A stretch of DNA of 64,000 bases, from contig CAVUWD010000013.1 of NCBI GenBank assembly GCA_963745025.1, forward strand, positions 288,001 through 352,000, written 5' to 3'. The notes beneath the pieces are model-generated. The model ran no database searches. It was not told the origin of the DNA and saw nothing but the letters and a program-made list of their open reading frames with translations. This DNA comes from an uncultured delta proteobacterium. Its GTDB lineage: Bacteria; Desulfobacterota; Binatia; JACPRU01. Of the stretch, positions 1 to 64,000 are shown piece after piece (within the stretch, counting starts at the first letter, position 1; each line of letters begins with the position of its first letter). The translations under genes were made by a program, and so were the position numbers.

Positions 1-2
1 CC

Positions 3-1427
3 GTGTGGCAGCACCTGAGCGACCTCGGCAAGGACGTGATCGTCGTCAACGTGCCGATCACGTACCCCCCTCGAGCCGTCAACGGAGTGATGGTGAGCGG
101 CCTGGACACGCCGAGCACGAAGACAGCCTTCACCTATCCGCCGGAGGTGAAAGACGAGATTCTCCAGGTGTCACCCGACTACAAGATCAACTTGCATCTG
201 GGTGGCTATCTCCACAACGACCGGCGCCGGCTGCAAGCTCTCGAGATCATGGCGGCGGCCACCCGCGCCCGGGCGAAGGCCGTGGTCCACCTGATGACTC
301 ACCACCCGTGGGACTTCTTTGCGGTGCGCTTCAACAGTCCCGACAATGCCCAGCACCAATACTGGAGCTTCATGGACGAGACGCATCCCCAGCACGACCC
401 GTCGAGCCCGCCCGCTTTGAAGAACGCCATCCCCGCCACCTACGAGCTCCTGGACGAGGTGGTCGGGGAGGTGCTGCGGAGCCTCGACCCGTCGAAGACG
501 ATGCTTCTCATCATGTCGGATCACGGCGCGGGCCCGCGAACCGGGAAATCAATCTACGTCAACGAGTGGCTGCGGAGCTTGCACCTCCTCGCGCGACCCA
601 GCGATGACAGCGGCGGCGGCCGCGTCTACCGGGCGTTCGACGACGCTATGTTCCTCCTGAAAGGCCGCGTGCTCGCCTTCCTGCTTCGCACGCTGCCGCC
701 CGATGTGAAGAACGCCCTGCTGCAGTACGTGCCTTCCGCCGCCGGCACGACGGCATCGTACCTGCGGTTCTCGAGCATCGATTGGTCGAAGACCAAGGCG
801 TTCGTCGGCGAGGTGGAGGGAATCCGGATCAACCGCCAGGGCCACTATCCCAACGGTATGGTGAGCGACCAAGAGTACGAATCGCTACGCGAACGGCTCG
901 TCGCGGAGGCGAAGCAGATCCAGGACCCGGAGACCGGAGCGCCGATCTTCAAGGGCGTCTACAAGCGGGAAGACGTCTTCCACGGAGACTCCGTCGGGGA
1001 GTTCCCGGACATCATCCTCAAGCCCCACGACAAGTACTACGTGAGCCCGCGCCTGTTCCGCTTCGGCGAGAGCCGTGGAGGATCCTTCGTCGTGCGAGAC
1101 GAGCACTGGCGCAAGATCAGCGGCTCCCACCGCCAGTATGGAATCTTCATCGCGAACGGGCCGGACTGCCCCGCCGGCCTGGAGATAGAGCCCGTCGACA
1201 TCATGAACGTCTTTCCCACCGTCCTCTACCAGATGGGCTTGCCGATTCCGGATGATCTCGACGGTACGGTCGCCTGGGACGTTTTTCGCGAAGAGTTCCG
1301 CAAGGAGAACCCACCCCGCTATGCGAAGGCGTTCGAGGCGCCCTCCGACGCTCCCGGCGCGGACTACACGGACGCCGACAACGCCAAGCTCATCGACAGC
1401 CTGAAGGGGCTCGGCTACATCGAGTAG
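3..1427 (+). CDS. AlkP-superfamily phosphodiesterase/nucleotide pyrophosphatase-like protein (5' truncated by the window edge)
   Basis: Motifs VNVPITYPP, MSDHG, SGSHRQYGIF and the C-terminal LKGLGYIE; clear paralog of the next ORF. Confidence 0.85.
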   Translation: MWQHLSDLGKDVIVVNVPITYPPRAVNGVMVSGLDTPSTKTAFTYPPEVKDEILQVSPDYKINLHLGGYLHNDRRRLQALEIMAAATRARAKAVVHLMTHHPWDFFAVRFNSPDNAQHQYWSFMDETHPQHDPSSPPALKNAIPATYELLDEVVGEVLRSLDPSKTMLLIMSDHGAGPRTGKSIYVNEWLRSLHLLARPSDDSGGGRVYRAFDDAMFLLKGRVLAFLLRTLPPDVKNALLQYVPSAAGTTASYLRFSSIDWSKTKAFVGEVEGIRINRQGHYPNGMVSDQEYESLRERLVAEAKQIQDPETGAPIFKGVYKREDVFHGDSVGEFPDIILKPHDKYYVSPRLFRFGESRGGSFVVRDEHWRKISGSHRQYGIFIANGPDCPAGLEIEPVDIMNVFPTVLYQMGLPIPDDLDGTVAWDVFREEFRKENPPRYAKAFEAPSDAPGADYTDADNAKLIDSLKGLGYIE

Positions 1428-1431
1428 AATC

Positions 1432-3099
1432 TTGGCGCGGCGCGTCTTCTGCATCGGTCTCGACGGCGGTACCTTCGATCTCGTCGACCGCTTCGTCGGG
1501 GAAGGACGCTTGCCTCATCTCGGGCGATTCTTGAGAGAAGGCACGCGCGCCGAGCTGCGCTCCGTCCTCTTGCCCTTCACGCCCCAGGCCTGGAGCTCCT
1601 TCCTCACCGGCGTGAATCCGGGCCGGCACGGCATCTTCGGATTCAAGGAGAAGTCGGCCAACGACTACTCCTTCCAGCTCGTCAACGCCCGGCGACTGCG
1701 CAGCAAGACGCTCGCGCAGATGCTCGGCGATGCCGGGAAGAAGGTGATCCTCCTCAACGTCCCGATGAACTATCCGCCGCCGGCCGTGAACGGGATCGTC
1801 GTCGGCGGCATGGACTCCCCGGGAATCAGCTCGAACTTCACCCATCCGCCCGAAGTCAAGGACGAGATCCTCGGGCTCGCCAAAGACTACGTGATTCATC
1901 TGCACGTCGGGGCCGGTTATCTCGATTCGGACGTCAAGCGACGCGAGGCGGTTCGGGCGTTGCTCGCCGTTGCGGCGGCGCGCGAACGCGTGATCCTCCA
2001 CCTGATGGACAAGTACCCTTGGGACCTTTTCGCCCTGAACTTCGGCGAGACGGACCAGGTGCAACATCACTTCTGGCGTTACCTCGAGAGCGGGGGTGAG
2101 TTCCAGGACGCGATCCGCCAGGTCTACGAGAGGATCGACGAGGCCGTCGGTCGGATCACGGCAAAGCTCGGCGACGACGTGGTGCAGCTCGTCGTCTCGG
2201 ACCACGGCGCGGGCGCGGCCTCGAACCTCGTCTTCTTCATCGACGAGTGGCTCCGGTCCGAGGGATTGCTGCAGTTCCGGAACGTGGCAGTCGCCAAGCG
2301 CGTCGCGCGGGGGTTCCTCGGCTTCGCCCTGGACTCGTTGTCGCGAACGTTGTCGTCGTCTGCGAAAGACGCTCTCATGCACCGGTTTCCTCAGCTGCGC
2401 GCACGTACCCAAGGGTTCGTTCGTCGCTCACTCGTCGACTGGTCGAAGACCAGCGTCTACTCCGGCGAGCACCCGGCAACGCTTCGCGTGAACCTCGCCG
2501 GCCGCGATCGGAGCGGCATAGTGACCGGGACCCAACGGTACGAAGAGCTGCGGACGGCGCTCATCGACAAGCTCCGAGGACTCGTGGATCCCGTGAGCGG
2601 GAAGGCTCTCATCGAAGAGGTGTATCGGCGCGAAGAGGTGTACCACGGACCGTTTCTCGAGTCCGCGCCCGACCTGATCCTGGTTCCGAAGGACTTCGCC
2701 CATCAGATCCTCGGCGGGCCCTATCCCCGCAACCGCCACTACCGACAGGTGATCTCCACGAAGGACACGCGGAAGTTCTTCGTCAACGGGACCCATCGGA
2801 TGAACGGGATGTTCATTGCGCGAGGCAAGGACCTGCATGCCGGCCGGAGCCTTCCTCGGCTCGAGATCACCGATCTCTGCCCGACGATCCTCTACTCCCT
2901 CGGCATGGCGGTGCCGAACGGCCTCGATGGGCGTGTCGTCACCGAAATTTTCACCGACCGCCATCTCGCCGAGAATCCGGTGCGGTACGTCGACTACGAT
3001 CTCCGGTCCGGTGGAGTGGACGGCGGACAACCGTCTTACACGGACGAGGAGTCCCGTGTCGTGGAGCAGTCGCTGCGCAATCTCGGCTACATCGAGTAG
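1432..3099 (+). CDS. AlkP-superfamily phosphodiesterase/nucleotide pyrophosphatase-like protein
   Basis: IGLDGGT, FTPQAWSSFLTGVNPGRHGIFGF, VSDHG, NGTHRMNG, C-terminal LRNLGYIE; TTG start 4 nt after the previous stop. Confidence 0.88.
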   Translation: MARRVFCIGLDGGTFDLVDRFVGEGRLPHLGRFLREGTRAELRSVLLPFTPQAWSSFLTGVNPGRHGIFGFKEKSANDYSFQLVNARRLRSKTLAQMLGDAGKKVILLNVPMNYPPPAVNGIVVGGMDSPGISSNFTHPPEVKDEILGLAKDYVIHLHVGAGYLDSDVKRREAVRALLAVAAARERVILHLMDKYPWDLFALNFGETDQVQHHFWRYLESGGEFQDAIRQVYERIDEAVGRITAKLGDDVVQLVVSDHGAGAASNLVFFIDEWLRSEGLLQFRNVAVAKRVARGFLGFALDSLSRTLSSSAKDALMHRFPQLRARTQGFVRRSLVDWSKTSVYSGEHPATLRVNLAGRDRSGIVTGTQRYEELRTALIDKLRGLVDPVSGKALIEEVYRREEVYHGPFLESAPDLILVPKDFAHQILGGPYPRNRHYRQVISTKDTRKFFVNGTHRMNGMFIARGKDLHAGRSLPRLEITDLCPTILYSLGMAVPNGLDGRVVTEIFTDRHLAENPVRYVDYDLRSGGVDGGQPSYTDEESRVVEQSLRNLGYIE

Positions 3100-3219
3100 A
3101 TCGTAGCGCGACCTCACAGCCACAACGAAAGTCGGAAGCCTATTGAAACATCTTCATCTCACATGTGGGTGTGGAAACGAGAAATCCTACCCTAGTCGAT
3201 CGGAGGAACGGATCGCGCG

Positions 3220-4686
3220 ATGAGGACCATCGTCTTGGGAGCCGGGTTGTCCGGCCTTGCATGCGCGACCGCGCTCCGGCTCCGCGGCGCGGACGTCGTC
3301 CTGGTCGAGCGGGAAGCGGAGGTGGGCGGGCTCGCAAAGTCATTCCGCATCGACGGTTACACGTTCGACTACGGGCCCCACTTCCTGTTCGGTCGGGACG
3401 TTCTACCCCTGCTCGCGGACACCCTGTCGCCCGGCCTCGACCTGCTCCCCATCCGTCGGGCGAACGAGAAGATGCACTTCCGCGACCGCTACTTCACGTT
3501 TCCGTTCGACCCCAAAGACCTGCTGCGTCAGATGGAACCGCGCCTGATGCCCGGGATCCTCTGGGAGCTTCTCCGGCGCAACATGTTTCTCCAGTTCAGC
3601 GACGAGAGGGAGCGCGGCAACGTCGAGGAGTGGGTGATCCGAGGAGTCGGCAGACGCGTCTACGATTACATCTCGCTCGGCGGTTACATCAACAAGCTCT
3701 ACGGCCTGCCGGCCACGCGAATCTCGCAGGATTGGGGCATCCAGAAGCTCAAGTTCCTCTCGCGCTGGCGGGAAGCGAACATCCTCCGCCTGGCGACGAA
3801 CGCCCTGCGGGAGGAGCGACGGGTCAAGCAGAACGTGATCCATTATCCTTCGGGTGGCGGAATCGATGCGATTGCCAAAGGGATCGCGGCCACCTATGCG
3901 GGCCTCGGAGGGGAACTGCTGTGCGGCGCCGAGATCTCCGGCGTCGAGCGACGCGGCGAGCGAATGCAGGTCCACTACCGGAGCGCCGGCGGCGAGGGGA
4001 CTCTCGAGGGGGAATTCGTCGTGTCGACGCTTCCGGTCGGCAAGTTCGTCGCGATGCTGTCACCCGAGCCCGCGAAACCGATTCTCGAGGCGGCGCGCTT
4101 CCTGCGGCATCGAACGCTCCTCCTCGTGCTCCTTTGTCTCGGCAAGGAGCGCGCGCTAGAGTACGCCTCGATTTACTTCACCGAGCCGCAGTTCCCCTTC
4201 CGCAGGATCACCGAGTTCAAACACTTGAGCGCTTCCATGGCGCCCGGGGAAAAGACGTCCTTGTGCGTGGAGATCACCTGCTTCGACGACGATCCGGTGA
4301 CCCAGGAGGACAGATCCAAACTCCTCACCAGCGTGATCGGGCCGCTCGAGCGGGGAAAGTTCATTCGAGCGAGCGAGATCGATACGTGCCACGTCCTTCG
4401 CGTCGCGCACACCTACCCGGTGTACGAGGTCGGCTACGAGGCGGCGCTCCGGACCCTGTTGGAACACCTTGCGGCGCTCGAGAACGTCGTGTCGATCGGG
4501 CGGCAGGGACTCTTCTTCTACAACCTGATGCACAACTGCATGCTCGACGGGTATCGGCTCGCGGAAGGGATCGACGGGCGCGACGGCGCCGGCAGGCACG
4601 AGGTCATCCAGCGGCTTTACGCGGAGCGCCTTGAGAAGTACGCCTCCGCCCGGTCTTCGGGTCCATCGGAGAGCCATGCGGACTGA
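3220..4686 (+). CDS. FAD-dependent oxidoreductase (protoporphyrinogen oxidase / UDP-galactopyranose mutase-like)
   Basis: N-terminal GAGLSGL dinucleotide-binding motif, GGLAKS...FDYGPHF, YPSGGG, C-terminal GRQGLFFY. Confidence 0.85.
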   Translation: MRTIVLGAGLSGLACATALRLRGADVVLVEREAEVGGLAKSFRIDGYTFDYGPHFLFGRDVLPLLADTLSPGLDLLPIRRANEKMHFRDRYFTFPFDPKDLLRQMEPRLMPGILWELLRRNMFLQFSDERERGNVEEWVIRGVGRRVYDYISLGGYINKLYGLPATRISQDWGIQKLKFLSRWREANILRLATNALREERRVKQNVIHYPSGGGIDAIAKGIAATYAGLGGELLCGAEISGVERRGERMQVHYRSAGGEGTLEGEFVVSTLPVGKFVAMLSPEPAKPILEAARFLRHRTLLLVLLCLGKERALEYASIYFTEPQFPFRRITEFKHLSASMAPGEKTSLCVEITCFDDDPVTQEDRSKLLTSVIGPLERGKFIRASEIDTCHVLRVAHTYPVYEVGYEAALRTLLEHLAALENVVSIGRQGLFFYNLMHNCMLDGYRLAEGIDGRDGAGRHEVIQRLYAERLEKYASARSSGPSESHAD

Positions 4687-6115
4687 TTCCATCTCCCGGT
4701 GGGCGATGCTCTTGGCGGCCGAGGTGGTCCTCGCCGCGAGCCTCGCCGTCATGACGCCGCTCGTCCCGCTCGCGGCCCTCGGGGTCGCTGCGGGGCTGCT
4801 CGCGCTCATCTTCATGCCGCGTTGGGCCGCCGTGGTGGTGCTCATACCTTGCCTCCCCGCTTACGACTATCACTTCTTCACGATTGGCCAAGACGCGGAC
4901 GTTGGCTTCCTCGAGCTCGGCGTGCTGATCGCTCTGTTGAAGTGGGGGCTCGACGCGGTGCGCGAGCGGCGGTTCCACTTCGACCTCACGGGGTTCGACT
5001 TCCCCGTCTTTCTCCTTCTCGGCTATGCGCTGCTGACGCTCTTCTGGGCGCCTACGGCCGCGCGAGGCATCCATCAGTCGATCAGAATCTTCCTTGGGTT
5101 CGCGGTCTACTTCCTGCTCGTGAACCTCATCCGCGAGCGCCGCGACTTCGAGTGGGCGATCACCGCCTGGGTGATCCTGGGTACCGTGATCGCGTACGTA
5201 GCCTTCTTCTACGTGGAGCATAGCAGTATCCCCGCCACGGCGGGGATCCAGCTCCCCGAGGGCGGATTGACCGAGCTCCACAAGACGGTGCGCGTGACGC
5301 TCATGTTCACTGACCCCAACGCGTTCGCCTTCTTCCTCACCATCTCGGTCCTCTTCACCTTCATCCGGTACTACTGGGCGCGCTCGATCTTTCAGAAGCT
5401 CTTCTTCGGGGCGGCGATCATAGTGATAATGCTGACGCTTGCAGCGACCTTCTCGCGCAAGAGCTGGCTCGCGATCTTCCTCGCGCTCGGGATCGTCGGC
5501 CTTCGCTTCCCAAGGGTCCTGGTCGAGGGGGCGCTGGCCGCGGTCGGCGGCGTCCTCGTCCTCTTCGTGAGCGACACGGCGAACTTCTCGGAAGCGCTTT
5601 GGCAGCGCTTCATGACCCTCTTCATCGATCCCAACGTCTCGATCTCGGAGCGCGTGGTGGCATGGGAGGTCGGCATGCAGCTCTTCCACAGGAGCCCGCT
5701 CATCGGTGACGGGGTCGGCTCATTCTGGACGTTGTCTTGGCGACTGGGATCGCCGCTCCTCTTCCCGCACAGCTTCTACGTGTACCTGCTGGCCGAGGTC
5801 GGGCTCGTCGGCCTGAGCCTGGTCATCATCCTCGCGGTGCACTTCGCATGGGCACTCTGGACGGCGATGGCCCGGCTCACCGAACCGTACACGAATTTCC
5901 TAGCGACGCTGCTCTTCGCCGGCTGGTTGTCCATCCTGTTCCAGGCGGCGTTCAGGACGATTGGCCTGACGGACACGCTCTTCTGGGGGTTCCTCGGGCA
6001 GGCTGCCAGCTTCGTGCGCCTGACGGCCGCGGAAGGGCGTGCGGCGCTTCCGGGGAGGCCGGAGGAGGACGAGCCCGTAAAGGCCCCTGTGGTGCCGGCT
6101 GTCCGCGTCGCTTGA
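4676..6115 (+). CDS. O-antigen ligase / Wzy_C family polytopic membrane protein
   Basis: Many TM segments; [19 protein letters not shown]...[26 protein letters not shown]. Confidence 0.85.
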
Positions 6116-6119
6116 GCGA

Positions 6120-6147
6120 TCGACTGCCTGCCTCACGAGGCAGTCGA
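6120..6147. terminator. Perfect 10-bp inverted repeat between the ligase and sulfatase genes (hairpin without a U-tract)
   Basis: tcgactgcct-N8-aggcagtcga. Confidence 0.35.
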
Positions 6148-6162
6148 GAAGGTTGCACCGTC

Positions 6163-7584
6163 ATGATCGCACGCCTCGTCCAAGCGCTCGCGGCCTGGGC
6201 ACTGTTCCTGTGCGTGGCGTCGCCGGCCTTCGCCGCCGACACGCCGAAGCCGAACGTGCTCTTCATCGCCATCGACGACCTGAACGACTGGGTCGGCTAC
6301 CTCGGCGGCCATCCGCAGACCAAGACGCCGAACATCGACCGGCTGGCCAGGCGGGCGTCACCTTCACCACGCCTACTGCGCCGCGCCGGTCTGCAATCCC
6401 TCGCGCGCGGCGCTGATGTCCGGCCTGCGGCCGTCCACCACGCGGCGTCTACGACAACAACAACGACTGGCGCACGGTCATCCCCGAGACCGCAGCACGC
6501 TGACCGCTGCACTTCAGCAACAACGGCTACTACGTCGCCGGCGCGGGCAAGATCTACCACGACGCCTTCCGCCGCGCACAGCGACTGGAACGACTATCGC
6601 CAAGGAGAAGGACGGCGACCGCCGAAGCCGAAGGGGCATGACGACGGCGTCGGCGGCATCAAGTTCGCCCCGCTCGACTGCGAGGACGAGGACCTGGCAC
6701 GACTACCAGATCGTCGATCTGGATCGATCGAGCAGCTCGGCAAGAAGCACGACAAGCCGTTCTTCCTCGCCTGCGGCCTGCACAAGCCGCACATGCCCTG
6801 GAACGTGCCGCAGAAGTACTACGACATGTACCCGCTGGACAAGATCATCCTGCCCCAAGGTGCTCGACGAACGACCTCGACGACGTGCCGCCGGCCGGCG
6901 TGAAGATGGCCAAGCCCGAGGGCGACCACGCGGCCATCGTCGAGTCGGGCCGCTGGAAGGAAGCGGTGCAGGGCTATCTGGCGGCCGTCACCTTCTCCGA
7001 CGCCATGGTCGGCCGGCTGCTCGACGCGCTCGACAAGAGCCCGTACAAGGACAACACGATCATCGTGCTTCTGGGGCGACCACGGCTGGCACCTCGGCGA
7101 GAAGCAGCACTGGCGCAAGTTCGCGCTCTGGGAAGAGGCCACCCGCGTCGCCGCTCATCTGGGTCGTGCCGGGCGTGACCAAGCCGAACGGCGTCTGCGA
7201 GCGCACCGTCGATTTCATGAGCATCTACCCGACGCTGTGCGACCTGTGCGGCCTGCCGACGCCGAAGCACGTCGAGGGCCAGAGCATCCGCCCGCTGCTG
7301 GCCGATCCCGCGGCCGCGTGGGACCGCCCGCGCTGTCACCACCTACCAGCTTCAACAACCACGCCGTCCGCACCGAGCAGTGGCGCTACATCCGCTACGC
7401 CGACGGCGGGAGGAACTGTACGACCACGCCAAGGACCCGCTGGAGTGGACCAACCTCGCCGGCGAAACCCGAGTACGCCAAGGTGAAGGAAGAGTTGGCG
7501 GGGTCGCTGCCGAAGATCAACGTCCCTGAACCGAAGTTGCCCCGGTGGCTGAAGAAGATGTGGACTCTTTGGCGCCGTCCTTGA
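6163..7584 (+). pseudogene. Secreted formylglycine-dependent sulfatase (iduronate/choline sulfatase-like), repeatedly frameshifted
   Basis: Signal peptide, [16 protein letters not shown] (CxPxR) motif, [16 protein letters not shown] and [16 protein letters not shown], spread over all three frames. Confidence 0.8.
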
Positions 7585-7631
7585 CCACGTCGCCAAACTT
7601 CATGAGCTTCTCGACGATATGCAGACTTCTC

Positions 7632-9164
7632 TCAGGAATTGACTCCGCGAATCTCGACATAGACGGGAGATTCTCCAAGGTCGAGCTGCAGAGTGCCGTT
7701 CGCAACCTTTGCTTGGGTGCGGCGAAACGACTCTGCGGAGACACTCGCCTTCAACGGTGTCCCACCGGAGGGGACCGCGGGAACCGCGTCCGTTACCCAG
7801 GCGGTCTCACCGGGAGGCAGTGAGCCAACGTTGACGGCGACGGGTGCGTTCTTCGCCGAAGAAGCCTTGCGCTGCCATTCGTCTCTCCAGACGATGAAGA
7901 CTGGTTTGCCCCGGGCCTCTAATCGATAGACATGCACGGAATCGTCGCCGCTCTTTACCACGGACAACTTGCTCCAATCGGCATCCTTGAAGCGTTCCAT
8001 GAAGAACTTGAATGCATAGTAGGAGAGCTTCTTCACGCCATATCCCGGATCAGGGCAGGGGTCTTCTTTCGTCGGGTCACATTGGCTTTTTTCGGGGATC
8101 CCGTTGTAGACGAGCCCGTTGTGGCAGTACGTGTCATGCCTGCGGTTGCGGAACTCGGTTTCGACGACAGTCCCCCAAAGAATCAAGGGACTGCCATCTG
8201 CCGCGACGCGGACGAATCTCTTGATGAGATATGCCGCTTGCTCGGCCTCCGTCTGTTTTTGGTGGAGACGTTGGTTCTTCGCCTCGAGATCCCAGCCAGA
8301 GTGCGTGGCGCCGGCCTTGATGAGAACGGGCTTGTCGGCGAATCCTACCTCCGCGAGCATCTTCTTGAAGAAGTCGAGGTTCTTGCCGCACGTGCCCGCC
8401 TCGTAGTTCTGAATTACATTGAAATTGTGATAGTCGAAGAAATCGAAAGCTCCACCCCAGCGCTTCTCCTGGAGCGTCTTGAGGATCGGCTTCCAGTACA
8501 GTTCGAATTCTTCGTCGGGAGTATTGCCCGGAACCCCCCCCAGAACGATCTTGGCTTGGGGATCTACGGCGCGAATCGTGCGACTGGAGTACTCCAAGAG
8601 GCGGGCGTATGCCATCGCGGCATCCTTGCCGCAGGATGGATTCATCGCCTGCCCTCTTCCGTGGCAATACGCCTCGGCGAAGAGGTCCGCGTGCTCGTTA
8701 TCGATGCTCCAGTAGAGCACCTTCCACCCGGGGACGTAACTGTTGACATGCTTCACGAGCTCGCGGAGGAACTTCCCGTACGCCTCGTAGGAGACCGGAC
8801 CATCGGGTAAGTACTTGCCGTGGCTCTTCCAGCCGCTGCCGATCAATTTGCCGTCGGTAAAGGCGTCTTTCGACTCGACGTTGATGACGAACCACGCTTT
8901 CGTTCGCGCCTTCCGCCCATACTCGTCGAGCATCTTGTCGATCCTCTCGAATTGGTAGAAGACGCCCTTCGGCTTCACCTTCTCGATCCTTCGTCGAGGA
9001 AGGTGATCGGAGATCCATGAGACGCCAAGATCGCGAATGTAGTCGGCGGTCTCCCCTTTCGCCCCCTCGAAGACGTCGTTCAGCCCGAACTCCGTGGCCC
9101 GGGCGCCAACGCTTCCGAAACACAACGTCAAGCTGGCAAGGACCAAGACTACGCGAACCCTCAT
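7632..9164 (-). CDS. Secreted glycoside-hydrolase-like (clan A TIM-barrel type) protein
   Basis: Signal peptide; WSIDNE, AKIVLGG, FDFFDYH, PVLIKAG, QAAYLIKRF, GVKKLSYY; beta-rich C-terminal domain. Confidence 0.65.
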   Translation of the reverse strand: MRVRVVLVLASLTLCFGSVGARATEFGLNDVFEGAKGETADYIRDLGVSWISDHLPRRRIEKVKPKGVFYQFERIDKMLDEYGRKARTKAWFVINVESKDAFTDGKLIGSGWKSHGKYLPDGPVSYEAYGKFLRELVKHVNSYVPGWKVLYWSIDNEHADLFAEAYCHGRGQAMNPSCGKDAAMAYARLLEYSSRTIRAVDPQAKIVLGGVPGNTPDEEFELYWKPILKTLQEKRWGGAFDFFDYHNFNVIQNYEAGTCGKNLDFFKKMLAEVGFADKPVLIKAGATHSGWDLEAKNQRLHQKQTEAEQAAYLIKRFVRVAADGSPLILWGTVVETEFRNRRHDTYCHNGLVYNGIPEKSQCDPTKEDPCPDPGYGVKKLSYYAFKFFMERFKDADWSKLSVVKSGDDSVHVYRLEARGKPVFIVWRDEWQRKASSAKNAPVAVNVGSLPPGETAWVTDAVPAVPSGGTPLKASVSAESFRRTQAKVANGTLQLDLGESPVYVEIRGVNS

Positions 9165-9413
9165 GAGTCGTGTCTCCTGTCGAACCCGTCGAGCGCCCGG
9201 GCGTCCGGCGATCCGCGTCGCGGCGCCGAACGAGTAAATCGAGGGAAGCCACAGCTGTCAATGCGAGGAGACGTCGCAGCGAGTCAGTGCAAGACCTCGG
9301 CGTTGTCCGCGCCAGGCGAGCGGGAAACGTCTGCTCGGCGAGCCCGGCTCCTCGAGCTTCTTGAAGCGCAGCTTCCTACGAGCGACGAAGAAGCCCGCCC
9401 GAAACGGTGTGAC

Positions 9414-10921
9414 TCACTCCTCGACGAGAACGGGGCTCTTGCCGAGCGTGATCTTCACTGAACCGTCGGTCACGGGCTGCACGGACGTCGGGAAGGCGGT
9501 CGCGTAGTCGGTCACCGCGGCCCCGCTGTCCTGAGCCGGGAGGAGCTCGGTGACGACGACGGCCGGAGAAACGAGGCCGTCAAAGCTGACGGTCTTGCTC
9601 GTCGCGCCCGTCTTGTCCTTGAAGTAGTCCCACCACGCGAAGATCGACCTCTGCACCGCGCCGGCGCGCCGCAGCCTGTAGGCGTAGACGTCTGCGTGCC
9701 GTCACGCAGCGTCTCGACGTGCTCCAATCGAGCGGCCAGGCTTTTTCCATCAGGTGCTTGAAGGTGAAGTAGGAAAGCTTCTTCACGCCGTCCCCGGGAT
9801 CCGGGACACGGGGACTCGACCGCAGGGTTGCAGGTGGCCGTGCGGGTGAGGCCGTTGTAGACGAGGCCGTTCTGACGAAAGAGTATCCTTAGATGTCTTC
9901 CTCGCCGGTCTCGTCCTCGCGGATCGTCCCCCACAGCGTGAGCTTCACGCCGTTGGCGGCGTGATGCACGAAGCGCTTGACGAGATGCTCGGCTTGCTGC
10001 CTTCGGTCTGTAGCCGTCGCAGCCGGCGATTTGACGAGGCGAGGTCCATGCCAGAGTGGGTGCCGCCCGCCTTGACGAGGATCGGCTTACCCGCGAACCC
10101 CGTATCGTTGAGCAGCGTTCGAAAGAACTCGACGGTTCGCCCTTGGTCGAGGACGGCTCGTACCTCGTGAAGATGTTGAAATCGTGATAGTCGAAGAAGT
10201 CGAAGTACCCGTCAGCGCTCTTGGCTTTGAGCTCGAGGAGCGCCTCACGATAGTAGAGGTCGATCTCCCCGTCCGGCGTGCTGGCGGCGACGCCGCCGAA
10301 CACGATCTTCGCCTCGGGATCGAGGCCGCGGATGACCTGGTACGAGCGCTCCAGCAGATCGGCGTAGGCTGCGCGGCCGCATGCCGCGCACACGGGTTCG
10401 ATCGTGGCGCCGCAGAAGGCCGGGAGGTAGAGGCTCGAATGCTCGTTGTCGACGCTCCAGTAGCGGACCTTCCAGCCCGGCCACCTGCGCGTTCACCCAG
10501 CGCACGAGTTGGTCGAGAAACGCGGCATAGGCATCGAGGGAGACGGGACCGGCGGGAAATACTTTCCCGTCTCGGAACCGATGCGGATCAGCCGTCCGTC
10601 CGTGAACGGGTAGAGCGACTCGACGTTGATGACGAACCAGGCGTTGGAGCTGCGCTCGACGGCATACTCGGTGATCAGCGGGCCGACCACCCTGTCGAAG
10701 TCGTACCGGGGAACCCCGTCGTCGTTGATCTTCTCGATATCCCGGCGGGGCAGGTGGTCGGAAATCCAGGAAACCCCGAGCTCATCGAGCCAGACGTTGG
10801 TATTGCCGTCGCTGGCGTCGAAGGCGTTGTTGACGCCGAAGGGCGGCTCCAGATTTTGGGCGCGGGCGCTGAACGGCGTGAGGACTAGGATGCTCAGGAT
10901 GACGGCGTAAAAGGTTTTCAT
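9414..10921 (-). pseudogene. Frameshifted paralog of the 7632-9164 glycoside-hydrolase-like protein
   Basis: Shared LGVSWISDHLPRR, AWFVINVES, FDFFDYH, NGLVYNG, KKLSYF and LGKSPV blocks across ORFs 10493-10921, 9512-10393, 9580-9786 and 9414-9656. Confidence 0.75.
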
Positions 10922-10965
10922 ATCGCTGAAAGAATAGCAGGAATCGGGCCAACGAAGGAACGAAG

Positions 10966-10995
10966 AAAAAACGAGAAACTGGGATGACAGTTTCT
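10966..10995 (-). terminator. Candidate intrinsic terminator after the ArnT-like gene
   Basis: 8-bp stem agaaactg-N6-cagtttct, followed on the minus strand by a T-run. Confidence 0.4.
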
Positions 10996-11061
10996 GTCTA
11001 CGGTGTAGCGCTCGTTAGCGAACGGCAAGAATTTGACGAATCTCGTGCCGAAGTGGTATGG

Positions 11062-12876
11062 TTATTCCTCCTCCTCGGTGGTGTCGGCCTGCTCTTGGCT
11101 AGAGGGCAAGCTCTTCGACGGCGTCGGGGCGTCGCCGTCCGCGGCTGCCGTGAGAGTGGCGCCGGGCCTGATCTGCACCAGGACGAGCCGGTCGCGGCCT
11201 TTCGGGCCGGTGCCCTCGCTCCTGTGGAGGAACTGAAGCTCGCCCTTCCGTGCGGCCGGGAGAGAGTCCCATTGACTCTCCCACAGGAGCGCGTAGCTCC
11301 GCTGCCCGGCCGGCACCGAATCGCCGACGCTCTCCTCGAGTGGCGGGATGCGCCGCCGCGCGTAGAAGACCGCGCCGTAGTCGAAGGCGCGAAAGAAGAA
11401 GAGGCGATCCCTCTCGCCGACCTCGCTGCGCACGATCTCCATGAAGGGCTTGAAGCTCCGCCCGCGGGCGAGCTCCGGGTGCAGCACGCCGTTGACCAAG
11501 GCGAACGTGCTGGCGACGAAGGCGACGACGCAGGCGAACACGGTGCCCCAGCGACCGCGGTTGGCGCCGCGTGCCAGGAGCCCCATTAGCGGCAGCAGCA
11601 CCGCCCCCCAGACCAGGAAGACGGCGAAGCGCGAGCGGAGAAGGTCCTGGAAGAGGGGGACGTTCTCCCGGTCCTTGGGATGGAGGAGGGGCTTCAGCCA
11701 TTCGAGCGGGTCGGCGCCGAGAGCCGAGGCGAGGAGCAGGGCGACGACCAAGACGACCAGTCCGGCGAGCAGCCAGCAACCGAAGCGCAAGACACGCGCG
11801 ACGAGCGGCGGCATCGGCACCGAGCCCTCGACCACGCCGCTCCACCAGCGGCCGAGCAGCAGGGCCGCCGCCGGATAGAGCGGCAGCAGGTAGACCGTGC
11901 GCTTGCTCTGCGAGATCGAGTAGAAGACGAACACGACGCCGAACCAGACGAGCAAGTACAGAGAGCCCTCCATCTCGAGGCGTCGTCGCTCGCCCCAGAG
12001 ATGAATGGCCACCGGGATGACGAAGAAGCTCCACGGCGCGAAGCCTGTGAAGAAGCCGCCGATGAGGTAGTAGAAGGAATGCACGTGGCCGGCGCCGCTC
12101 GCGTCGGCAGCGAAGAAGCGGCCGACGTTCTCGACGAAGAGCTGCTTGTAGACGAAGGCTTCGCCGCCCTTGACGATCGCCGCAACGTACCACGAGCCGG
12201 CGATGACCAGCGTCAACGCGCCCCCGGCCAGCGGGCGCATGCGCCGCAGCCGCCCGAGGTCTCGGCGCACCGCCAAGAAGACCAAGGCCACCAGTGCCGG
12301 CAGCAAGATGCCCACCGGACCTTTGCCGAGCGCGGCGAATCCCATGCAGGCGTATAACGCCAGCAGCGCACGCGGCGACGGAGCGGGCATCGACACGACT
12401 CGATCGAGAGCCACGAAGGCGCCGATCAGGAAGGCGGTGAGCGACATGTCGACTCGCGCCGTGGTCGCCGCCCTCATCCACTCGAAATTGGTCGCCAGCA
12501 CGAAGGCGGCGAAGACCCCCGCAGAGGTTCCCCATTTTACCAAACCCAGCCAGAAGACCAGCAGTACCGACAGCGTCGCCAGCAAGGCCGAAGGGAAGCG
12601 GATCGAGAACTCGTCCACGTGTCCGGTGATGAAGGAAGTCACGCCGCCGAGCCAGTGGAAGAGCGGCGGTTTGGAAGGCACCTCGCGGCCGTTGCGCATC
12701 GGCAGGACCCACTCGCCGGAATGCACTTCCTCCCAGACCTGCACCGCCTCGCGCGGCTCGCCCTTGGTGTAAAAGGGGATGCGCCCGAGGCCAAAGAAGG
12801 AGAGGAAGAGCGTGAAGAGGAGGACGGTGGCCGCCCACGGCAGGGGCTTTGAGGAGATCACTCGTGAACTTCCCAT
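11062..12876 (-). CDS. ArnT/PMT family (GT39/GT83) membrane glycosyltransferase
   Basis: GEPREA, SKPPLFHWL, RFPSAL, ARVDM, GKGPVG, SKRTVYLLPLYPA; many TM helices. Confidence 0.88.
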   Translation of the reverse strand: MGSSRVISSKPLPWAATVLLFTLFLSFFGLGRIPFYTKGEPREAVQVWEEVHSGEWVLPMRNGREVPSKPPLFHWLGGVTSFITGHVDEFSIRFPSALLATLSVLLVFWLGLVKWGTSAGVFAAFVLATNFEWMRAATTARVDMSLTAFLIGAFVALDRVVSMPAPSPRALLALYACMGFAALGKGPVGILLPALVALVFLAVRRDLGRLRRMRPLAGGALTLVIAGSWYVAAIVKGGEAFVYKQLFVENVGRFFAADASGAGHVHSFYYLIGGFFTGFAPWSFFVIPVAIHLWGERRRLEMEGSLYLLVWFGVVFVFYSISQSKRTVYLLPLYPAAALLLGRWWSGVVEGSVPMPPLVARVLRFGCWLLAGLVVLVVALLLASALGADPLEWLKPLLHPKDRENVPLFQDLLRSRFAVFLVWGAVLLPLMGLLARGANRGRWGTVFACVVAFVASTFALVNGVLHPELARGRSFKPFMEIVRSEVGERDRLFFFRAFDYGAVFYARRRIPPLEESVGDSVPAGQRSYALLWESQWDSLPAARKGELQFLHRSEGTGPKGRDRLVLVQIRPGATLTAAADGDAPTPSKSLPSSQEQADTTEEEE

Positions 12877-12887
12877 CGATGGAAAAG

Positions 12888-13031
12888 CTACTCGAGTCCA
12901 ATGAGGGCGATCCGGACGATCCCGTTTCCCGGCCGCGATCCCGAGCGGCGAAGTTCGGCAAGATTCAGGAAGCCGAGAATCAGATCGAGGGCCACGAGAA
13001 TCCACGGGATCACCAAAGCGGCGACCACCAT
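12888..13031 (-). CDS. Possible small single-TM peptide (47 aa)
   Basis: MVVAALVIPWILVALDLILGFL hydrophobic stretch; purine-rich GGAGG just upstream; co-oriented with its neighbours. Confidence 0.25.
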   Translation of the reverse strand: MVVAALVIPWILVALDLILGFLNLAELRRSGSRPGNGIVRIALIGLE

Positions 13032-13050
13032 CCTCCGGGGTCCTCTTCCT

Positions 13051-14010
13051 CTATGGCGCCGTCGGCGCCGTCGCCGACGACGGCTCGCCAGGCCCGCCAC
13101 CCGCGAGCTCGCCCAGCGATTCGGCGGCGACATCACGGACGTCCTCGTCCTCGTCGGAGAGAGCCCCGCGCAACGCCTGGATCACTTCCGGCCCGCCGAT
13201 CCGTCCGAGGGCGTAGACGGCGCTCTCGCGGACGTCGGGCGATTTGTCTTCGAGGGAGGTTTTCAAGGCATCGACGCTTTGCAAGCTGGCGATCTGTCCA
13301 AGAGCGTCGGCCGCGCTCTCGCGCACGTCCTCGTCCTCGTCCTGGGTGAGCGCGCGGGAGAGAAGCCCGACGGCGGCCTCGTCTCTGGCGTCTCCGAGAG
13401 TATCGATGGCTCGCTCGCGGACATCTGGCTCCGGATCCCGCATGGCCGCCAGCAAGGCGTCTCGCGCGCTGGTATCCCTGGAGTCGGCGAGCGCGTCCAC
13501 GGCCTGCGAGCGTTCTTGGTAGTCGTCCGCCGAGCGGGCCCTGCGGATGCTCGCCTCGAGGCCGCCCTCGGCCTCGGCGGCAGCGTCGCGCCCGGCGCCG
13601 GTTCCCGCGCTCGTGGCGAAGATCCAGACGCGGACGAGGCGTCTCGGGTTGTCCGGCTCGCCCTTCGATCCGGCATAGAGCAAGCCCACGTTCGCGCCGC
13701 GAAACAGTCTTCGCAGCGCCTGCTCGGTGGGAACCGCCTCGAACGTGTCGGTCACGGTGGGCGGCATGGGCCCCTGAACCTCGAACTCGGCGTTCGTGGC
13801 ACGGTGGAGCTCACGGAGCACCGAGTTCAAGGGCGCTTCGCGGAACCGAACGCTCAGGCGCTCGTCCCGTATCTCGACGGCCGCACCCGCCGAGTCATCG
13901 GCGACGCTCGATGGCGGCGGTGAGGAATGAGAATCGGCGCCCGACGAGCCCGCGATCACGACGATGCCGGCGAGCGCGGAAGACGCAACGATCGCGAAGA
14001 AACCCTTCAC
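13051..14010 (-). CDS. Exported HEAT-repeat protein with an N-terminal STN/secretin-N0-like segment
   Basis: Signal peptide; repeated DEDEDVRESAADALG units; LSVRFREAPLNSVLREL...EQALRRL segment. Confidence 0.75.
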   Translation of the reverse strand: MKGFFAIVASSALAGIVVIAGSSGADSHSSPPPSSVADDSAGAAVEIRDERLSVRFREAPLNSVLRELHRATNAEFEVQGPMPPTVTDTFEAVPTEQALRRLFRGANVGLLYAGSKGEPDNPRRLVRVWIFATSAGTGAGRDAAAEAEGGLEASIRRARSADDYQERSQAVDALADSRDTSARDALLAAMRDPEPDVRERAIDTLGDARDEAAVGLLSRALTQDEDEDVRESAADALGQIASLQSVDALKTSLEDKSPDVRESAVYALGRIGGPEVIQALRGALSDEDEDVRDVAAESLGELAGGGPGEPSSATAPTAP

Positions 14011-14163
14011 TAACCGAAACCTATACGCCCTTCACTGGCGCTTGGCGAGCCTTGGTGGACCCCAAGCCTCGACCCATGATCCTAGCAGGATTTCGAGGCC
14101 TAATTTATCCGGTTACCCGTCCAGAAGACGGAGGAAGAGAACGATCGGAAACAGAGCGGCGTT

Positions 14164-14548
14164 TCAGTAGCTGATCCAGACGATCTCGAATCCCTTCGCT
14201 TGGAGAAGCGCCCGCACCTCGCCGCGCGTGAATCGACCTGCGGTGGGGGATCGCCGCCTCGACGCTCGAGCGTTGCTCGTTCCACCCGTACTCGCGGAGC
14301 CGCCGATGCCGCAGGCTGCGAGCGCGAGTCGCACAGCGTCGGTCCCAGACGCCACGCCCACGGCCCAGCGAGTTCCGAGCCAGGCAGCGAACTCCTCCTC
14401 GAACGCGGCGACGTTCTCGCCAGGACGTAGCGGCCGCGCTCGAGCACGAGAGCGATCGCCGCATCGATCTCCCGGCGGTGGGCGACGTAGCTGCGGCGCG
14501 GGTCGGCCTGAGCTGAGGGATGAGTTCGCGCGGCGGCACGCGGGTCAC
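14164..14548 (-). pseudogene. DegT/DnrJ/EryC1/StrS aminotransferase N-terminal remnant joined to an unrelated, methyltransferase-like fragment
   Basis: Across frames: ADPRRSY..HRREIDAAIALVLERGRYVL / GENVAAFEEEFAAWLG..AVGVASGTDAVRLALAACGIG, then RFTRGEVRALLQAKGFEIVWISY*. Confidence 0.75.
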
Positions 14549-15537
14549 GGCCAGTAGTGTTCGCCGTGCTCGCGGAAGTAGGCCAGCGTTCTCGCGAGCC
14601 CCTGCGCGAGACCGACCGTCGGTCTCCAGCCGAGGACGCTGCGGATCCGGCCGCAGTCGGCGTAGTAGTCGCCGATGTCGATCGCCTTCCGGTCCTCGGG
14701 AAAGGGCACGATCCGGGACTCGCCGCCGCCGTTGAGCTCGATCAGCAGGGAGGCCAGCTCGGCCAGCGAGATCCGCTCCTCCCCACCCAGATTGAACACC
14801 AGCCCGTCGCTCCGCGGACTCGCGCCGGCGGAGAGAAGGGCGTCCACCGCGTCGTCTACGTAGTTGAAGTCGCGAACCAGGCGGCCGTCGCCGTAGACGT
14901 CGATCGGCGCGCCCTCGATGAGCCGGCGGATCCAGATCCCGAGGACGTTCTGCCTGGCGTCCCGGGTGCGCATCGCCGGTCCATAGGTGTTGGTGAGGCG
15001 AAGCGCACAGGCGCGAATCCCGTGCACGCGGTTGTAGAGGATGTGGTACGACTCGCCCGCGAGCTTGTTGATCCCATTCACGTCCGTCGGCCGGAGCGGA
15101 TGCTTCTCGTCTACGGGCAGGTAGTTTGGAGCGCCATAGATCTGCCGCGTGCTCGCGAACACGATCTTGATCCGCAGGTTCTCCCGGCGGCAGGCCTCGA
15201 GGATCGAGAGCTGGGCCCGGCAGTTGATCTCGAGATCGGTAAGGGGGTCGGTCATCGAATCGAGGTGGCTCGTCTGCCCGGCGAGGTTGAACATGTAGTC
15301 ATGGCCGCGCACGAGATACTTCATGCTGTGCTCATCGCGCACGTCGGCGATGTTGAGCCGAACCCGGTCCTCGATCCCGGAAAGGTTGAAGAGGTTTCCG
15401 CCGTACTCCGGGATGAGCGAGTCGACGATCGTCACCCTGGCGCCGAGTTCCAAGAGCCGGCGTGCCAGGTGGGAGCCGATGAAACCCGCGCCGCCGGTGA
15501 TGAGCACGCTCCGCTCGCCATAGGCCTCTGCGCTCAA
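14545..15537 (-). CDS. NAD-dependent epimerase/dehydratase (extended SDR)
   Basis: TGGAGFIGS, FNLAGQ, FASTRQIYG, LRLTNTYGP, RDFNYVDD; TTG start overlaps the GT2 stop. Confidence 0.9.
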   Translation of the reverse strand: MSAEAYGERSVLITGGAGFIGSHLARRLLELGARVTIVDSLIPEYGGNLFNLSGIEDRVRLNIADVRDEHSMKYLVRGHDYMFNLAGQTSHLDSMTDPLTDLEINCRAQLSILEACRRENLRIKIVFASTRQIYGAPNYLPVDEKHPLRPTDVNGINKLAGESYHILYNRVHGIRACALRLTNTYGPAMRTRDARQNVLGIWIRRLIEGAPIDVYGDGRLVRDFNYVDDAVDALLSAGASPRSDGLVFNLGGEERISLAELASLLIELNGGGESRIVPFPEDRKAIDIGDYYADCGRIRSVLGWRPTVGLAQGLARTLAYFREHGEHYWP

Positions 15538-16553
15538 CCGGCGCTCCTCAAGCGCGCCGCCCCACTCGGTGCTGCGACGGCGGATCCGGCTGGCGCCGCC
15601 GCCCCGTTCCTGACCAGCGTCTTCAGCACGCCCTGCGGCATGCCGTTGGCCGTGAGCAGCACGCGCCCGACATACTCGCCGATCGTTCCCATCAGCACGA
15701 GCTGCATACCCGAGAAGATCACCAGCGCGGTCATCAGCGACGACCAGCCGACGGCGTTGTTGGGCCAGAAAATCTTCTCGATCAGCACCTCGATGCCGAG
15801 CAGGCCCCCGAGCGCGGCCATGCCCAGGCCGAGGACGACGGTGATCCGCAGGGGAAGGATGGAGGAGCTGGTCGTCATGTTGAGCCATACGGCTACGAGC
15901 TTCGCCAGATTGTAGCCCGAGGTGTCGACCGCCCGCGGCTCGTGGCGAACGACCACCGAAGAGATCGAGTTCGTAGTGCGGAACACCAGGCTGTCCACGT
16001 AAGGAAAGGGACCCTGATAGCGGGTGATCTCGTCAACCAGAAAGCGCGACAGGCTGCGGAAGGTGGAGAGGTAGAAGTCGCGGGGTTTCCCGAGCAGCAG
16101 GGTTGCCACGCGATCGTTGAAACGGCTACCGAGGTTACGAAACCAGGGATGCTCCTTGCGCTCGAAGCGCGCGTAAACGGCGTCGAAGCCGCGCATTGTC
16201 TCGGAGACGAGCTTCTCCACCTCTTCCGGCGGGTTTTGCAGGTCGTCGTCCATGGTGACGACGACGTCGCCGGTGGCGAGGCGGAGCCCGGTCATCACCG
16301 TGTTGTGCTCGCCGAAGTTCCGGGCCATGGCTGCGTATACGACCGTCCGCGGGTACCGCTGCGCGAGCTCGAGGCACGCCCGCTCGCTCGCGTCCGGGCT
16401 CGCGTCGTTCACCAGCACGATCTCGAGCGGGTACTTCGGGGCTAGCGCAGCGATCAGACGGTCCACGAGTGCGCCAACCGTCGCCTCCCCGCGGTAGACG
16501 GGGATGACGACCGACAGCTTCGGGACCTGCTCCTGCTGCACGATCGCTTCCAT
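15534..16553 (-). CDS. GT2 undecaprenyl-phosphate glycosyltransferase (ArnC/GtrB-like)
   Basis: SVVIPVY, VNDASPD, RNFGEH, TMDDDLQNPPE, two C-terminal TM helices with GEYVGR. Confidence 0.9.
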   Translation of the reverse strand: MEAIVQQEQVPKLSVVIPVYRGEATVGALVDRLIAALAPKYPLEIVLVNDASPDASERACLELAQRYPRTVVYAAMARNFGEHNTVMTGLRLATGDVVVTMDDDLQNPPEEVEKLVSETMRGFDAVYARFERKEHPWFRNLGSRFNDRVATLLLGKPRDFYLSTFRSLSRFLVDEITRYQGPFPYVDSLVFRTTNSISSVVVRHEPRAVDTSGYNLAKLVAVWLNMTTSSSILPLRITVVLGLGMAALGGLLGIEVLIEKIFWPNNAVGWSSLMTALVIFSGMQLVLMGTIGEYVGRVLLTANGMPQGVLKTLVRNGAAAPAGSAVAAPSGAARLRSAG

Positions 16554-16711
16554 CCGAGTTTCGGAAGGGGTCACTGCACGCGTGGAACCTCTAGAGATGG
16601 CTGCCGGCGATGTCAAGGCAGTCGCAGGCAGTCGCCGAGCCGTGACCGGCGACTGGAGAACGCTCAACTTCTGGGTCTCCCGGGTCGGCTGGATTGACCC
16701 ATGAGCGGAGC

Positions 16712-16756
16712 ATCGCGGCGATCGGCTGCCCGATCGTTGGCGACGGGAAGTACGGC
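16712..16756 (+). pseudogene. Tiny RluA-family pseudouridine synthase motif remnant
   Basis: IAAIGCPIVGDGKYG matches the (H)LAxIGxPIxGDxxYG motif; no flanking homology visible. Confidence 0.4.
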
Positions 16757-16854
16757 GCCGCGGCCGGTGCGAACTCTCGCGCCGCTCGGTGGGGTTCTGC
16801 GACGCGGAGGAATTCCGCCGGCGGCTCGCGACCGACTGAGGAGATCCGCTGGGG

Positions 16855-17262
16855 TCAGCGACCCGAGCTCCGCCCGCGGTCGCGTCGCTCCTCCCGGTTC
16901 ATGTCGCTCCAGCGCCGGCGCAGCTTATCGCGCTCGTCGCTCGGCAGCTCGCGCCAGCGTTGCCAGTTCTGCATCACCCGGTCGCGCTCCGCGGGCGGCA
17001 TCTGCTCAAGCCGGTCCAGGTGGTCGAGAAGCCGCGTCCGCTGCTCGGGAGGCATCCGTCCCAGGCGGTCGTGAGCGCGGCCGAGCTGGCGCCGGCGCTC
17101 CTCGGGGAGGTCGTTCCAGCGCCGTAGGTCGCGGAGGTCGTCGAGCGGCCTGTCCGACGACGAGACGAGCCGAAAGCTCCGCCGGTCCCGGGCGCCGGCG
17201 CCGGGCGCGGTGGCGAGGAGGCCCACGACCACGAGGACGCCGAGGAAGATCCGGCGGTTCAT
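16855..17262 (-). CDS. DUF3106-like exported helical repeat protein
   Basis: Signal peptide, WxxLPxEERxxL repeats, position after the anti-sigma gene. Confidence 0.7.
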   Translation of the reverse strand: MNRRIFLGVLVVVGLLATAPGAGARDRRSFRLVSSSDRPLDDLRDLRRWNDLPEERRRQLGRAHDRLGRMPPEQRTRLLDHLDRLEQMPPAERDRVMQNWQRWRELPSDERDKLRRRWSDMNREERRDRGRSSGR

Positions 17263-17266
17263 GGCT

Positions 17267-17797
17267 TCACCCCGCCGCCATCACCCGGTCGAGGTCCCGG
17301 ATCACCTCGAAGTCCTCGAGGAGGTCGAGATCCTCGTCGGCCGCGTCCTCGCTCGGCACTCCGCTCTGCGGGGAAGCGACGTTAGGCGGAGCGACGCGCG
17401 GAGTCGCACCCCGGCGCGCGAGACGCGCCGCGCCCGGCTCCTCGCCCGGCGTTCCCTCGGGCGGTCCGGAACGGAGCGCCACGACGAGCACGAGCGCGGC
17501 AAGCGCGAACGCCGCCGCGGCCGGGATGAGCCGCGACCACGCCGAGCCCGGAGAGGCGTCCCCCCGCCGCGCCTCGAGCTTCGTCCGGAGCTCGGCCCGG
17601 TAGCGGCGCCAGTCGATCTCGGGCGGTTCGGGCATCGCCTCGCGGAGCTCGCCGAGAAGCCGGCGGAGCGCCGCGGCCTCGCTTCGGCACTCGACGCACG
17701 AGACGACGTGTCGCTCAGTACTCTCTCGCTCCTCGCTCGAGAGCTCACCGCGGAGCAGCGGGACGAGGAGCGTCTTCGGATGAGTTGCGGTCGTCAT
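17267..17797 (-). CDS. Zinc-finger (zf-HC2) transmembrane anti-sigma factor
   Basis: HVVSCVEC (HxxxCxxC) motif, single TM, C-terminal DLDLLEDFEVIRDLD. Confidence 0.85.
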   Translation of the reverse strand: MTTATHPKTLLVPLLRGELSSEERESTERHVVSCVECRSEAAALRRLLGELREAMPEPPEIDWRRYRAELRTKLEARRGDASPGSAWSRLIPAAAAFALAALVLVVALRSGPPEGTPGEEPGAARLARRGATPRVAPPNVASPQSGVPSEDAADEDLDLLEDFEVIRDLDRVMAAG

Positions 17798-18399
17798 GCT
17801 TCACCAGCTAGCCGCCGGCGCAGCGCCGAAAGCGCCCGATGCAGGTGCACGCGCGCAGTCGCCTCGGAGCAACCTAGCACGGCCGCCACCTCCGCGCCCG
17901 AGAGGTCCTCCTGGACGGTGAGAACGAGCGCGGCGCGCTGCTGCGCCGAGAGTTCCCGGGCCGCTTCCCAGACGCGCTCGACGAGTCGCTTCCTGCCGAG
18001 GGCGTCCGCGGGGTCCGCGGCGCTCGTCGCGATCGCCTCCGCCGGCACGGCCGCCGCGCCCTCGGCCGCGGAGCGCCGCCACGCCCACCACCAGCGCTCG
18101 CGCCGCCTCCGGTCCAGGCAGAGGTTGACGAGGAGGCGGTGGAACCAGGTCGTGAAGCGCGCCCGGCCATCGAACTGCCCGGCGCGCTCGAAGAGGCGAA
18201 GGAAGGCCTCCTGCGAGACCTCGCGCGCCTCTTCGGCGTCGAGCAGCACGGTCCATGCGATCCGGTGCGCGCGCTCCTGGTGCCGACGCACGAGCTCCTC
18301 GAATGCGGCGCCGTCCCGCGCCGCTGCGCGCTTGCAGAGCTCCTCGTCCGATGGTCCCTCTCCGAAAGCAGCCGCCGCGCTCGCATCGTCCGATCCCAT
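17794..18399 (-). CDS. ECF RNA polymerase sigma-70 factor
   Basis: AFEELVRRHQ, EVSQEAFLRL, FTTWFHRLLVNLCLD; region 4 EVAAVLGCSEATARVHLHRA. Confidence 0.92.
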   Translation of the reverse strand: MGSDDASAAAAFGEGPSDEELCKRAAARDGAAFEELVRRHQERAHRIAWTVLLDAEEAREVSQEAFLRLFERAGQFDGRARFTTWFHRLLVNLCLDRRRRERWWWAWRRSAAEGAAAVPAEAIATSAADPADALGRKRLVERVWEAARELSAQQRAALVLTVQEDLSGAEVAAVLGCSEATARVHLHRALSALRRRLAGEA

Positions 18400-18477
18400 G
18401 CCACCCCTGTGAACACACGCGCCGCGAGGACGGCGCGCGCCACCGGAGCGACGCGCGCCGCGTCTGGCCGGGAGGTC

Positions 18478-19002
18478 CTAGGCATTGGGGCGGTGGAAGC
18501 GACGGAACCGGTTGTAATCACCTTGGTAAACGCGGTTCTGGGAGAAGCGGTAATAGGGCCGGTTGTGCCAGCGCTGGCCGACGTCGCGGCGATCGCCGCG
18601 CAGGTCCCGCCGGTCCTGGCGGTACTCCCGCCGATCGCTCCGGAGATCGACCCGATCACCCCTCAGCTCGTGCCAGTTGCCGTGCTGGGGATCGTAGGTG
18701 CGGTCTCGCCGATCATCCCACAACTCGCGGCGATCGCCGCGCAGGTCCCGCCGGTCCTGGCGGTACTCCCGCCGGTCGCTCCGGAGATCGACCCGATCAC
18801 CCCTCAGCTCGTGCCAGTTGCCGTGCTGGGGATCGTAGGTGCGGTCTCGCCGATCATCCCACAACTCGCGGCGATCGCCGCGCAGGTCCTGCCGGTCCTG
18901 GCGGAGCTCCCGCCGGTCGCTCCGGAGCTCTCCGGCCATCGCGGGGGCCGCGAGCGAGACGCAGAGCGCACCCCCGAGCAGCAAACTCCTCATTCGGTCC
19001 AT
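18478..19002 (-). CDS. Secreted Arg/Asp-rich heptad-repeat protein
   Basis: GGAGG RBS, signal peptide (..SLAAPAMA), DRRELRx heptads and a 47-aa internal duplication. Confidence 0.75.
   Translation of the reverse strand: MDRMRSLLLGGALCVSLAAPAMAGELRSDRRELRQDRQDLRGDRRELWDDRRDRTYDPQHGNWHELRGDRVDLRSDRREYRQDRRDLRGDRRELWDDRRDRTYDPQHGNWHELRGDRVDLRSDRREYRQDRRDLRGDRRDVGQRWHNRPYYRFSQNRVYQGDYNRFRRFHRPNA
18584..18930. repeat. 141-bp tandem repeat (about 2.4 copies) within the secreted repeat protein gene
   Basis: Near-identical units start at 18584, 18725 and 18866. Confidence 0.92.
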
Positions 19003-19046
19003 GATCCTTCCTCCTTTCGGCGGCTTCGCGCCGCGCATCCGGCCCG

Positions 19047-19077
19047 TACGACGGGGGCAGCGTGTGCGTCGTTTACA
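19047..19077 (-). promoter_or_regulatory. Candidate ECF sigma promoter TGTAAAC-N17-CGTCGTA
   Basis: Minus strand reads tgtaaac gacgcacacgctgcccc cgtcgta about 45 nt upstream of the ATG at 19002; fits the general AAC...CGT ECF pattern. Confidence 0.55.
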
Positions 19078-19383
19078 CGGGGCGCAACCGTTGAACTTGA
19101 TGGGCAGTTTAGAGTCCCGCGGGAGGAAACGGTGAGCGCACACACGACCGGGACAGTCGTCCTTCAGGGCTAGACGCAAGCTCCGGCCGGCGCCAATTCG
19201 GCATACCCGTCGTCGCGCTCGTGATCGAGCCGCTCGCCAGCCGACAATCACTCCGTTCCACAGGAACAGCAGCAGGCAGAGCGAAGACAGCGCGATCGCG
19301 TCGGCGGGCGAGACTCCGCGGCTGGCATGGAGCCGGGTCGCTTGATCCCGCGGGGGTGCTCTTCTAGAGCTTGTCCGGCGAAG

Positions 19384-20643
19384 ATGGAAGAGAACCCGCC
19401 GCGTGGCGAAGCCGACCCGCACGACCCGCTCCGTGTGACGATGGTCATTCAGCGGTTTCGGCCGTACTTCTCCGGTCAGGGTGTGCAGCTCGAGGAGCTC
19501 TCTCGCGCGCTCGCCCGCCGCGGCGTCGAGGTCACGGTGGTGACGGCGATGCGCGACGGCGACGCGCCGCGCGCGGAGGCGACCGACGGCTACCGCGTGC
19601 GGCGGCTGCGCTGCGATCTGCTCGGCAACGCCGCGGTCGTTCGCCGGCTGTGGTCACCGACGTTCGCGGTGCGCGCAGCGATCGATTTGCACTCGCGCCG
19701 GCGCGAGATCGACCTCGTGCACGTTCACGGCGTGAACGACGCGCTCTACACTTCGTGGGCGCTCGGGCGCGCGCTCGGCTTTCCGGTGGTCTTCGAGCTC
19801 ACGCTGATGGGCGCCGACGACCCCGCGGCGGTTCGCGCCGCACGGAACCACTTCTCGGCGCTGCGCCATGCGATCTACCGCCGCCAGGACGGCTACGTGG
19901 CGATCTCGCCGCAGCTCGCCGAGGCGGCGCGCGCCGGCGGCGTGCCGGCGGCCCGGTTGCGGACGATCCCGCAGGGCGTCGACCTCGAGCGCCATCGCCC
20001 CTGCGTCGACCGTGCCGCACTTCGGCGAACGCTTGGGCTCGCCGAAGAAGGACCGCTGTTCGTGTTTCTCGGCTCGCTCGTCGAGCGCAAGGGGATCGAC
20101 GTGCTGCTGGCCGCTTGGGAGCGCATCCACGCGCGCGCGCCAGCGGCGCGCCTCGTGCTCGTCGGACGCGATCGTTTCGCCGACGACGCAGCGGCGGAGG
20201 CGTTCCTGCGCCGAGCGCTCGAGAGGTTGCCGGCCTCCGCGGCCGCGGGCGTATCGCGGGTCGGCGTGCGCGACGACGCCGAGCGCTTCCTGCAGGCCGC
20301 CGACGCGTTCCTCTTCCCGTCACGACGCGAAGGCTTCGGCACGGCGATCATCGAAGCGATGGCCTGCGGCTTGCCGTGTGTGGTGGCCGAGCTGCCGGGG
20401 ATCACCGACTTCATTTTCCCCAAGCCGCCGGACGGCGCCGGTGGCGTCGTCGTGCCGCAGGAAGATCCCGCCGCACTCGCCGATGCCGCGCTCGCGCTCC
20501 TCGCCGTGCCGGAGCGAGCCCGCGCGCTCGGCGCCGCCGCCCGCACCCGCGCCGCCGAGCGCTTCGGCATCGACGCCGTCGCCGAGCAGTATCTGTCGCT
20601 CTATGCCGCGCTGCTCGGCAGGCCGGGGGGCGCGCCCCCTTGA
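19384..20643 (+). CDS. Glycosyltransferase family 4
   Basis: IPQGVD, GSLVERKG, EGFGTAIIEAMACG. Confidence 0.88.
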   Translation: MEENPPRGEADPHDPLRVTMVIQRFRPYFSGQGVQLEELSRALARRGVEVTVVTAMRDGDAPRAEATDGYRVRRLRCDLLGNAAVVRRLWSPTFAVRAAIDLHSRRREIDLVHVHGVNDALYTSWALGRALGFPVVFELTLMGADDPAAVRAARNHFSALRHAIYRRQDGYVAISPQLAEAARAGGVPAARLRTIPQGVDLERHRPCVDRAALRRTLGLAEEGPLFVFLGSLVERKGIDVLLAAWERIHARAPAARLVLVGRDRFADDAAAEAFLRRALERLPASAAAGVSRVGVRDDAERFLQAADAFLFPSRREGFGTAIIEAMACGLPCVVAELPGITDFIFPKPPDGAGGVVVPQEDPAALADAALALLAVPERARALGAAARTRAAERFGIDAVAEQYLSLYAALLGRPGGAPP

Positions 20644-21815
20644 AGATTCTCTACGTCGCCTCGGACATCGCTCTGTCGGCGACGCACGGCGGAGCCGTCC
20701 ACGTGCGTGAGGTGGCCGGCGGTCTCGCCGCGCTCGGCCACTCGGTTCACGCCGTAGTGAAGGGCCTCCCGGGCGAGCAGGCGCGCTCGGTCGAGGCCGG
20801 CTTCGAGGTGCGGCGCGTGCTCCACCACGTTCCGCCGCGCATGCTCCGTCTGCTCGCGCTGCCCGCCGTGGCGCGCGAGGCGCGGGAGCTCGAGCCCGAC
20901 GTCGTCATCGAGCGCTATTACAACTTCGGCGGCGAAGGCGTGCTCTGCGCTGCGCGCCGCGGCATCCCCGTGGTGCTCGAGGTGAACTCGCCGATGGTCG
21001 AGTACGCGGGCTCGCCGAAAGAGCGGCTCGATCGGCTGATCGGCTCTCCGCTGCGGCGCTGGCGGGAGCACCTGGCGCGAAGCGCGGTGGTGTTCGTCAC
21101 CCCGACTGCGGCGATCCTGCCCGAGTTCGTTCCGGCCGAGAAGGTGCACGTGCTGCCCTGGGGCGCGAACACCGATCGCTTCCGGCCCGACGTCGAGCCG
21201 GCGGCGACGCCCCTGCCTGTGGGACGGCCCGTCGTCGCGTTCGTCGGCAGCTTTCGGCCGTGGCACGGCGCGCGCACGCTGGTCGAGGCGGCCACGGTGC
21301 TTCGGCGCCAGGGCCGCCACGCTCCGCTCTTCCTGATGATCGGCGACGGCCCGGAGCGCGCGGAGATCGAGGCGCTGGTGCGCAGTCGCGGCCTCGCCGA
21401 CGACTTCCGGTTCGTCGGCTCGCTCGCGCACGCCGAGGTCCCTGGGTACCTGCGCCGGGCGACGATCGGCGTCGCCCCGTTCGAGACCCGCCGGCACCGC
21501 TACCTGGAGATCGATTTCTACTGGTCGCCGTTCAAGATCCTCGAATACATGGCGATGGCGTTGCCGGTTGTGACGATCGACGTGCCGGCGCTGCGCCGCC
21601 TGGTGCGCCCGGGGATGGAGGGGCTGCTCTATCCCGAAGGCGACGCGACGGCGCTCGCCGACGCGTTCGGCGAGCTGCTCGATTCGCCGGAGCGAGCCCG
21701 CGCTCTAGGGGCTTCGGCCCGGCGGCGCGCCGTCGAGGAATTCTCCTGGCGCGTGCATTGCGCCGCGCTCGACCGCATTCTGCGAGCGCTCGTGCTCGGC
21801 AGCGATCCGTCGTAG
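20640..21815 (+). CDS. Glycosyltransferase family 4
   Basis: TTG start overlapping the previous stop; LEVNSP, FVGSFRPWHG, SPFKILEYMAMALPVV. Confidence 0.88.
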   Translation: MKILYVASDIALSATHGGAVHVREVAGGLAALGHSVHAVVKGLPGEQARSVEAGFEVRRVLHHVPPRMLRLLALPAVAREARELEPDVVIERYYNFGGEGVLCAARRGIPVVLEVNSPMVEYAGSPKERLDRLIGSPLRRWREHLARSAVVFVTPTAAILPEFVPAEKVHVLPWGANTDRFRPDVEPAATPLPVGRPVVAFVGSFRPWHGARTLVEAATVLRRQGRHAPLFLMIGDGPERAEIEALVRSRGLADDFRFVGSLAHAEVPGYLRRATIGVAPFETRRHRYLEIDFYWSPFKILEYMAMALPVVTIDVPALRRLVRPGMEGLLYPEGDATALADAFGELLDSPERARALGASARRRAVEEFSWRVHCAALDRILRALVLGSDPS

Positions 21816-22041
21816 GCTGAGGTGCAAAATCCAGCCGCGGTCGGATTGGCAGGTCCCCCGCGGCTGCGCGAGCTCGGATCGCGTCCGTCACGGTGACGAC
21901 GCCATCGATGCCGGCCTCGCGGCACGCCTTGCGGGCTTCGTCGCCGGGAACTTCGGTCGTCACCATCTACTCGCTGAGTACGAAGCCCAGGCGCCTCATG
22001 CGTTCCTGATGCGAGACGTACGGCCAATTCGGGATCGACAC

Positions 22042-22119
22042 CGCGAGCAACACGCTGACGGCGCCGTCCGCGAGGCCTCGAAGGCCCCGCGCGAGGATCA
22101 GACGGCGACCATCATCGTG
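22042..22119 (-). pseudogene. Short MFS transporter N-terminal remnant
   Basis: DGRRLILARGLRGLADGAVSVLLA resembles TM1 of an MFS subfamily, followed by an abrupt switch. Confidence 0.4.
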
Positions 22120-22150
22120 AGCACTTGCCCGAGCGGGCATCGACCGGTCG

Positions 22151-23548
22151 CTAACGGAATTCCATCTCACGCACGTCGGAGGCCACCTGCAGCGGGGCGG
22201 CCGTCGCGCGCCGTACGTCGTCGACGCTGACTCCGGGTGCGACTTCGCGAAGCACGAACCCGCTGCCGCGGACGATCTCGATCAGCGCGAGGTTCGTCAC
22301 CACCTTGGAGACGCAAGCGAGCGCGGTGATCGGATACGTGCACTCGGCTACCAGCTTCGACTCGCCGTTCTTCGACGTGTGATACATGAGTACGATGACC
22401 TCGCCGCCGCCCGCAGCGAGATCCATCGCGCCGCCGATCGTCCCGGCGCGCTGATGCGGCGCCTTCCAGTTGGCGAGGTCGCCGTTGCCCGCGACCTGAA
22501 AGCCGCCGAGCACGATCTTCGCGACGTGCCCGCCGCGCGCCATCGCGAACGAGTCCGCCGAATGGAAGAACGACGCGCCAGGCAGCGTGGTGACCAGCTG
22601 GCCCCCGGCGTTGTAGAGATCGACGTTTTCTCGGCCGGGCTCGGGGAAAGGGCCGTAACCGAGGACTCCATTTTCGGCGTGCAGCACGACGCCTCTCCCG
22701 TGGACGTAGTTCGAGCATTGCGTGGGCAACCCGATGCCCAGGTTCACGACGTCTCCCTCGTGGAAGAGCGCCGCCGCCCGCATCGCCATCAGGTCGGCGG
22801 GGATGCCCGGCAGACCAGCCGCTTCGGGCGCCTGGCGACCCAACTTGCGGATCATCTCGATGAGCTCCGAACGCTCCATCCGGACGGTGGCGCGAAACAC
22901 GCGATCGACGAAGATTCCGGGCGTGACGACCGCCTCGGGGTCTAGATCACCGAGGGCGACGATCTCGTCCACTTCCGCGATCGTCCGCTTGGCGCCCATC
23001 GCCCAGATGGGATTGAAGTTTCGACTGCCTCCCCGAAAGACCAAGTTCCCCGCGGGATCCGCCGCGGCGGCGCGCACCAAAGCCACGTCAGCCCGGATCG
23101 CGCGCTCGAAGACCACCCGGCGGCCATCGATCTCACGGACTTCCTTGCCACGCTCGATCTCCGTACCGACGCCCGTCGGGGTGTAGAACCCGGCGATCCC
23201 GGATCCGCCGGCGCGCACGCGCTCGACCAGCGTACCCTGCGGCACGAGCTCGAACTCGACCTCGCCGCGGCCGATCATCTCCTCGGCCGGCGTCAAGCGG
23301 TAGGGAAAGCCGCCGAAGGACGCCACCAGCTTGGCGACTTGCCCGTTCTCGAAGAGGATCTGGGGCGAGGACGGACCGAAGCCCGGAGTGTTTGCGATCA
23401 GCGTGAGCTTGCGCGTGCCGCGATCGCGAAGCGCCTCGATGGCGCTCGAGGGCCAGCCCTGGAGCACCCCGAAGCCACCGATCGACACGATGGCGCCGTC
23501 TTCGATTCCCTCGACCGCGAGCGCTGGGGATTCAACGACCTTGTTCAT
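22151..23548 (-). CDS. 3-oxoacid CoA-transferase, fused alpha+beta subunits (family I)
   Basis: ELVPQGTLVERVRAGGSGIAGFYTPTGVGT, NLGIGLP, catalytic AENG, GGAMDL. Confidence 0.92.
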   Translation of the reverse strand: MNKVVESPALAVEGIEDGAIVSIGGFGVLQGWPSSAIEALRDRGTRKLTLIANTPGFGPSSPQILFENGQVAKLVASFGGFPYRLTPAEEMIGRGEVEFELVPQGTLVERVRAGGSGIAGFYTPTGVGTEIERGKEVREIDGRRVVFERAIRADVALVRAAAADPAGNLVFRGGSRNFNPIWAMGAKRTIAEVDEIVALGDLDPEAVVTPGIFVDRVFRATVRMERSELIEMIRKLGRQAPEAAGLPGIPADLMAMRAAALFHEGDVVNLGIGLPTQCSNYVHGRGVVLHAENGVLGYGPFPEPGRENVDLYNAGGQLVTTLPGASFFHSADSFAMARGGHVAKIVLGGFQVAGNGDLANWKAPHQRAGTIGGAMDLAAGGGEVIVLMYHTSKNGESKLVAECTYPITALACVSKVVTNLALIEIVRGSGFVLREVAPGVSVDDVRRATAAPLQVASDVREMEFR

Positions 23549-23647
23549 GATAGCAGACCCTCGGAGCGGCAACCGAAACGTCGTCGGCCTACTGAAGTAT
23601 CGTATCTCATATCTTGGTGTGGAAGTGAGACATCGTGCCCTACTAGC

Positions 23648-24289
23648 TCATTCCGCGTCCGGCTGCACTTCGGGGCGCGCCTTGGCGAAGGCGGGCAGGC
23701 TCTCGAGAGATTCGCTCACGCGGACCAGCACGGGATACGGAGCGAGATCCACCGCGAAGCGCCGCGCGTTGTAGACCTGCGGCACCAGGCAGACGTCGGC
23801 CAGGGTGACCGCGTCGCCGAAGCAATGCCTGCCGTCCCCCGTATGCTTGCCGATCGATTGCTCGAGCGCCCGGAAGCCTTCGGCAATCCAGTGCCGGTAC
23901 CAGAGGCTCGTCGCGTCCTCGTTCTGCCCCATCTGCGACTTGAGATAGTCGAGCACGCGCAGATTGTTCAATGGGTGCATGTCGCAGGCGATCGCCTGCG
24001 ACATGGCGCGCACCCGCGCGCGATCCGCCGGACTCGCTGGGAGCAGGCGCGGCGTCTCCGGGTAAGCTTCCTCGAGGTACTCGAGGATCGCCAGCGACTG
24101 GGAAACCACGACGCCATCGTCGTCGAGCGCCGGGATCAATCCCTGGGGATTGACCGCCAGGTACTCGGGCTTCCGGTGCTCGCCGCAGCGCAAGTGCTTG
24201 GCTACGTACTCGTACGCGAGGCCCTTCACTTCGAGCGCGATGCGCACGCGGTAGGCGGCGGAGCTGCGGAAATAGGAATAGAGCTTCAT
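23648..24289 (-). CDS. maiA: Maleylacetoacetate/maleylpyruvate isomerase (GST zeta)
   Basis: MKLYSYFRSSAAYRVRIAL, ACDMHPLNNLRVL, LADVCLVPQVYNARRF. Confidence 0.93.
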   Translation of the reverse strand: MKLYSYFRSSAAYRVRIALEVKGLAYEYVAKHLRCGEHRKPEYLAVNPQGLIPALDDDGVVVSQSLAILEYLEEAYPETPRLLPASPADRARVRAMSQAIACDMHPLNNLRVLDYLKSQMGQNEDATSLWYRHWIAEGFRALEQSIGKHTGDGRHCFGDAVTLADVCLVPQVYNARRFAVDLAPYPVLVRVSESLESLPAFAKARPEVQPDAE

Positions 24290-24315
24290 CGTCCTCTCGT
24301 CGGCGGAAGCAGGTT

Positions 24316-25014
24316 TCAGCCTGTCCCGGCTTGGATCGTCGTCACAAGCGTGTCGAGGCCTTCGACTGCGCCCTCCATGCGGTCGCCGGGCTTGACCGGG
24401 CCGACGCCGGCGGGCGTTCCGGTGTAGATGAGGTCGCCCGGCGCCAGCTCGAACAGGGCCGACAGCTCGGCGATCAGCTCGGGTACGCCCCAGATCAGCT
24501 CGCGGACGTCCGCCTTCTGACGGATCTCGCCGTTGACCGCGAGCCAGATCGCGCCGCTTGCGACGTGCCCGCCGTCGGCGACGGGCCGGATGGCGGTGAT
24601 CGCCGCCGAACGATCGAACGCCTTGCCCGTGTCCCAGGGGCGGCCCTTGTCTCGTGCCTCGAGCTGCAGATCGCGCCGGGTCAGATCGTTTCCCACCGCA
24701 TAGCCGTAGACGTGATCCAGCGCTCGAGCAACCGCAACGTCACGACCGGGCGCACCGAGGGCGACCACCAGTTCGATCTCGTGGTGGAGGTTCCTGGTGC
24801 GCGTCGGGTAGGGGATCGTCGCGTGGTTCGCGACGATCGCGTCCGGCGGCTTGGTGAAGAAGAACGGCGGCTCGCGCGTCGGGTCCTTGCCCATCTCGCG
24901 GGCGTGCGCCTCGTAATTGCGCCCGACGCAGTAGATGCGATGCACGGGAAATCGCTCGCTCCGACCCTTCACCTCGACGGAGGGCCGCTGCGGCGGCGTG
25001 AAGACGTATGCCAT
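24316..25014 (-). CDS. Fumarylacetoacetate hydrolase family protein (fumarylpyruvate hydrolase-like)
   Basis: IYCVGRNYEAHAREMG, HHEIEL, DLTRRDLQ, GDLIYTGTPAGVG. Confidence 0.92.
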   Translation of the reverse strand: MAYVFTPPQRPSVEVKGRSERFPVHRIYCVGRNYEAHAREMGKDPTREPPFFFTKPPDAIVANHATIPYPTRTRNLHHEIELVVALGAPGRDVAVARALDHVYGYAVGNDLTRRDLQLEARDKGRPWDTGKAFDRSAAITAIRPVADGGHVASGAIWLAVNGEIRQKADVRELIWGVPELIAELSALFELAPGDLIYTGTPAGVGPVKPGDRMEGAVEGLDTLVTTIQAGTG

Positions 25015-25029
25015 CCCTGTCTCCTCTCG

Positions 25030-26457
25030 CTACTGCGCTCTGAGGTCCTTCACCCGCTTCGCCTTGAACTCGGTCTTCGGCAGCGAGCCGGGTGCGACGA
25101 TCTCCACCACCGGACGGAGTTCGCAGCGCGAGACGATCTCCGACTCGACCGCGCGGCGCAGCGCTTCGCAGCGGCCGCCATCGAGCGCGGCGCCGGGCTC
25201 CACGAGCACGGTCAACACGTCGAGCTCTCGTACACGCGTGACGCGGATCTCGAACTCGTCTCCGGCCTCGGGGACGCGGCGGATCGCATCTTCGATGTTG
25301 CTCGGGAAAAGCGTTACGCCGCGCACGTTCAGCATCTCGTCGGCGCGTCCGAGGAAGCCGCCGAGCGCCCGCGGATGGCTCCGACCGCACGCGCAGCGTC
25401 CTCCCTGAAGGACGGTGAAGTCGCCGACCAGGAAGCGGAGCTGCGGCGAGGCCTCGGAGATCAGGTTGGTCGCGACCGAGAGCCCGCGTTGTCCCTCGGG
25501 CACCGGACGGAGCGTATCGGGATCGACGGTCTCCCAGATGTGAGCGTCGGCCATCAGGTGCGTGGCGACCGAACCCTGCTTGGCCCGGGCGATTGCGCTG
25601 CAGGTGTAGCCGCCGCCCGCCGGGGCCGCCTCGGTGCAGCCGTAGAACTCGTGCAGCTCGGCATTCCATGTCCTCTCGAGGCGCTCGCGCGTCGCGGGGA
25701 CACCGAAGCCCGGCTCGCCGGCACAGAAGAGGAAGCGCACCGCCGTCGCGGCCGGGTCGATCCCCGTCTCGCGCATCACTCCGGCGAGATACAGAGCGTA
25801 GGAGGGCGTACAGCAGAGAATCGTCGGCGCATAGTCGTGGATGAAACGAGCGCGAGTCCGCGTGTCGAGACCGCCGCCGGTGACGATCGGGATGCCCATC
25901 AAGTTGAGCGCGTAGTGGACCCCCCAGAGCCACACGTGCGGCCCGTAGCCGAAGGCGAGCAGCGCCGAATCGCGACCCGGCCGGAATCCCATGGCCCACA
26001 TCGCCCGCGCGTTCACCCACGCCCACATGCGGCGATCGAACTGCGTGTAGCGGAAGAGCCGTGGGCGCGACGTGGTGCCGGAGCTGGCGAACGTCTGCCA
26101 GCCGCTCTCGCGCCAGCGCCGGTCGTCGACGGACGTGTACGTTCCCCACGGCGGATTCGCCGCCACGTCTTCGGCCATCTCCTGCTTCGTCGTGACCGGG
26201 ATCTTCACGAGGTCGTCGAGCCCGCGGATGTCACCGGGTTCGAGGCCGATCGCATCGAACTTTCGGCGGTAGAAGGGGATGCATTCGTAGACGAACCGCA
26301 CGGCCACGACGAGCTTCTCGCTCTGAATGGAGCGGATCTCGTCCGCCGACGCGAAGTCGAGCGCGGGCGACCACGCATCGGCGGAACCGGGCCGTTCGAG
26401 ATCCTGCTGGAACCGGACGATCGTTCCGAGCCACGCGTTGCGGATCGAGTCCGTCAT
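25030..26457 (-). CDS. Phenylacetate-CoA ligase (PaaK)-like aryl-CoA ligase
   Basis: ASSGTTSRP P-loop, GEPG, EFYGCTE, GRADEMLNVRGV, LPKTEFKAKR. Confidence 0.85.
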   Translation of the reverse strand: MTDSIRNAWLGTIVRFQQDLERPGSADAWSPALDFASADEIRSIQSEKLVVAVRFVYECIPFYRRKFDAIGLEPGDIRGLDDLVKIPVTTKQEMAEDVAANPPWGTYTSVDDRRWRESGWQTFASSGTTSRPRLFRYTQFDRRMWAWVNARAMWAMGFRPGRDSALLAFGYGPHVWLWGVHYALNLMGIPIVTGGGLDTRTRARFIHDYAPTILCCTPSYALYLAGVMRETGIDPAATAVRFLFCAGEPGFGVPATRERLERTWNAELHEFYGCTEAAPAGGGYTCSAIARAKQGSVATHLMADAHIWETVDPDTLRPVPEGQRGLSVATNLISEASPQLRFLVGDFTVLQGGRCACGRSHPRALGGFLGRADEMLNVRGVTLFPSNIEDAIRRVPEAGDEFEIRVTRVRELDVLTVLVEPGAALDGGRCEALRRAVESEIVSRCELRPVVEIVAPGSLPKTEFKAKRVKDLRAQ

Positions 26458-27566
26458 CCCCAGATGGCCCGCGCGCCGGCCACCACGAGACCGAGCTTCG
26501 CGCGCATGTCCGCCTCGCTGACGGGATTGCCGGCGACCGTGCTGGCGAAGCCGCACTGTGGGCTGAGCGCGAGGCGATCGCCGTCGACGTACCGCGCGGC
26601 CTCCGTCGCCCGGCGCTTCAGCAGGTCGATGGGCTCGAGCGCGGCGACCTTGGAGCTGACCATGCCGAGAACCACACCCTTGTCCTTCGGCACGAAGCGC
26701 AACGGCGCGAAGCCGCCTGCGCGCGCCGTGTCGTACTCGAGTAGAAAATGGTCGACGTTCGCCCGCTGGAAGAGCGCCTCCGCGACCGAGTCATAGCCGC
26801 CCTCGGAGAGGTACAAGCCTTTGTAGTTGCCGCGGCACATGTGGACGCCGATGACGAGGTCCGCGGGACGGTTGGCGACGGCCTGATTGATCGCGTCGAC
26901 GTAGAGCTCGACGAGCGAGTCGGGGTCCTGCCCCCCTGCCGCCACCGTATCGCGCACGGCCGGGTCGCAGAGCATCGCCAGCGGTACCTCGTCGAGCTGC
27001 ACGTACTGGGCCCCGGCGGCCGCGAGCGCAGCGATCTCCTGTCGGTAGACTTCGGCGAGGTCGGCGAAGAACTTCTGCGCGGTTTCGTAAACGCCAGGAT
27101 CGGCATACTGCGCTCCGCGGTAGAAGTGCAGGGTCGACGGCGATGGTAACGTGACCTTCGTGATCGCTCGGGTTAGGCCTCGGACGAACGCGACTTCGTC
27201 GACCGCGATCGGCTGCCCGCGACGGACCTTGCCGGTCACGTGCGGCCCAGTGAAGTCGAGTACACGGCCCTGGTCGTCGCGAAAGGTGAACACCGCCGGC
27301 TTGACGGCCAGGCCTTCCGTGAGCTCGACGAACCGGCCCCAGTACGAACCGCGTCGGAACTCGCCGTCGTTCACGACTTCGAGGCCGACGTCCTCTTGGA
27401 GCTTGACGATGTCGCGGATCGCGGCGTCCTGAATGGAGTGAAACTCCTCGCGGCCGAGCTTCCCGGCGTTGAAGTCGCGAAACGCTTGGCGGAGCGTCGC
27501 CGGACGGAGAAGGCTGCCGATGTGGTCGGCACGAACGGGCGGACGGCCGTGGGTCGCTGACACCAT
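26454..27566 (-). CDS. Cobalamin-independent methionine synthase II-like protein (single-barrel MetE core)
   Basis: RADHIGSLLRP, DGEFRR, Zn-ligand motifs HMCRGN, LEYD and PQCGF. Confidence 0.9.
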   Translation of the reverse strand: MVSATHGRPPVRADHIGSLLRPATLRQAFRDFNAGKLGREEFHSIQDAAIRDIVKLQEDVGLEVVNDGEFRRGSYWGRFVELTEGLAVKPAVFTFRDDQGRVLDFTGPHVTGKVRRGQPIAVDEVAFVRGLTRAITKVTLPSPSTLHFYRGAQYADPGVYETAQKFFADLAEVYRQEIAALAAAGAQYVQLDEVPLAMLCDPAVRDTVAAGGQDPDSLVELYVDAINQAVANRPADLVIGVHMCRGNYKGLYLSEGGYDSVAEALFQRANVDHFLLEYDTARAGGFAPLRFVPKDKGVVLGMVSSKVAALEPIDLLKRRATEAARYVDGDRLALSPQCGFASTVAGNPVSEADMRAKLGLVVAGARAIWG

Positions 27567-27569
27567 CGC

Positions 27570-28490
27570 TCAAGCCGCTCTGTTCGGGGACGTTCCGCTC
27601 TTGCTTCCCTCGCCGTTCCTGGCGGTTTTCGATGCAGGCGAAGCGCCCGTGAAACGTTCGTCTTGCTCGACGATCTCGGCGACCCGTTTCTCCGCGGCAG
27701 GGCCGAGCCCGCGGAAGAGCTCTGCGAAGAGAGCGCGCGCTTCTCGCCGCGGCCAATCGGCAGGCAGGAACGCGTCGGGGAGGTCCGGATCGACGCGCGG
27801 GAATTTCCGCCATTCGTCCATGACCCGCGTGCGCATCACGAGCGCCTCGCGAGCCGTGATCCTGCCGGCGCGCATCCGCGCCCGCACCGGCCGAAACCGT
27901 TCGAGGTAGCGGACGTACGACTCGCGGAGCGAATCGAGATCCCAAGCTTCCCGGAAATCGCCGGGCCTCGAGCCCCAGCTCGGCACGATGCCCTTGAACA
28001 CGGTCATATTGTGGATGCCGAGATCGTCGAGGGCCTTCGCCGCCTCCTCGAGATGGGGATGGGGCGAGATCCACAGCCCCGGATAGAGCGGCCCGAAGCC
28101 CAGCCAGCGAAGCCGGGTGCGCAGCAGGTGGCGACGGTCGCGATTCGCCTCGGCCACCGAGAACGCCACCACCGACCACGTCCCGTCCCATCGCGCCTGC
28201 TCCAGACCGAAGCGAAAGATCCGCTTCGCGCCCTCGTCGAGGAGCGCAAGGCCCCGGTTCGTGAGGCCGTACGAGGTCCGGCGCCCTCGGCGCGATCGCG
28301 CGAGAAGGCCCCGCCGGACGAGTCGGCTGAGCGCGGAGCGAGCGCCGTTCGCGCTCACGCCGAACTCGGCGAGCAGACGCAGGAGCGCGGTCGAGGGGAT
28401 GTGCTCGGTTTTCCCGCGCCAGTGGTCGCCGAGCAGCGTGACGAGGAGTCGTTGCGGCTTCGCGCGCGGCCGGTCGTCGGCTCTCTTCAT
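27570..28490 (-). CDS. PaaX family transcriptional regulator
   Basis: LLVTLLGDHW, RSALSRL, WDGTW, LRWLGFG, EWRKFPRVDPDLP. Confidence 0.9.
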   Translation of the reverse strand: MKRADDRPRAKPQRLLVTLLGDHWRGKTEHIPSTALLRLLAEFGVSANGARSALSRLVRRGLLARSRRGRRTSYGLTNRGLALLDEGAKRIFRFGLEQARWDGTWSVVAFSVAEANRDRRHLLRTRLRWLGFGPLYPGLWISPHPHLEEAAKALDDLGIHNMTVFKGIVPSWGSRPGDFREAWDLDSLRESYVRYLERFRPVRARMRAGRITAREALVMRTRVMDEWRKFPRVDPDLPDAFLPADWPRREARALFAELFRGLGPAAEKRVAEIVEQDERFTGASPASKTARNGEGSKSGTSPNRAA

Positions 28491-29560
28491 CGCGGTTGGA
28501 ACCGCTCGCGGATCTTCTGCGGCTCGTCGAGCCGCGCTTCCCGAAAGAGCGCGAGTCGCTCGAGGAGCGGGCGATCGTCGATCGTGAAGAGGTCCGCGGG
28601 CTCGGCGGCCTGGTGTTCGACGGCCGCCCACGAAGGAGCGACGAACGAATCGCCGGTTGCCCACTCGAGCTCGACGCCGTCGACGACCGAGACGCCGCGA
28701 CCGCGGAAGACCACGTACACGGAGCTGCCGACTTTGCGGACGGGCCGTGTGCGCCGGCCCTCGAGAAGCCGCGTCATCTCGCAGCCGAGGGTCGGCAGCG
28801 CGGCCTCGCCCGTCAGCGGATTCACGTAGCGAAGCGTCGCCATCGGTTCGCGGCTCTCCGTAAGCAGCGCGGCGAGCGACGCGTCGGTGTCTCGCCAGCG
28901 GTAGACGAGCAGGGAGTGCGGCGCCTCGTGTCGCGCGTCCGCCGGGATCGTGGCGCGGCCGCCAACCGCGCGCTCGGAGACGTTCCGACCGCGCACGGCT
29001 TGCGCCGCGTCGGGGTGGGGCTCGAAGAACACGGCGTCGAGCGCGATCACGGTGGGCATGTCGAGACCATCGAACCAAATCATCGGCCGGTCGCTCCCGT
29101 TCTTGTGATCGTGCCAGCACCAGCTCGGCGTGAGGACGAGGTCGCCGGGCGCCATGTCGCACGCGTCGCCGTCGACGGTCGTCCACGCGCCTTCGCCCTC
29201 CATCACGAAGCGAATCGCACCCGGCGAGTGCCGGTGGGCGGGGGCGGATTCCCCGGGGCCGAGGTACTGAAACGCTCCCCAGAGCGTGGAGGTCGCGAAC
29301 GGCAACCCGCCGAGGCCCGGGTTGGAGAGCGAAAGCACTCGCCGCTCACCGCCTCGTTCGATCGGAACCAGCCGGCCGGCGCGCTCGCAAAGCCGGCGCA
29401 CGGCTTGCCACTTCCAGAGCCAGGGCCGCGTGGCGGGCGTGGGCTCGTCGGGCATCAGATTCCGTGTCTGCGTCCAGAGCGGCTGCAGATCCAGCGCGGC
29501 GACGTCCGCGTAGAAACGATCGAGCTCGCGCTCGTGATCCGTGGCGGAAACCAAGCCCAT
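28487..29560 (-). CDS. Gentisate 1,2-dioxygenase-like bicupin
   Basis: ERRVLSLSNPGL, APAHRHSPGAIRFVMEGEG, GDLVLTPSWCWHDH, WFDGLD. Confidence 0.9.
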   Translation of the reverse strand: MGLVSATDHERELDRFYADVAALDLQPLWTQTRNLMPDEPTPATRPWLWKWQAVRRLCERAGRLVPIERGGERRVLSLSNPGLGGLPFATSTLWGAFQYLGPGESAPAHRHSPGAIRFVMEGEGAWTTVDGDACDMAPGDLVLTPSWCWHDHKNGSDRPMIWFDGLDMPTVIALDAVFFEPHPDAAQAVRGRNVSERAVGGRATIPADARHEAPHSLLVYRWRDTDASLAALLTESREPMATLRYVNPLTGEAALPTLGCEMTRLLEGRRTRPVRKVGSSVYVVFRGRGVSVVDGVELEWATGDSFVAPSWAAVEHQAAEPADLFTIDDRPLLERLALFREARLDEPQKIRERFQPR

Positions 29561-29592
29561 CCTACCAATTTATCCCACTTCTCGGTGAGGGT

Positions 29593-29608
29593 CGCAACGT
29601 ACTTTGCG
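29593..29608. promoter_or_regulatory. Candidate operator palindrome in the divergent promoter
   Basis: CGCAACGTACTTTGCG, imperfect dyad, next to TTGACG. Confidence 0.3.
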
Positions 29609-29727
29609 GATCGCTTGACGAGGGTATTCTTCAGTGCAAAAGACTTCGACTCCGTGGGCTCGCCGGAGAGGATCCGCGAGACGCGGCGAATGCGAGCCCG
29701 AGCCTGAGCCGACCGCGACTTCGCAGC

Positions 29728-30399
29728 GTGCTTTCCTCGCGCGATTCGAGCGCGCCCGCCGTCGTGCCGCTCATCGAGGCGCATGCGGCGCGTCTCGAGC
29801 AGCTTTCCGACGATCGCTGGTCCGCCGACGCGGAGGCGCAGGCGCGCATGCTCCGCTCCGTCCAGGCGCTCTATGGGCTCGATGCGGTGACGGTCGGAGC
29901 GCGAGGCCTCGCCGCCGCCGCGCGAGAATGCCGAGCGCTCGGGCCGGCCTCGGTCGGGGAGATGGCGAGCGTCACATTGGCTCGCGACGTCATCCGCCGG
30001 CTGCGGTCTGTTCTTGGTGAACGAGCGGGCATTGCGGCGGTGCTTCCCGACGCCTCCCGCCTCGCTTCACTGCTCGGGGCTCCGGGCGAGACCGCATGGG
30101 CCAGCGCCGTTCTCGCCGAGCTCGTGCGCGCCGTCGGCCCCGAGGAGCCGGATCTGATCCTCCTCTGCGGCGACGACCCCGTCGATCCGACGCTCGAGAC
30201 GATCGCCGAATTCTTCGGTGCGTCGTTGCTGCCGATCGGCCGCTCGGCTCCTGCAGGAATGGTGGCCGTTACGCAGGCGGAGTTGATCCGCGGCGATTTA
30301 CCGCCCGGCTGGCTCTACACGACGACCACCGAGATCGAACCCGCGGCCGACCCGGCGACCGTTCGAGCGGCGATCGAGCGTTTGCGGGGCCCGCGATGA
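29728..30399 (+). CDS. Hypothetical protein, possibly a reduced URO-D/MtaA-like barrel (start uncertain)
   Basis: PAVVPLIEAHAARL..., QALYGLDAV and C-terminal TTTTEIEP resemble URO-D-fold proteins; its stop overlaps the next ATG (ATGA). Confidence 0.5.
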   Translation: MLSSRDSSAPAVVPLIEAHAARLEQLSDDRWSADAEAQARMLRSVQALYGLDAVTVGARGLAAAARECRALGPASVGEMASVTLARDVIRRLRSVLGERAGIAAVLPDASRLASLLGAPGETAWASAVLAELVRAVGPEEPDLILLCGDDPVDPTLETIAEFFGASLLPIGRSAPAGMVAVTQAELIRGDLPPGWLYTTTTEIEPAADPATVRAAIERLRGPR

Positions 30400-31628
30400 G
30401 TGTCGACCCGCGCTCGCGCCATCGCCCCGTGATCGTCGTCGGTGCCGGGCCGGTCGGCTTGAGCGCGGCGTTGGCCGTTCGAGCCGCAGGCCTCCCGGCG
30501 ACGATACTCGAGGCGGGGCCGGAGAACCGGCTCCGCCCCGGAAGCCGTGCGATCTACATCCATGGCACGACCCTCGAGACACTCGAGCGCGTGCACGCCG
30601 GCCTCGGCCGGCAGCTCGCCGAGCGCGGCGTCGTATGGCCGACCCGGCGCACGCTCTGGCGCGGTCGCGAGGTGTTCTCGCGCACGTACGATCCGGCCCC
30701 GAAATCGAAATTGCCGCACTTCACGAGCCTCCCGCAGACCCAGGCCGAAACGCTTTTTCTCGAGGCGTGCACGCAAGACGGGGTGGAGCTCGTCTGGGGC
30801 GCTGCCGTCGCGGGAGTGGACTCGCGCGCCGACGGAGTGACGATTCACCTCGCTTCCGGGGACGGGTGGACGGCGGATTACCTCGTGGGTGCGGACGGCG
30901 CTCGCTCCGCCGTGCGCCAGGCGATCGGAGTCGAGCTCGAGGGCAACTACTCGGTGAATTCCTACGTGATCGTCGACGTCGCGGAGGATCCGAGCGAACC
31001 CCTCCCGGTCGAGCGCGTCTTTCACTACGAGCACCCGGCGGTCGGCGGTCGAAACGTTCTACTGGTGCCGTTCGCTGGGGGTTGGCGCGCCGACCTGCAA
31101 TGCAAAGAAGACGACGATCCGGAGGCATTCAGCAAGCCGGAAGGCGCTCGTGCCTGGGTGGCGAGCACGCTCGGCGAGAGGTACGGCGGGCGCGTGACCT
31201 GGGTCTCGACCTACCAGTTCCTGCAGGTGATCGCCCAAAGCTTCGTCGATCGCAATCGTCGCGTCCTGCTGGTCGGAGAGGCGGCGCACCTGTTCGCTCC
31301 CTTCGGCGCTCGAGGCATGAACTCCGGAATCGCCGACGCCGCGGCGGCAGCGACCGCCATCAAAGCAGCGATCGGCGCGCGTTACACGGCGGCGGCGTCG
31401 GCGGCGATCGATGACTTTGCGCGCGAGCGTCACGCGGCCGCGGAATGGAATCGGGCGGCGGCGGGCGAAGCGCTCGCGCACTTGCAGGCGCACACGCCGT
31501 GGCGGCGCGTCAGGCGGATCGCCGCCGTACTCGCCGCGCCGTGGTGGCCGAGAGCTGGACAGTGGCTGGACACCGCGCCCTACGGGCCGCGCGGCGGACC
31601 CCCGACGGCGGGGCGTACGAAGTACTGA
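30396..31628 (+). CDS. FAD-dependent aromatic monooxygenase (MhpA/PHBH class A)
   Basis: GAGPVG, GADGARSAVR, VGEAAHLFAPFGARGMNSGIAD. Confidence 0.88.
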   Translation: MSVDPRSRHRPVIVVGAGPVGLSAALAVRAAGLPATILEAGPENRLRPGSRAIYIHGTTLETLERVHAGLGRQLAERGVVWPTRRTLWRGREVFSRTYDPAPKSKLPHFTSLPQTQAETLFLEACTQDGVELVWGAAVAGVDSRADGVTIHLASGDGWTADYLVGADGARSAVRQAIGVELEGNYSVNSYVIVDVAEDPSEPLPVERVFHYEHPAVGGRNVLLVPFAGGWRADLQCKEDDDPEAFSKPEGARAWVASTLGERYGGRVTWVSTYQFLQVIAQSFVDRNRRVLLVGEAAHLFAPFGARGMNSGIADAAAAATAIKAAIGARYTAAASAAIDDFARERHAAAEWNRAAAGEALAHLQAHTPWRRVRRIAAVLAAPWWPRAGQWLDTAPYGPRGGPPTAGRTKY

Positions 31629-31788
31629 GCAATCGAGCCGGTGTTTCCGGCCTCTCCCCTCGCAGCGACGCCCTGCGCCCCGGGGCGAGACGTCACCGTC
31701 TTCCACGGATGCCGTTGTCGCGGATGATGCGCACCTCGACCGCCCACGGGCAACTATTGACGGAACGGCGCCCGCAAGTGTCGCCGCG

Positions 31789-32919
31789 TCACACGATTGC
31801 GCGCGCCGCGGCGAGCCCGTCGACCTCCTCGCTCTTGAACCCCCAGTCGCGAAGCACCTCTCGGGTGTGCTGTCCGGGGATCGCGGGGGGGCGCTGCACT
31901 CTGCCCGGCGTACGGCTGAAGCGCGGAGCGGGTGCCGGCTGGACGACGCCTTCGACCTCGACGAACGCCTTTCGCCGGGTGTTGTGCGGGTGCGCGGGCG
32001 CCTCCTCGAGGGCGAGCACGGGCGCGAAGCACACGTCGGAGCCTTCCATGACCCGGCACCACTCATCGCGCGTCTTGGTGCGGATGACCGCCGCGACGCG
32101 CTCCTTCAGCGCCGGCCACCGCGCGCGGTCGTTCTGCGCCGGCAGGTCCTCCTTGTCGAGGCCGCTCAGGCGGAGCAGCTCCGCATAGAACTTCGGCTCG
32201 ATCGAGCCGAGTGAGACGTACTTTCCGTCACGGGTCTCGTAGGCGTCGTAGAAGTGGGAGCCCGTGTCGAGGAGATTCGTCCCCGGCTCGTCGGTCCATA
32301 TGCCCGCTGCACGCATCTCGTAGAACATCGTCATCAGGTGCGCGGCGCCGTCGACCATCGCCGCGTCGACCACCTGCCCCTTGCCCGAAGTCCTCGCTTC
32401 GAGCAGTGCCGACAAGATGCCGACCGCCAAGTAGAGCGCTCCGCCGCCGAAGTCGCCGACGAGGTTGAGCGGCGGGACGGGCTTCTCGCCGCGGCGCGCG
32501 CAGGAGCGGAGCGCGCCGGTGAGGGCGATGTAGTTGATGTCGTGGCCGGCGGCGAGGGCGAGCGGGCCCTCTTGCCCCCACCCCGTCATGCGGCCGTAGA
32601 CCAGGCGCGGGTTTCTCTTCAGGCAGACGTCGGGCCCGAGACCGATTCGCTCCATCACGCCCGGGCGGAATCCCTCGGTCAACGCGTCCGCCCGCTCGAT
32701 CAGCCGCAGGACCGCCTCCACCCCCTTCGGGTTCTTGAGGTCGACGGCGACCGAGCGACGGCCGCGCAGCAGAACGTTGGGAACGCTTCGTTTGCCGGCG
32801 ACCTCGAGCCGATCGATGCGAACGACTTCCGCTCCGAGGTCGGAAAGCAGCATCGCGCAGAACGGCCCCGGGCCGATTCCCGCGAACTCGATGATCTTGA
32901 TTCCAGCCAGAGGGCCCAT
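31789..32919 (-). CDS. CaiB/BaiF family alpha-methylacyl-CoA racemase-like protein
   Basis: [37 protein letters not shown]. Confidence 0.92.
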
Positions 32920-33004
32920 GAGCTACCTCCCGCGATACCTCTAGTGAGGAGACGGCGGCGCCACAAGTGCCGCCCGCCGTGGAAAGTCTCCGCGCAGCAC
33001 CACA

Positions 33005-33760
33005 TCACCTCGTCGCGCCGGGAATGAATATACGCTGACCGACCTCGATGTGCGCGGGATCCTCGATTCCGTTCTCGCTGGCGAGGTCGCGGTAGTCGAC
33101 GCCGTACGCCCTGGCGATGCCGAAGAGGGACTCTCCGGCAGCGACGACGTGGTAGAGGCCGCCGCCGCGGGTCGGCTTCGCGCCAGGCAGGCTGCCTGCG
33201 AGCGCTCCGCTGCCCTGCTTGGCGGCGTCGCTCCTCGTCTTCGGTACGGCCTCCGCAGATTCGCCGCTGTCTTCGCGCGGCTCGCCGGCCGCTTCCGGCA
33301 GCGTGACGCCGATCTCGCGCAGTTGCTCTTCCAGGGCCTGCAGCTGGTTCTTGAGACGCTGGTCCTCGCCTCGGCTCTTGGTCAGGTCGCGAAGCAACGA
33401 GTCGACTAGCGCGCGTAGACGTTTGTTCTCCTTCAAAAGCTCTTGCGAGCGGGTGTCGCCTCGAGCGACTTCCTGGCGGAGCGTGTCCACGGCCGCCGTG
33501 AGTATCTCGAATTGTTTGTCGGTGGCGTCGGTCGACGGCGTGGCGGACGTGGGTAGCGGGGTCTGCGCCTCTGGCGGTGGCATGTCGGGCTCGCGGACCA
33601 CCCGAGTCTCCAACGGCGATGCGCGTCGGGGCGGTGTCTCGGGAGCCGAGGAAGCGCCGGGGAGCATGCCGCTACAAGCGGTCAGCCACGCGGCCGGCGT
33701 GAGCGCGAGCGCGACGTGCCGACGTCGAGCGGATCTGGCAGCGGCAAAGGGAAGAGGCAA
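33005..33760 (-). CDS. LysM-domain lipoprotein with a coiled coil
   Basis: Lipobox-like WLTAC, central coiled coil, C-terminal HVVAAGESLFGIARAYG...GQRIFIP. Confidence 0.75.
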   Translation of the reverse strand: MPLPFAAARSARRRHVALALTPAAWLTACSGMLPGASSAPETPPRRASPLETRVVREPDMPPPEAQTPLPTSATPSTDATDKQFEILTAAVDTLRQEVARGDTRSQELLKENKRLRALVDSLLRDLTKSRGEDQRLKNQLQALEEQLREIGVTLPEAAGEPREDSGESAEAVPKTRSDAAKQGSGALAGSLPGAKPTRGGGLYHVVAAGESLFGIARAYGVDYRDLASENGIEDPAHIEVGQRIFIPGATR

Positions 33761-33970
33761 TGAACGGTCTCGGCGCTTCGTTTGCGATCCCGGAACTTTT
33801 CGCGTGAGCGGGCCTTCTGCATCCGCGAGCTTGGTATTGAACTAGCGGACCCTACTCAGCCTCGCAACAAACGCCCGATTGGACCAGGGCCCGAACGCAA
33901 CCTTCTCCCCGTGGACGAAACGCGCGTGTGGGAGGGGCCGCGGTCGAGCCGTTGTGGACAGGTGATGCCT

Positions 33971-34170
33971 CAGTCTTCGCCTCCGGCGCTCGAGATCCGG
34001 GAGCGCTGGACTTTCCGGTCGGCCCGGATTCGGGTCGACCGGAAAATCCAGCCACCGCGCGGAGCGCGGAAGACAATAGACCAGTGTCGAGGGTTATTGT
34101 CTTCCGCGCTCCGCGCGGTTGCGGTCGGTTGTGATCGACCCGAGTACGGGCCGACCACAACCGACCGCGT
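33971..34170 (+). repeat. Three-hairpin intergenic repeat element, copy 1
   Basis: Stems at 34005-34052, 34054-34119 (perfect 25 bp) and 34121-34168; homologous to the reverse complement of 62277-62475. Confidence 0.85.
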
Positions 34171-34306
34171 CCGTCTCCTCGAGCGTGGTGCGAAAACTGA
34201 TCGGGTGCGGGTCACAGTGGACGGCGAAGATTCGGTTTCGATTTTCGAGCGCGTCGAGTATGGTGCGAGCGAGGGCGCTTGGACGAATCGAACCCGGGAG
34301 GATGCC

Positions 34307-35740
34307 ATGATATCGCTCGACGACTACACCCGCCACGACGCGCTCGGCCTCGCGGAGCTCGTCGCCCGCAAGCAAGTCACCGCCAAGGAGCTAGCGGACG
34401 CCGCTCTGCAAGCCGTGGAGAAGGTGAACCCGAAGATCAACGCGGTGCTGCAAACGCTTCCGTTCGATGGAGCTTCCGCCAGCCCCACGGGCCCGTTTGC
34501 CGGAGTGCCGTTTCTCATCAAGGAGCTCGTGCTGCACGCCAAGAACGTGCGCTGCGGCATGGGCTCGAAGCTCGCGCAAGGATTCGTGCCATCGGAGGAC
34601 ACGGAGCTGATGGCGCGCTTCCGCCGCGCGGGGCTGGTGCTCGTCGGCACCACGCAAACTCCCGAGTTCGGCTACAATCCGACCACCGAGACGAAGCTCT
34701 TCGGCCCGGTGCACAACCCGTGGGACCTTTCGCGAAGCCCCGGCGGCTCGAGCGGCGGGTCGGGCGCCGCGGTCGCGGCCGGCATCGTACCGCTCGCCCA
34801 CGCGAACGACGGCGGCGGATCGATCCGCATCCCGGCGTCGTGCAACGGTCTCGTCGGCCTGAAGCCCTCGCGCGACCGCGTGCCGACGGGGCCGGACTAC
34901 GCCGATCTGCTCTGCGGCCTCGCCTGCGAGTTCGTGGTGACGCGTAGCGTCCGCGACGCGGCGGCGCTGCTCGATGCGGTCGCCGGGCCGGACGTCGGGG
35001 CGCCGTCGCATCCGGTGCCGCCGGCGCGCCCGTACCGCCAGGAGGTCGGCGCGAAGCCCGGTCGGCTGCGCGTCGCCTGGACGACGAGGCCCGCGTCGGG
35101 GGCGAAGATCGAGCCCGAGTGCGAGAAGGCGGTACGCGAGACGGTCCGCCTGCTCGAAGAGCTCGGCCACACGGTGGTGGAGGACGCGCCGCGCTACGAC
35201 TGGGACGAGTTTCTCGAGCGCGTTCACGTGATCTGGACGGCCTTCACGGCGCTCAGCGCCGATGCGGTGTGCGCCGCGCTCGGACGGAAGCCGGGGCCGG
35301 ACAATCTCGAGGCCGTGACCCTCGCCTGCTACGAGGATGGCAAACGCTACACGGCGCTCGATCTGTTGAACTCGATGGCCCACGGCAACGTGCTGTCGCG
35401 GCAGGTCGGCGCGTTCTTCGAGAAGGTCGACGTGCTGGTGACGCCGACGATCGCGGCCCTGCCGGCGCCGCTCGGCGAGCTCGATCAGAACCGCAAGGGA
35501 ATGACGGCGATGGAGTGGACGAGGCAGGTGTTCGCGTACGTCCCGTTCACGCCGCTGTTCAACACGACGGGCCAGCCGGCGATGTCGTTGCCGCTCCACT
35601 GGAGCGCGGGCGGCGTGCCGGTCGGCGTGCAGATCGCCGGGCGCTTCGGCGACGAGGCGACGCTCTTTCGATTGGGGGCGCAGCTCGAAGAGGCGAGGCC
35701 ATGGGCAGGCAAGCGGCCTCGTGCTCACGCGGCCGCGTGA
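34307..35740 (+). CDS. Amidase signature family protein
   Basis: [46 protein letters not shown]; GGAGG RBS. Confidence 0.93.
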
Positions 35741-35787
35741 ATGAGCCGGAGCGCCGGGATCGCTGAGCAGAGCGGCTGCGGCGTCCC

Positions 35788-36657
35788 CTACGCCAAGAAC
35801 TCGCGGACGGCCCGGAGGAAGACGTCGAGCTGGTCGTGGTGGACCCAGTGGCCGGCCTTGGCGATGTTCACCAGCCGGTAATTGCGGAAGGCCGTCGCGC
35901 GCCCGTCCTTCTCGGGATCGGACGCCCAGGAATCCATGCCGCGAAGCAGCAGCACCGGGCAGGTGATGTGCTGCCAGAGCTCGCGGGCATCGCGAACGTT
36001 GAAGAGGTAGGGGGAGACGGCGCGGACGTAGTTGTCGAACTTCCAGAGGTAGGTGCCGTCTTCGTCCCGGTAGCAGCCGTGGATCGTCAGGTGGCGCGCC
36101 TGATCGACGGAGAGGTGAGGATTCGCTTCCCGCATGCGCACGACCGCTTCGTCGAGTGTCTTGTAGCGGTGCGGGTGGCGGCGGGCGAGCGCCTGCATCT
36201 CGCCGATCCATTCGTGCATGCGCTCGTGCGCGGGTCTGTCCTCGCGGATCATCTCCGGCGGCGGACCGAGGCCTTCGATGGCGACCACCTTCTTCACCCG
36301 GTCCGGGAACGTGCCGGTGTACTGTAGGGCGATCGCGCCGCCGAGCGAGTGGCCGATGATCGTGATCGGCCAGAGCTTCAGCGCGTCGAGCAGCTGCGCC
36401 ACGTCGAGCGTGTAGTCGACCATCGAATAGCTCGAGCCGATCGCCCACTGCGAGTCGCCGTGGCCGCGGAGATCGGGGGCGATCACGTGGTATTCGCGCC
36501 GCAAGGCGAGCGCGACCCAGTCCCAGTTCCGCGCATGATCACGCCCGCCGTGGATGAGCAGGAGCGGCGGCTTGTCGTGGTTCCCCCAGTCGACGTAGTG
36601 AAGCTTCAGCCGCAGCGAATGGAAGTAGTGCGAGGTTGGACCGACCAGGGTCGTCAT
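35788..36657 (-). CDS. Alpha/beta fold hydrolase
   Basis: LIHGGRDH, DLRGHG, GHSLGG, AGHWVHHD. Confidence 0.9.
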   Translation of the reverse strand: MTTLVGPTSHYFHSLRLKLHYVDWGNHDKPPLLLIHGGRDHARNWDWVALALRREYHVIAPDLRGHGDSQWAIGSSYSMVDYTLDVAQLLDALKLWPITIIGHSLGGAIALQYTGTFPDRVKKVVAIEGLGPPPEMIREDRPAHERMHEWIGEMQALARRHPHRYKTLDEAVVRMREANPHLSVDQARHLTIHGCYRDEDGTYLWKFDNYVRAVSPYLFNVRDARELWQHITCPVLLLRGMDSWASDPEKDGRATAFRNYRLVNIAKAGHWVHHDQLDVFLRAVREFLA

Positions 36658-36814
36658 GAGGGAGCTCCTTTCCCTGCTCCGTATCACATTCGGACGGAAT
36701 CAGCGCGGCTCGCCCGGCGAGCACGAAACGGCAATCGGGCTCGACCGGAATGTCACGGATCGCACGGGTCAAGGGCGCGACCGTGATCGCGGTCCGGAGG
36801 GCGTCGAAGAAGCC

Positions 36815-37357
36815 ATGTCCCGCCGGGCGACTGTCCGACGCCCTGCGCTAGCGACGCACTTCCCACGACGCGTCGCAGGGCGTAAAAGCCGCGACCATGC
36901 GCTACCGAGACCTCCGACTCGGCTCCTTTGGCTGTTTCTCGTCGTGCTCTTGGCCTCTCCGGCTGCGGGTGGAGAGCTGCCAAAGGATCTTCAGGACCTC
37001 CTTGCCTCGAGCACCTACGTTTACATTTCCTCGACACGAAAAGACGGGGCGCTCTCGCGCCCCGCCGAGATCTGGTTTCTCTGGCACAAGGGATCGGTCT
37101 ACGTGGCCTCGGCGCCTACGACGTGGCGGGTGCGCAGGATTCGCTGGGGACGCCCGCAAGCGAAGATTTGGGTCGGCAAGCCCGATGGACCGTCGTTCAC
37201 GGCGGCTGGTGCGGTGGTGAACGAGCCGCAATTGTACCCGATCCTTTTCGAGACCTACGCGCGGAAGTATCCGGACCGCTGGAAGAGCTGGGAAGAGAAC
37301 TTCCGGAAGGGGCTCGCCGACGGTAGCCGCGTGCTCGTCCGATACGCGCCGGAGTGA
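36815..37357 (+). CDS. Exported PPOX/split-barrel (DUF2255-like) protein (start uncertain)
   Basis: YISSTRKDG..SRPAEIWF, TWRVRRI, YARKY; hydrophobic leader. Confidence 0.6.
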   Translation: MSRRATVRRPALATHFPRRVAGRKSRDHALPRPPTRLLWLFLVVLLASPAAGGELPKDLQDLLASSTYVYISSTRKDGALSRPAEIWFLWHKGSVYVASAPTTWRVRRIRWGRPQAKIWVGKPDGPSFTAAGAVVNEPQLYPILFETYARKYPDRWKSWEENFRKGLADGSRVLVRYAPE

Positions 37358-37717
37358 TCGGCGAAATGGCTCGACGCCGTCGTGGCCGAGGCCCCTTCTT
37401 CTCGGCATGGGGACGACCGGCCACGTCGGTGCCCGTCATCGTGTAAGCCAGCAGATGCCGGCCTCTCTTATAGCGTCGAGAATCTAGCCAGTGCGGTAGT
37501 CCATCTCCGCGAGAGCATCTGCCCAATCACCGTTACCGGTCTTGCCGGCGAAATTCGCATTGGGCAGCGTTGGCATGTGAGCAGAACGCCCGTTTTTAGG
37601 ATGAGATCGACGGTTCCTGTTCGCCGACAGCAGCTCCTTGCGTCGATCTCGCGGCGGATAGAAGCCAAAGGCGTCGCTCCCACGCAAAGCGCCACGGACC
37701 ATGCGGTGATGCTCAGG

Positions 37718-39244
37718 TCAGTACGTGTCCGCCCCGCCCGTGTGGCACTCGACACAGTTGGTGTACTCGTCGAGATGCTCTTTACCGGCAGCGTGGTAGA
37801 AGACCTGCCCCTTGGCGAAATCGACAACGCCGCTGCCGTCGCCGTCACCTTGGCTCAGCACGACGTGGCAGCCGGTGCAGGTCGTGAACACGCTCTTGCC
37901 GGAAGCGTCCTTCAAGGTCTTGTTGTGGCAGCGGAAGCATCCCGCCGAATCGCGGTGCCCGAGGTTGTCGGGATACGACGACCAGCGAACCTTCATCTCG
38001 GGGAACATGCTGCGCTCGTAGATCTCCTGCACGGCCGCCACCGCAGCGGCCACCGAGTCGGGCTTACCGAGCGTCGGGAACTCCTTGGCGTAGTAGTCGT
38101 TCAACGTCTTGGCGATCTCCGTCTTCGCGGTCGCAGTGTCCGGGTAGTCCGCGGAGAGAACCTCCACGCCCTTCTTCTTGATGGACGGCAACGACCGATC
38201 GATGCGACCGCCGGCGAGGTAGGCGTTCATCGTGTTCATCGGAGCGACGAACCGATGCGCCGGTCGGTTGTGACAGTCGAGGCAATCCATGCGGTACAGC
38301 GTCGCGCCCTCGGGCGGCGCGGTGTAGCTGCCGGCGCGGACGCGTCTGAACACTCTCTTCGCCCCGTCCGGCTCCGTAACCCGGACCCAGTTGATGTGCT
38401 GTTTGGCCGCGTCGGCCGCGGCGAACTCGACCGTGCGGCCGAGCATCATGTGATAGTGGATGCCCTCGCCCGAAATGAGTCCGGCGTGCATGCCGCCGAC
38501 TTTCACCAGCAGGCGCAGACCGCTCTCCTTGTTGTCCGGCTCGCTCGAGAAGTAGGTGTTCACGACCTCCTTGTAACCCACCCACCGATCGCGCCAGTGG
38601 CAGCTCTCGCAGATCTCGCGCGCCGGACGCATGCTGTGAATCGGCACGCCGATGGGCTTCGGAAACGCGCCCGTGATCACGTGGAGAAGCTGTCTCGCGC
38701 CGCGGAGCTTGCTCTGCGCGAATGAGCCGGCTCCGGTGCCCACGTGGCACTCGGCGCATCCGACCTTGGCGTGCGGGGATAGCGCGTGCGTGGTCGCCTC
38801 GGGCCGCATCACCGAGTGGCAGGCGCCGCCGCAGAACGCGTCCGATTCGGCGTACACGACCGTCTTGTACGACGCCGTCGTCATCGCGCCCATGCCCATC
38901 ACGAGCAAGAACACCGAGCCGAGCGCGAGATAGCGATCGCGCTGGCGGTTGAGGTCCAGCGTGAGAAGCGCGAGCGGCTTCCAGGGCGTGCCCTTCCTAC
39001 GACGTCGCGCCGCCATGAGCGCTCCGAGGATGACCAGCGCGAGCGCCGCAGCCGCGAGTACGCCGAGCAGGAGGTAGACAAGTCCGACATACGGGTTCTC
39101 CTGGGCGCCGAGGAGGTCCGCGACCCACATGACGACCGCGAGCGACCCGGCGACGACGAGCAGCGCGATGCCGACGATGCTCGTCCAGTTGTAGAGGAGG
39201 CGCCGAACGCCCGCCTCGCTGCTGCTGTTCTCGGTCGCTGCCAT
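37718..39244 (-). CDS. Membrane-anchored multiheme c-type cytochrome (NapC/NirT N-terminal domain plus extension)
   Basis: Three N-terminal TMs; CGGACH plus CAECH, CESCH, CLDCH, CFRCH, CTGCH and CVECH. Confidence 0.88.
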   Translation of the reverse strand: MAATENSSSEAGVRRLLYNWTSIVGIALLVVAGSLAVVMWVADLLGAQENPYVGLVYLLLGVLAAAALALVILGALMAARRRRKGTPWKPLALLTLDLNRQRDRYLALGSVFLLVMGMGAMTTASYKTVVYAESDAFCGGACHSVMRPEATTHALSPHAKVGCAECHVGTGAGSFAQSKLRGARQLLHVITGAFPKPIGVPIHSMRPAREICESCHWRDRWVGYKEVVNTYFSSEPDNKESGLRLLVKVGGMHAGLISGEGIHYHMMLGRTVEFAAADAAKQHINWVRVTEPDGAKRVFRRVRAGSYTAPPEGATLYRMDCLDCHNRPAHRFVAPMNTMNAYLAGGRIDRSLPSIKKKGVEVLSADYPDTATAKTEIAKTLNDYYAKEFPTLGKPDSVAAAVAAVQEIYERSMFPEMKVRWSSYPDNLGHRDSAGCFRCHNKTLKDASGKSVFTTCTGCHVVLSQGDGDGSGVVDFAKGQVFYHAAGKEHLDEYTNCVECHTGGADTY

Positions 39245-39358
39245 CGCGCTTCGCTCTAGCGAGTGTCTCGAGAGGCGCCCGAACGCGGGCTCACTGCAAA
39301 CATTGCGAATCCCCCAAGCGGCGGCTTACGTACCATGGTAATCGCGTGAAATCCACGA

Positions 39359-39778
39359 TCATTCCCGTTCCCCGCCTCTCGTCCCATACGGGCGGTACTC
39401 GATGCGCGACAGATCAAAGTAAAGGGGGACTTTTCGGGGAGCTTTGAGCCTGGCCCCGATACCAACGGCGATACAATTCCCAGTGTAGTCGGCGCGAACG
39501 AAGTACAAGAGCTGAACAAGCTCGGGACGTTTCTTGCCGATTACACGGCGGAGGTTGTTCCAGTGTTGACCGCGCCTGCGGATGCGTTGCCCGCGCCGTC
39601 GTCGTGCTCGCCGGGTAAGGCGGAATACCGCTATTTGTACGACGAGGGTGTCGCCACTCACAGTAGCGAGAGCCCCGTGCCATGGAACTGAGCCGGGTCC
39701 AGACGAATGTAGGCGGTTGTGACCGTGATGTTCGGCGACGGCTTCGAGCAAGCGACGATCCTCCGCACCGGCGAGCAT
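39359..39778 (-). CDS. Possible hypothetical protein
   Basis: ATG 4 nt after the protease stop, co-oriented; no recognised motif. Confidence 0.25.
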   Translation of the reverse strand: MLAGAEDRRLLEAVAEHHGHNRLHSSGPGSVPWHGALATVSGDTLVVQIAVFRLTRRARRRRGQRIRRRGQHWNNLRRVIGKKRPELVQLLYFVRADYTGNCIAVGIGARLKAPRKVPLYFDLSRIEYRPYGTRGGERE

Positions 39779-39782
39779 TCTC

Positions 39783-40838
39783 TCATGGCGCGATCCCGAC
39801 CGCCGCCCAGCCGGCGAGCACCGCCTTTTGCTCGAGGCTGCCGGCGCCGTAGATCTCTTTGGCGGTCGCCAACGTCAGGCGCGCGGCGTCTGCGAATGAA
39901 GACCGCGGTCGGAGCTTGTCTCGCAGCGTCACGTACCAGATCTTTCCCGCCTTCACCCACGCGTTGCCGCCGAGGCGAATCGCCGTCTCGTAGAAGGCCC
40001 GGTTGGGGATACCGGAATTGATGTGCACGCCGCCGTTGTCGTCTTCGGTTCGTACATAGTCCTTCATGTGGCCCGGCTGCGGATCCTTGCCGAGGACGCT
40101 GTCGTCATACGCGGTGCCCGGCTCTTTCATCGAGCGCAGGGCCTTTCCCTTCACACCAGGGGCGAGCAGGCCCTTTCCGATCAGCCAGTCGGCGTCCTTG
40201 GCGGCTTGGCCGCGCTTCCACTGCTTGACCAATGATCCGAACACGTCGGAGAGGGACTCGTTCAGAGCGCCCGACTGGCCCTGATAGTCGAGGTCGGCCT
40301 CGTACTGCGTGATGCCGTGGGTGAGCTCGTGACCGATGACGTCGATGGCGATGGTGAAGCGATTGAAGAGCTCGCCGTCGCCGTCGCCATATACCATCTG
40401 CTGGCCGTTCCAGAAGGCGTTGTCGTACTTGCGGCCGTAGTGAACCGTCGAGTCGAGCCGCATGCCGCGATCGTCGATGGAGTTACGGCCGAAGACCTTC
40501 GAGTAGAGATCGTAGGTCGCGCCCGCGCCATCGTAGGCTTCGTTCACCGCCCGGTCCTTGCTCTTCGGGTCTCCCTCGCCGCGAACCAACCGGCCCGGCA
40601 ACCCTTGGCTGCTTCCCGCATCGTAGACGGTGCGGCGCTTGGTTCCCGCAGGGGTGACCGCAGCCATCCAGGCGAAGGCCTGGCGCTGGCCGCGGAGCTG
40701 CTCGGAGAGAGTCGAGGTCCGCCAGGCCCAGCTCTGCTGAGCGGCGCTGCCACGCTTGGCAATCTCCTTCAGCATGTGCGGGGGAATGATGCAGCGGATC
40801 GAGAGAATCGTGCTTCCGGTGCGTTTTCTGCTCGCCAT
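39783..40838 (-). CDS. Protealysin-like M4 metalloprotease
   Basis: Propeptide CIIPPHML, NAFWNG, GHELTHG, GALNESLSD, GVHINSGIPN. Confidence 0.93.
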   Translation of the reverse strand: MASRKRTGSTILSIRCIIPPHMLKEIAKRGSAAQQSWAWRTSTLSEQLRGQRQAFAWMAAVTPAGTKRRTVYDAGSSQGLPGRLVRGEGDPKSKDRAVNEAYDGAGATYDLYSKVFGRNSIDDRGMRLDSTVHYGRKYDNAFWNGQQMVYGDGDGELFNRFTIAIDVIGHELTHGITQYEADLDYQGQSGALNESLSDVFGSLVKQWKRGQAAKDADWLIGKGLLAPGVKGKALRSMKEPGTAYDDSVLGKDPQPGHMKDYVRTEDDNGGVHINSGIPNRAFYETAIRLGGNAWVKAGKIWYVTLRDKLRPRSSFADAARLTLATAKEIYGAGSLEQKAVLAGWAAVGIAP

Positions 40839-40862
40839 TACCACCCCCTGCGCTGGTCCTGC

Positions 40863-41171
40863 TTACGGGTTGCGTCTCGCGCTCCGAGCCAGCTCGACGA
40901 GATGGTCGAGCAATGGTCGAAGCACTTCGGAAACGGATGATTCATCGGTCTCGAGCTCGCTCTTCCGTCCCCGGTTCTCCACGCTGAGCCGATACACGAA
41001 ACGGTCGGCTCCGCGTGGCGGCGCGCTCCGCGGCGGCTGATCGAGGGGAGAAGCAGCGTCCACGAGCTCGCGCAGCCGTTTCGCGTCCCTTGGTCGAAGC
41101 GTCTCCGTTTCGATTTCCAGGTTCAATCTGGTGCCGGCGACTCCGCCGCTGCGTGAGAAGTGAATCTTCAC
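40863..41171 (-). CDS. Emfourin-like protealysin inhibitor
   Basis: RSGGVAG and GADRFVYRLSV motifs, 102 aa, adjacent to an M4 protease. Confidence 0.85.
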   Translation of the reverse strand: MKIHFSRSGGVAGTRLNLEIETETLRPRDAKRLRELVDAASPLDQPPRSAPPRGADRFVYRLSVENRGRKSELETDESSVSEVLRPLLDHLVELARSARRNP

Positions 41172-41411
41172 TGGGCGCTTCCGTTCGACAGTTTCAACTA
41201 GTTTTCAACCAGTCAAGCGCCGGGAAGACAATCGAGCGGAAATCGCTCCACTGACCGACGCACTTTCCGCGTCGAGGTCGTCGGAACCCCGCTGACGGTG
41301 AGAGGCGCGGCTCGAACTTCATCGTGTCCATAGTGCGGATCGTGGTAGCGTCCCAACAACGGAGGCGGGCCCTTCGGCGAATGCGGGTAGCCTGCCAGCC
41401 GAGCGCTCGCG

Positions 41412-41805
41412 ATGACCGCTCAGCAACCAGACTTCTCCCCGGCGACACCCACCAGCAGGAATCGTGGCTGCCTCTTCTGGGCGCTCGCTCTGGCAGTCGT
41501 CGTCGGTGGCGGCGGTTACCCTCGTCTACCGCTACGCGATCGACTGGATCGTCATTGCCTGCACCGAGGCGGCGACCCCGCCCTATCGCCAGCCGAGCTC
41601 GGAGCGCTGGACGGACGGCTCGCGTCCTTTGCGCACGCGGTCCGAAACAAGACCCGGGTCGAGCCGATCGTCCTCACCGGCGAAGAGCTGACGGCTCTCG
41701 TCGTCCGCATCCCCGAGTTCCGCCGGTTCGGCGGACGCGCGCGGTTCTCGATCGACGAGGGGGAGATCGGGGCGAGCTCTCGGTCCCGCTCGAGCGGATG
41801 GGCTA
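41412..41805 (+). pseudogene. Frameshifted, truncated membrane-anchored hypothetical protein
   Basis: RGCLFW-TM leader continues across frames, then collides with the glgP fragment. Confidence 0.4.
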
Positions 41806-41824
41806 TTCGGACCGGTGGTCGCCT

Positions 41825-42077
41825 TGCGGCTCGCTCTGCGGAGCGCCCACAGCTCGGCGTCGGACACGCAGCGGAGATCTCGCTCTACCGTATCCATCGT
41901 GCCGCGCCAGCGCTCGGCCCCGCAGGTCTTGGTCCAGACGGCGTCGGCCTCGGCCGAGTCCCATGTCGGCGTGTGGACGCCGTTGGTCACGTGTGCGACC
42001 GGAATCTCCGCCCGTGGCCAGCGAGGAAACAGGCTCTCGAACAGCCGCCGGGTGACCGAGCCGTGAAGGCGGCTCAC
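41825..42077 (-). pseudogene. glgP: Internal fragment of an alpha-glucan phosphorylase
   Basis: VSRLHGSVTRRLF..LFPRWP..EIPVAHVTNGVHTPTWDS..SDAELWALR. Confidence 0.8.
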
Positions 42078-42219
42078 TCAGCGCCCTTCACATTGAGCCG
42101 CACCTTTCAAGCTGCGCGACGAGTCGGTATCCGCGCGCCGCTCGAGCCTTGAAGCAAACGAGCGTCTTGGCGTAGAGTCCGCGCTCCCGAAGGCCGGGGC
42201 GCGCAAGATCGCAAGATCG

Positions 42220-44592
42220 ATGGAACGACGAGGTGCTCTCGAGGGTCTACGGGTACTCGACCTGACGGACGAAACCGGGCGGCTCGCCGGAAAGTTGCTC
42301 GCCGAGACCGGCGCCGACGTGATTCGACTTTGCCGCGGCGTGCCGGGCCCGCCGATGAAAGGCGTGGCGGGCGGCCGAGGGGGCCTGCTCGATTGGTGGT
42401 TCGATCTTGGAACCCGGAGAATCGAGCTCGACCTCGACGACGAAGGCTGCCGACGGCAGCTCCGCGCCCTGGTCGCGCGCGCCCACGTCTTCATCGAGAC
42501 CGAGCCCCCCGGCCGCCTGGCGCATCTCGGTCTGGACTTCGACGATCTGCGAGCGCTGAATCCGCGGCTCGTCCACGTGTCGCTCACGCCCTTCGGGCGC
42601 CGCGGGCCGCGCGCCGGCTGGCAGGTGAGCGATCTCGTCGCTTCCGCTCTCGGAGGACCGCTCTCGATCAGCGGCACGCCCGACGAGCCGCTCAACGGAT
42701 ACGGCCGGCAGTCCTTCAACATCGGCGGATTCTTCGCCGCCATCTGCGCGCTCGCGGGCGCGCATGCGGCGCGTGAGACCGGGCAGGGTCGACACTTCGA
42801 TCTCTCTCTCCACCAGAGCGTGGCGAGCTGCACCGAGCAGCTCCTCATGTATTGGTTCTTCCGCCACACGATCTTCTTCCCCGGCGGCATCGCCAAGCGA
42901 CAGGCAGCGCTTCACTGGACGGGCCTCTTCGACGTGGTGCCGTGCCGCGACGGCCACGTCATGATGACACCCTCTCCGAACCCACGAAATCTGTTCGATT
43001 GGCTCATCGAGGAAGGCATGGCCGGCGCGTTCGCCGAGGCGGTGCCGACGACGGTGGCGGAAGCGCTCCCGCGCGCGGCCGAGATCATGGCCACGCTTCG
43101 CGCCTGGGCGAAGACGAAGAGCGTCCGGCCGCTTTTCGAAGAAGCGCAGCGGCGTCGCATTCCGCTCGGCGAAGTGATGTCGATCGCCGAGGCGGCTCGA
43201 TCGCCGCAGCACGAAGCGCGCGGCTTCTTTCGTGCCGTCGCGTGGGACGGTGCCCCCCTGCGCGTTCCGGGGCCGCTCTTCCGGCTGTCCGACACGCCGG
43301 CGCCGCCTCCGACCCCCCCGCCCGCGATCGCAGATTCTGTCGATTCGGTGCTCGCGTCGTGGCCTCAGGAGCGCGGTGGCGAAGGTGCCGCTTCGTCGGC
43401 GAGTGCGCCAAGGAAGCCGCTCGCAGGGGTGAGGATCCTCGATTTCACCTGGGTGCTCGCCGGCCCGATGGCGACTCGCGTGCTCGCCGATCTCGGCGCC
43501 GACGTCGTGAAGCTCCAGACCGAGGAACGCTCGCAGGGGGTGAATCACAACGACTTTCCGTACTTCTCGATGTGGAACCGGAACAAGCGGAGCGCGACGC
43601 TCAACATGAAGCACCCGCGCGCCGTCGAGACGTTTCGCCGCCTCGTCGAGCGGTCGGACGTCGTCATCGACAACTTCAGCGCGGGCGTGCTCGACCGCTG
43701 GGGTATCGGCTACGCGCAGGCGAGCGAGTGGAATCCGCGGATCATATACGTCTCGCTGCCGGGCTGTGGCCGTGACGGCCCGTGGCGCGACTTCGTCACG
43801 TTCGCACCGACGATCCAGGCGCTCTCCGGGCTCACGTACTTGACGAATCCCGAAGGCCGCCACGACATCGGCTTCGGCTTCGCCCTCATGGATCACTTCG
43901 GCGGTCTGAGCGGCGCGCTCGCGGTCCTGGCTGCGCTCGAGGCCCGCCGGCGAACGGGCCGCGGCCAGGACGTCGACATTTCCCAAGTCGAGGTCGGCGT
44001 GCACTTGCTCGGGCCGACCTTCAGCGACTATCTCAACAACGGCCGCGAGGCCGAGCCGATCGGCAATCGCGATGCCTTCGAGGACCACGCCCCGAACGAG
44101 GTCTATCGCTGCGGGGATGGCGAGTGGCTGGCGATCACCGCTCGATCCGACGCGGAATGGCAAGCGCTCTGCGCGACGATCGGCGACGCTCGCCTCGCGG
44201 ACGACGAGAGCCTGCAGACCGTCGCCGGCCGACGGCGCGAGCGCCGCCGCGTCGACGAGCGACTGGGCGCCTGGGCGGCGGGCCAGACGGCGCGGGGCGC
44301 GATGCAGCTCCTGCAAGAGCGCGGCGTGCCCGCCGGCAAAGTGCAGAATGCCCGCGACCTCGTGGAAGAGGACGAGCAGCTGACGTTTCGCCGGTGGCTC
44401 GTCGAGGTGGAGCATGGCTCCCACGGCCGACAAACGATCGACCGATTTCCCGCGGAGGTCACTCCGGGCGCTCTCGACCCGTACGCGGGGGCGCCCACCT
44501 TCGGACAGCACACGCTCGAAGTGTACGAGGAGCTCGCCGGGATGTCGGTCGAGGAGATCGCTGCCGCGATCGGCGAAGAGATCTTCAGCTGA
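42220..44592 (+). CDS. CaiB/BaiF CoA-transferase with two tandem domains
   Basis: Two LxGxRVLD(L/F)T starts, GPMATRVLADLGADVVK, NRNKRS, DNFSAGVLDRWG. Confidence 0.9.
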   Translation: MERRGALEGLRVLDLTDETGRLAGKLLAETGADVIRLCRGVPGPPMKGVAGGRGGLLDWWFDLGTRRIELDLDDEGCRRQLRALVARAHVFIETEPPGRLAHLGLDFDDLRALNPRLVHVSLTPFGRRGPRAGWQVSDLVASALGGPLSISGTPDEPLNGYGRQSFNIGGFFAAICALAGAHAARETGQGRHFDLSLHQSVASCTEQLLMYWFFRHTIFFPGGIAKRQAALHWTGLFDVVPCRDGHVMMTPSPNPRNLFDWLIEEGMAGAFAEAVPTTVAEALPRAAEIMATLRAWAKTKSVRPLFEEAQRRRIPLGEVMSIAEAARSPQHEARGFFRAVAWDGAPLRVPGPLFRLSDTPAPPPTPPPAIADSVDSVLASWPQERGGEGAASSASAPRKPLAGVRILDFTWVLAGPMATRVLADLGADVVKLQTEERSQGVNHNDFPYFSMWNRNKRSATLNMKHPRAVETFRRLVERSDVVIDNFSAGVLDRWGIGYAQASEWNPRIIYVSLPGCGRDGPWRDFVTFAPTIQALSGLTYLTNPEGRHDIGFGFALMDHFGGLSGALAVLAALEARRRTGRGQDVDISQVEVGVHLLGPTFSDYLNNGREAEPIGNRDAFEDHAPNEVYRCGDGEWLAITARSDAEWQALCATIGDARLADDESLQTVAGRRRERRRVDERLGAWAAGQTARGAMQLLQERGVPAGKVQNARDLVEEDEQLTFRRWLVEVEHGSHGRQTIDRFPAEVTPGALDPYAGAPTFGQHTLEVYEELAGMSVEEIAAAIGEEIFS

Positions 44593-44744
44593 TCGTCGGG
44601 CTGACGTCGGCACGCGGTTCTCACCGGAGAGTGCTTCGTCCGGCGACGGCATCGAGCGGCCGGTCGATCCTCGCGGGGATCGCGAAAGAGCGTGTGCAGG
44701 CCCCCTCCCTTGCCCGCGCCGTACGAGTCGATTAGTTCACCGAC

Positions 44745-45860
44745 GTGGCTGCCATCGATCGCGCTCAGGTGAAGCGGCTCATGGATCGCGCGCGGCGAGA
44801 GATCGACGCGGGGTTCTTGCCCTCTTGCCAGATCGCGCTCGGCTTCGAGGGCGAGATCGTTGCCGCGGAGACCTTCGGCGACGCTCGGCCCGACGATCGT
44901 TACTGCATCTTCTCGGCCACGAAGCCCTTCGTCGCCTCCACCGTCTGGACGCTCATCACCGAAGGCGCGCTGCGAGTCGAGGCGCCGGTCGTCGCGTACT
45001 TCCCGGAGTTCGGCGCCAACGGCAAGGAGCACGTCACCGTCGAGCAGGTGATGCTGCACACCTCCGGCTTCCCGCATGCGCCGATGGGAGCCCCCGAGTG
45101 GTACGAGCGCGACGCTCGCGTGCAGCGCATGGCCTCGTGGAGGCTCAACTGGGAGCCGGGCACCCGCTACGAGTACCACCCGACGTCGGCGCACTGGGTG
45201 CTCGGCGAGCTGATCGAACGAGTGACCGGAAGGGACTATCGCGACGTCGTCGAGGAGCGCGTCACGCGGCCCGCGGGCTTGCCGCGGATCCTCGGGATCC
45301 GCCGCGACCGGCAGAGCGGCATCCGCGATCTACGCCTGATCGGCGAGCACGCGACCGCCGACGAGCTCGAGCAGGTCTTCGGCGTACGAGCCCTACCCGA
45401 GACGGAGGTCACCGACGATGCCGTCATGCAATTCAACGAGGCGTCGGTTCGCGAGCTCGGGGTTCCGGGCGGTGGGGGACTCGGCCGCGCCGTGGATCTG
45501 GCGCTCTTCTACCAGCGTCTGCTGCACGACCCGGACGGCATCTGGGACGCGGCCGTGCGCATCGACGGCATCGGCCGGGTGCGCAACTCGCTCCCCGATC
45601 CGATGGGCGTGCCCGCCAACCGATCGCTCGGCTTGATCCTCGCCGGCGACGATGGCCGCTCGCACATCCGCGGGCTCGGCCGCACCGTGTCGCCGCGCGC
45701 GTTCGGTCACAACGGAGCCGGCGGGCAGCTCGCCTGGGCCGACCCCGCGACCGGTCTCTCGCTCGGCTACGTCACCGACGGCTACGACCGCCACGAGATC
45801 CGCCAGCCGCGGCGCGGTACGGCGATCTCGAGCCTCGCCGCCGCCGTCATTCGCGCGTGA
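44745..45860 (+). CDS. Serine hydrolase, beta-lactamase/EstB-like
   Basis: FSATK (SxxK), MLHTSG, YEYH, FGHNGAGG. Confidence 0.88.
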   Translation: MAAIDRAQVKRLMDRARREIDAGFLPSCQIALGFEGEIVAAETFGDARPDDRYCIFSATKPFVASTVWTLITEGALRVEAPVVAYFPEFGANGKEHVTVEQVMLHTSGFPHAPMGAPEWYERDARVQRMASWRLNWEPGTRYEYHPTSAHWVLGELIERVTGRDYRDVVEERVTRPAGLPRILGIRRDRQSGIRDLRLIGEHATADELEQVFGVRALPETEVTDDAVMQFNEASVRELGVPGGGGLGRAVDLALFYQRLLHDPDGIWDAAVRIDGIGRVRNSLPDPMGVPANRSLGLILAGDDGRSHIRGLGRTVSPRAFGHNGAGGQLAWADPATGLSLGYVTDGYDRHEIRQPRRGTAISSLAAAVIRA

Positions 45861-46803
45861 CGTCGACCGGCATGCCGCTCTTCTCGCGGACGGCGGATCG
45901 AAGGCGCGCTGGGTCGACGCGGTCGGCAACGCCCGCCCTGCGGACTTCCTCGAGCGCGAACCGGGCGAGGTTCGGGATCCGACGGTAGATGTCGGGATGA
46001 ACCTCGACGTAGATCCGGCCGCGGTCTTCGCCGAGCTTGACGGGTTGATAGAGAATCTCGCCTGGGGTGCCCACCCGAACGCTCTCGTAGAGCTCGCCGA
46101 TGTCCTCCGGGTAGAGCCGGATGCAGCCGTGCGTCGCGAGTCGACCGATCGACCAGGGTGAGTCGGTTCCGTGGATCGAGTAGAGGCCATAGGAGAGCCG
46201 CATCCGATACGCCCCGAGTGGGTTGTCCGGGCCTGGCGGGACTACGCGTCGCGGCGGATCCATCGTCTTCAAGATCGAAGCGGGAACCACCCAGGTCGGA
46301 TTCTCCTCTTTCGTGCGGATCGAAAAAGAGCGGACCGGGCTCGGTGTCTCGTCGTCGCCGATGCCGATCGCCCAGGTGCGGATCTCGAACTCTTGCCCCG
46401 GGGTCGTCGAGTCGGGGTAGAGGTAGAGGCGCATCTCCGGAAGGTTGATGACCACGCCGCGATGGCGCGACCGCGGGAGGATCCATCGAGAGGGGAGCAC
46501 GACCTCCGTGCCCGGCTTTGGCACCCACGCGTCGACGCTCGGGTTCGCGTCCTGGGCCTGCTGGTAGCCGAGGCCTGCTTGGCGGGCGATGTCGAGCAGC
46601 GTATCGCCGTTGGCGACGCGAACCTGCTGCTCGATTCCGACGAGCCCGGGGAGCTCGCCCGTTCGCGGCACGCGGCTCGTGACCGTCGTGACCTTCTTCG
46701 GACCGGCGACGACGGGCGGGATGGGCTCTCGGACCGTTGCGCAGCTCGACGCCAGAAGCAGCAGGACGGCCTTCGCGCGGAGTCGCGCACGTCTTCCCCG
46801 CAT
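45847..46803 (-). CDS. L,D-transpeptidase (ErfK/YbiS family) lipoprotein
   Basis: Lipobox LASSC, GDTLLDIAR, INLPEMRLY, PPGPDNPLG, IHGT..HGCIRL. Confidence 0.92.
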   Translation of the reverse strand: MRGRRARLRAKAVLLLLASSCATVREPIPPVVAGPKKVTTVTSRVPRTGELPGLVGIEQQVRVANGDTLLDIARQAGLGYQQAQDANPSVDAWVPKPGTEVVLPSRWILPRSRHRGVVINLPEMRLYLYPDSTTPGQEFEIRTWAIGIGDDETPSPVRSFSIRTKEENPTWVVPASILKTMDPPRRVVPPGPDNPLGAYRMRLSYGLYSIHGTDSPWSIGRLATHGCIRLYPEDIGELYESVRVGTPGEILYQPVKLGEDRGRIYVEVHPDIYRRIPNLARFALEEVRRAGVADRVDPARLRSAVREKSGMPVDVTRE

Positions 46804-46918
46804 GGACAAACGCACTACCAGAACGGGGCGTTGGTGTCCCGACTCCGGAAACTCGGCAATGACATCATCGACGGCGAAGCACGTCGTCGCGTCCGATCAG
46901 ATGACGGTCGCAGCATCC

Positions 46919-47485
46919 CTATCGGTGACCGAAGGAAATCGGTGGCGGACCCGCGGCGCCGATCGGTGACGGACCGCCGGGCCCTTGGAGGAACCGATCA
47001 TCGCGGCTCGGCGGCAGCCGGCGTGGGGGCGGGGGAAGAACGCGGGGAACGAAGGCTGGCCCGACCACCACGAACGATGGAATCTCGGGCGCGGCCTCGA
47101 AGATCTGGACATTCTGCACGATTGGACCGAGCTGTGCGGGGGCCGGCTCGGGTGGAGCGGAGACGCGCGCGGCCGCCATCCCGGCCCAGTAGCCTTCCGC
47201 GAAGCTGCTCTCCATGCGCTGCGGCTCCTGCCGCGCGGCCGTGTCGGCGACCGGTTCCGCTAGGGAAGCCGGCGGGGGTGACGATTCTTCGCGTGGCAGC
47301 GGTGCGGGTGGCGGCAGATCCGTGACGAAGGTTACGATTTGGTCTCGATACTCCACGGGCACCTTATCCGGGTCGTCCACGTAATGCGTCACGCCCTGCG
47401 GATCGTACCAGCAGTAGATCGCCGCTCGAGCCACCGGCCCTACGAGCAAGGTGACGAGCACTGCGGCGAATATCGCGAGACGCAC
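46919..47485 (-). CDS. DUF4124-domain exported protein
   Basis: Signal peptide, then IYCWYDPQGVTHYVDDP..VP. Confidence 0.7.
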   Translation of the reverse strand: MRLAIFAAVLVTLLVGPVARAAIYCWYDPQGVTHYVDDPDKVPVEYRDQIVTFVTDLPPPAPLPREESSPPPASLAEPVADTAARQEPQRMESSFAEGYWAGMAAARVSAPPEPAPAQLGPIVQNVQIFEAAPEIPSFVVVGPAFVPRVLPPPPRRLPPSRDDRFLQGPGGPSPIGAAGPPPISFGHR

Positions 47486-47702
47486 ATGACTATGATCGGA
47501 CGTCGCGGAGTACTCGTCAACTTCCGCCAAACTCTCCCGACGTCTGGAAAAGCCGATGATGACGATCCGGCGCTAGAAGCCGAAAACCGTAGCGTCCCAT
47601 TCACCAGCTGCGCAGATCCCAAAATGGCCCACTTCCGCTCTCCCAGGCAGCTCGCATCAGTAGTAGAACCGACACAAGAGCAAAGGTCAGAATCCTCGCA
47701 CC

Positions 47703-48377
47703 ATGCGCCTATTGTTGATCGAAGACGACCACTCTCTGGCCAAGGCGGTTCGCGAAGGTCTCGTCGCCAAGGGCTTCGCGGTCGATCGGGTCGAGAGCGG
47801 GGAAGCCGGGTTCGAGCTCGTCGCGCTCAACCCGTACGATCTGATCGTTCTGGATCTGGGCCTTCCCGGCGCCGACGGTCTGGCGTTTCTCGACAGGCTC
47901 CGCGCGCGGGGAGACGCCGTCCCGGTACTGGTGCTCACGGCGCGCGGCAGGGTCACGGATCGGGTCCATGGCCTCGATCGCGGTGCCGACGACTATCTGA
48001 GAAAGCCTTTCGCGATCGCCGAGCTCGTCGCGCGGATCCGTGCGCTGCTCCGCCGCGGCAACGGCCTCGCGCCGGTCGTCTTGCGAGCCGGCGACATCGA
48101 GCTCGACGCGCGTCGTTTCGAGGTGCGTCGAGCGGGCTCGCCGATCCCGCTGACCGCCAAGGAGTTCGCGATTCTCGAGTACCTGCTCCGCCACGCCGGC
48201 GAGCTGGTGACCCGTACGATGCTTCTTGAGCACTGCTGGGACGAGAGCTATGAGGGGCTGTCGAACCTCGTCGACGTGCATGTCAGTCGGCTGCGGCGAA
48301 AGTTGGAAGCAGCCGGGGGCCCGGCGCCGTTGCGTAGCGTCCGAGGCGCTGGATTTATATTCGGGGTTCCTTCGTGA
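47703..48377 (+). CDS. OmpR-family response regulator (CusR/CzcR-like)
   Basis: IEDD, DLGLP, GADDYLRKPF, winged helix VDVHVSRLRRKL..VRGAGF. Confidence 0.93.
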   Translation: MRLLLIEDDHSLAKAVREGLVAKGFAVDRVESGEAGFELVALNPYDLIVLDLGLPGADGLAFLDRLRARGDAVPVLVLTARGRVTDRVHGLDRGADDYLRKPFAIAELVARIRALLRRGNGLAPVVLRAGDIELDARRFEVRRAGSPIPLTAKEFAILEYLLRHAGELVTRTMLLEHCWDESYEGLSNLVDVHVSRLRRKLEAAGGPAPLRSVRGAGFIFGVPS

Positions 48378-49723
48378 GTCGGCCGTCGAGCCTGCGCGGG
48401 CGCTTGACGGCGGTGTTCGCCGGCGTCGCGGGGATCGTCGTCGTCGCCGCCGCGTTCGTCACGGAGGCGCTGATCGAGCGTGCGTTCTGGGCGGCGCTGG
48501 ACGGAGCGCTCGCAGAAGAAGCGGAGACGCTGGCCTCGATCCTCGAGGTGGGTCGTATGGAAGAGATCCCGAGGCTGGTGGCACGGATCGAAGCCGAGCG
48601 GGAGCCCGGGCCGGGGAAGTTCGTGCTGGTGCGCGAGCGAGCAGGGCGGATCCTAGCGAGCGCAGGTCAGATACCCGAAACGATCGCCCGAGAATCCATC
48701 GAGGCTGGCGGACCCGCACGAATCCTCTGGTACGGCGTGGAGCCATACCGTGTCGCTTTCGCGCGGGCGTCGAACGGAGCTGTGTGCACGATCGGCATAC
48801 CCGTGCGCGGCGAGATCGGCGTCATCCGCCGAGCCCGCTGGGCGATCGCCGGCGGTGCGTGCGTACTGATCGGCGTCTTCTCGGCGCTCGCATGGGCGGT
48901 TACCTCGCGGGCCACGGCCGAGCTCGATCGCCTCGCCGACGAGCTCGAGACTGTCGAGGCGGGTTCGCTCCACAGGCAGCTCTCGCGCCGTGAGACGAGC
49001 GAGGTCGGCCGTCTGGTCGCGGTGCTGAACCGTCTGCTCCAACGCTTGGATTCGGCGATGGTGTCGCTCCGGCGCTTCAGCGCTGACGCCGCCCACGAGC
49101 TGCGCACGCCGATCGCCGCGCTACGGGCTCATATCGACCTGGCGATCGCTGCGGCCGGGCCAACCCCGCCCGCGAGCCTTCTCGATGCCGTAGAGCAGGG
49201 CGAGCGGCTCAGTCACCTCGCGGAGGACTTGCTGACGTTGTCCTCCGTCGAGGCGGGGGAAAGCGCTCGCCGCGACTCCGTCGTCCGCCTGGACGAGCTC
49301 GCCCGGGAAGTGATCGACGTCATGGAGCCGATCGCTAGCGACCAGGGCCGCAAGCTCGTGCAGACGGTAGACGCCGACCTCTCGATCCAGGGCGAGCCGA
49401 CCCTATTGCGGCGTCTCGTCGTGAATCTCGTCGACAACGCACTTCGCCACACACCCGCTGCCGCTCCGATTTCCGTCACGCTCCGAGCCGTGGACGGTCG
49501 GGCGATCCTCGAAGTGCGTGACGAGGGGCCGGGGATCGACCCGGGGGACGCTCCGCTGGTGTTCGAACGGTTCTATCGCGGCAAAGGGGGTGGCAGTGGC
49601 TCGGGTCTCGGCTTGGCGATCTGCCGCGAGATTGCCAAGCGGCACGGCGGGGAGATCGAACTCGCGAGCGTGCCCGGCCGCGGCACGACCGTCCGAGTCG
49701 AGCTGCCGCTCGCTTCACGGTAA
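48374..49723 (+). CDS. Sensor histidine kinase (two TM, HAMP)
   Basis: DAAHELRTP H-box, NLVDNA, DEGPG, GSGLGL. Confidence 0.93.
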   Translation: MSRPSSLRGRLTAVFAGVAGIVVVAAAFVTEALIERAFWAALDGALAEEAETLASILEVGRMEEIPRLVARIEAEREPGPGKFVLVRERAGRILASAGQIPETIARESIEAGGPARILWYGVEPYRVAFARASNGAVCTIGIPVRGEIGVIRRARWAIAGGACVLIGVFSALAWAVTSRATAELDRLADELETVEAGSLHRQLSRRETSEVGRLVAVLNRLLQRLDSAMVSLRRFSADAAHELRTPIAALRAHIDLAIAAAGPTPPASLLDAVEQGERLSHLAEDLLTLSSVEAGESARRDSVVRLDELAREVIDVMEPIASDQGRKLVQTVDADLSIQGEPTLLRRLVVNLVDNALRHTPAAAPISVTLRAVDGRAILEVRDEGPGIDPGDAPLVFERFYRGKGGGSGSGLGLAICREIAKRHGGEIELASVPGRGTTVRVELPLASR

Positions 49724-49746
49724 CTTCATGGTTTCCACGCTAGGGT
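49713..49746 (+). promoter_or_regulatory. Candidate OmpR-type direct repeat plus -10 element upstream of tolC
   Basis: CTTCACGGT / CTTCATGGT with 11-bp period; TAGGGT 6 nt before the GTG at 49753. Confidence 0.5.
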
Positions 49747-49752
49747 GGCCCC

Positions 49753-51018
49753 GTGCGAGGCCGTCGATCGACACATTCGATCTGGCTGGCGCTCGGCGCC
49801 GTAACCCTGGTCGCGGCAAGCGCGGCCGGCGGCGCGATCACGCTCGAGGAATGCGCCCGGCATGCGCTCGAGCGCTCGCCCTCGATCCACGCCGCGGCCT
49901 TCGACGCCGAGGCGGCGATCGCGCGCGTGCGAGCGGCGCGCGCGAGCTACGCACCGCGCCTGGAGGTCCACTCCGAATACGGGCGGTCGGAAGGCTTCGA
50001 CGCAGCGGTGACGAATGGCGGGAGCACCCAGGGGGTCGTTCACCTCGAGGCGACCCTCTTCGATGGCGGCGCTCGCGGGGCCGACGTCGCAGGAGCCGAA
50101 GCTCATGTCGCTTCCGCGGGCGCGGCAGAAAGGCAACGGCGCGCCGATCTCCTCTTCGAGGTGCGCTCCGCGTACTTTCAAGCCGTCGCCGCGGATCGCG
50201 AGGCCGAGATTCACCACGAGGCGCTCTCGACTTTCGACGACTACCTCCGGGTTCTCGCCGGACAGGTGAGGATCGGCGTCGCGCCCGAGAACGACCTGCT
50301 GCGGGGGAAGCTCGCGATCGAGAGCGAGCGCACGGCGGAGCGCGCGGCCCGCAGTGAAGCGGAGCAGGGCAGAGCGGCGCTCTCCTCGCTCGCCGGCCTT
50401 GACCTCTCCGGGACGTCGCTCGCCGAGCCGACGGAAGGGACCCCGCGCCACGCCGGCGAAGCGGCGCTCGACTCGTCTCCACTGCTCGACGAGGTCCGCG
50501 CGGAGCTCGCCGCCGCCGAACGCGAGGCGGACGCGGTCCGGGCCGAGCGTTCGGGCCACGTGACGCTCAGCGCCGACGCCGGCGCGCTCGGCGTGAGGCC
50601 GGCGGACACGTTCGAGCACGATGCGGGCGGCCAGTTCCTCGTCGGCTTCACCGTGCCGCTCTTCGACGGTGGCGCGCGCTCCGCGCGGCTGGCGGCGGCG
50701 GCCGCCGCCGCGAACAGCGCCCGCGCCAAGCTCGAGGAGGCGAGCCGCGCGCTGCGCCTGTCGTGGGCCCGCGCCGAGGCCGAGGCGCGCCGCGCGCGCG
50801 AGGACGCGGCGGCCGCGCGCCGCGCGATCGAGCTCGCCAGAGCGCATTTCGAGCTCATGCGCGCTCGCCACGCGGGTGGCGGCAACGTGCGCCTTCTCGA
50901 CGTGCTCGATGCGCTCACGCAGTCGGTCGAGGCCCCGCTGTCCGAGGCTCGCGCGAAGCTCGCCGAGCGAATCGCCCTGGCGGCCGAGGATCAGCTCGTC
51001 GGCGAGGTCGAGCCGTGA
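49753..51018 (+). CDS. TolC family outer membrane efflux protein
   Basis: Signal peptide, ITLEEC..AL..SP, duplicated helical repeats with PLFDGG. Confidence 0.85.
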   Translation: MRGRRSTHSIWLALGAVTLVAASAAGGAITLEECARHALERSPSIHAAAFDAEAAIARVRAARASYAPRLEVHSEYGRSEGFDAAVTNGGSTQGVVHLEATLFDGGARGADVAGAEAHVASAGAAERQRRADLLFEVRSAYFQAVAADREAEIHHEALSTFDDYLRVLAGQVRIGVAPENDLLRGKLAIESERTAERAARSEAEQGRAALSSLAGLDLSGTSLAEPTEGTPRHAGEAALDSSPLLDEVRAELAAAEREADAVRAERSGHVTLSADAGALGVRPADTFEHDAGGQFLVGFTVPLFDGGARSARLAAAAAAANSARAKLEEASRALRLSWARAEAEARRAREDAAAARRAIELARAHFELMRARHAGGGNVRLLDVLDALTQSVEAPLSEARAKLAERIALAAEDQLVGEVEP

Positions 51019-52004
51019 GGATCAGAGCCTTCGTCGCGGCTGCGTTCCTCGTCGCGCTGACCGACTGCCGAACGACACCGGAGGAGGCTGGGGAACCGCA
51101 AGCGGCGCCCGCGATCGTCAGCATTGCGCCGGTGCGGAGAGGCGACGTCGACGAGACGCTGCGCGTGAGCGGAGAGACCTCGGCGCTGAAGGTTCTGCGG
51201 CTCGCCTCGCCGGTCGCGGGCCGGGTGACGTTCCTCGCGGCGCAAGCCGGTGACCGTCTCGCGGCGGGCGAAACGGCGGTGCGGATTCTGCCACTCGAGA
51301 ACGAGGCGGCGGTCAACGGGCTCCGGCTTCTCGATCGAGGCCGCGCGCTGGCCGCAGGCGAGCGGGACTCCGCTGCCAGGCTCGCGCGTGATCTCGCTCG
51401 GCGTCAGGTCGAGCTCTCGGCGCCGTTCACGGCGGTCGTCGCGGAGCGAGTCAAGAATCCCGGCGAGCAGGTGGCGCCCGGCGATGTGATCCTCGAGCTC
51501 TTCGATCCGCGCTCGCTCGTGGCGATCGCCCAGGTGCCGATCGACGTTGCCCCGAGCCTGCGGAAAGGAATGGCCGTCGCCGTCCGGACGGCGAGTGGTA
51601 GCGCGCGTGGCGAGGTGGACCGGGTGCTTACATCTCTCACGCCTGCCACGTTGACCGCACCGGTGCGCGTCGTCTTTGCCTCGCCGCTCGAGCCGCCACT
51701 GCGGGGCGCCGCCGTCGACTGTGAAATCCTGCTCTCGACCCATCGCGGGGTGCTGCTCGTTCCCCATGCGGCCCTGGTCGCCTCCGCGTCGCGGAACGCG
51801 GCCACGGTGGTCGTCGCCGCCGACGGCCACGCGCACGTTCGTCCGATCGAGACGGGGACCCGCTCGGGCGACCTGGTCGAGGTGCGGAGCGGTCTTCAAG
51901 CCGGCGAAGAGATCGTCGTCCAGGGCCAGTACGGTCTCGCCGACGGCGCTCCGATCCGCGTGTCGGCGCCCGAGGCCTCCCGGCCGCCGCCGGATGCGGA
52001 ATGA
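51015..52004 (+). CDS. RND efflux periplasmic adaptor subunit
   Basis: SPVAGRV, APFTAVV..PGEQV, GLQAGEEIVVQG. Confidence 0.85.
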   Translation: MRIRAFVAAAFLVALTDCRTTPEEAGEPQAAPAIVSIAPVRRGDVDETLRVSGETSALKVLRLASPVAGRVTFLAAQAGDRLAAGETAVRILPLENEAAVNGLRLLDRGRALAAGERDSAARLARDLARRQVELSAPFTAVVAERVKNPGEQVAPGDVILELFDPRSLVAIAQVPIDVAPSLRKGMAVAVRTASGSARGEVDRVLTSLTPATLTAPVRVVFASPLEPPLRGAAVDCEILLSTHRGVLLVPHAALVASASRNAATVVVAADGHAHVRPIETGTRSGDLVEVRSGLQAGEEIVVQGQYGLADGAPIRVSAPEASRPPPDAE

Positions 52005-55000
52005 TCCTCGGAAGGCTCATTCGCCGACACCGGACCGCGATTCTCGGCCTCACGCTCCTCGTTGCCGCGGCCGGGATGTGGACGACGGCGACGATGCCCG
52101 TCTCGATATTTCCCGAGATCGCGTTTCACCGGGTCGGCATCATCGCTCGCGCTGGAAACCTGCCGGTCGAGCAGACGCTCACCGCTTTGACGCAGCCGCT
52201 CGAGTCGGCGATCACCGGCGTCCTCGGCGTCGAGACCATCCGATCGGAGACGTCACGCGGCGGCGTCGAGCTCGACCTCCGATTCGGTTGGAGCGAGGAC
52301 ATGGGGGTCGCGCTGCAACGCGTTCAGGCCGTGGCGGACGAGGCTCGCGGAGAGCTGCCGGCGGGCACCGAGATCGAAACGCGCCTGCTCGACACTTCGG
52401 CCTTTCCGATCATCGGCATCGCGGTGACCTCCAAGACGCATACGCTCGCGGAAATCTCCGACACGGTGCTTTACGAGATCGCGCCGCGACTGCGCACCGT
52501 CGCCGGCGTCTATCGCGTCGAGCCGACCGGCGCCAAGATCCGCGAGTACGCGCTCACGCTCGATCCGGCGGCGCTGGTCCGCCATCGTGTCGATCTCGCG
52601 ACGATCGAGGCCGCGGTCCGGGCGAGCAACGCGATTTCTTCCGTCGGGCAGGTACGCGACGGGCATCAGCTCGTGCTGACGGTCATGCAGGGCCAAGGGA
52701 CCGCGCTCGACACGCTCGGGAGCGTCGTCGTCAAGCGGCAGCAGGGCGTACCGGTCACGCTCGGCGATCTCGCCGAGATCCAATCGGTAATCCGTGAAGA
52801 CTTCACGCGTGCGGCGGCGAACGGCGAGACGGCCGTCCTGATCGGCGTTTCGCGGCAACCGTCGGGAAACGCCGTGACGATCTCGCAGGGGGTGGAGCGC
52901 GAGCTCGCGGCGCTTCGTACGGCCCATCCCGACTACGGCCTGTCCACCTACTACGACCAGGCCGACCTGGTGAGTGACGCGATCGCGAGCGTCCGCGACG
53001 CCATCGCCATCGGTCTCGTGCTCGCGGTGGCGACGATCTTCTTCTTCATCGCCGACGTGCGGGCGATCGCCGTCGCTGCCGCCGTGATTCCCGCGACTCT
53101 TCTCGCCACGACGATCGTGCTTCATGCGTTCGGCGCCACGTTCAACCTCATGACGCTGGGCGGGATCGCCGCCGGCATCGGCCTCGTGCTCGACGATGCG
53201 ATCGTCGTCGTCGAGAACTTTCATCGCCACCGACTCGGCGGCGAGGACGCGATCGAGGCCCTCGCCGCGTCGACGTCGGAGATCGCGCCGGCGCTCGTCG
53301 GCTCCACGCTCACTCCGATCGCGGTGCTCGTGCCGCTCTGCCTGCTTGGCGAGGTGCCGGGCGCGTTCTTCCGACCGCTGGCGCTGACGATGTCGGTCGC
53401 GCTCCTCATCTCGCTCGCGTTCGCGCTGAGCTTCACGCCCGCGCTGACCGCGGCTCTCGAGCCGGCGGAGCATCGCGACGTCCGTCGCGGTCCGGGAGAT
53501 CGGATCGCGCTCTGGCTCTCCGGATGGTACGCGAGGGCGCTCGGTTGGACGCTCGCTCACGCATGGGTCGCGTTCGTCGGGGGCGCCGTCTTCGTCGGCA
53601 TCGCCTGGCTCTCGTACCGCAATCTCGAGAGCGGCTTCGTGCCGCAGATGGACGAGGGCGCGTTCATCCTCGATTATTGGGCGCCGGCCGGGGCGTCTCC
53701 CGACGAAACCGTGTCGATGCTCGAGCGGGTCGACGAGGTCTTGCGGCGGACGCCCGACGTCGCCTCGTTCGCGCGCCGCACCGGCGCCGAGCTCGGCTTC
53801 TTTCTCACCGAGGCGAACCGGGGAGACTACGCGGTGCGGCTGCGACGCCGCGGCCGGCGGCCGATCGAAGCGGTGATCGCAGAGGTCCGCTCGGCGATCC
53901 AAGAGCGCGTTCCCATGCTCCGCACCGAGTTCGTGCAGATTCTCCAGGACATGATCGGAGACCTGAGCGGCCAGCCCGCGCCGGTCGAGCTCAAGCTCTT
54001 CGGCTCGGATCCCGCGGCGCTCGAGCGGACGGCCGCCGCTGCCGAGGCGCTCGTTCACCGCGTGCCCGGGGTCGTCGACAGCTTCAGCGGGATCACCCCG
54101 CTCGGACCTGTGCGACGGCTGACGGTCGACGAGCGAAACGCCACGCTCGTCGGCCTCGACCCGTCGATGGTCGAGCACTGGCTGGAGACGGCCGTCACCG
54201 GAAGCCTGGTTGGACGGGTGCTCGAGCGCGACCGCGCGATCCCGCTCCGGCTGCGCTACCCCGACCGCTTCCGCGATCGCAGCGACGCGCTCGCCGACGT
54301 CACGCTCGTCGCCCCGGACGGCCGCCTGGCGCCGCTTCGCTCGCTCGTTCGCTTCGAGCCGACGGCGACTGCCGTCAAGCGCGAGCGGGAGAATCTCCGC
54401 TCGCTCGTGCGCGTGACGGCGCGAATCGAGGAACGCGATCTCGGGTCGGTGATCGCCGACGTCAAGCGCACCGTTGCCGACGAGCTCGAGCTACCGGCAG
54501 GGGTGAGCGCGGAGTACGGTGGCCTCTATGCGAGCCAGCAGCGTGCGTTCGGCGAGCTCGCGCTCGCCTTCGCGGCCGCGCTCGGCTCCGTTTCGGCGAT
54601 TCTGCTCGCCGAATTCGGCTCGCTCGCGGCGGTTGTGGCCATCGTCGTCGGCAGCGCGACGGCGCTTTGCGGGAGCCTCCTCGCTCTGTGGACGACCGCA
54701 ACGTCGCTCAACGTCTCCTCCGTCGTCGGCCTGATCATGGTGCTCGGGATCGTGGCGAAGAACGGGATCTTGCTTCTCGACTTCGCGAGCCGCGAGCGCG
54801 CCGCGACGGGCGATCTGGCCGCTGCGCTCGTCGAAGCCGGGCGCATTCGGCTGCGGCCCATCCTGATGACGTCGGCGGCCGCGATCGCCGGCCTCGCGCC
54901 GCTCGCCCTGGGAATCGGCGCCGGCGGCGAGATGCAGCGACCGCTGGCGATCGCGATCGTCGGCGGCGTATCCCTGTCGATGATCTTCTCGCTGGTCGCC

Positions 55001-55042
55001 GTGCCGTTATTCTACTCGTTGCTGGTGCGAAGATCCGGCTGA
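52001..55042 (+). CDS. RND efflux permease (AcrB/CzcA-like)
   Basis: 1013 aa; GLVLDDAIVVVEN, PQMDEG, AKNGILL, RLRPILMT. Confidence 0.93.
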   Translation: MILGRLIRRHRTAILGLTLLVAAAGMWTTATMPVSIFPEIAFHRVGIIARAGNLPVEQTLTALTQPLESAITGVLGVETIRSETSRGGVELDLRFGWSEDMGVALQRVQAVADEARGELPAGTEIETRLLDTSAFPIIGIAVTSKTHTLAEISDTVLYEIAPRLRTVAGVYRVEPTGAKIREYALTLDPAALVRHRVDLATIEAAVRASNAISSVGQVRDGHQLVLTVMQGQGTALDTLGSVVVKRQQGVPVTLGDLAEIQSVIREDFTRAAANGETAVLIGVSRQPSGNAVTISQGVERELAALRTAHPDYGLSTYYDQADLVSDAIASVRDAIAIGLVLAVATIFFFIADVRAIAVAAAVIPATLLATTIVLHAFGATFNLMTLGGIAAGIGLVLDDAIVVVENFHRHRLGGEDAIEALAASTSEIAPALVGSTLTPIAVLVPLCLLGEVPGAFFRPLALTMSVALLISLAFALSFTPALTAALEPAEHRDVRRGPGDRIALWLSGWYARALGWTLAHAWVAFVGGAVFVGIAWLSYRNLESGFVPQMDEGAFILDYWAPAGASPDETVSMLERVDEVLRRTPDVASFARRTGAELGFFLTEANRGDYAVRLRRRGRRPIEAVIAEVRSAIQERVPMLRTEFVQILQDMIGDLSGQPAPVELKLFGSDPAALERTAAAAEALVHRVPGVVDSFSGITPLGPVRRLTVDERNATLVGLDPSMVEHWLETAVTGSLVGRVLERDRAIPLRLRYPDRFRDRSDALADVTLVAPDGRLAPLRSLVRFEPTATAVKRERENLRSLVRVTARIEERDLGSVIADVKRTVADELELPAGVSAEYGGLYASQQRAFGELALAFAAALGSVSAILLAEFGSLAAVVAIVVGSATALCGSLLALWTTATSLNVSSVVGLIMVLGIVAKNGILLLDFASRERAATGDLAAALVEAGRIRLRPILMTSAAAIAGLAPLALGIGAGGEMQRPLAIAIVGGVSLSMIFSLVAVPLFYSLLVRRSG

Positions 55043-55129
55043 GACGGATTTCAGCCCGAAGCGGTTTTCTGTACTTCAGGAAGAAGCGGGCCGGGTGCTC
55101 GCGCGCAAACACGGGAAAGGAGGACGGCG

Positions 55130-56035
55130 ATGCGAATGTTCATCCATGGCGCCGCACTGCTGGCGATTCTCGGGGGCGCGGCGTGCGCCGCATCCGAGAG
55201 CAGCGGCGCTGCGGGTTCGCTCGACACGGCGCAGATCGAAGCGCTCACCGGCGTGAAGGGCGCGTTCGACGAGAAGGAGCAGGTTTACAAGGTCTCCGTC
55301 CCCCGCAAAGACCTGAAGGTCGTCGCTCGGGGCGTGCATCTCACGCCACCGATGGGCCTCACGTCCTGGGCGGCGTTCAAGCGAGCGGGGAGCGAAACCG
55401 TCGTCATGGGCGACATGGTCTTGGGCGAGGACCAGGTCGATGCGGTGATGAGCGTGGCGCTCGACAACGGTCTCGAAGTCACCGGCCTTCACAACCATTT
55501 TCTGTGGGAATCCCCGCGGGTGATGTTCATGCACGTCGGAGGCATGGCCGAAGAGGCGAGGCTTGCGAGCGCCGTCGGCAAAGTCTTCCAGAAGATTCAG
55601 GAGACGAGCGGTGGCTCCGGTCGGATGCCGACGACCGAGATCGACCCGGCAAAGACGACTCTCGATCCCAAGAAGCTCGATTCGATCCTCGGTACGAAGG
55701 GCGAGCTCAAGGACGGCGTCTACAAGGCGACCTTCGGCAGAATCACCCACATGCACGGTCACGAGATCGGCAACCTGATGGGCGTCAACACTTGGGCGGC
55801 GTTCGCCGGGTCGGACGACGAGGCGGTCGTCGACGGGGACTTCGCGGTGCTCGAGTCGGAGCTGCAGCGTGTTCTGAAGGCGCTGCGCGGTCACGGGATC
55901 GACATCGCCGCCATCCATCAGCACATGACCGGAGAAGAGCCGCGAATCATGTTCCTTCACTACTGGAGTCGAGGGAGCGTGGACGCTCTCGCGAAAGGCA
56001 TCCGCGCGGCTTTGGACGCGGCACGAACGACGTAG
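55130..56035 (+). CDS. DUF1259 (LppY/LpqO-like) exported protein
   Basis: Duplicated domain with GLHNHFL..FMH and AIHQHM..FLHYW. Confidence 0.85.
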   Translation: MRMFIHGAALLAILGGAACAASESSGAAGSLDTAQIEALTGVKGAFDEKEQVYKVSVPRKDLKVVARGVHLTPPMGLTSWAAFKRAGSETVVMGDMVLGEDQVDAVMSVALDNGLEVTGLHNHFLWESPRVMFMHVGGMAEEARLASAVGKVFQKIQETSGGSGRMPTTEIDPAKTTLDPKKLDSILGTKGELKDGVYKATFGRITHMHGHEIGNLMGVNTWAAFAGSDDEAVVDGDFAVLESELQRVLKALRGHGIDIAAIHQHMTGEEPRIMFLHYWSRGSVDALAKGIRAALDAARTT

Positions 56036-56076
56036 TGCGGCACCGAACCGGTCTCCCCATCGTCATGGAACCTCCG

Positions 56077-57252
56077 ATGGACTCGACGGCTCGGGCCCGC
56101 AAAGTCCCGATTCTCGAGCTCGTCCGCTACTACCTTCGGCTCGGCGCTCTGGGATTCGGCGGCCCGGTCGCGCTCTGCGGACAGATGGAGAAGGATCTCG
56201 TCGAGGAGCGCCAGTGGCTCACTGGCGCAGAGATGCGAGAAGCGATCGCCGTCTGCCAGTCGCTCCCGGGTCCCTTGGCGATCCAGGTCGGCATCTTGGT
56301 CTCGTATCTCCGCGGCGGCTTCTGGGGGGCGTTGGCCGGGGGATGCGCCTTCGTCCTTCCCAACTTCGTCATCGTCGCGGCGCTAGCGGCGCTCTACGTG
56401 CACTTCGGGGGCCTACCCCCGGTCACCGCGATTTTCTACGGCGTCAGTCCCGCGGTGATCGCTTTGATCCTCCACTCCTGCTACCGCCTCGCGAAGCTCG
56501 GCATGGAGGATCGGCTGCAGTGGTTGATTGCCGCGGTGTGCCTCATCGTCACGATCGCCGTCCAGGCGGAGGTCGCGCTGCTCTTCGTCGTGGCGGGATT
56601 GATCGGAGCCATTTGCTACGGGTCGATCGGCCGTCGATACGCCGCGTCGGCGCTGTCTTCGCTCGCGATTCCGCTGAACGTGGGCGCTCCGCAGGCGGCG
56701 CCGGGCATTCTCGCGAAACTCGCGTTTTTCTTTCTGAAGGCCGGGTCGCTCACGTTCGGGAGCGGGCTCGTCATCGTCCCCTTTCTCGAAAAGGGGCTAG
56801 TCCAGCAAACCGGCTGGCTCGACGAGCGGCAATTCCTGGTCGCGGTAGCGATCGGCATGATCAGCCCCGGGCCCGTCGTCATCACGGCAACGTTCGTCGG
56901 CTACCTCGTGGCCGGGTTCTGGGGCTCGCTCGTCTCGACGGTCGGAATCTTCCTGCCGTCTTTTCTGCTCGTCTTGATCGTCGCACCCGTCCTCGTCCGC
57001 CACCGCGCGAATCCGAACGTTCAGGGTTTCGTCAAAGGCGCCTACGCCGCAGCCATCGGCACGATTCTGGGCGCCTGTCTTTTGCTCGGGCGGATCGCGA
57101 TCGGGGACTGGCTGACGGCTCTCATCGCGTTGGCGAGTCTCGCCGTCCTCTCTCGGTTCAAGGTCAGTAATCCCGCGCTCGTCGCAGCGACGGCCGTGGT
57201 GGGTCTGATCGCGTTTCCGATCCTCAAGCCGACGTGGGTGTTCGTTAGATGA
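56077..57252 (+). CDS. chrA: Chromate efflux transporter
   Basis: GFGGP, LPGPLA, TFGSG, ISPGPV duplicated halves. Confidence 0.9.
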   Translation: MDSTARARKVPILELVRYYLRLGALGFGGPVALCGQMEKDLVEERQWLTGAEMREAIAVCQSLPGPLAIQVGILVSYLRGGFWGALAGGCAFVLPNFVIVAALAALYVHFGGLPPVTAIFYGVSPAVIALILHSCYRLAKLGMEDRLQWLIAAVCLIVTIAVQAEVALLFVVAGLIGAICYGSIGRRYAASALSSLAIPLNVGAPQAAPGILAKLAFFFLKAGSLTFGSGLVIVPFLEKGLVQQTGWLDERQFLVAVAIGMISPGPVVITATFVGYLVAGFWGSLVSTVGIFLPSFLLVLIVAPVLVRHRANPNVQGFVKGAYAAAIGTILGACLLLGRIAIGDWLTALIALASLAVLSRFKVSNPALVAATAVVGLIAFPILKPTWVFVR

Positions 57253-58011
57253 CGGAGAAAGGCAAAATGCGCACGACGCATCTCTCTCGTCGGACTTTCC
57301 TCGGGAGCGTCTCCATCCAGGCCGCTAGCGTGGCGATCGGCAATTCGCTCGGGCATGCCTGGGAATCGTCCGTGCCCAGAGAGACAGGCCTCTCGTCGGA
57401 AGGGTTACTCGTCGGCAAGCCGGGATTCCAGCCCCGGACCGTGGCGCCGCTGCTTCACGACGAGCTGCCCGGCTTTCTGTCGCGCGCTCAGCTTGCCGAG
57501 CATCATGCCGAGTACGTCCGCAGCGTCGGGGCGCTGAAATCCGCCGAGCAGGCGCTTGCGAGCGCTGACCGAAGCCCGGCTGCAGGTGCCACCTATGCCG
57601 AGCTTCGCCGCAAGCAGGTCTCGGCGGCGAACGACACACTGCTTCACGAGCTCTACTTTCTGAATCTGGCAACGGAAGAGGTCGAGCTACCCAAATACTT
57701 GCGACCCCACATGCGTGAGCACATGGGATCGCTGGAGAGCTGGGCTGCGGATTTCACCGCATGCGCCTTACTGGCAAAGAAGTGGGCGGCACTGATTTAC
57801 GATCCCTACGACGACCGCTGGCACAACGTCATCATGGATAGCGACGTGGATGGCGTGTGGATCGGTGCCAACCCTCTCGTCGTTTGCGACGTCGAAGATC
57901 GCGCGTACCGAAAGGATTACGATGAGACGCGAGGACTACGTGGCGAAGTTCCTGAAGCGGATCGCTTGGGACGAAGTAGCGGCACGATACAAGAGCGTTG
58001 ATCGGATGTGA
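57249..58011 (+). CDS. Fe/Mn superoxide dismutase-like (ChrC/ChrF-like) protein with a Tat signal; frameshift near the C-terminus
   Basis: SRRTFL, EHHAEY, LHELYF, DVEDRAY; a typical tail YVAKFLKRIAWDEV runs in another frame to the TGA at 58011. Confidence 0.7.
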
Positions 58012-58288
58012 TCTGCAGGCATCGCCGACGAGACCCGGGAGCCGAGCCGGCGGCGCGCAATCCGCCGGCGTTTCGCGTCCGCGTAGGGCCTCCGTCTTGG
58101 CCACAAGGCCGCCGCCCATCCACGCGCGTGCGCGCCTCGACGAGGCCGTCGCCGACAACGACAGCGAAGCGCTGCAACGGTCCGCGCTTTCGCGCTATCC
58201 CTCCACCGGAGCTCCGTAGCCAAGACGGAGCCGTTTCGCGGCCGCAAGGATCTCGATTTTCGTCCTGGAATGCGTTCTAGTAAACGGG

Positions 58289-58611
58289 ATGCTGACAGGC
58301 GAAACCACACGGGCGAGCTTCGCAACATCCTCTTCGACGCCACGGTGGGCTACCGCGGCTGGGAGCTGTACCCGGCCTACATCGGCATCGGCTTCTTCGT
58401 TCGTGGCGAGCGCCCCACACCCGGGCCCTTCGGAGTTCTCAACTCGCCGCAGACCTTCGGCGGAGTCGGAGCGGGCTCGACGGGATTCTGGGTCGATCGG
58501 GAGCGCGAGCTCTCGTTTGCGTTCCTGTCAACCGGGTTGATGGAGGACAGCCACCACTTCGAGCGCCTCGGCAGGCTGTCGGATCTGATCGTTTCGTCGA
58601 TCGTGCGCTGA
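58289..58611 (+). pseudogene. C-terminal remnant of a beta-lactamase-family serine hydrolase
   Basis: SPQTFGGVGAGSTGFWVDRERELSFAFLS; no N-terminal SxxK region present. Confidence 0.65.
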
Positions 58612-58624
58612 GTCAGACTCCTGC

Positions 58625-59110
58625 TCACTGTCCTCGGGAAATCTCGCCGAACAGCGGCGGGGCGGTGAGCTTCACCTCTCGCTTGAGGCGGACGCGCTGG
58701 TGATCGCGGATCGCCGTCTCGATCTCGCTCGCGCGTCCGGCCGGCAGCGTCTGCCGATGCTCGGCGGTCCAGCGCAGGATCTCGCCGAGGTGTTCGTCGA
58801 GGCGGTCGCGCATCGGCTCGAGTTCGGCCGCGGTCAGCCGCGAGGTCGCGAGACGTTCCGCCGGCGCGGGCGGCGGGACGGGCTCCGCATCCTCGAGAAG
58901 CGCCGCGATGCGCTCGACCAACGAAAGCCCCTCCGCGACGTCGTCGTGCAGCGGACCGACCGCCCACTCGACGCGCGGCTTCAAGTTCCGAAGCATGTCG
59001 AGGGCGCCATACGCCTGGCCGCGCGCGGATTCCTCCTGGATCTTGGGGATCACCCTCGAGTGGAGAACGTCGATGATGCCGTCGAAGATTCGCTCGAGCG
59101 AGTTCGTCAT
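58625..59110 (-). CDS. Small helical protein coupled to the phosphotransferase (LvaB-like?)
   Basis: ATG overlaps the phosphotransferase stop; helical, 161 aa. Confidence 0.65.
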   Translation of the reverse strand: MTNSLERIFDGIIDVLHSRVIPKIQEESARGQAYGALDMLRNLKPRVEWAVGPLHDDVAEGLSLVERIAALLEDAEPVPPPAPAERLATSRLTAAELEPMRDRLDEHLGEILRWTAEHRQTLPAGRASEIETAIRDHQRVRLKREVKLTAPPLFGEISRGQ

Positions 59111-60150
59111 GTCTTTCCCTCGATCGTCGCCTCGAGCTGCAGGATGAGGCGCGGCAAGTGGACGCCCATCACCGCGAGCCGAAGGTCGTCGAACCGTCCG
59201 TCCTCGAAGCAGCGGGCGGCGCCGACGTGGATCACGGCGAGCTTGAAGGTGCCGAACGCCTCGTAGAACTGCACCGCGGCGGGGGACACCGCGACTCCGC
59301 TCAACTCCTCGTAGCGCTCGTACAGGCGCGGACGTTCGATCAGATGACACATATACGGTGAGCGGCCGCGGAAGGTCCTCATGCAAATCCATCCGAGGTC
59401 TTCGAGTGGATCGCCGAGATGGACGAGCTCCCAGTCGAGGATGGCGGTGATGCGGCCGCCGCTCTCGAGAAAGTTTCCCGTGCGATAATCGCCGTGGACG
59501 ACGGCGACCCGCGAAGCGGCCGGGCGATGCGCCTTCAGCCACACAATCCCCCATTCGAGCATCGGATAGGGGCGAAACGCCCAGCGTGCGAGGAGCGCCT
59601 CCCAGAAGGCGATCTGCAGGGTCGCCGCAGAGCGCTCGTCTACCCCGGGTCCGAGGGTCTCGAGCGGCGTGCCACGCCACTCGAAACGGTGGAGAGCGGC
59701 GAGCGCCGCCACGAACTGCTCGGCGAGCGTTTCGCGGAGTGGCGTGGGAAACGCCTCGTGACCCTCGGCGACCCAAGGAAGAGGCGCTTCGCCTTCGACC
59801 TTCTCGCAGATGAAGAAGGGAGCGCCGAAGTGTTCGAGCTCTTCGCTATACCAATACGCGCGCGGGACCGGCACTGCCGAGCCGGAGAGCGCGTCGAGCG
59901 CCGCGAACTGCGGGAATGCGCGATACGGCGCGAAGAGTCCCTCCGGCGGGCCGAGGCGCAGGATCAGGTTCTCGTGGCGAAGCCCGCTCGCTTCGCGCCA
60001 GCTCGCCTCGAAGCCGATGGTGATCCAGGAAAAGCCCACGGTGTAGCGCCGGAGTCCGGAGACGGCGACTTCGGCGCCGACTTGACGGCGCAAGAACGCC
60101 GCGAGGTTCTTCGCGACCTTCTCGTCGTCGAAGGCCGAAGCCTGCTCCAT
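59107..60150 (-). CDS. APH-family phosphotransferase (ACAD10/11 kinase / LvaA-like)
   Basis: VPVP, PFFICEKVEG, VHGDYRTGN, LDWELVHLGDPLEDLGW. Confidence 0.88.
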   Translation of the reverse strand: MEQASAFDDEKVAKNLAAFLRRQVGAEVAVSGLRRYTVGFSWITIGFEASWREASGLRHENLILRLGPPEGLFAPYRAFPQFAALDALSGSAVPVPRAYWYSEELEHFGAPFFICEKVEGEAPLPWVAEGHEAFPTPLRETLAEQFVAALAALHRFEWRGTPLETLGPGVDERSAATLQIAFWEALLARWAFRPYPMLEWGIVWLKAHRPAASRVAVVHGDYRTGNFLESGGRITAILDWELVHLGDPLEDLGWICMRTFRGRSPYMCHLIERPRLYERYEELSGVAVSPAAVQFYEAFGTFKLAVIHVGAARCFEDGRFDDLRLAVMGVHLPRLILQLEATIEGKT

Positions 60151-60163
60151 CGCCCGTTTCAGG

Positions 60164-61189
60164 CTACACGCCCGAAGCGACTTCGTAGATGCCGAAGCCG
60201 CTGCCGGCTTCGGTTTCGAACCGACAGAGGTGATCGTTCAGGCCGGTGACCGCGGCGACGAGCGCCGGATCTCCGGTCGACCAGCGCTCGCTCTCGCAGA
60301 CGAGAGGGCCGCGGCGCATGCCCTGCGAGAGGCCGCGCCACCCGCCGTAGAGGCCGCCTCGGAGATAGATCGTCGCCGCGGGCGGGCTCGCGCGGAGCTC
60401 GACCGCTTCGCCGGTTTCGGTGCGCAGCGAGGCGTGGGCTCCGCGGAAGCGGCCGCGCTCGTCCCAATCGAGGATGCGCTCGACCGACGTGACCTTGGTC
60501 TCGCCCTTCGGCCCCGCGAGGCCGGCGCCGAGCAAGTGCGGCCCGCGGCTTCCGCCTCCGGAGAGGAGATAGAAGACGGCGCGGTCGCCGACGCGTGCGA
60601 CCACCCAGTCGTGACGACCCGCGGTCGGGGAAGGCGGCTCGCTCGGCGGCGCTTCGCTCGCGCCCGGGCGGATGCCCCAGGAGCGGTCGCGCAGACCGAA
60701 CCACGAGTCGGCGGTGAGCTCGCGCGCGACTCCGTCGATCGCCAGCCGGCCCTGCACGCGACCGAGCTCGACGAAGTGGGACCAGTCGAGGAGCGCTCCG
60801 GTCCTCCGCGAGCGGCGCTCGATATGTCCCGCGTCGATCGGAGGGAGGTCGGCGACGAACTCGAGGTCGTAGGAGACCTTCGCGTCGTTCTCGCCGAGCC
60901 GCAGCCGCCAGCGCCGCAGCGGCTCGAGAATCTCGGCGGAGAGGGGCCCGGCCTCCAGCCGCCGCTCGCTCGGCGCGCGCTCCGCAGAGGCGCGAAAGTT
61001 TCGCTGCGCGCCGCGCTCGACGAGGATCGCGAACCCGTCGACCACGCCGGCTCGCGGATAATGGCCCATGCCGAGCGAGAGCGTGACGTCGCCCGTGGGC
61101 GAGTGGACGTTCATGTAGAAGCGATCGAACCAACCGGGATCATCCGTCTGCGGCTGATGGGAGAAGAGATCGTCGTTCTGGCTCGGCAT
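60164..61189 (-). CDS. Conserved hypothetical beta-rich protein (tocopherol cyclase/CrtC-like)
   Basis: WFDRFY, EPLRRWRL, GLRDRSWGIRP, GFGIYE. Confidence 0.65.
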   Translation of the reverse strand: MPSQNDDLFSHQPQTDDPGWFDRFYMNVHSPTGDVTLSLGMGHYPRAGVVDGFAILVERGAQRNFRASAERAPSERRLEAGPLSAEILEPLRRWRLRLGENDAKVSYDLEFVADLPPIDAGHIERRSRRTGALLDWSHFVELGRVQGRLAIDGVARELTADSWFGLRDRSWGIRPGASEAPPSEPPSPTAGRHDWVVARVGDRAVFYLLSGGGSRGPHLLGAGLAGPKGETKVTSVERILDWDERGRFRGAHASLRTETGEAVELRASPPAATIYLRGGLYGGWRGLSQGMRRGPLVCESERWSTGDPALVAAVTGLNDHLCRFETEAGSGFGIYEVASGV

Positions 61190-61192
61190 GGA

Positions 61193-62149
61193 TCACCTCG
61201 TCTGGGCGCGCCGCGACTCGCGCTCGGTCTTCTCGGACTCGCTCTCGCCGAGGTGCTCGACGAAGAAGTCCGTCGCGTGGCGGAGCGACACGGACAGCCC
61301 CGGCTCGGAGTAGAGCCCGAGCTGATCGAACGGGAGGAACTCCAGCCGCTTCGGCTCGCTCGCTCGCTCGTAGGCTTGGCCGACCGCCCAGGCCGGATGG
61401 ACGACGTCGCGGCCGGCGGTCGTGACGATCAACAGCGGCCGCGGCGTGATGCGACCGACGAACGAGATCGGGGTCCACTCGAGGATCCGCTCGACCGACT
61501 CGAGCGTCATCGTATCGTCCCAGGTCTTGAGCAGCGCTTTTGCCCCGGCGAAGAAGTCGACGATCGACTGGTCGGAGGGAAGCCCGCAGAGCTCCCCGGG
61601 CCGTCCGCCAACCGGTATCCGCCGGCTCTTCTCGCCCCGGTAGCGGCGGGCGCGATCCTCGTCGAGGGCGGCGAGCAGCTCGTCGAATTGATCCTCGCTG
61701 CGGAGGAGCTTCATCCAGCGGTAGCCGTCGACGACCGGCACTTGCGACACCACGGCCTTCACGCGGCGGTCGACGGCGCCGACGAACATCACGAGTCCGC
61801 CGGCGAAGCTCGTTCCCCAGATCCCGATGCGATCCGGATCCACCTCGGGGCGCGACTGCAGGTAGCTCACGGCGTTGCGATAGTCCTCCGCCTCGTTCAG
61901 CGGAAACAGCTCGGCGCGCGGGTCGCCCTCGGAACGGCCGAAGCTGCGGTAGTCGATCGCCAGCGTGACGAAGCCGGCTCGCGCGAACCAGCGGCCGTGC
62001 TCGACGAGCGCTTCCTTGACGACCGAGAAGCCGTGGCCGATCACCAGGCCGGGACGCTTCGCTCCGGAGCGAAGATCGTCGGGCAGGTAGAGATCCGCCG
62101 CGCAGCGGAGCCCACCGCTACGAAAGAAAATCTCGGTTTCCATGAGCAT
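61193..62149 (-). CDS. Alpha/beta hydrolase (DLH/S15-like)
   Basis: GHGFS, DYRSFGRSEG, GIWGTSFAGG; GGAGG RBS. Confidence 0.88.
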   Translation of the reverse strand: MLMETEIFFRSGGLRCAADLYLPDDLRSGAKRPGLVIGHGFSVVKEALVEHGRWFARAGFVTLAIDYRSFGRSEGDPRAELFPLNEAEDYRNAVSYLQSRPEVDPDRIGIWGTSFAGGLVMFVGAVDRRVKAVVSQVPVVDGYRWMKLLRSEDQFDELLAALDEDRARRYRGEKSRRIPVGGRPGELCGLPSDQSIVDFFAGAKALLKTWDDTMTLESVERILEWTPISFVGRITPRPLLIVTTAGRDVVHPAWAVGQAYERASEPKRLEFLPFDQLGLYSEPGLSVSLRHATDFFVEHLGESESEKTERESRRAQTR

Positions 62150-62276
62150 CACCTCCTCGGGTTCGTGGACGCCCGGGCTCTCCCGCACCCGATACCACGG
62201 CTCCGTGCGCACGCGCATACTGGTTTCTCGGCGGGGATGTAGGGCGGTTCCCCTCGAATGCTTCGGAGCACGGAGA

Positions 62277-62475
62277 ACGTGGTCGGTTGTGATCGGCCCG
62301 CACTCGGGTCGATCATAACCGACCACGACCGCGCGCAGCGCGGAACGCAATCACCGGCGACTTGGTCTATTGCTTCCGCGCTTGCGCGCGGCGGCTGGAT
62401 TTTCCGGTTGACCCGAGTACGGGCCGACAAGAAAATCCAGCGTTTCGGAATCTCGAAGGATCGAGGTGAAGACTG
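62277..62475 (-). repeat. Three-hairpin intergenic repeat element, copy 2
   Basis: Reverse complement aligns end to end with 33971-34170. Confidence 0.85.
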
Positions 62476-62570
62476 GGACGCGCAACGATCCCCCTTGAAT
62501 CGCACACGCCGTTGCGAGATGCCTCGACACGCTCCCGGGGTAAAGCACGAGCACGAAAAGGCGGACGCAG

Positions 62571-62776
62571 ATGACCGAGCACGATGTGAGAGCTCTCGAC
62601 TCGTCGATCCACCACGTCGAGACCGGACAGGGCGATCCGATCGTCTTCCTGCGTTCCGTAACCTGACGGCTCGCAAGATTGGTCCTGGGCTGCACTTCGT
62701 CCAGGAGGACCACCCGGCCGAGATCGGCGACGCCGTGAAGGAGTGGCGCCGGCGCTCGGTGCCCGCTCTCGATTGA
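62571..62776 (+). pseudogene. Haloalkane dehalogenase remnant with the core deleted
   Basis: N-terminal MTEHDVRALDSSIHHVETGQGDPIVFL joined out of frame to C-terminal NLTARKIGPGLHFVQEDHPAEIG. Confidence 0.7.
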
Positions 62777-62802
62777 GTGGCGGCGGATGCGCACGGGCTC
62801 GC

Positions 62803-64000
62803 TCAGAAGCCGTGCTTCTTGAGCTTCGTCCAGAGCGTCCGATCCCCGATGCCGAGGAGCTTCGCGGCCGCGGACTTGTCGTCGTCGGTCGCCGCGAGCG
62901 CGTCGAGGATCATGCGCCGCTCCAGTGCCGTCAAGGCCCGCTCGAGGTTCAGATCGTCCCGTTCCGCTCTTCGCAGCTCGGCGTCGGTTCGCACGAGCGG
63001 GCCGATGAGCGACGGGCCGACGACCTCGCCTCGGCTAAGGACCGCCGCGCGTTCCATGAGGTTACGAAGCTCGCGCACGTTGCCGGGCCAGGCATAGGCC
63101 TGGAGCATCGGCACCGCCTCGGGAGCGAGCCGCAGCGCGGGCTTCCCTAGGTCGCGCGCGAAACCGGCGAGGAACGTCTCGGCGAGCAGCGCGACGTCTG
63201 CCGCCCGCTCGCGCAGTGGCGGAAGCTTCAGCTGGAAGACGTTCAATCGGAAGTAGAGGTCCTCGCGGAATCTGCCTTCCCGCATCGCGGCTTCGAGGTC
63301 GCGGTTCGTCGAGGAGACGATGCGCACGTCGACGGGGATCCGGCGGTTGGTGCCGAGCGGCTCGATGATGCCCTCCTGGAGCACGCGAAGCAGCTTCGCC
63401 TGGAGCCGCACGTCCATGTCGCCGATCTCGTCGAGAAAGAGCGTGCCCTCGTCGGCCGCCTGGAACTTGCCGACACGGTCCACGTGCGCGCCGCTGAAGG
63501 CGCCGCGCACGTGCCCGAAGAGCTCGCTCTCGAGAAGATCGGCGGGGATCGCGGTGCAGTTGAGCGGGACGAACAGCTTCTCCTTCCGGGGTGAGAGCTC
63601 GTGAATCGCGCGAGCGACGAGCTCCTTGCCGGTGCCGGTCTCCCCGGTCACGAGGACGGCGCTCCGGGTCGGCGCCACTTGCCGCACGAGCTCGAAGACG
63701 GAAACGATCGCCGGCGAGCTCCCCACGAGCTCGCCGAACGGCCCGCTGCCCCGCGTCTCCGCTCGCAGAAAACGATTCTCGAGCCGGAAACGCGAGAGGT
63801 CGAGCGCGCGGCGGATCACCATCTCGAGCGCGTCGACGTCGAAGGGCTTCTGCAGATAGTCGACGGCGCCGAGCTTCATCGCCTCGACGGCGGTCGGCAC
63901 CGTGCCGTGCGCCGTCAGCACGATGACCGGCACTTCGGCGTCGATCTCTCGGAGGTCGCGCAGGAGATCGATTCCGCTCCTGTCGGGCATCTTGAGGTCG
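62803..64000 (-). CDS. Sigma-54-dependent response regulator (NtrC/AtoC family), 5' truncated by the window edge
   Basis: Receiver remnant, GETGTGKE, ESELFGH, GAFSGA, WPGNVREL, Fis-type HTH. Confidence 0.93.
   Translation of the reverse strand, partial: DLKMPDRSGIDLLRDLREIDAEVPVIVLTAHGTVPTAVEAMKLGAVDYLQKPFDVDALEMVIRRALDLSRFRLENRFLRAETRGSGPFGELVGSSPAIVSVFELVRQVAPTRSAVLVTGETGTGKELVARAIHELSPRKEKLFVPLNCTAIPADLLESELFGHVRGAFSGAHVDRVGKFQAADEGTLFLDEIGDMDVRLQAKLLRVLQEGIIEPLGTNRRIPVDVRIVSSTNRDLEAAMREGRFREDLYFRLNVFQLKLPPLRERAADVALLAETFLAGFARDLGKPALRLAPEAVPMLQAYAWPGNVRELRNLMERAAVLSRGEVVGPSLIGPLVRTDAELRRAERDDLNLERALTALERRMILDALAATDDDKSAAAKLLGIGDRTLWTKLKKHGF

Follow-up and report, generated by a model that had tools for sequence, protein, structure and literature searches.

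Positions 22151-29560 of the window, the whole stretch of 64,000 nucleotides that was analysed, from a soil bacterium, carry on the reverse strand a translationally coupled run of genes for a cupin, a PaaX regulator, a MetE-like protein, a PaaK-like ligase, an FAH-family protein, a NagL-like isomerase and a fused ScoAB (Pfam, NCBIfam). On the divergent, forward side a small URO-D-fold gene overlaps an FAD monooxygenase gene, beyond which lies a family III CoA-transferase. All genes named in an earlier note on this DNA were recovered by Pfam and NCBIfam at their given places; the family III CoA-transferase (31789-32919, reverse strand) is an addition beyond the stretch covered by that note. The features are as follows.

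22151-23572, reverse strand: fused A+B family I (3-oxoacid type) CoA-transferase, ScoA-ScoB, 473 aa (PF01144 twice)
23648-24289, reverse strand: GST-zeta, glutathione-dependent maleylpyruvate isomerase-like, 213 aa (TIGR01262 maiA)
24316-25014, reverse strand: FAH-family hydrolase, fumarylpyruvate-hydrolase-like, 232 aa (PF01557)
25030-26457, reverse strand: PaaK-like acyl/aryl-CoA ligase, 475 aa (AMP-binding and AMP-binding_C_2)
26454-27566, reverse strand: single-barrel MetE-like Zn protein, 370 aa, NF005085/PRK06520 subfamily (PF01717)
27570-28490, reverse strand: PaaX-family transcription regulator, 306 aa (Pfam PaaX, PaaX_M, PaaX_C)
28487-29560, reverse strand: gentisate 1,2-dioxygenase-like bicupin, 357 aa, first gene of the operon (Pfam Cupin_2 twice)
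29561-29703, no strand: divergent control region between both operons (alignment with L031 and L119)
29704-30399, forward strand: ApcE-like (URO-D fold) small protein, start CTG 29704 or GTG 29728 (AlphaFold/Foldseek)
30396-31628, forward strand: group A FAD-dependent aromatic monooxygenase, 410 aa (PF01494)
31789-32919, reverse strand: family III CoA-transferase, 376 aa, convergent with the monooxygenase gene (PF02515, 282.5 bits)

The cupin stop and the PaaX start overlap by 4 nt, the MetE-like gene starts 3 nt downstream of the PaaX stop, and its own stop overlaps the start of the PaaK-like gene by 4 nt; the other intergenic gaps in the reverse-strand run are 15, 26 and 75 nt. The stop of the ApcE-like gene likewise overlaps the monooxygenase start. 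The reading frames are backed by codon-position GC, with a GC3 of 0.80-0.86 for most. Within the control region, alignment with two homologous loci (L031 and L119) showed that some 85 bp adjoining the cupin start are conserved as a block. There was no match to the sigma-70 consensus in 29561-29703, and no Rfam family reached its gathering score in 20000-35000, where the sole match with E <= 0.1 was a sub-threshold sRNA (21722-21801) outside the control region. A search of the window region and of eight homologous loci for SAM and B12 riboswitches gave no match.

Sequence comparison strongly supports an ordinary gentisate catabolism for the lower pathway, and the gentisate-type assignment of the earlier note is borne out for all three enzymes. 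The cupin scores 298.6 bits against TIGR02272, below the cut-off of 442.1; its best PDB matches are the salicylate/gentisate dioxygenases 3NST and 2PHD (284-286 bits), and its Fe ligands H109, H111 and H150, together with R117, H152, D164 and Q98, align with 2PHD residues. The FAH protein is closest to the 'putative fumarylpyruvate hydrolase' 4MAQ (292.7 bits) and to 6J5Y (266.4 bits), whereas its score with the model for fumarylacetoacetase is a mere 23 bits. The isomerase passes TIGR01262 maiA (289.4 bits; cut-off 171) and matches maleylpyruvate isomerase 2JL4/2V6K, which we take to be NagL of Ralstonia sp. U2, at 212.8 bits, compared with 162-176 bits for maleylacetoacetate isomerases.

PaaX scores 171.5 bits against TIGR02277 (cut-off 264.55), and the PaaK-like ligase 250-255 bits against the PaaK equivalogs, far under their cut-offs; the best PDB match of the ligase is the 2-hydroxyisobutyryl-CoA synthetase 6HDW (233 bits), with PaaK at 218. 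ScoAB exceeds the cut-offs of both TIGR02429 (242 bits) and TIGR02428 (256.4 bits), and its gene is kept with the cluster in L031, L033 and L086. The FAD monooxygenase reaches 246 bits against NF006002, below the cut-off, and has no meaningful similarity to an SdgC-type hydroxylase. Its homologues are about 410 aa long and 57-88% identical among the matches listed, a few being labelled Actinomycetota, Chloroflexi, Alicyclobacillus or Halorussus. The family III CoA-transferase adjoins the ApcE-like/monooxygenase pair in L111 (96% identity) and is present in L031. A CoA-dependent upper part, as previously suggested, is plausible, given that the genes include one for a ligase, one for a regulator of the PaaX family and two for CoA-transferases.

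The small protein has no Pfam match, and its 72 homologues are all labelled hypothetical or unnamed. Its AlphaFold (AF2) model (pLDDT 93.8) gave as top Foldseek match ApcE 9FOU (E 1.9e-11, TMq 0.79, 21% identity), followed by uroporphyrinogen decarboxylases with TMq of about 0.69, so that the earlier label 'URO-D-like' was right at the level of fold. From this model the protein is best described as ApcE-like, after the epsilon subunit of acetophenone carboxylase, a subunit without established function (PMC13677872).

The MetE-like protein, a small zinc enzyme whose build resembles the half of methionine synthase that binds homocysteine, passes NF005085 (336.4 bits; cut-off 313), and its best PDB match is 1YPX (251.9 bits), with MesD 3RPD at merely 53.4 bits. 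It has the intact Zn ligands that the earlier note ascribed to a single-barrel MetE-like protein (H242, C244, E277 and C338), as well as homocysteine-binding S18, E69 and D192. Both sets are kept in 120/120 close homologues, except that C338 is kept in 119, and 37-39 of 39 distant homologues retain the residues, the only departures being gaps in the alignment. In MetE and MesD the corresponding Ser, Glu and Asp hold homocysteine (PMC7857596). The host genome encodes a complete MetH (1483 bits), so the MetE-like gene is not needed as a housekeeping synthase.

The earlier note had asked whether the MetE-like gene is absent from homologous clusters. It lies directly after PaaX in all five that were found (the window, L031, L033, the frameshifted L086 and L119), and this adjacency spans two gene orders, which supports the view that the gene is not a stray in the cluster. 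Its closest homologues (61-76% identity) come from MAGs labelled Burkholderiales and Alphaproteobacteria, and in a tree the window clade falls inside a set of sequences labelled Burkholderiales. Of 40 loci in the group with at least 61% identity, 26 have a CoA ligase no more than 7 kb away, compared with 2 of 40 in the group with less than 50%; a GDO is nearby in 8 of 40 and 0 of 40, respectively. The compared loci are from related MAGs and do not count as independent. In several arrangements the homologue adjoins true gentisate dioxygenase, salicylyl-CoA 5-hydroxylase or MaiA genes; in L045 a true GDO (544.6 > 442) and a salicylyl-CoA 5-hydroxylase (1127.8 > 1078) flank it. The ligases and hydroxylases of these Burkholderiales-labelled genomes belong mostly to other families than those of the window. 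An even sample of Burkholderiales contained a homologue at E <= 1e-120 in 4 of 201 genomes, three of which had their best GDO 2.8-10.2 kb away on the same contig. One genome (G564) has two MetE-like paralogues, either side of a MaiA-TRAP transporter-GDO operon, and another (G465) has, divergent from the MetE-like gene, a ligase of the PaaK-like subfamily of the window, 52% identical over its full length to the window's own; a third (G451), with a 61% homologue, has no GDO in the genome. In the window's own lineage, MetE-like paralogues adjoin flavin aromatic hydroxylases (L146, L147, L150) or a luciferase-like monooxygenase (L148). Genes for transporter binding proteins, CoA ligases and IOR-like oxidoreductases are the ones met most often beside members of the family; solute-binding proteins occur at 21 of 40 close and 31 of 40 distant loci, and GcvT-family genes at four (L035, L049, L050, L052).

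Taken as a whole, the region may be a PaaX-regulated catabolic unit that leads from an aromatic carboxylic acid to gentisate ring cleavage. The PaaK-like ligase would form an aryl-CoA, also the likely ligand of PaaX, which the FAD monooxygenase would hydroxylate, perhaps with help from the ApcE-like protein; one of the two CoA-transferases could remove the CoA or hand it to fresh substrate. In the lower part, which the sequences strongly support, ring cleavage of gentisate or of a close analogue falls to the cupin, the glutathione-dependent isomerisation of maleylpyruvate to the NagL-like GST, and the hydrolysis of fumarylpyruvate to the FAH protein. Tentatively, and at somewhat less than an even chance, the MetE-like protein may act as a demethylase dependent on homocysteine: by unmasking a methylated substrate of the salicylate or hydroxybenzoate type, it would precede CoA activation, hydroxylation and the cleavage of gentisate. 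Among the options raised in the earlier note, demethylation fits best; the homocysteine-holding Ser, Glu and Asp of MetE and MesD (PMC7857596) are invariant. Binding homocysteine at the Zn site as methionine synthases do, the protein would demethylate the incoming aromatic compound, be it salicylate, 4-hydroxybenzoate or gentisate in a methoxy- or methyl-ester form, yielding methionine and the free phenol or acid required by the ligase and hydroxylase; methyl donor and true substrate are what we infer. Group A flavin hydroxylases, like the enzymes beside the MetE-like paralogues of the window's own lineage, typically need a free phenol. Such a demethylation would proceed without a folate domain, corrinoid protein or oxygenase. 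Chemical support may be drawn from MetE, which methylates a Zn-thiolate even though the leaving group, the protonated N5 of folate, is a poor one. The novel part is the MetE-like step, whose gentisate-linked relatives suggest an undescribed demethylation route for aromatic acids; a literature search returned no description of such a role.

Several points tell against the demethylase. We know of no biochemical precedent for thiol-dependent aryl O-demethylation. The GDO link is confined to the 8 of 40 close loci, and the commonest neighbours and GcvT-family genes would also fit non-aromatic methyl donors. If methionine is formed stoichiometrically while the cells grow on a carbon source, it has to be recycled to homocysteine at high cost. 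Among solved structures, a 2-hydroxyisobutyryl-CoA synthetase and no aryl-CoA ligase comes nearest to the ligase, and the demethylase reading leaves the ScoAB transferase without a definite place.

It is less likely, though still to be weighed, that the protein is a homocysteine methyltransferase whose donor (an onium compound such as a sulfonium or betaine, or another small metabolite) is unrelated to the aromatic pathway, and that its gene is in the operon through gene transfer or co-regulation only. The nesting of its clade among Burkholderiales-labelled sequences is consistent with horizontal transfer, solute-binding proteins are its most frequent neighbours, GcvT-family genes lie close by in the four loci, and the adjoining AMP-ligase may recall thioether-acid activation. 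However, the gene is tightly coupled between PaaX and ligase and kept in every cluster in spite of rearrangement, and GDO, SdgC and MaiA neighbours recur across different arrangements, the chance that a 4-5 Mb genome with one GDO has it within 10 kb of a given gene being arithmetically below 1% per genome. An upper pathway whose first substrate is of the aroylacetate or hydroxyacetophenone type and no simple benzoate is unlikely: after activation of a 3-oxoacid by ScoAB or by the PaaK-like ligase, shortening would give an aryl-CoA, to be hydroxylated and passed to gentisate cleavage, with the MetE-like protein acting as a demethylase or otherwise. ScoAB does pass 3-oxoacid CoA-transferase models, and homologues of the ApcE-like protein follow hydantoinase/acetophenone-carboxylase-type genes (L113, L118, L125) or adjoin ligases 53-55% identical to that of the window (L114, L117, L118), but the cluster has no carboxylase or thiolase gene and its own ApcE-like gene is coupled to a monooxygenase, not a carboxylase. 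Chemistry that does not transfer a methyl group to homocysteine, whether Zn-thiolate alkylation with CoA or glutathione (as in epoxyalkane:CoM transferase), dehalogenation or decarboxylation, is more doubtful still; glutathione chemistry is already in the operon (MaiA) and the UROD/MetE barrel superfamily, which includes decarboxylases and CoM alkyltransferases, lends it some weight, but the closest solved relatives are methionine-synthase-family proteins. A homogentisate/phenylacetate-type route, with PaaX and PaaK-like serving a phenylacetate derivative, MaiA isomerising maleylacetoacetate and ScoAB activating acetoacetate, is very improbable, since the family names PaaX, PaaK and TIGR01262 and the presence of a 3-oxoacid CoA-transferase are countered by the gentisate/salicylate dioxygenase residues of the cupin, the small fumarylpyruvate-hydrolase type of the FAH protein and the NagL-like isomerase.

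The earlier note had considered whether the whole cluster matches a characterised pathway. Described routes match it in the lower half (nagIKL) and, through the sdg and phg CoA routes, in the logic of the upper half, but not in the ligase, hydroxylase, ApcE-like and MetE-like proteins. The nagIKL genes of Ralstonia sp. U2 agree with the window in their three enzyme families and in the relative order of these (I...K-L), whereas the window has PaaX, MetE-like and PaaK-like genes between dioxygenase and hydrolase, and a dioxygenase under the GDO equivalog cut-off. With the sdg salicylate-to-gentisate route (salicylyl-CoA 5-hydroxylase, NF006101) it shares the logic of ligase, CoA-ester hydroxylation, CoA removal and gentisate cleavage, and a true sdg-type set adjoins the MetE-like orthologue in L045, G465 and G574. 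The likeness to the phgABC 4-hydroxybenzoate-to-gentisate route (PMC7862547) is also one of pathway logic. Unlike SdgC, however, the window hydroxylase is a 410-aa single-domain FAD enzyme, the ligase is PaaK-like and not of the benzoate-CoA-ligase family, and the cluster has two CoA-transferases in place of a thioesterase. ApcE and the related epsilon subunits of ketone carboxylases are a further point of comparison: some homologues of the small protein come after carboxylase genes of the hydantoinase type, but in the window, five metagenome loci and L031 the gene is coupled to the FAD monooxygenase with no carboxylase nearby. Finally, the core (folate-independent) methionine synthases MesA-MesD and MetE have in common with the window protein a single MetE-type barrel (about 370 aa in the window), the HxC...E...C Zn site and the Ser/Glu/Asp residues that bind homocysteine (PMC7857596). 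Unlike those synthases, the window protein belongs to another subfamily, NF005085, with 1YPX, a structure without assigned function, as nearest solved member, and its gene has no DUF1852 (MesX) neighbour and sits in a catabolic operon.

The gentisate-type cluster described in the earlier note was located by Pfam and NCBIfam searches as seven minus-strand genes and a divergent pair, and is a real, well-delimited catabolic unit. The window has a G+C content of ~68%, so reading frames were picked by codon-position GC and then subjected to family searches. On either side the neighbours are genes with no relation to the cluster, for glycosyltransferases, a LysM protein, an amidase, a hydrolase, a cytochrome and a protease, which sets the limits of the unit at approximately 22151-32919.

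Genes of the catabolic unit, in window coordinates; the seven operon genes were assigned by Pfam and NCBIfam.
28487-29560, minus strand: bicupin
27570-28490, minus strand: PaaX-family regulator
26454-27566, minus strand: MetE-like protein
25030-26457, minus strand: PaaK-like ligase
24316-25014, minus strand: FAH-family hydrolase
23648-24289, minus strand: GST-zeta isomerase
22151-23572, minus strand: family I CoA-transferase with fused subunits A and B (ScoAB)
29704 or 29728 to 30399, plus strand: small ApcE-like protein
30396-31628, plus strand, divergent from the operon: FAD monooxygenase, 410 aa, start overlapping the stop of the small gene
31789-32919, minus strand: family III CoA-transferase, after the monooxygenase gene

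The cupin and PaaX genes overlap by 4 nt, as do the MetE-like and PaaK-like genes, and 3 nt separate PaaX from the MetE-like gene; the remaining minus-strand gaps of the operon are 15, 26 and 75 nt. Elsewhere in the window, at 42097-44592 on the plus strand, an 831-aa protein carries two family III CoA-transferase domains (537.6 bits, two stretches).

Over its N-terminal domain, the cupin can be aligned gap-free to the salicylate/gentisate dioxygenase structure 2PHD. Its Fe histidines H109, H111 and H150 align with H119, H121 and H160 of 2PHD, presumably the Fe site, and R117, H152, D164 and Q98 with R127, H162, D174 and Q108, which we take to be substrate-contacting residues. Ala occupies the position of Gly106 in 2PHD, presumably the gentisate-type state. 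The score against the gentisate dioxygenase (GDO) equivalog TIGR02272 is 298.6 bits, under the cut-off of 442.1, and the cupin is therefore a divergent GDO member. The FAH-family protein is closest to fumarylpyruvate hydrolases (4MAQ, 292.7 bits). The isomerase exceeds the cut-off for TIGR01262 (289.4 against 171.05 bits) and scores 212.8 bits with the maleylpyruvate isomerase 2JL4/2V6K, which we take to be NagL, with maleylacetoacetate isomerases lower at 162-176 bits. Gentisate-type cleavage, glutathione-dependent isomerisation and hydrolysis are strongly supported as the predicted activities of the cluster, and the gentisate lower pathway proposed earlier holds, since the active-site residues of the cupin and the best matches of hydrolase and isomerase agree. 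On these same comparisons a homogentisate route was put aside, despite the PaaX and PaaK names and the 3-oxoacid-type transferase.

The 370-aa MetE-like protein scores 336.4 bits with NF005085 (PRK06520), over the cut-off of 313, and spans positions 5-368 of that 368-position model; its orthologue in the homologous locus L045 scores 318 bits. The nearest solved relative is a structural-genomics protein, 1YPX (251.9 bits). MetE (TIGR01371) comprises two barrels in ~750 aa, the N-terminal one binding folate. The window protein has a single barrel and is without the folate-binding one, so it is not MetE, and TIGR01371 gives only 62.7 bits (model positions 427-648) against a cut-off of 929.95. Nor is it MesD, because similarity to the MesD structure 3RPD is low (53.4 bits) and MesX (DUF1852) is not among the Pfam-assigned neighbours at the window locus, where PaaX and ligase genes adjoin it.

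Price et al. (PMC7857596) define methionine-synthase function by two sets of residues, the four that bind Zn and a Ser, a Glu and an Asp for homocysteine. The Zn ligands, with E. coli MetE H641, C643, E665 and C726 as reference, are all present as H242, C244, E277 and C338, as the earlier note had observed for this single-barrel protein. They are retained family-wide, being invariant in 120/120 close homologues (C338 in 119/120) and found in 38-39 of 39 distant ones, with an alignment gap as the single exception. Likewise S18, E69 and D192 align with the homocysteine-binding Ser22, Glu73 and Asp188 of 3RPD (S433, E484 and D599 in E. coli), and are present in all 120 close homologues and in 37-39 of 39 distant ones, the rest being alignment gaps. 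The window's own genome, a MAG (92.65% complete, 7.6% contamination), contains a complete MetH; full-length MetE was not found in this 92.65% complete MAG, and no riboswitch was found upstream of MetE-like genes at 8 homologous loci and in the window region. The conserved residues, the presence of MetH and the riboswitch result indicate that the protein most probably binds homocysteine and is not a housekeeping synthase; its expression is predicted to accompany the catabolic operon. The homocysteine triad also argues for an amino-acid thiol as predicted acceptor over the CoM of EaCoMT/EtnE. Two more MetE-catalytic-domain matches of equal score (68.5 bits) lie in the same genome at G000:C17:50609-51607 and G000:C11:243037-244035, and may represent a duplicated region or contamination (7.6%).

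Conservation of the cluster was assessed at 80 reference-genome loci anchored on the MetE-like protein, and the whole cluster was found in three: L031 (92% identity), L033 (75% identity, with the MaiA-FAH-ligase block inverted) and L086, which has the gene order of L033. In addition, the metagenome contig L119 carries MetE-like, PaaX and cupin genes divergent from the small gene. In every homologous cluster found (5/5, the window included) the gene after PaaX is the MetE-like one, in agreement with the earlier proposal that it belongs to the pathway. Candidatus Binatia or 'delta proteobacterium' is the label of these genomes, which are related to one another, so that this conservation alone could be inheritance. 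Each of the cupin, PaaX, MetE-like, ApcE-like and monooxygenase genes of L086 (8059-11114 and 1-1298) is split across several reading frames, the first three by several frameshifts, with the neighbouring MaiA, FAH, ligase and ScoAB genes intact, which could reflect partial cluster decay or local assembly errors. Own-lineage paralogues of the MetE-like gene adjoin an aromatic-ring hydroxylase (L146, from the window's own genome, and L147), an FAD monooxygenase (L150) or a luciferase-like monooxygenase (L148). Contigs of equal size (28500, 93636, 12363, 259314 and 1277191) suggest that further MetE-like, monooxygenase and ApcE-like homologues may be united on them.

The main new result is that the MetE-like clade is associated with gentisate and aryl-CoA genes in several arrangements. 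A search of 8000 candidates gave 7651 matches at E <= 0.001. After the window's own lineage, the next closest homologues (61-76% identity) are mostly from MAGs labelled Burkholderiales or betaproteobacteria, and several carry an alphaproteobacterial label (Hyphomicrobiales, Xanthobacteraceae, Reyranellaceae). A FastTree phylogeny of 96 sequences has a clade of 23 rows (support 97) in which the window's clade is nested within Burkholderiales-labelled sequences, and a GDO gene lies at most 11 kb away in 10 of these 23 rows. The GC3-based script used for gene calling in the loci was rough and left out some genes, and neighbours were therefore counted by tblastn with representative proteins.

Neighbours of the MetE-like gene in fetched loci (tblastn); counts are lower bounds, as many contigs are short.
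CoA ligase (AMP-binding or PaaK-like, all within 7 kb): 26/40 loci of at least 61% identity, 2/40 loci of less than 50% identity
GDO: 8/40 loci of at least 61% identity, 0/40 loci of less than 50% identity
Solute-binding protein: 21/40 loci of at least 61% identity, 31/40 loci of less than 50% identity

In L045 an operon whose last gene is a true GDO (544.6 bits, above 442.1) lies on one side of the MetE-like gene, and on the other is an sdg-type block of MarR, a benzoate-CoA-ligase-family ligase and salicylyl-CoA 5-hydroxylase (1127.8 bits, above 1078). Homologues at E <= 1e-120 occur in four genomes of an even sample of 201 from the Burkholderiales. The best-scoring GDO of each genome is on the same contig in G448 (3.8 kb away), G465 (10.2 kb) and G564 (2.8 kb), and on another contig in G574; in G448 and G465 it is the sole GDO match. 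An SdgC-type gene lies 5-8 kb from the homologue in G448, G465 and G574, and G465 also has a ligase, 52% identical to that of the window, divergent from the MetE-like gene. In G564 a MetE-like gene (52%) is divergent from a MaiA-DctQ-DctM-GDO operon, with a second (42%) just past it. Against the link with gentisate stand the genome G451, in which no GDO was found despite a 61% MetE-like homologue, and the occurrence of IOR-like oxidoreductases and, at four loci, GcvT-family genes among the neighbours.

These GcvT-family genes (folate-dependent aminomethyltransferase/demethylase-like) are 1-5 kb from the MetE-like gene in L035, L049, L050 and L052, accompanied by an ABC transporter, an AMP-ligase and an IOR-like enzyme. 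Within the sdg-type gentisate cluster of L045, the gene immediately after the MetE-like one (11062-12834) encodes an IlvD/Edd-family dehydratase (NF004784, 819.5 bits), which occupies the same position in L047 and L048. At L041 (11207-12367) this place is taken by a PF12281 (NTP_transf_8) protein; in the similarly arranged L038, L043, L059 and L063 an AMP-ligase match likewise starts ~0.9-1.3 kb downstream. A distant subfamily (L071-L110, ~40 loci, 39-48% identity), mostly from Comamonadaceae, Rhodoferax, Limnohabitans and Vulcanimicrobiota MAGs, has in most loci a Liv-type solute-binding protein gene 12-119 bp away, often a TctC gene nearby and sometimes two paralogues. Neither CoA ligase nor GDO was found nearby in these ~40 loci, and this subfamily probably uses a different methyl donor.

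The regulator contains the three Pfam domains of PaaX and is a member of that family, but its 171.5 bits for the equivalog TIGR02277 stay below the cut-off of 264.55. The ligase is not the phenylacetate-CoA ligase equivalog, scoring 250 bits with TIGR02155 (PaaK) against a cut-off of 646.3, and is slightly closer to 2-hydroxyisobutyryl-CoA synthetase (6HDW) than to PaaK. A search of the divergent control region (29561-29703) for a PaaX operator gave only short, unconvincing inverted repeats, and a sigma-70 consensus was not found there. An 85-bp block beside the cupin start is almost invariant in the window, L031 and L119 and may hold promoters or an operator. The window (29561-29740) is without ~150 bp of divergent intergenic region kept in both relatives (L031:7750-8060, L119:3109-3440).

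The small protein gave no Pfam or NCBIfam match, and its 72 homologues are all labelled hypothetical or unnamed. The start codon is GTG in relatives and reads CTG in the window (29704), with the next in-frame GTG at 29728. The structural model (pLDDT 93.8) has the predicted fold of ApcE, 9FOU being the top match (Foldseek E 1.9e-11, TMq 0.79) and uroporphyrinogen decarboxylases ranking below it. ApcE is the epsilon subunit of acetophenone carboxylase, a subunit described as of unknown function in PMC13677872. Homologues of the small protein come after genes of the hydantoinase carboxylase type in L113, L118 and L125, precede a window-like monooxygenase in L111, L112, L113, L116, L126 and L031, and adjoin ligases 53-55% identical to that of the window in L114, L117 and L118. 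The 18 metagenome loci anchored on this protein are mostly too short to display a whole cluster, and in a phylum-level sample it occurs in 1/401 genomes, the window's own. Complex prediction with the FAD monooxygenase scored 0.10 against a mark of 0.32, which says nothing either way. Identity of the monooxygenase with SdgC (NF006101), an FAD monooxygenase fused to an OYE reductase, was rejected on length (410 against ~770 aa) and on a BLASTP score of 23 bits with a family member. The window's genome has 11 Hydantoinase_B matches, and at G000:C16:383919-391745 (L139, L145) a very distant ApcE-like match (E 1.7e-5) lies ~2.7 kb from one.

From the protein families and their coupling, a pathway may be proposed in which the PaaK-like ligase would activate an acid, the CoA ester would serve as PaaX ligand and as substrate of the 410-aa FAD hydroxylase, with the ApcE-like protein as a possible helper, and a transferase would then remove or recycle CoA. 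The novel part is the MetE-like protein, which would demethylate a precursor with homocysteine as methyl acceptor. Flavin hydroxylases need a free phenol, and demethylation could free this phenol, or a carboxylate for the ligase. Homocysteine, its thiolate activated by Zn, would accept the methyl directly from a salicylate, hydroxybenzoate or gentisate that carries a methoxy or methyl-ester group, or from its CoA ester, to give methionine along with the demethylated phenol or acid. As donors, 2- or 4-methoxybenzoate, 5-methoxysalicylate and methyl esters of salicylate or gentisate are candidates. The minimal layout of G564 (transporter, MetE-like, GDO and MaiA, without a hydroxylase) suggests that in some clusters the product would be gentisate itself. 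The demethylase role is a tentative hypothesis, to which we give rather less than even weight. Somewhat unlikely is the joint reading, in which the NF005085 clade would be cofactor-free aromatic demethylases and ApcE-like proteins would be accessory to flavin monooxygenases as well as to ketone carboxylases. Weak points are the high physiological cost of returning methionine to homocysteine, the proximity of the ligase to the 2-hydroxyisobutyryl-CoA synthetase structure, and ScoAB, which has no place in the proposed steps.

Aryl demethylases comprise Rieske/P450 oxygenases, folate-dependent GcvT-type enzymes and corrinoid systems, and the MetE-like protein, if the proposal is true, would add a further mechanistic class. 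A natural methyl donor would also become known for a 'core' methionine synthase family; according to PMC7857596, the donors of several folate-independent members are still unknown. Thousands of ~370-aa MetE-like proteins carry an ordinary methionine synthase annotation, which would be wrong if the clade demethylates aromatics. Lignin- and plant-derived aromatics would then be demethylated independently of oxygen, folate and corrinoid, with one-carbon units passing straight from aromatic catabolism into methionine. Independently of this, the region provides a first context for the enigmatic ApcE-type protein outside carboxylase operons, and hence a simpler two-protein system for its study.

In the main texts of openly accessible papers that were searched, no report was found that links a MetE-like protein to a gentisate or aryl-CoA pathway. 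The window's protein would work like the core methionine synthases, and, by analogy with MetE, the parallel chemistry would be Zn-thiolate attack on the methyl of a leaving group that needs protonation. ApcE-type operons of ketone carboxylases have three hydantoinase-type genes and a small gamma-type gene, whereas no hydantoinase gene was found in the window cluster, the nearest Hydantoinase_B match lying ~21 kb past the window's end. The FAD fold is all that relates the hydroxylase to SdgC. The suggestion of an undescribed CoA-dependent aromatic pathway stands in part: the lower half equals nagIKL and was already known, whereas the upper half shares its logic with the CoA routes of sdg and phg (PMC7862547 for phg) but uses other protein families, and is a new variation with two unusual components.
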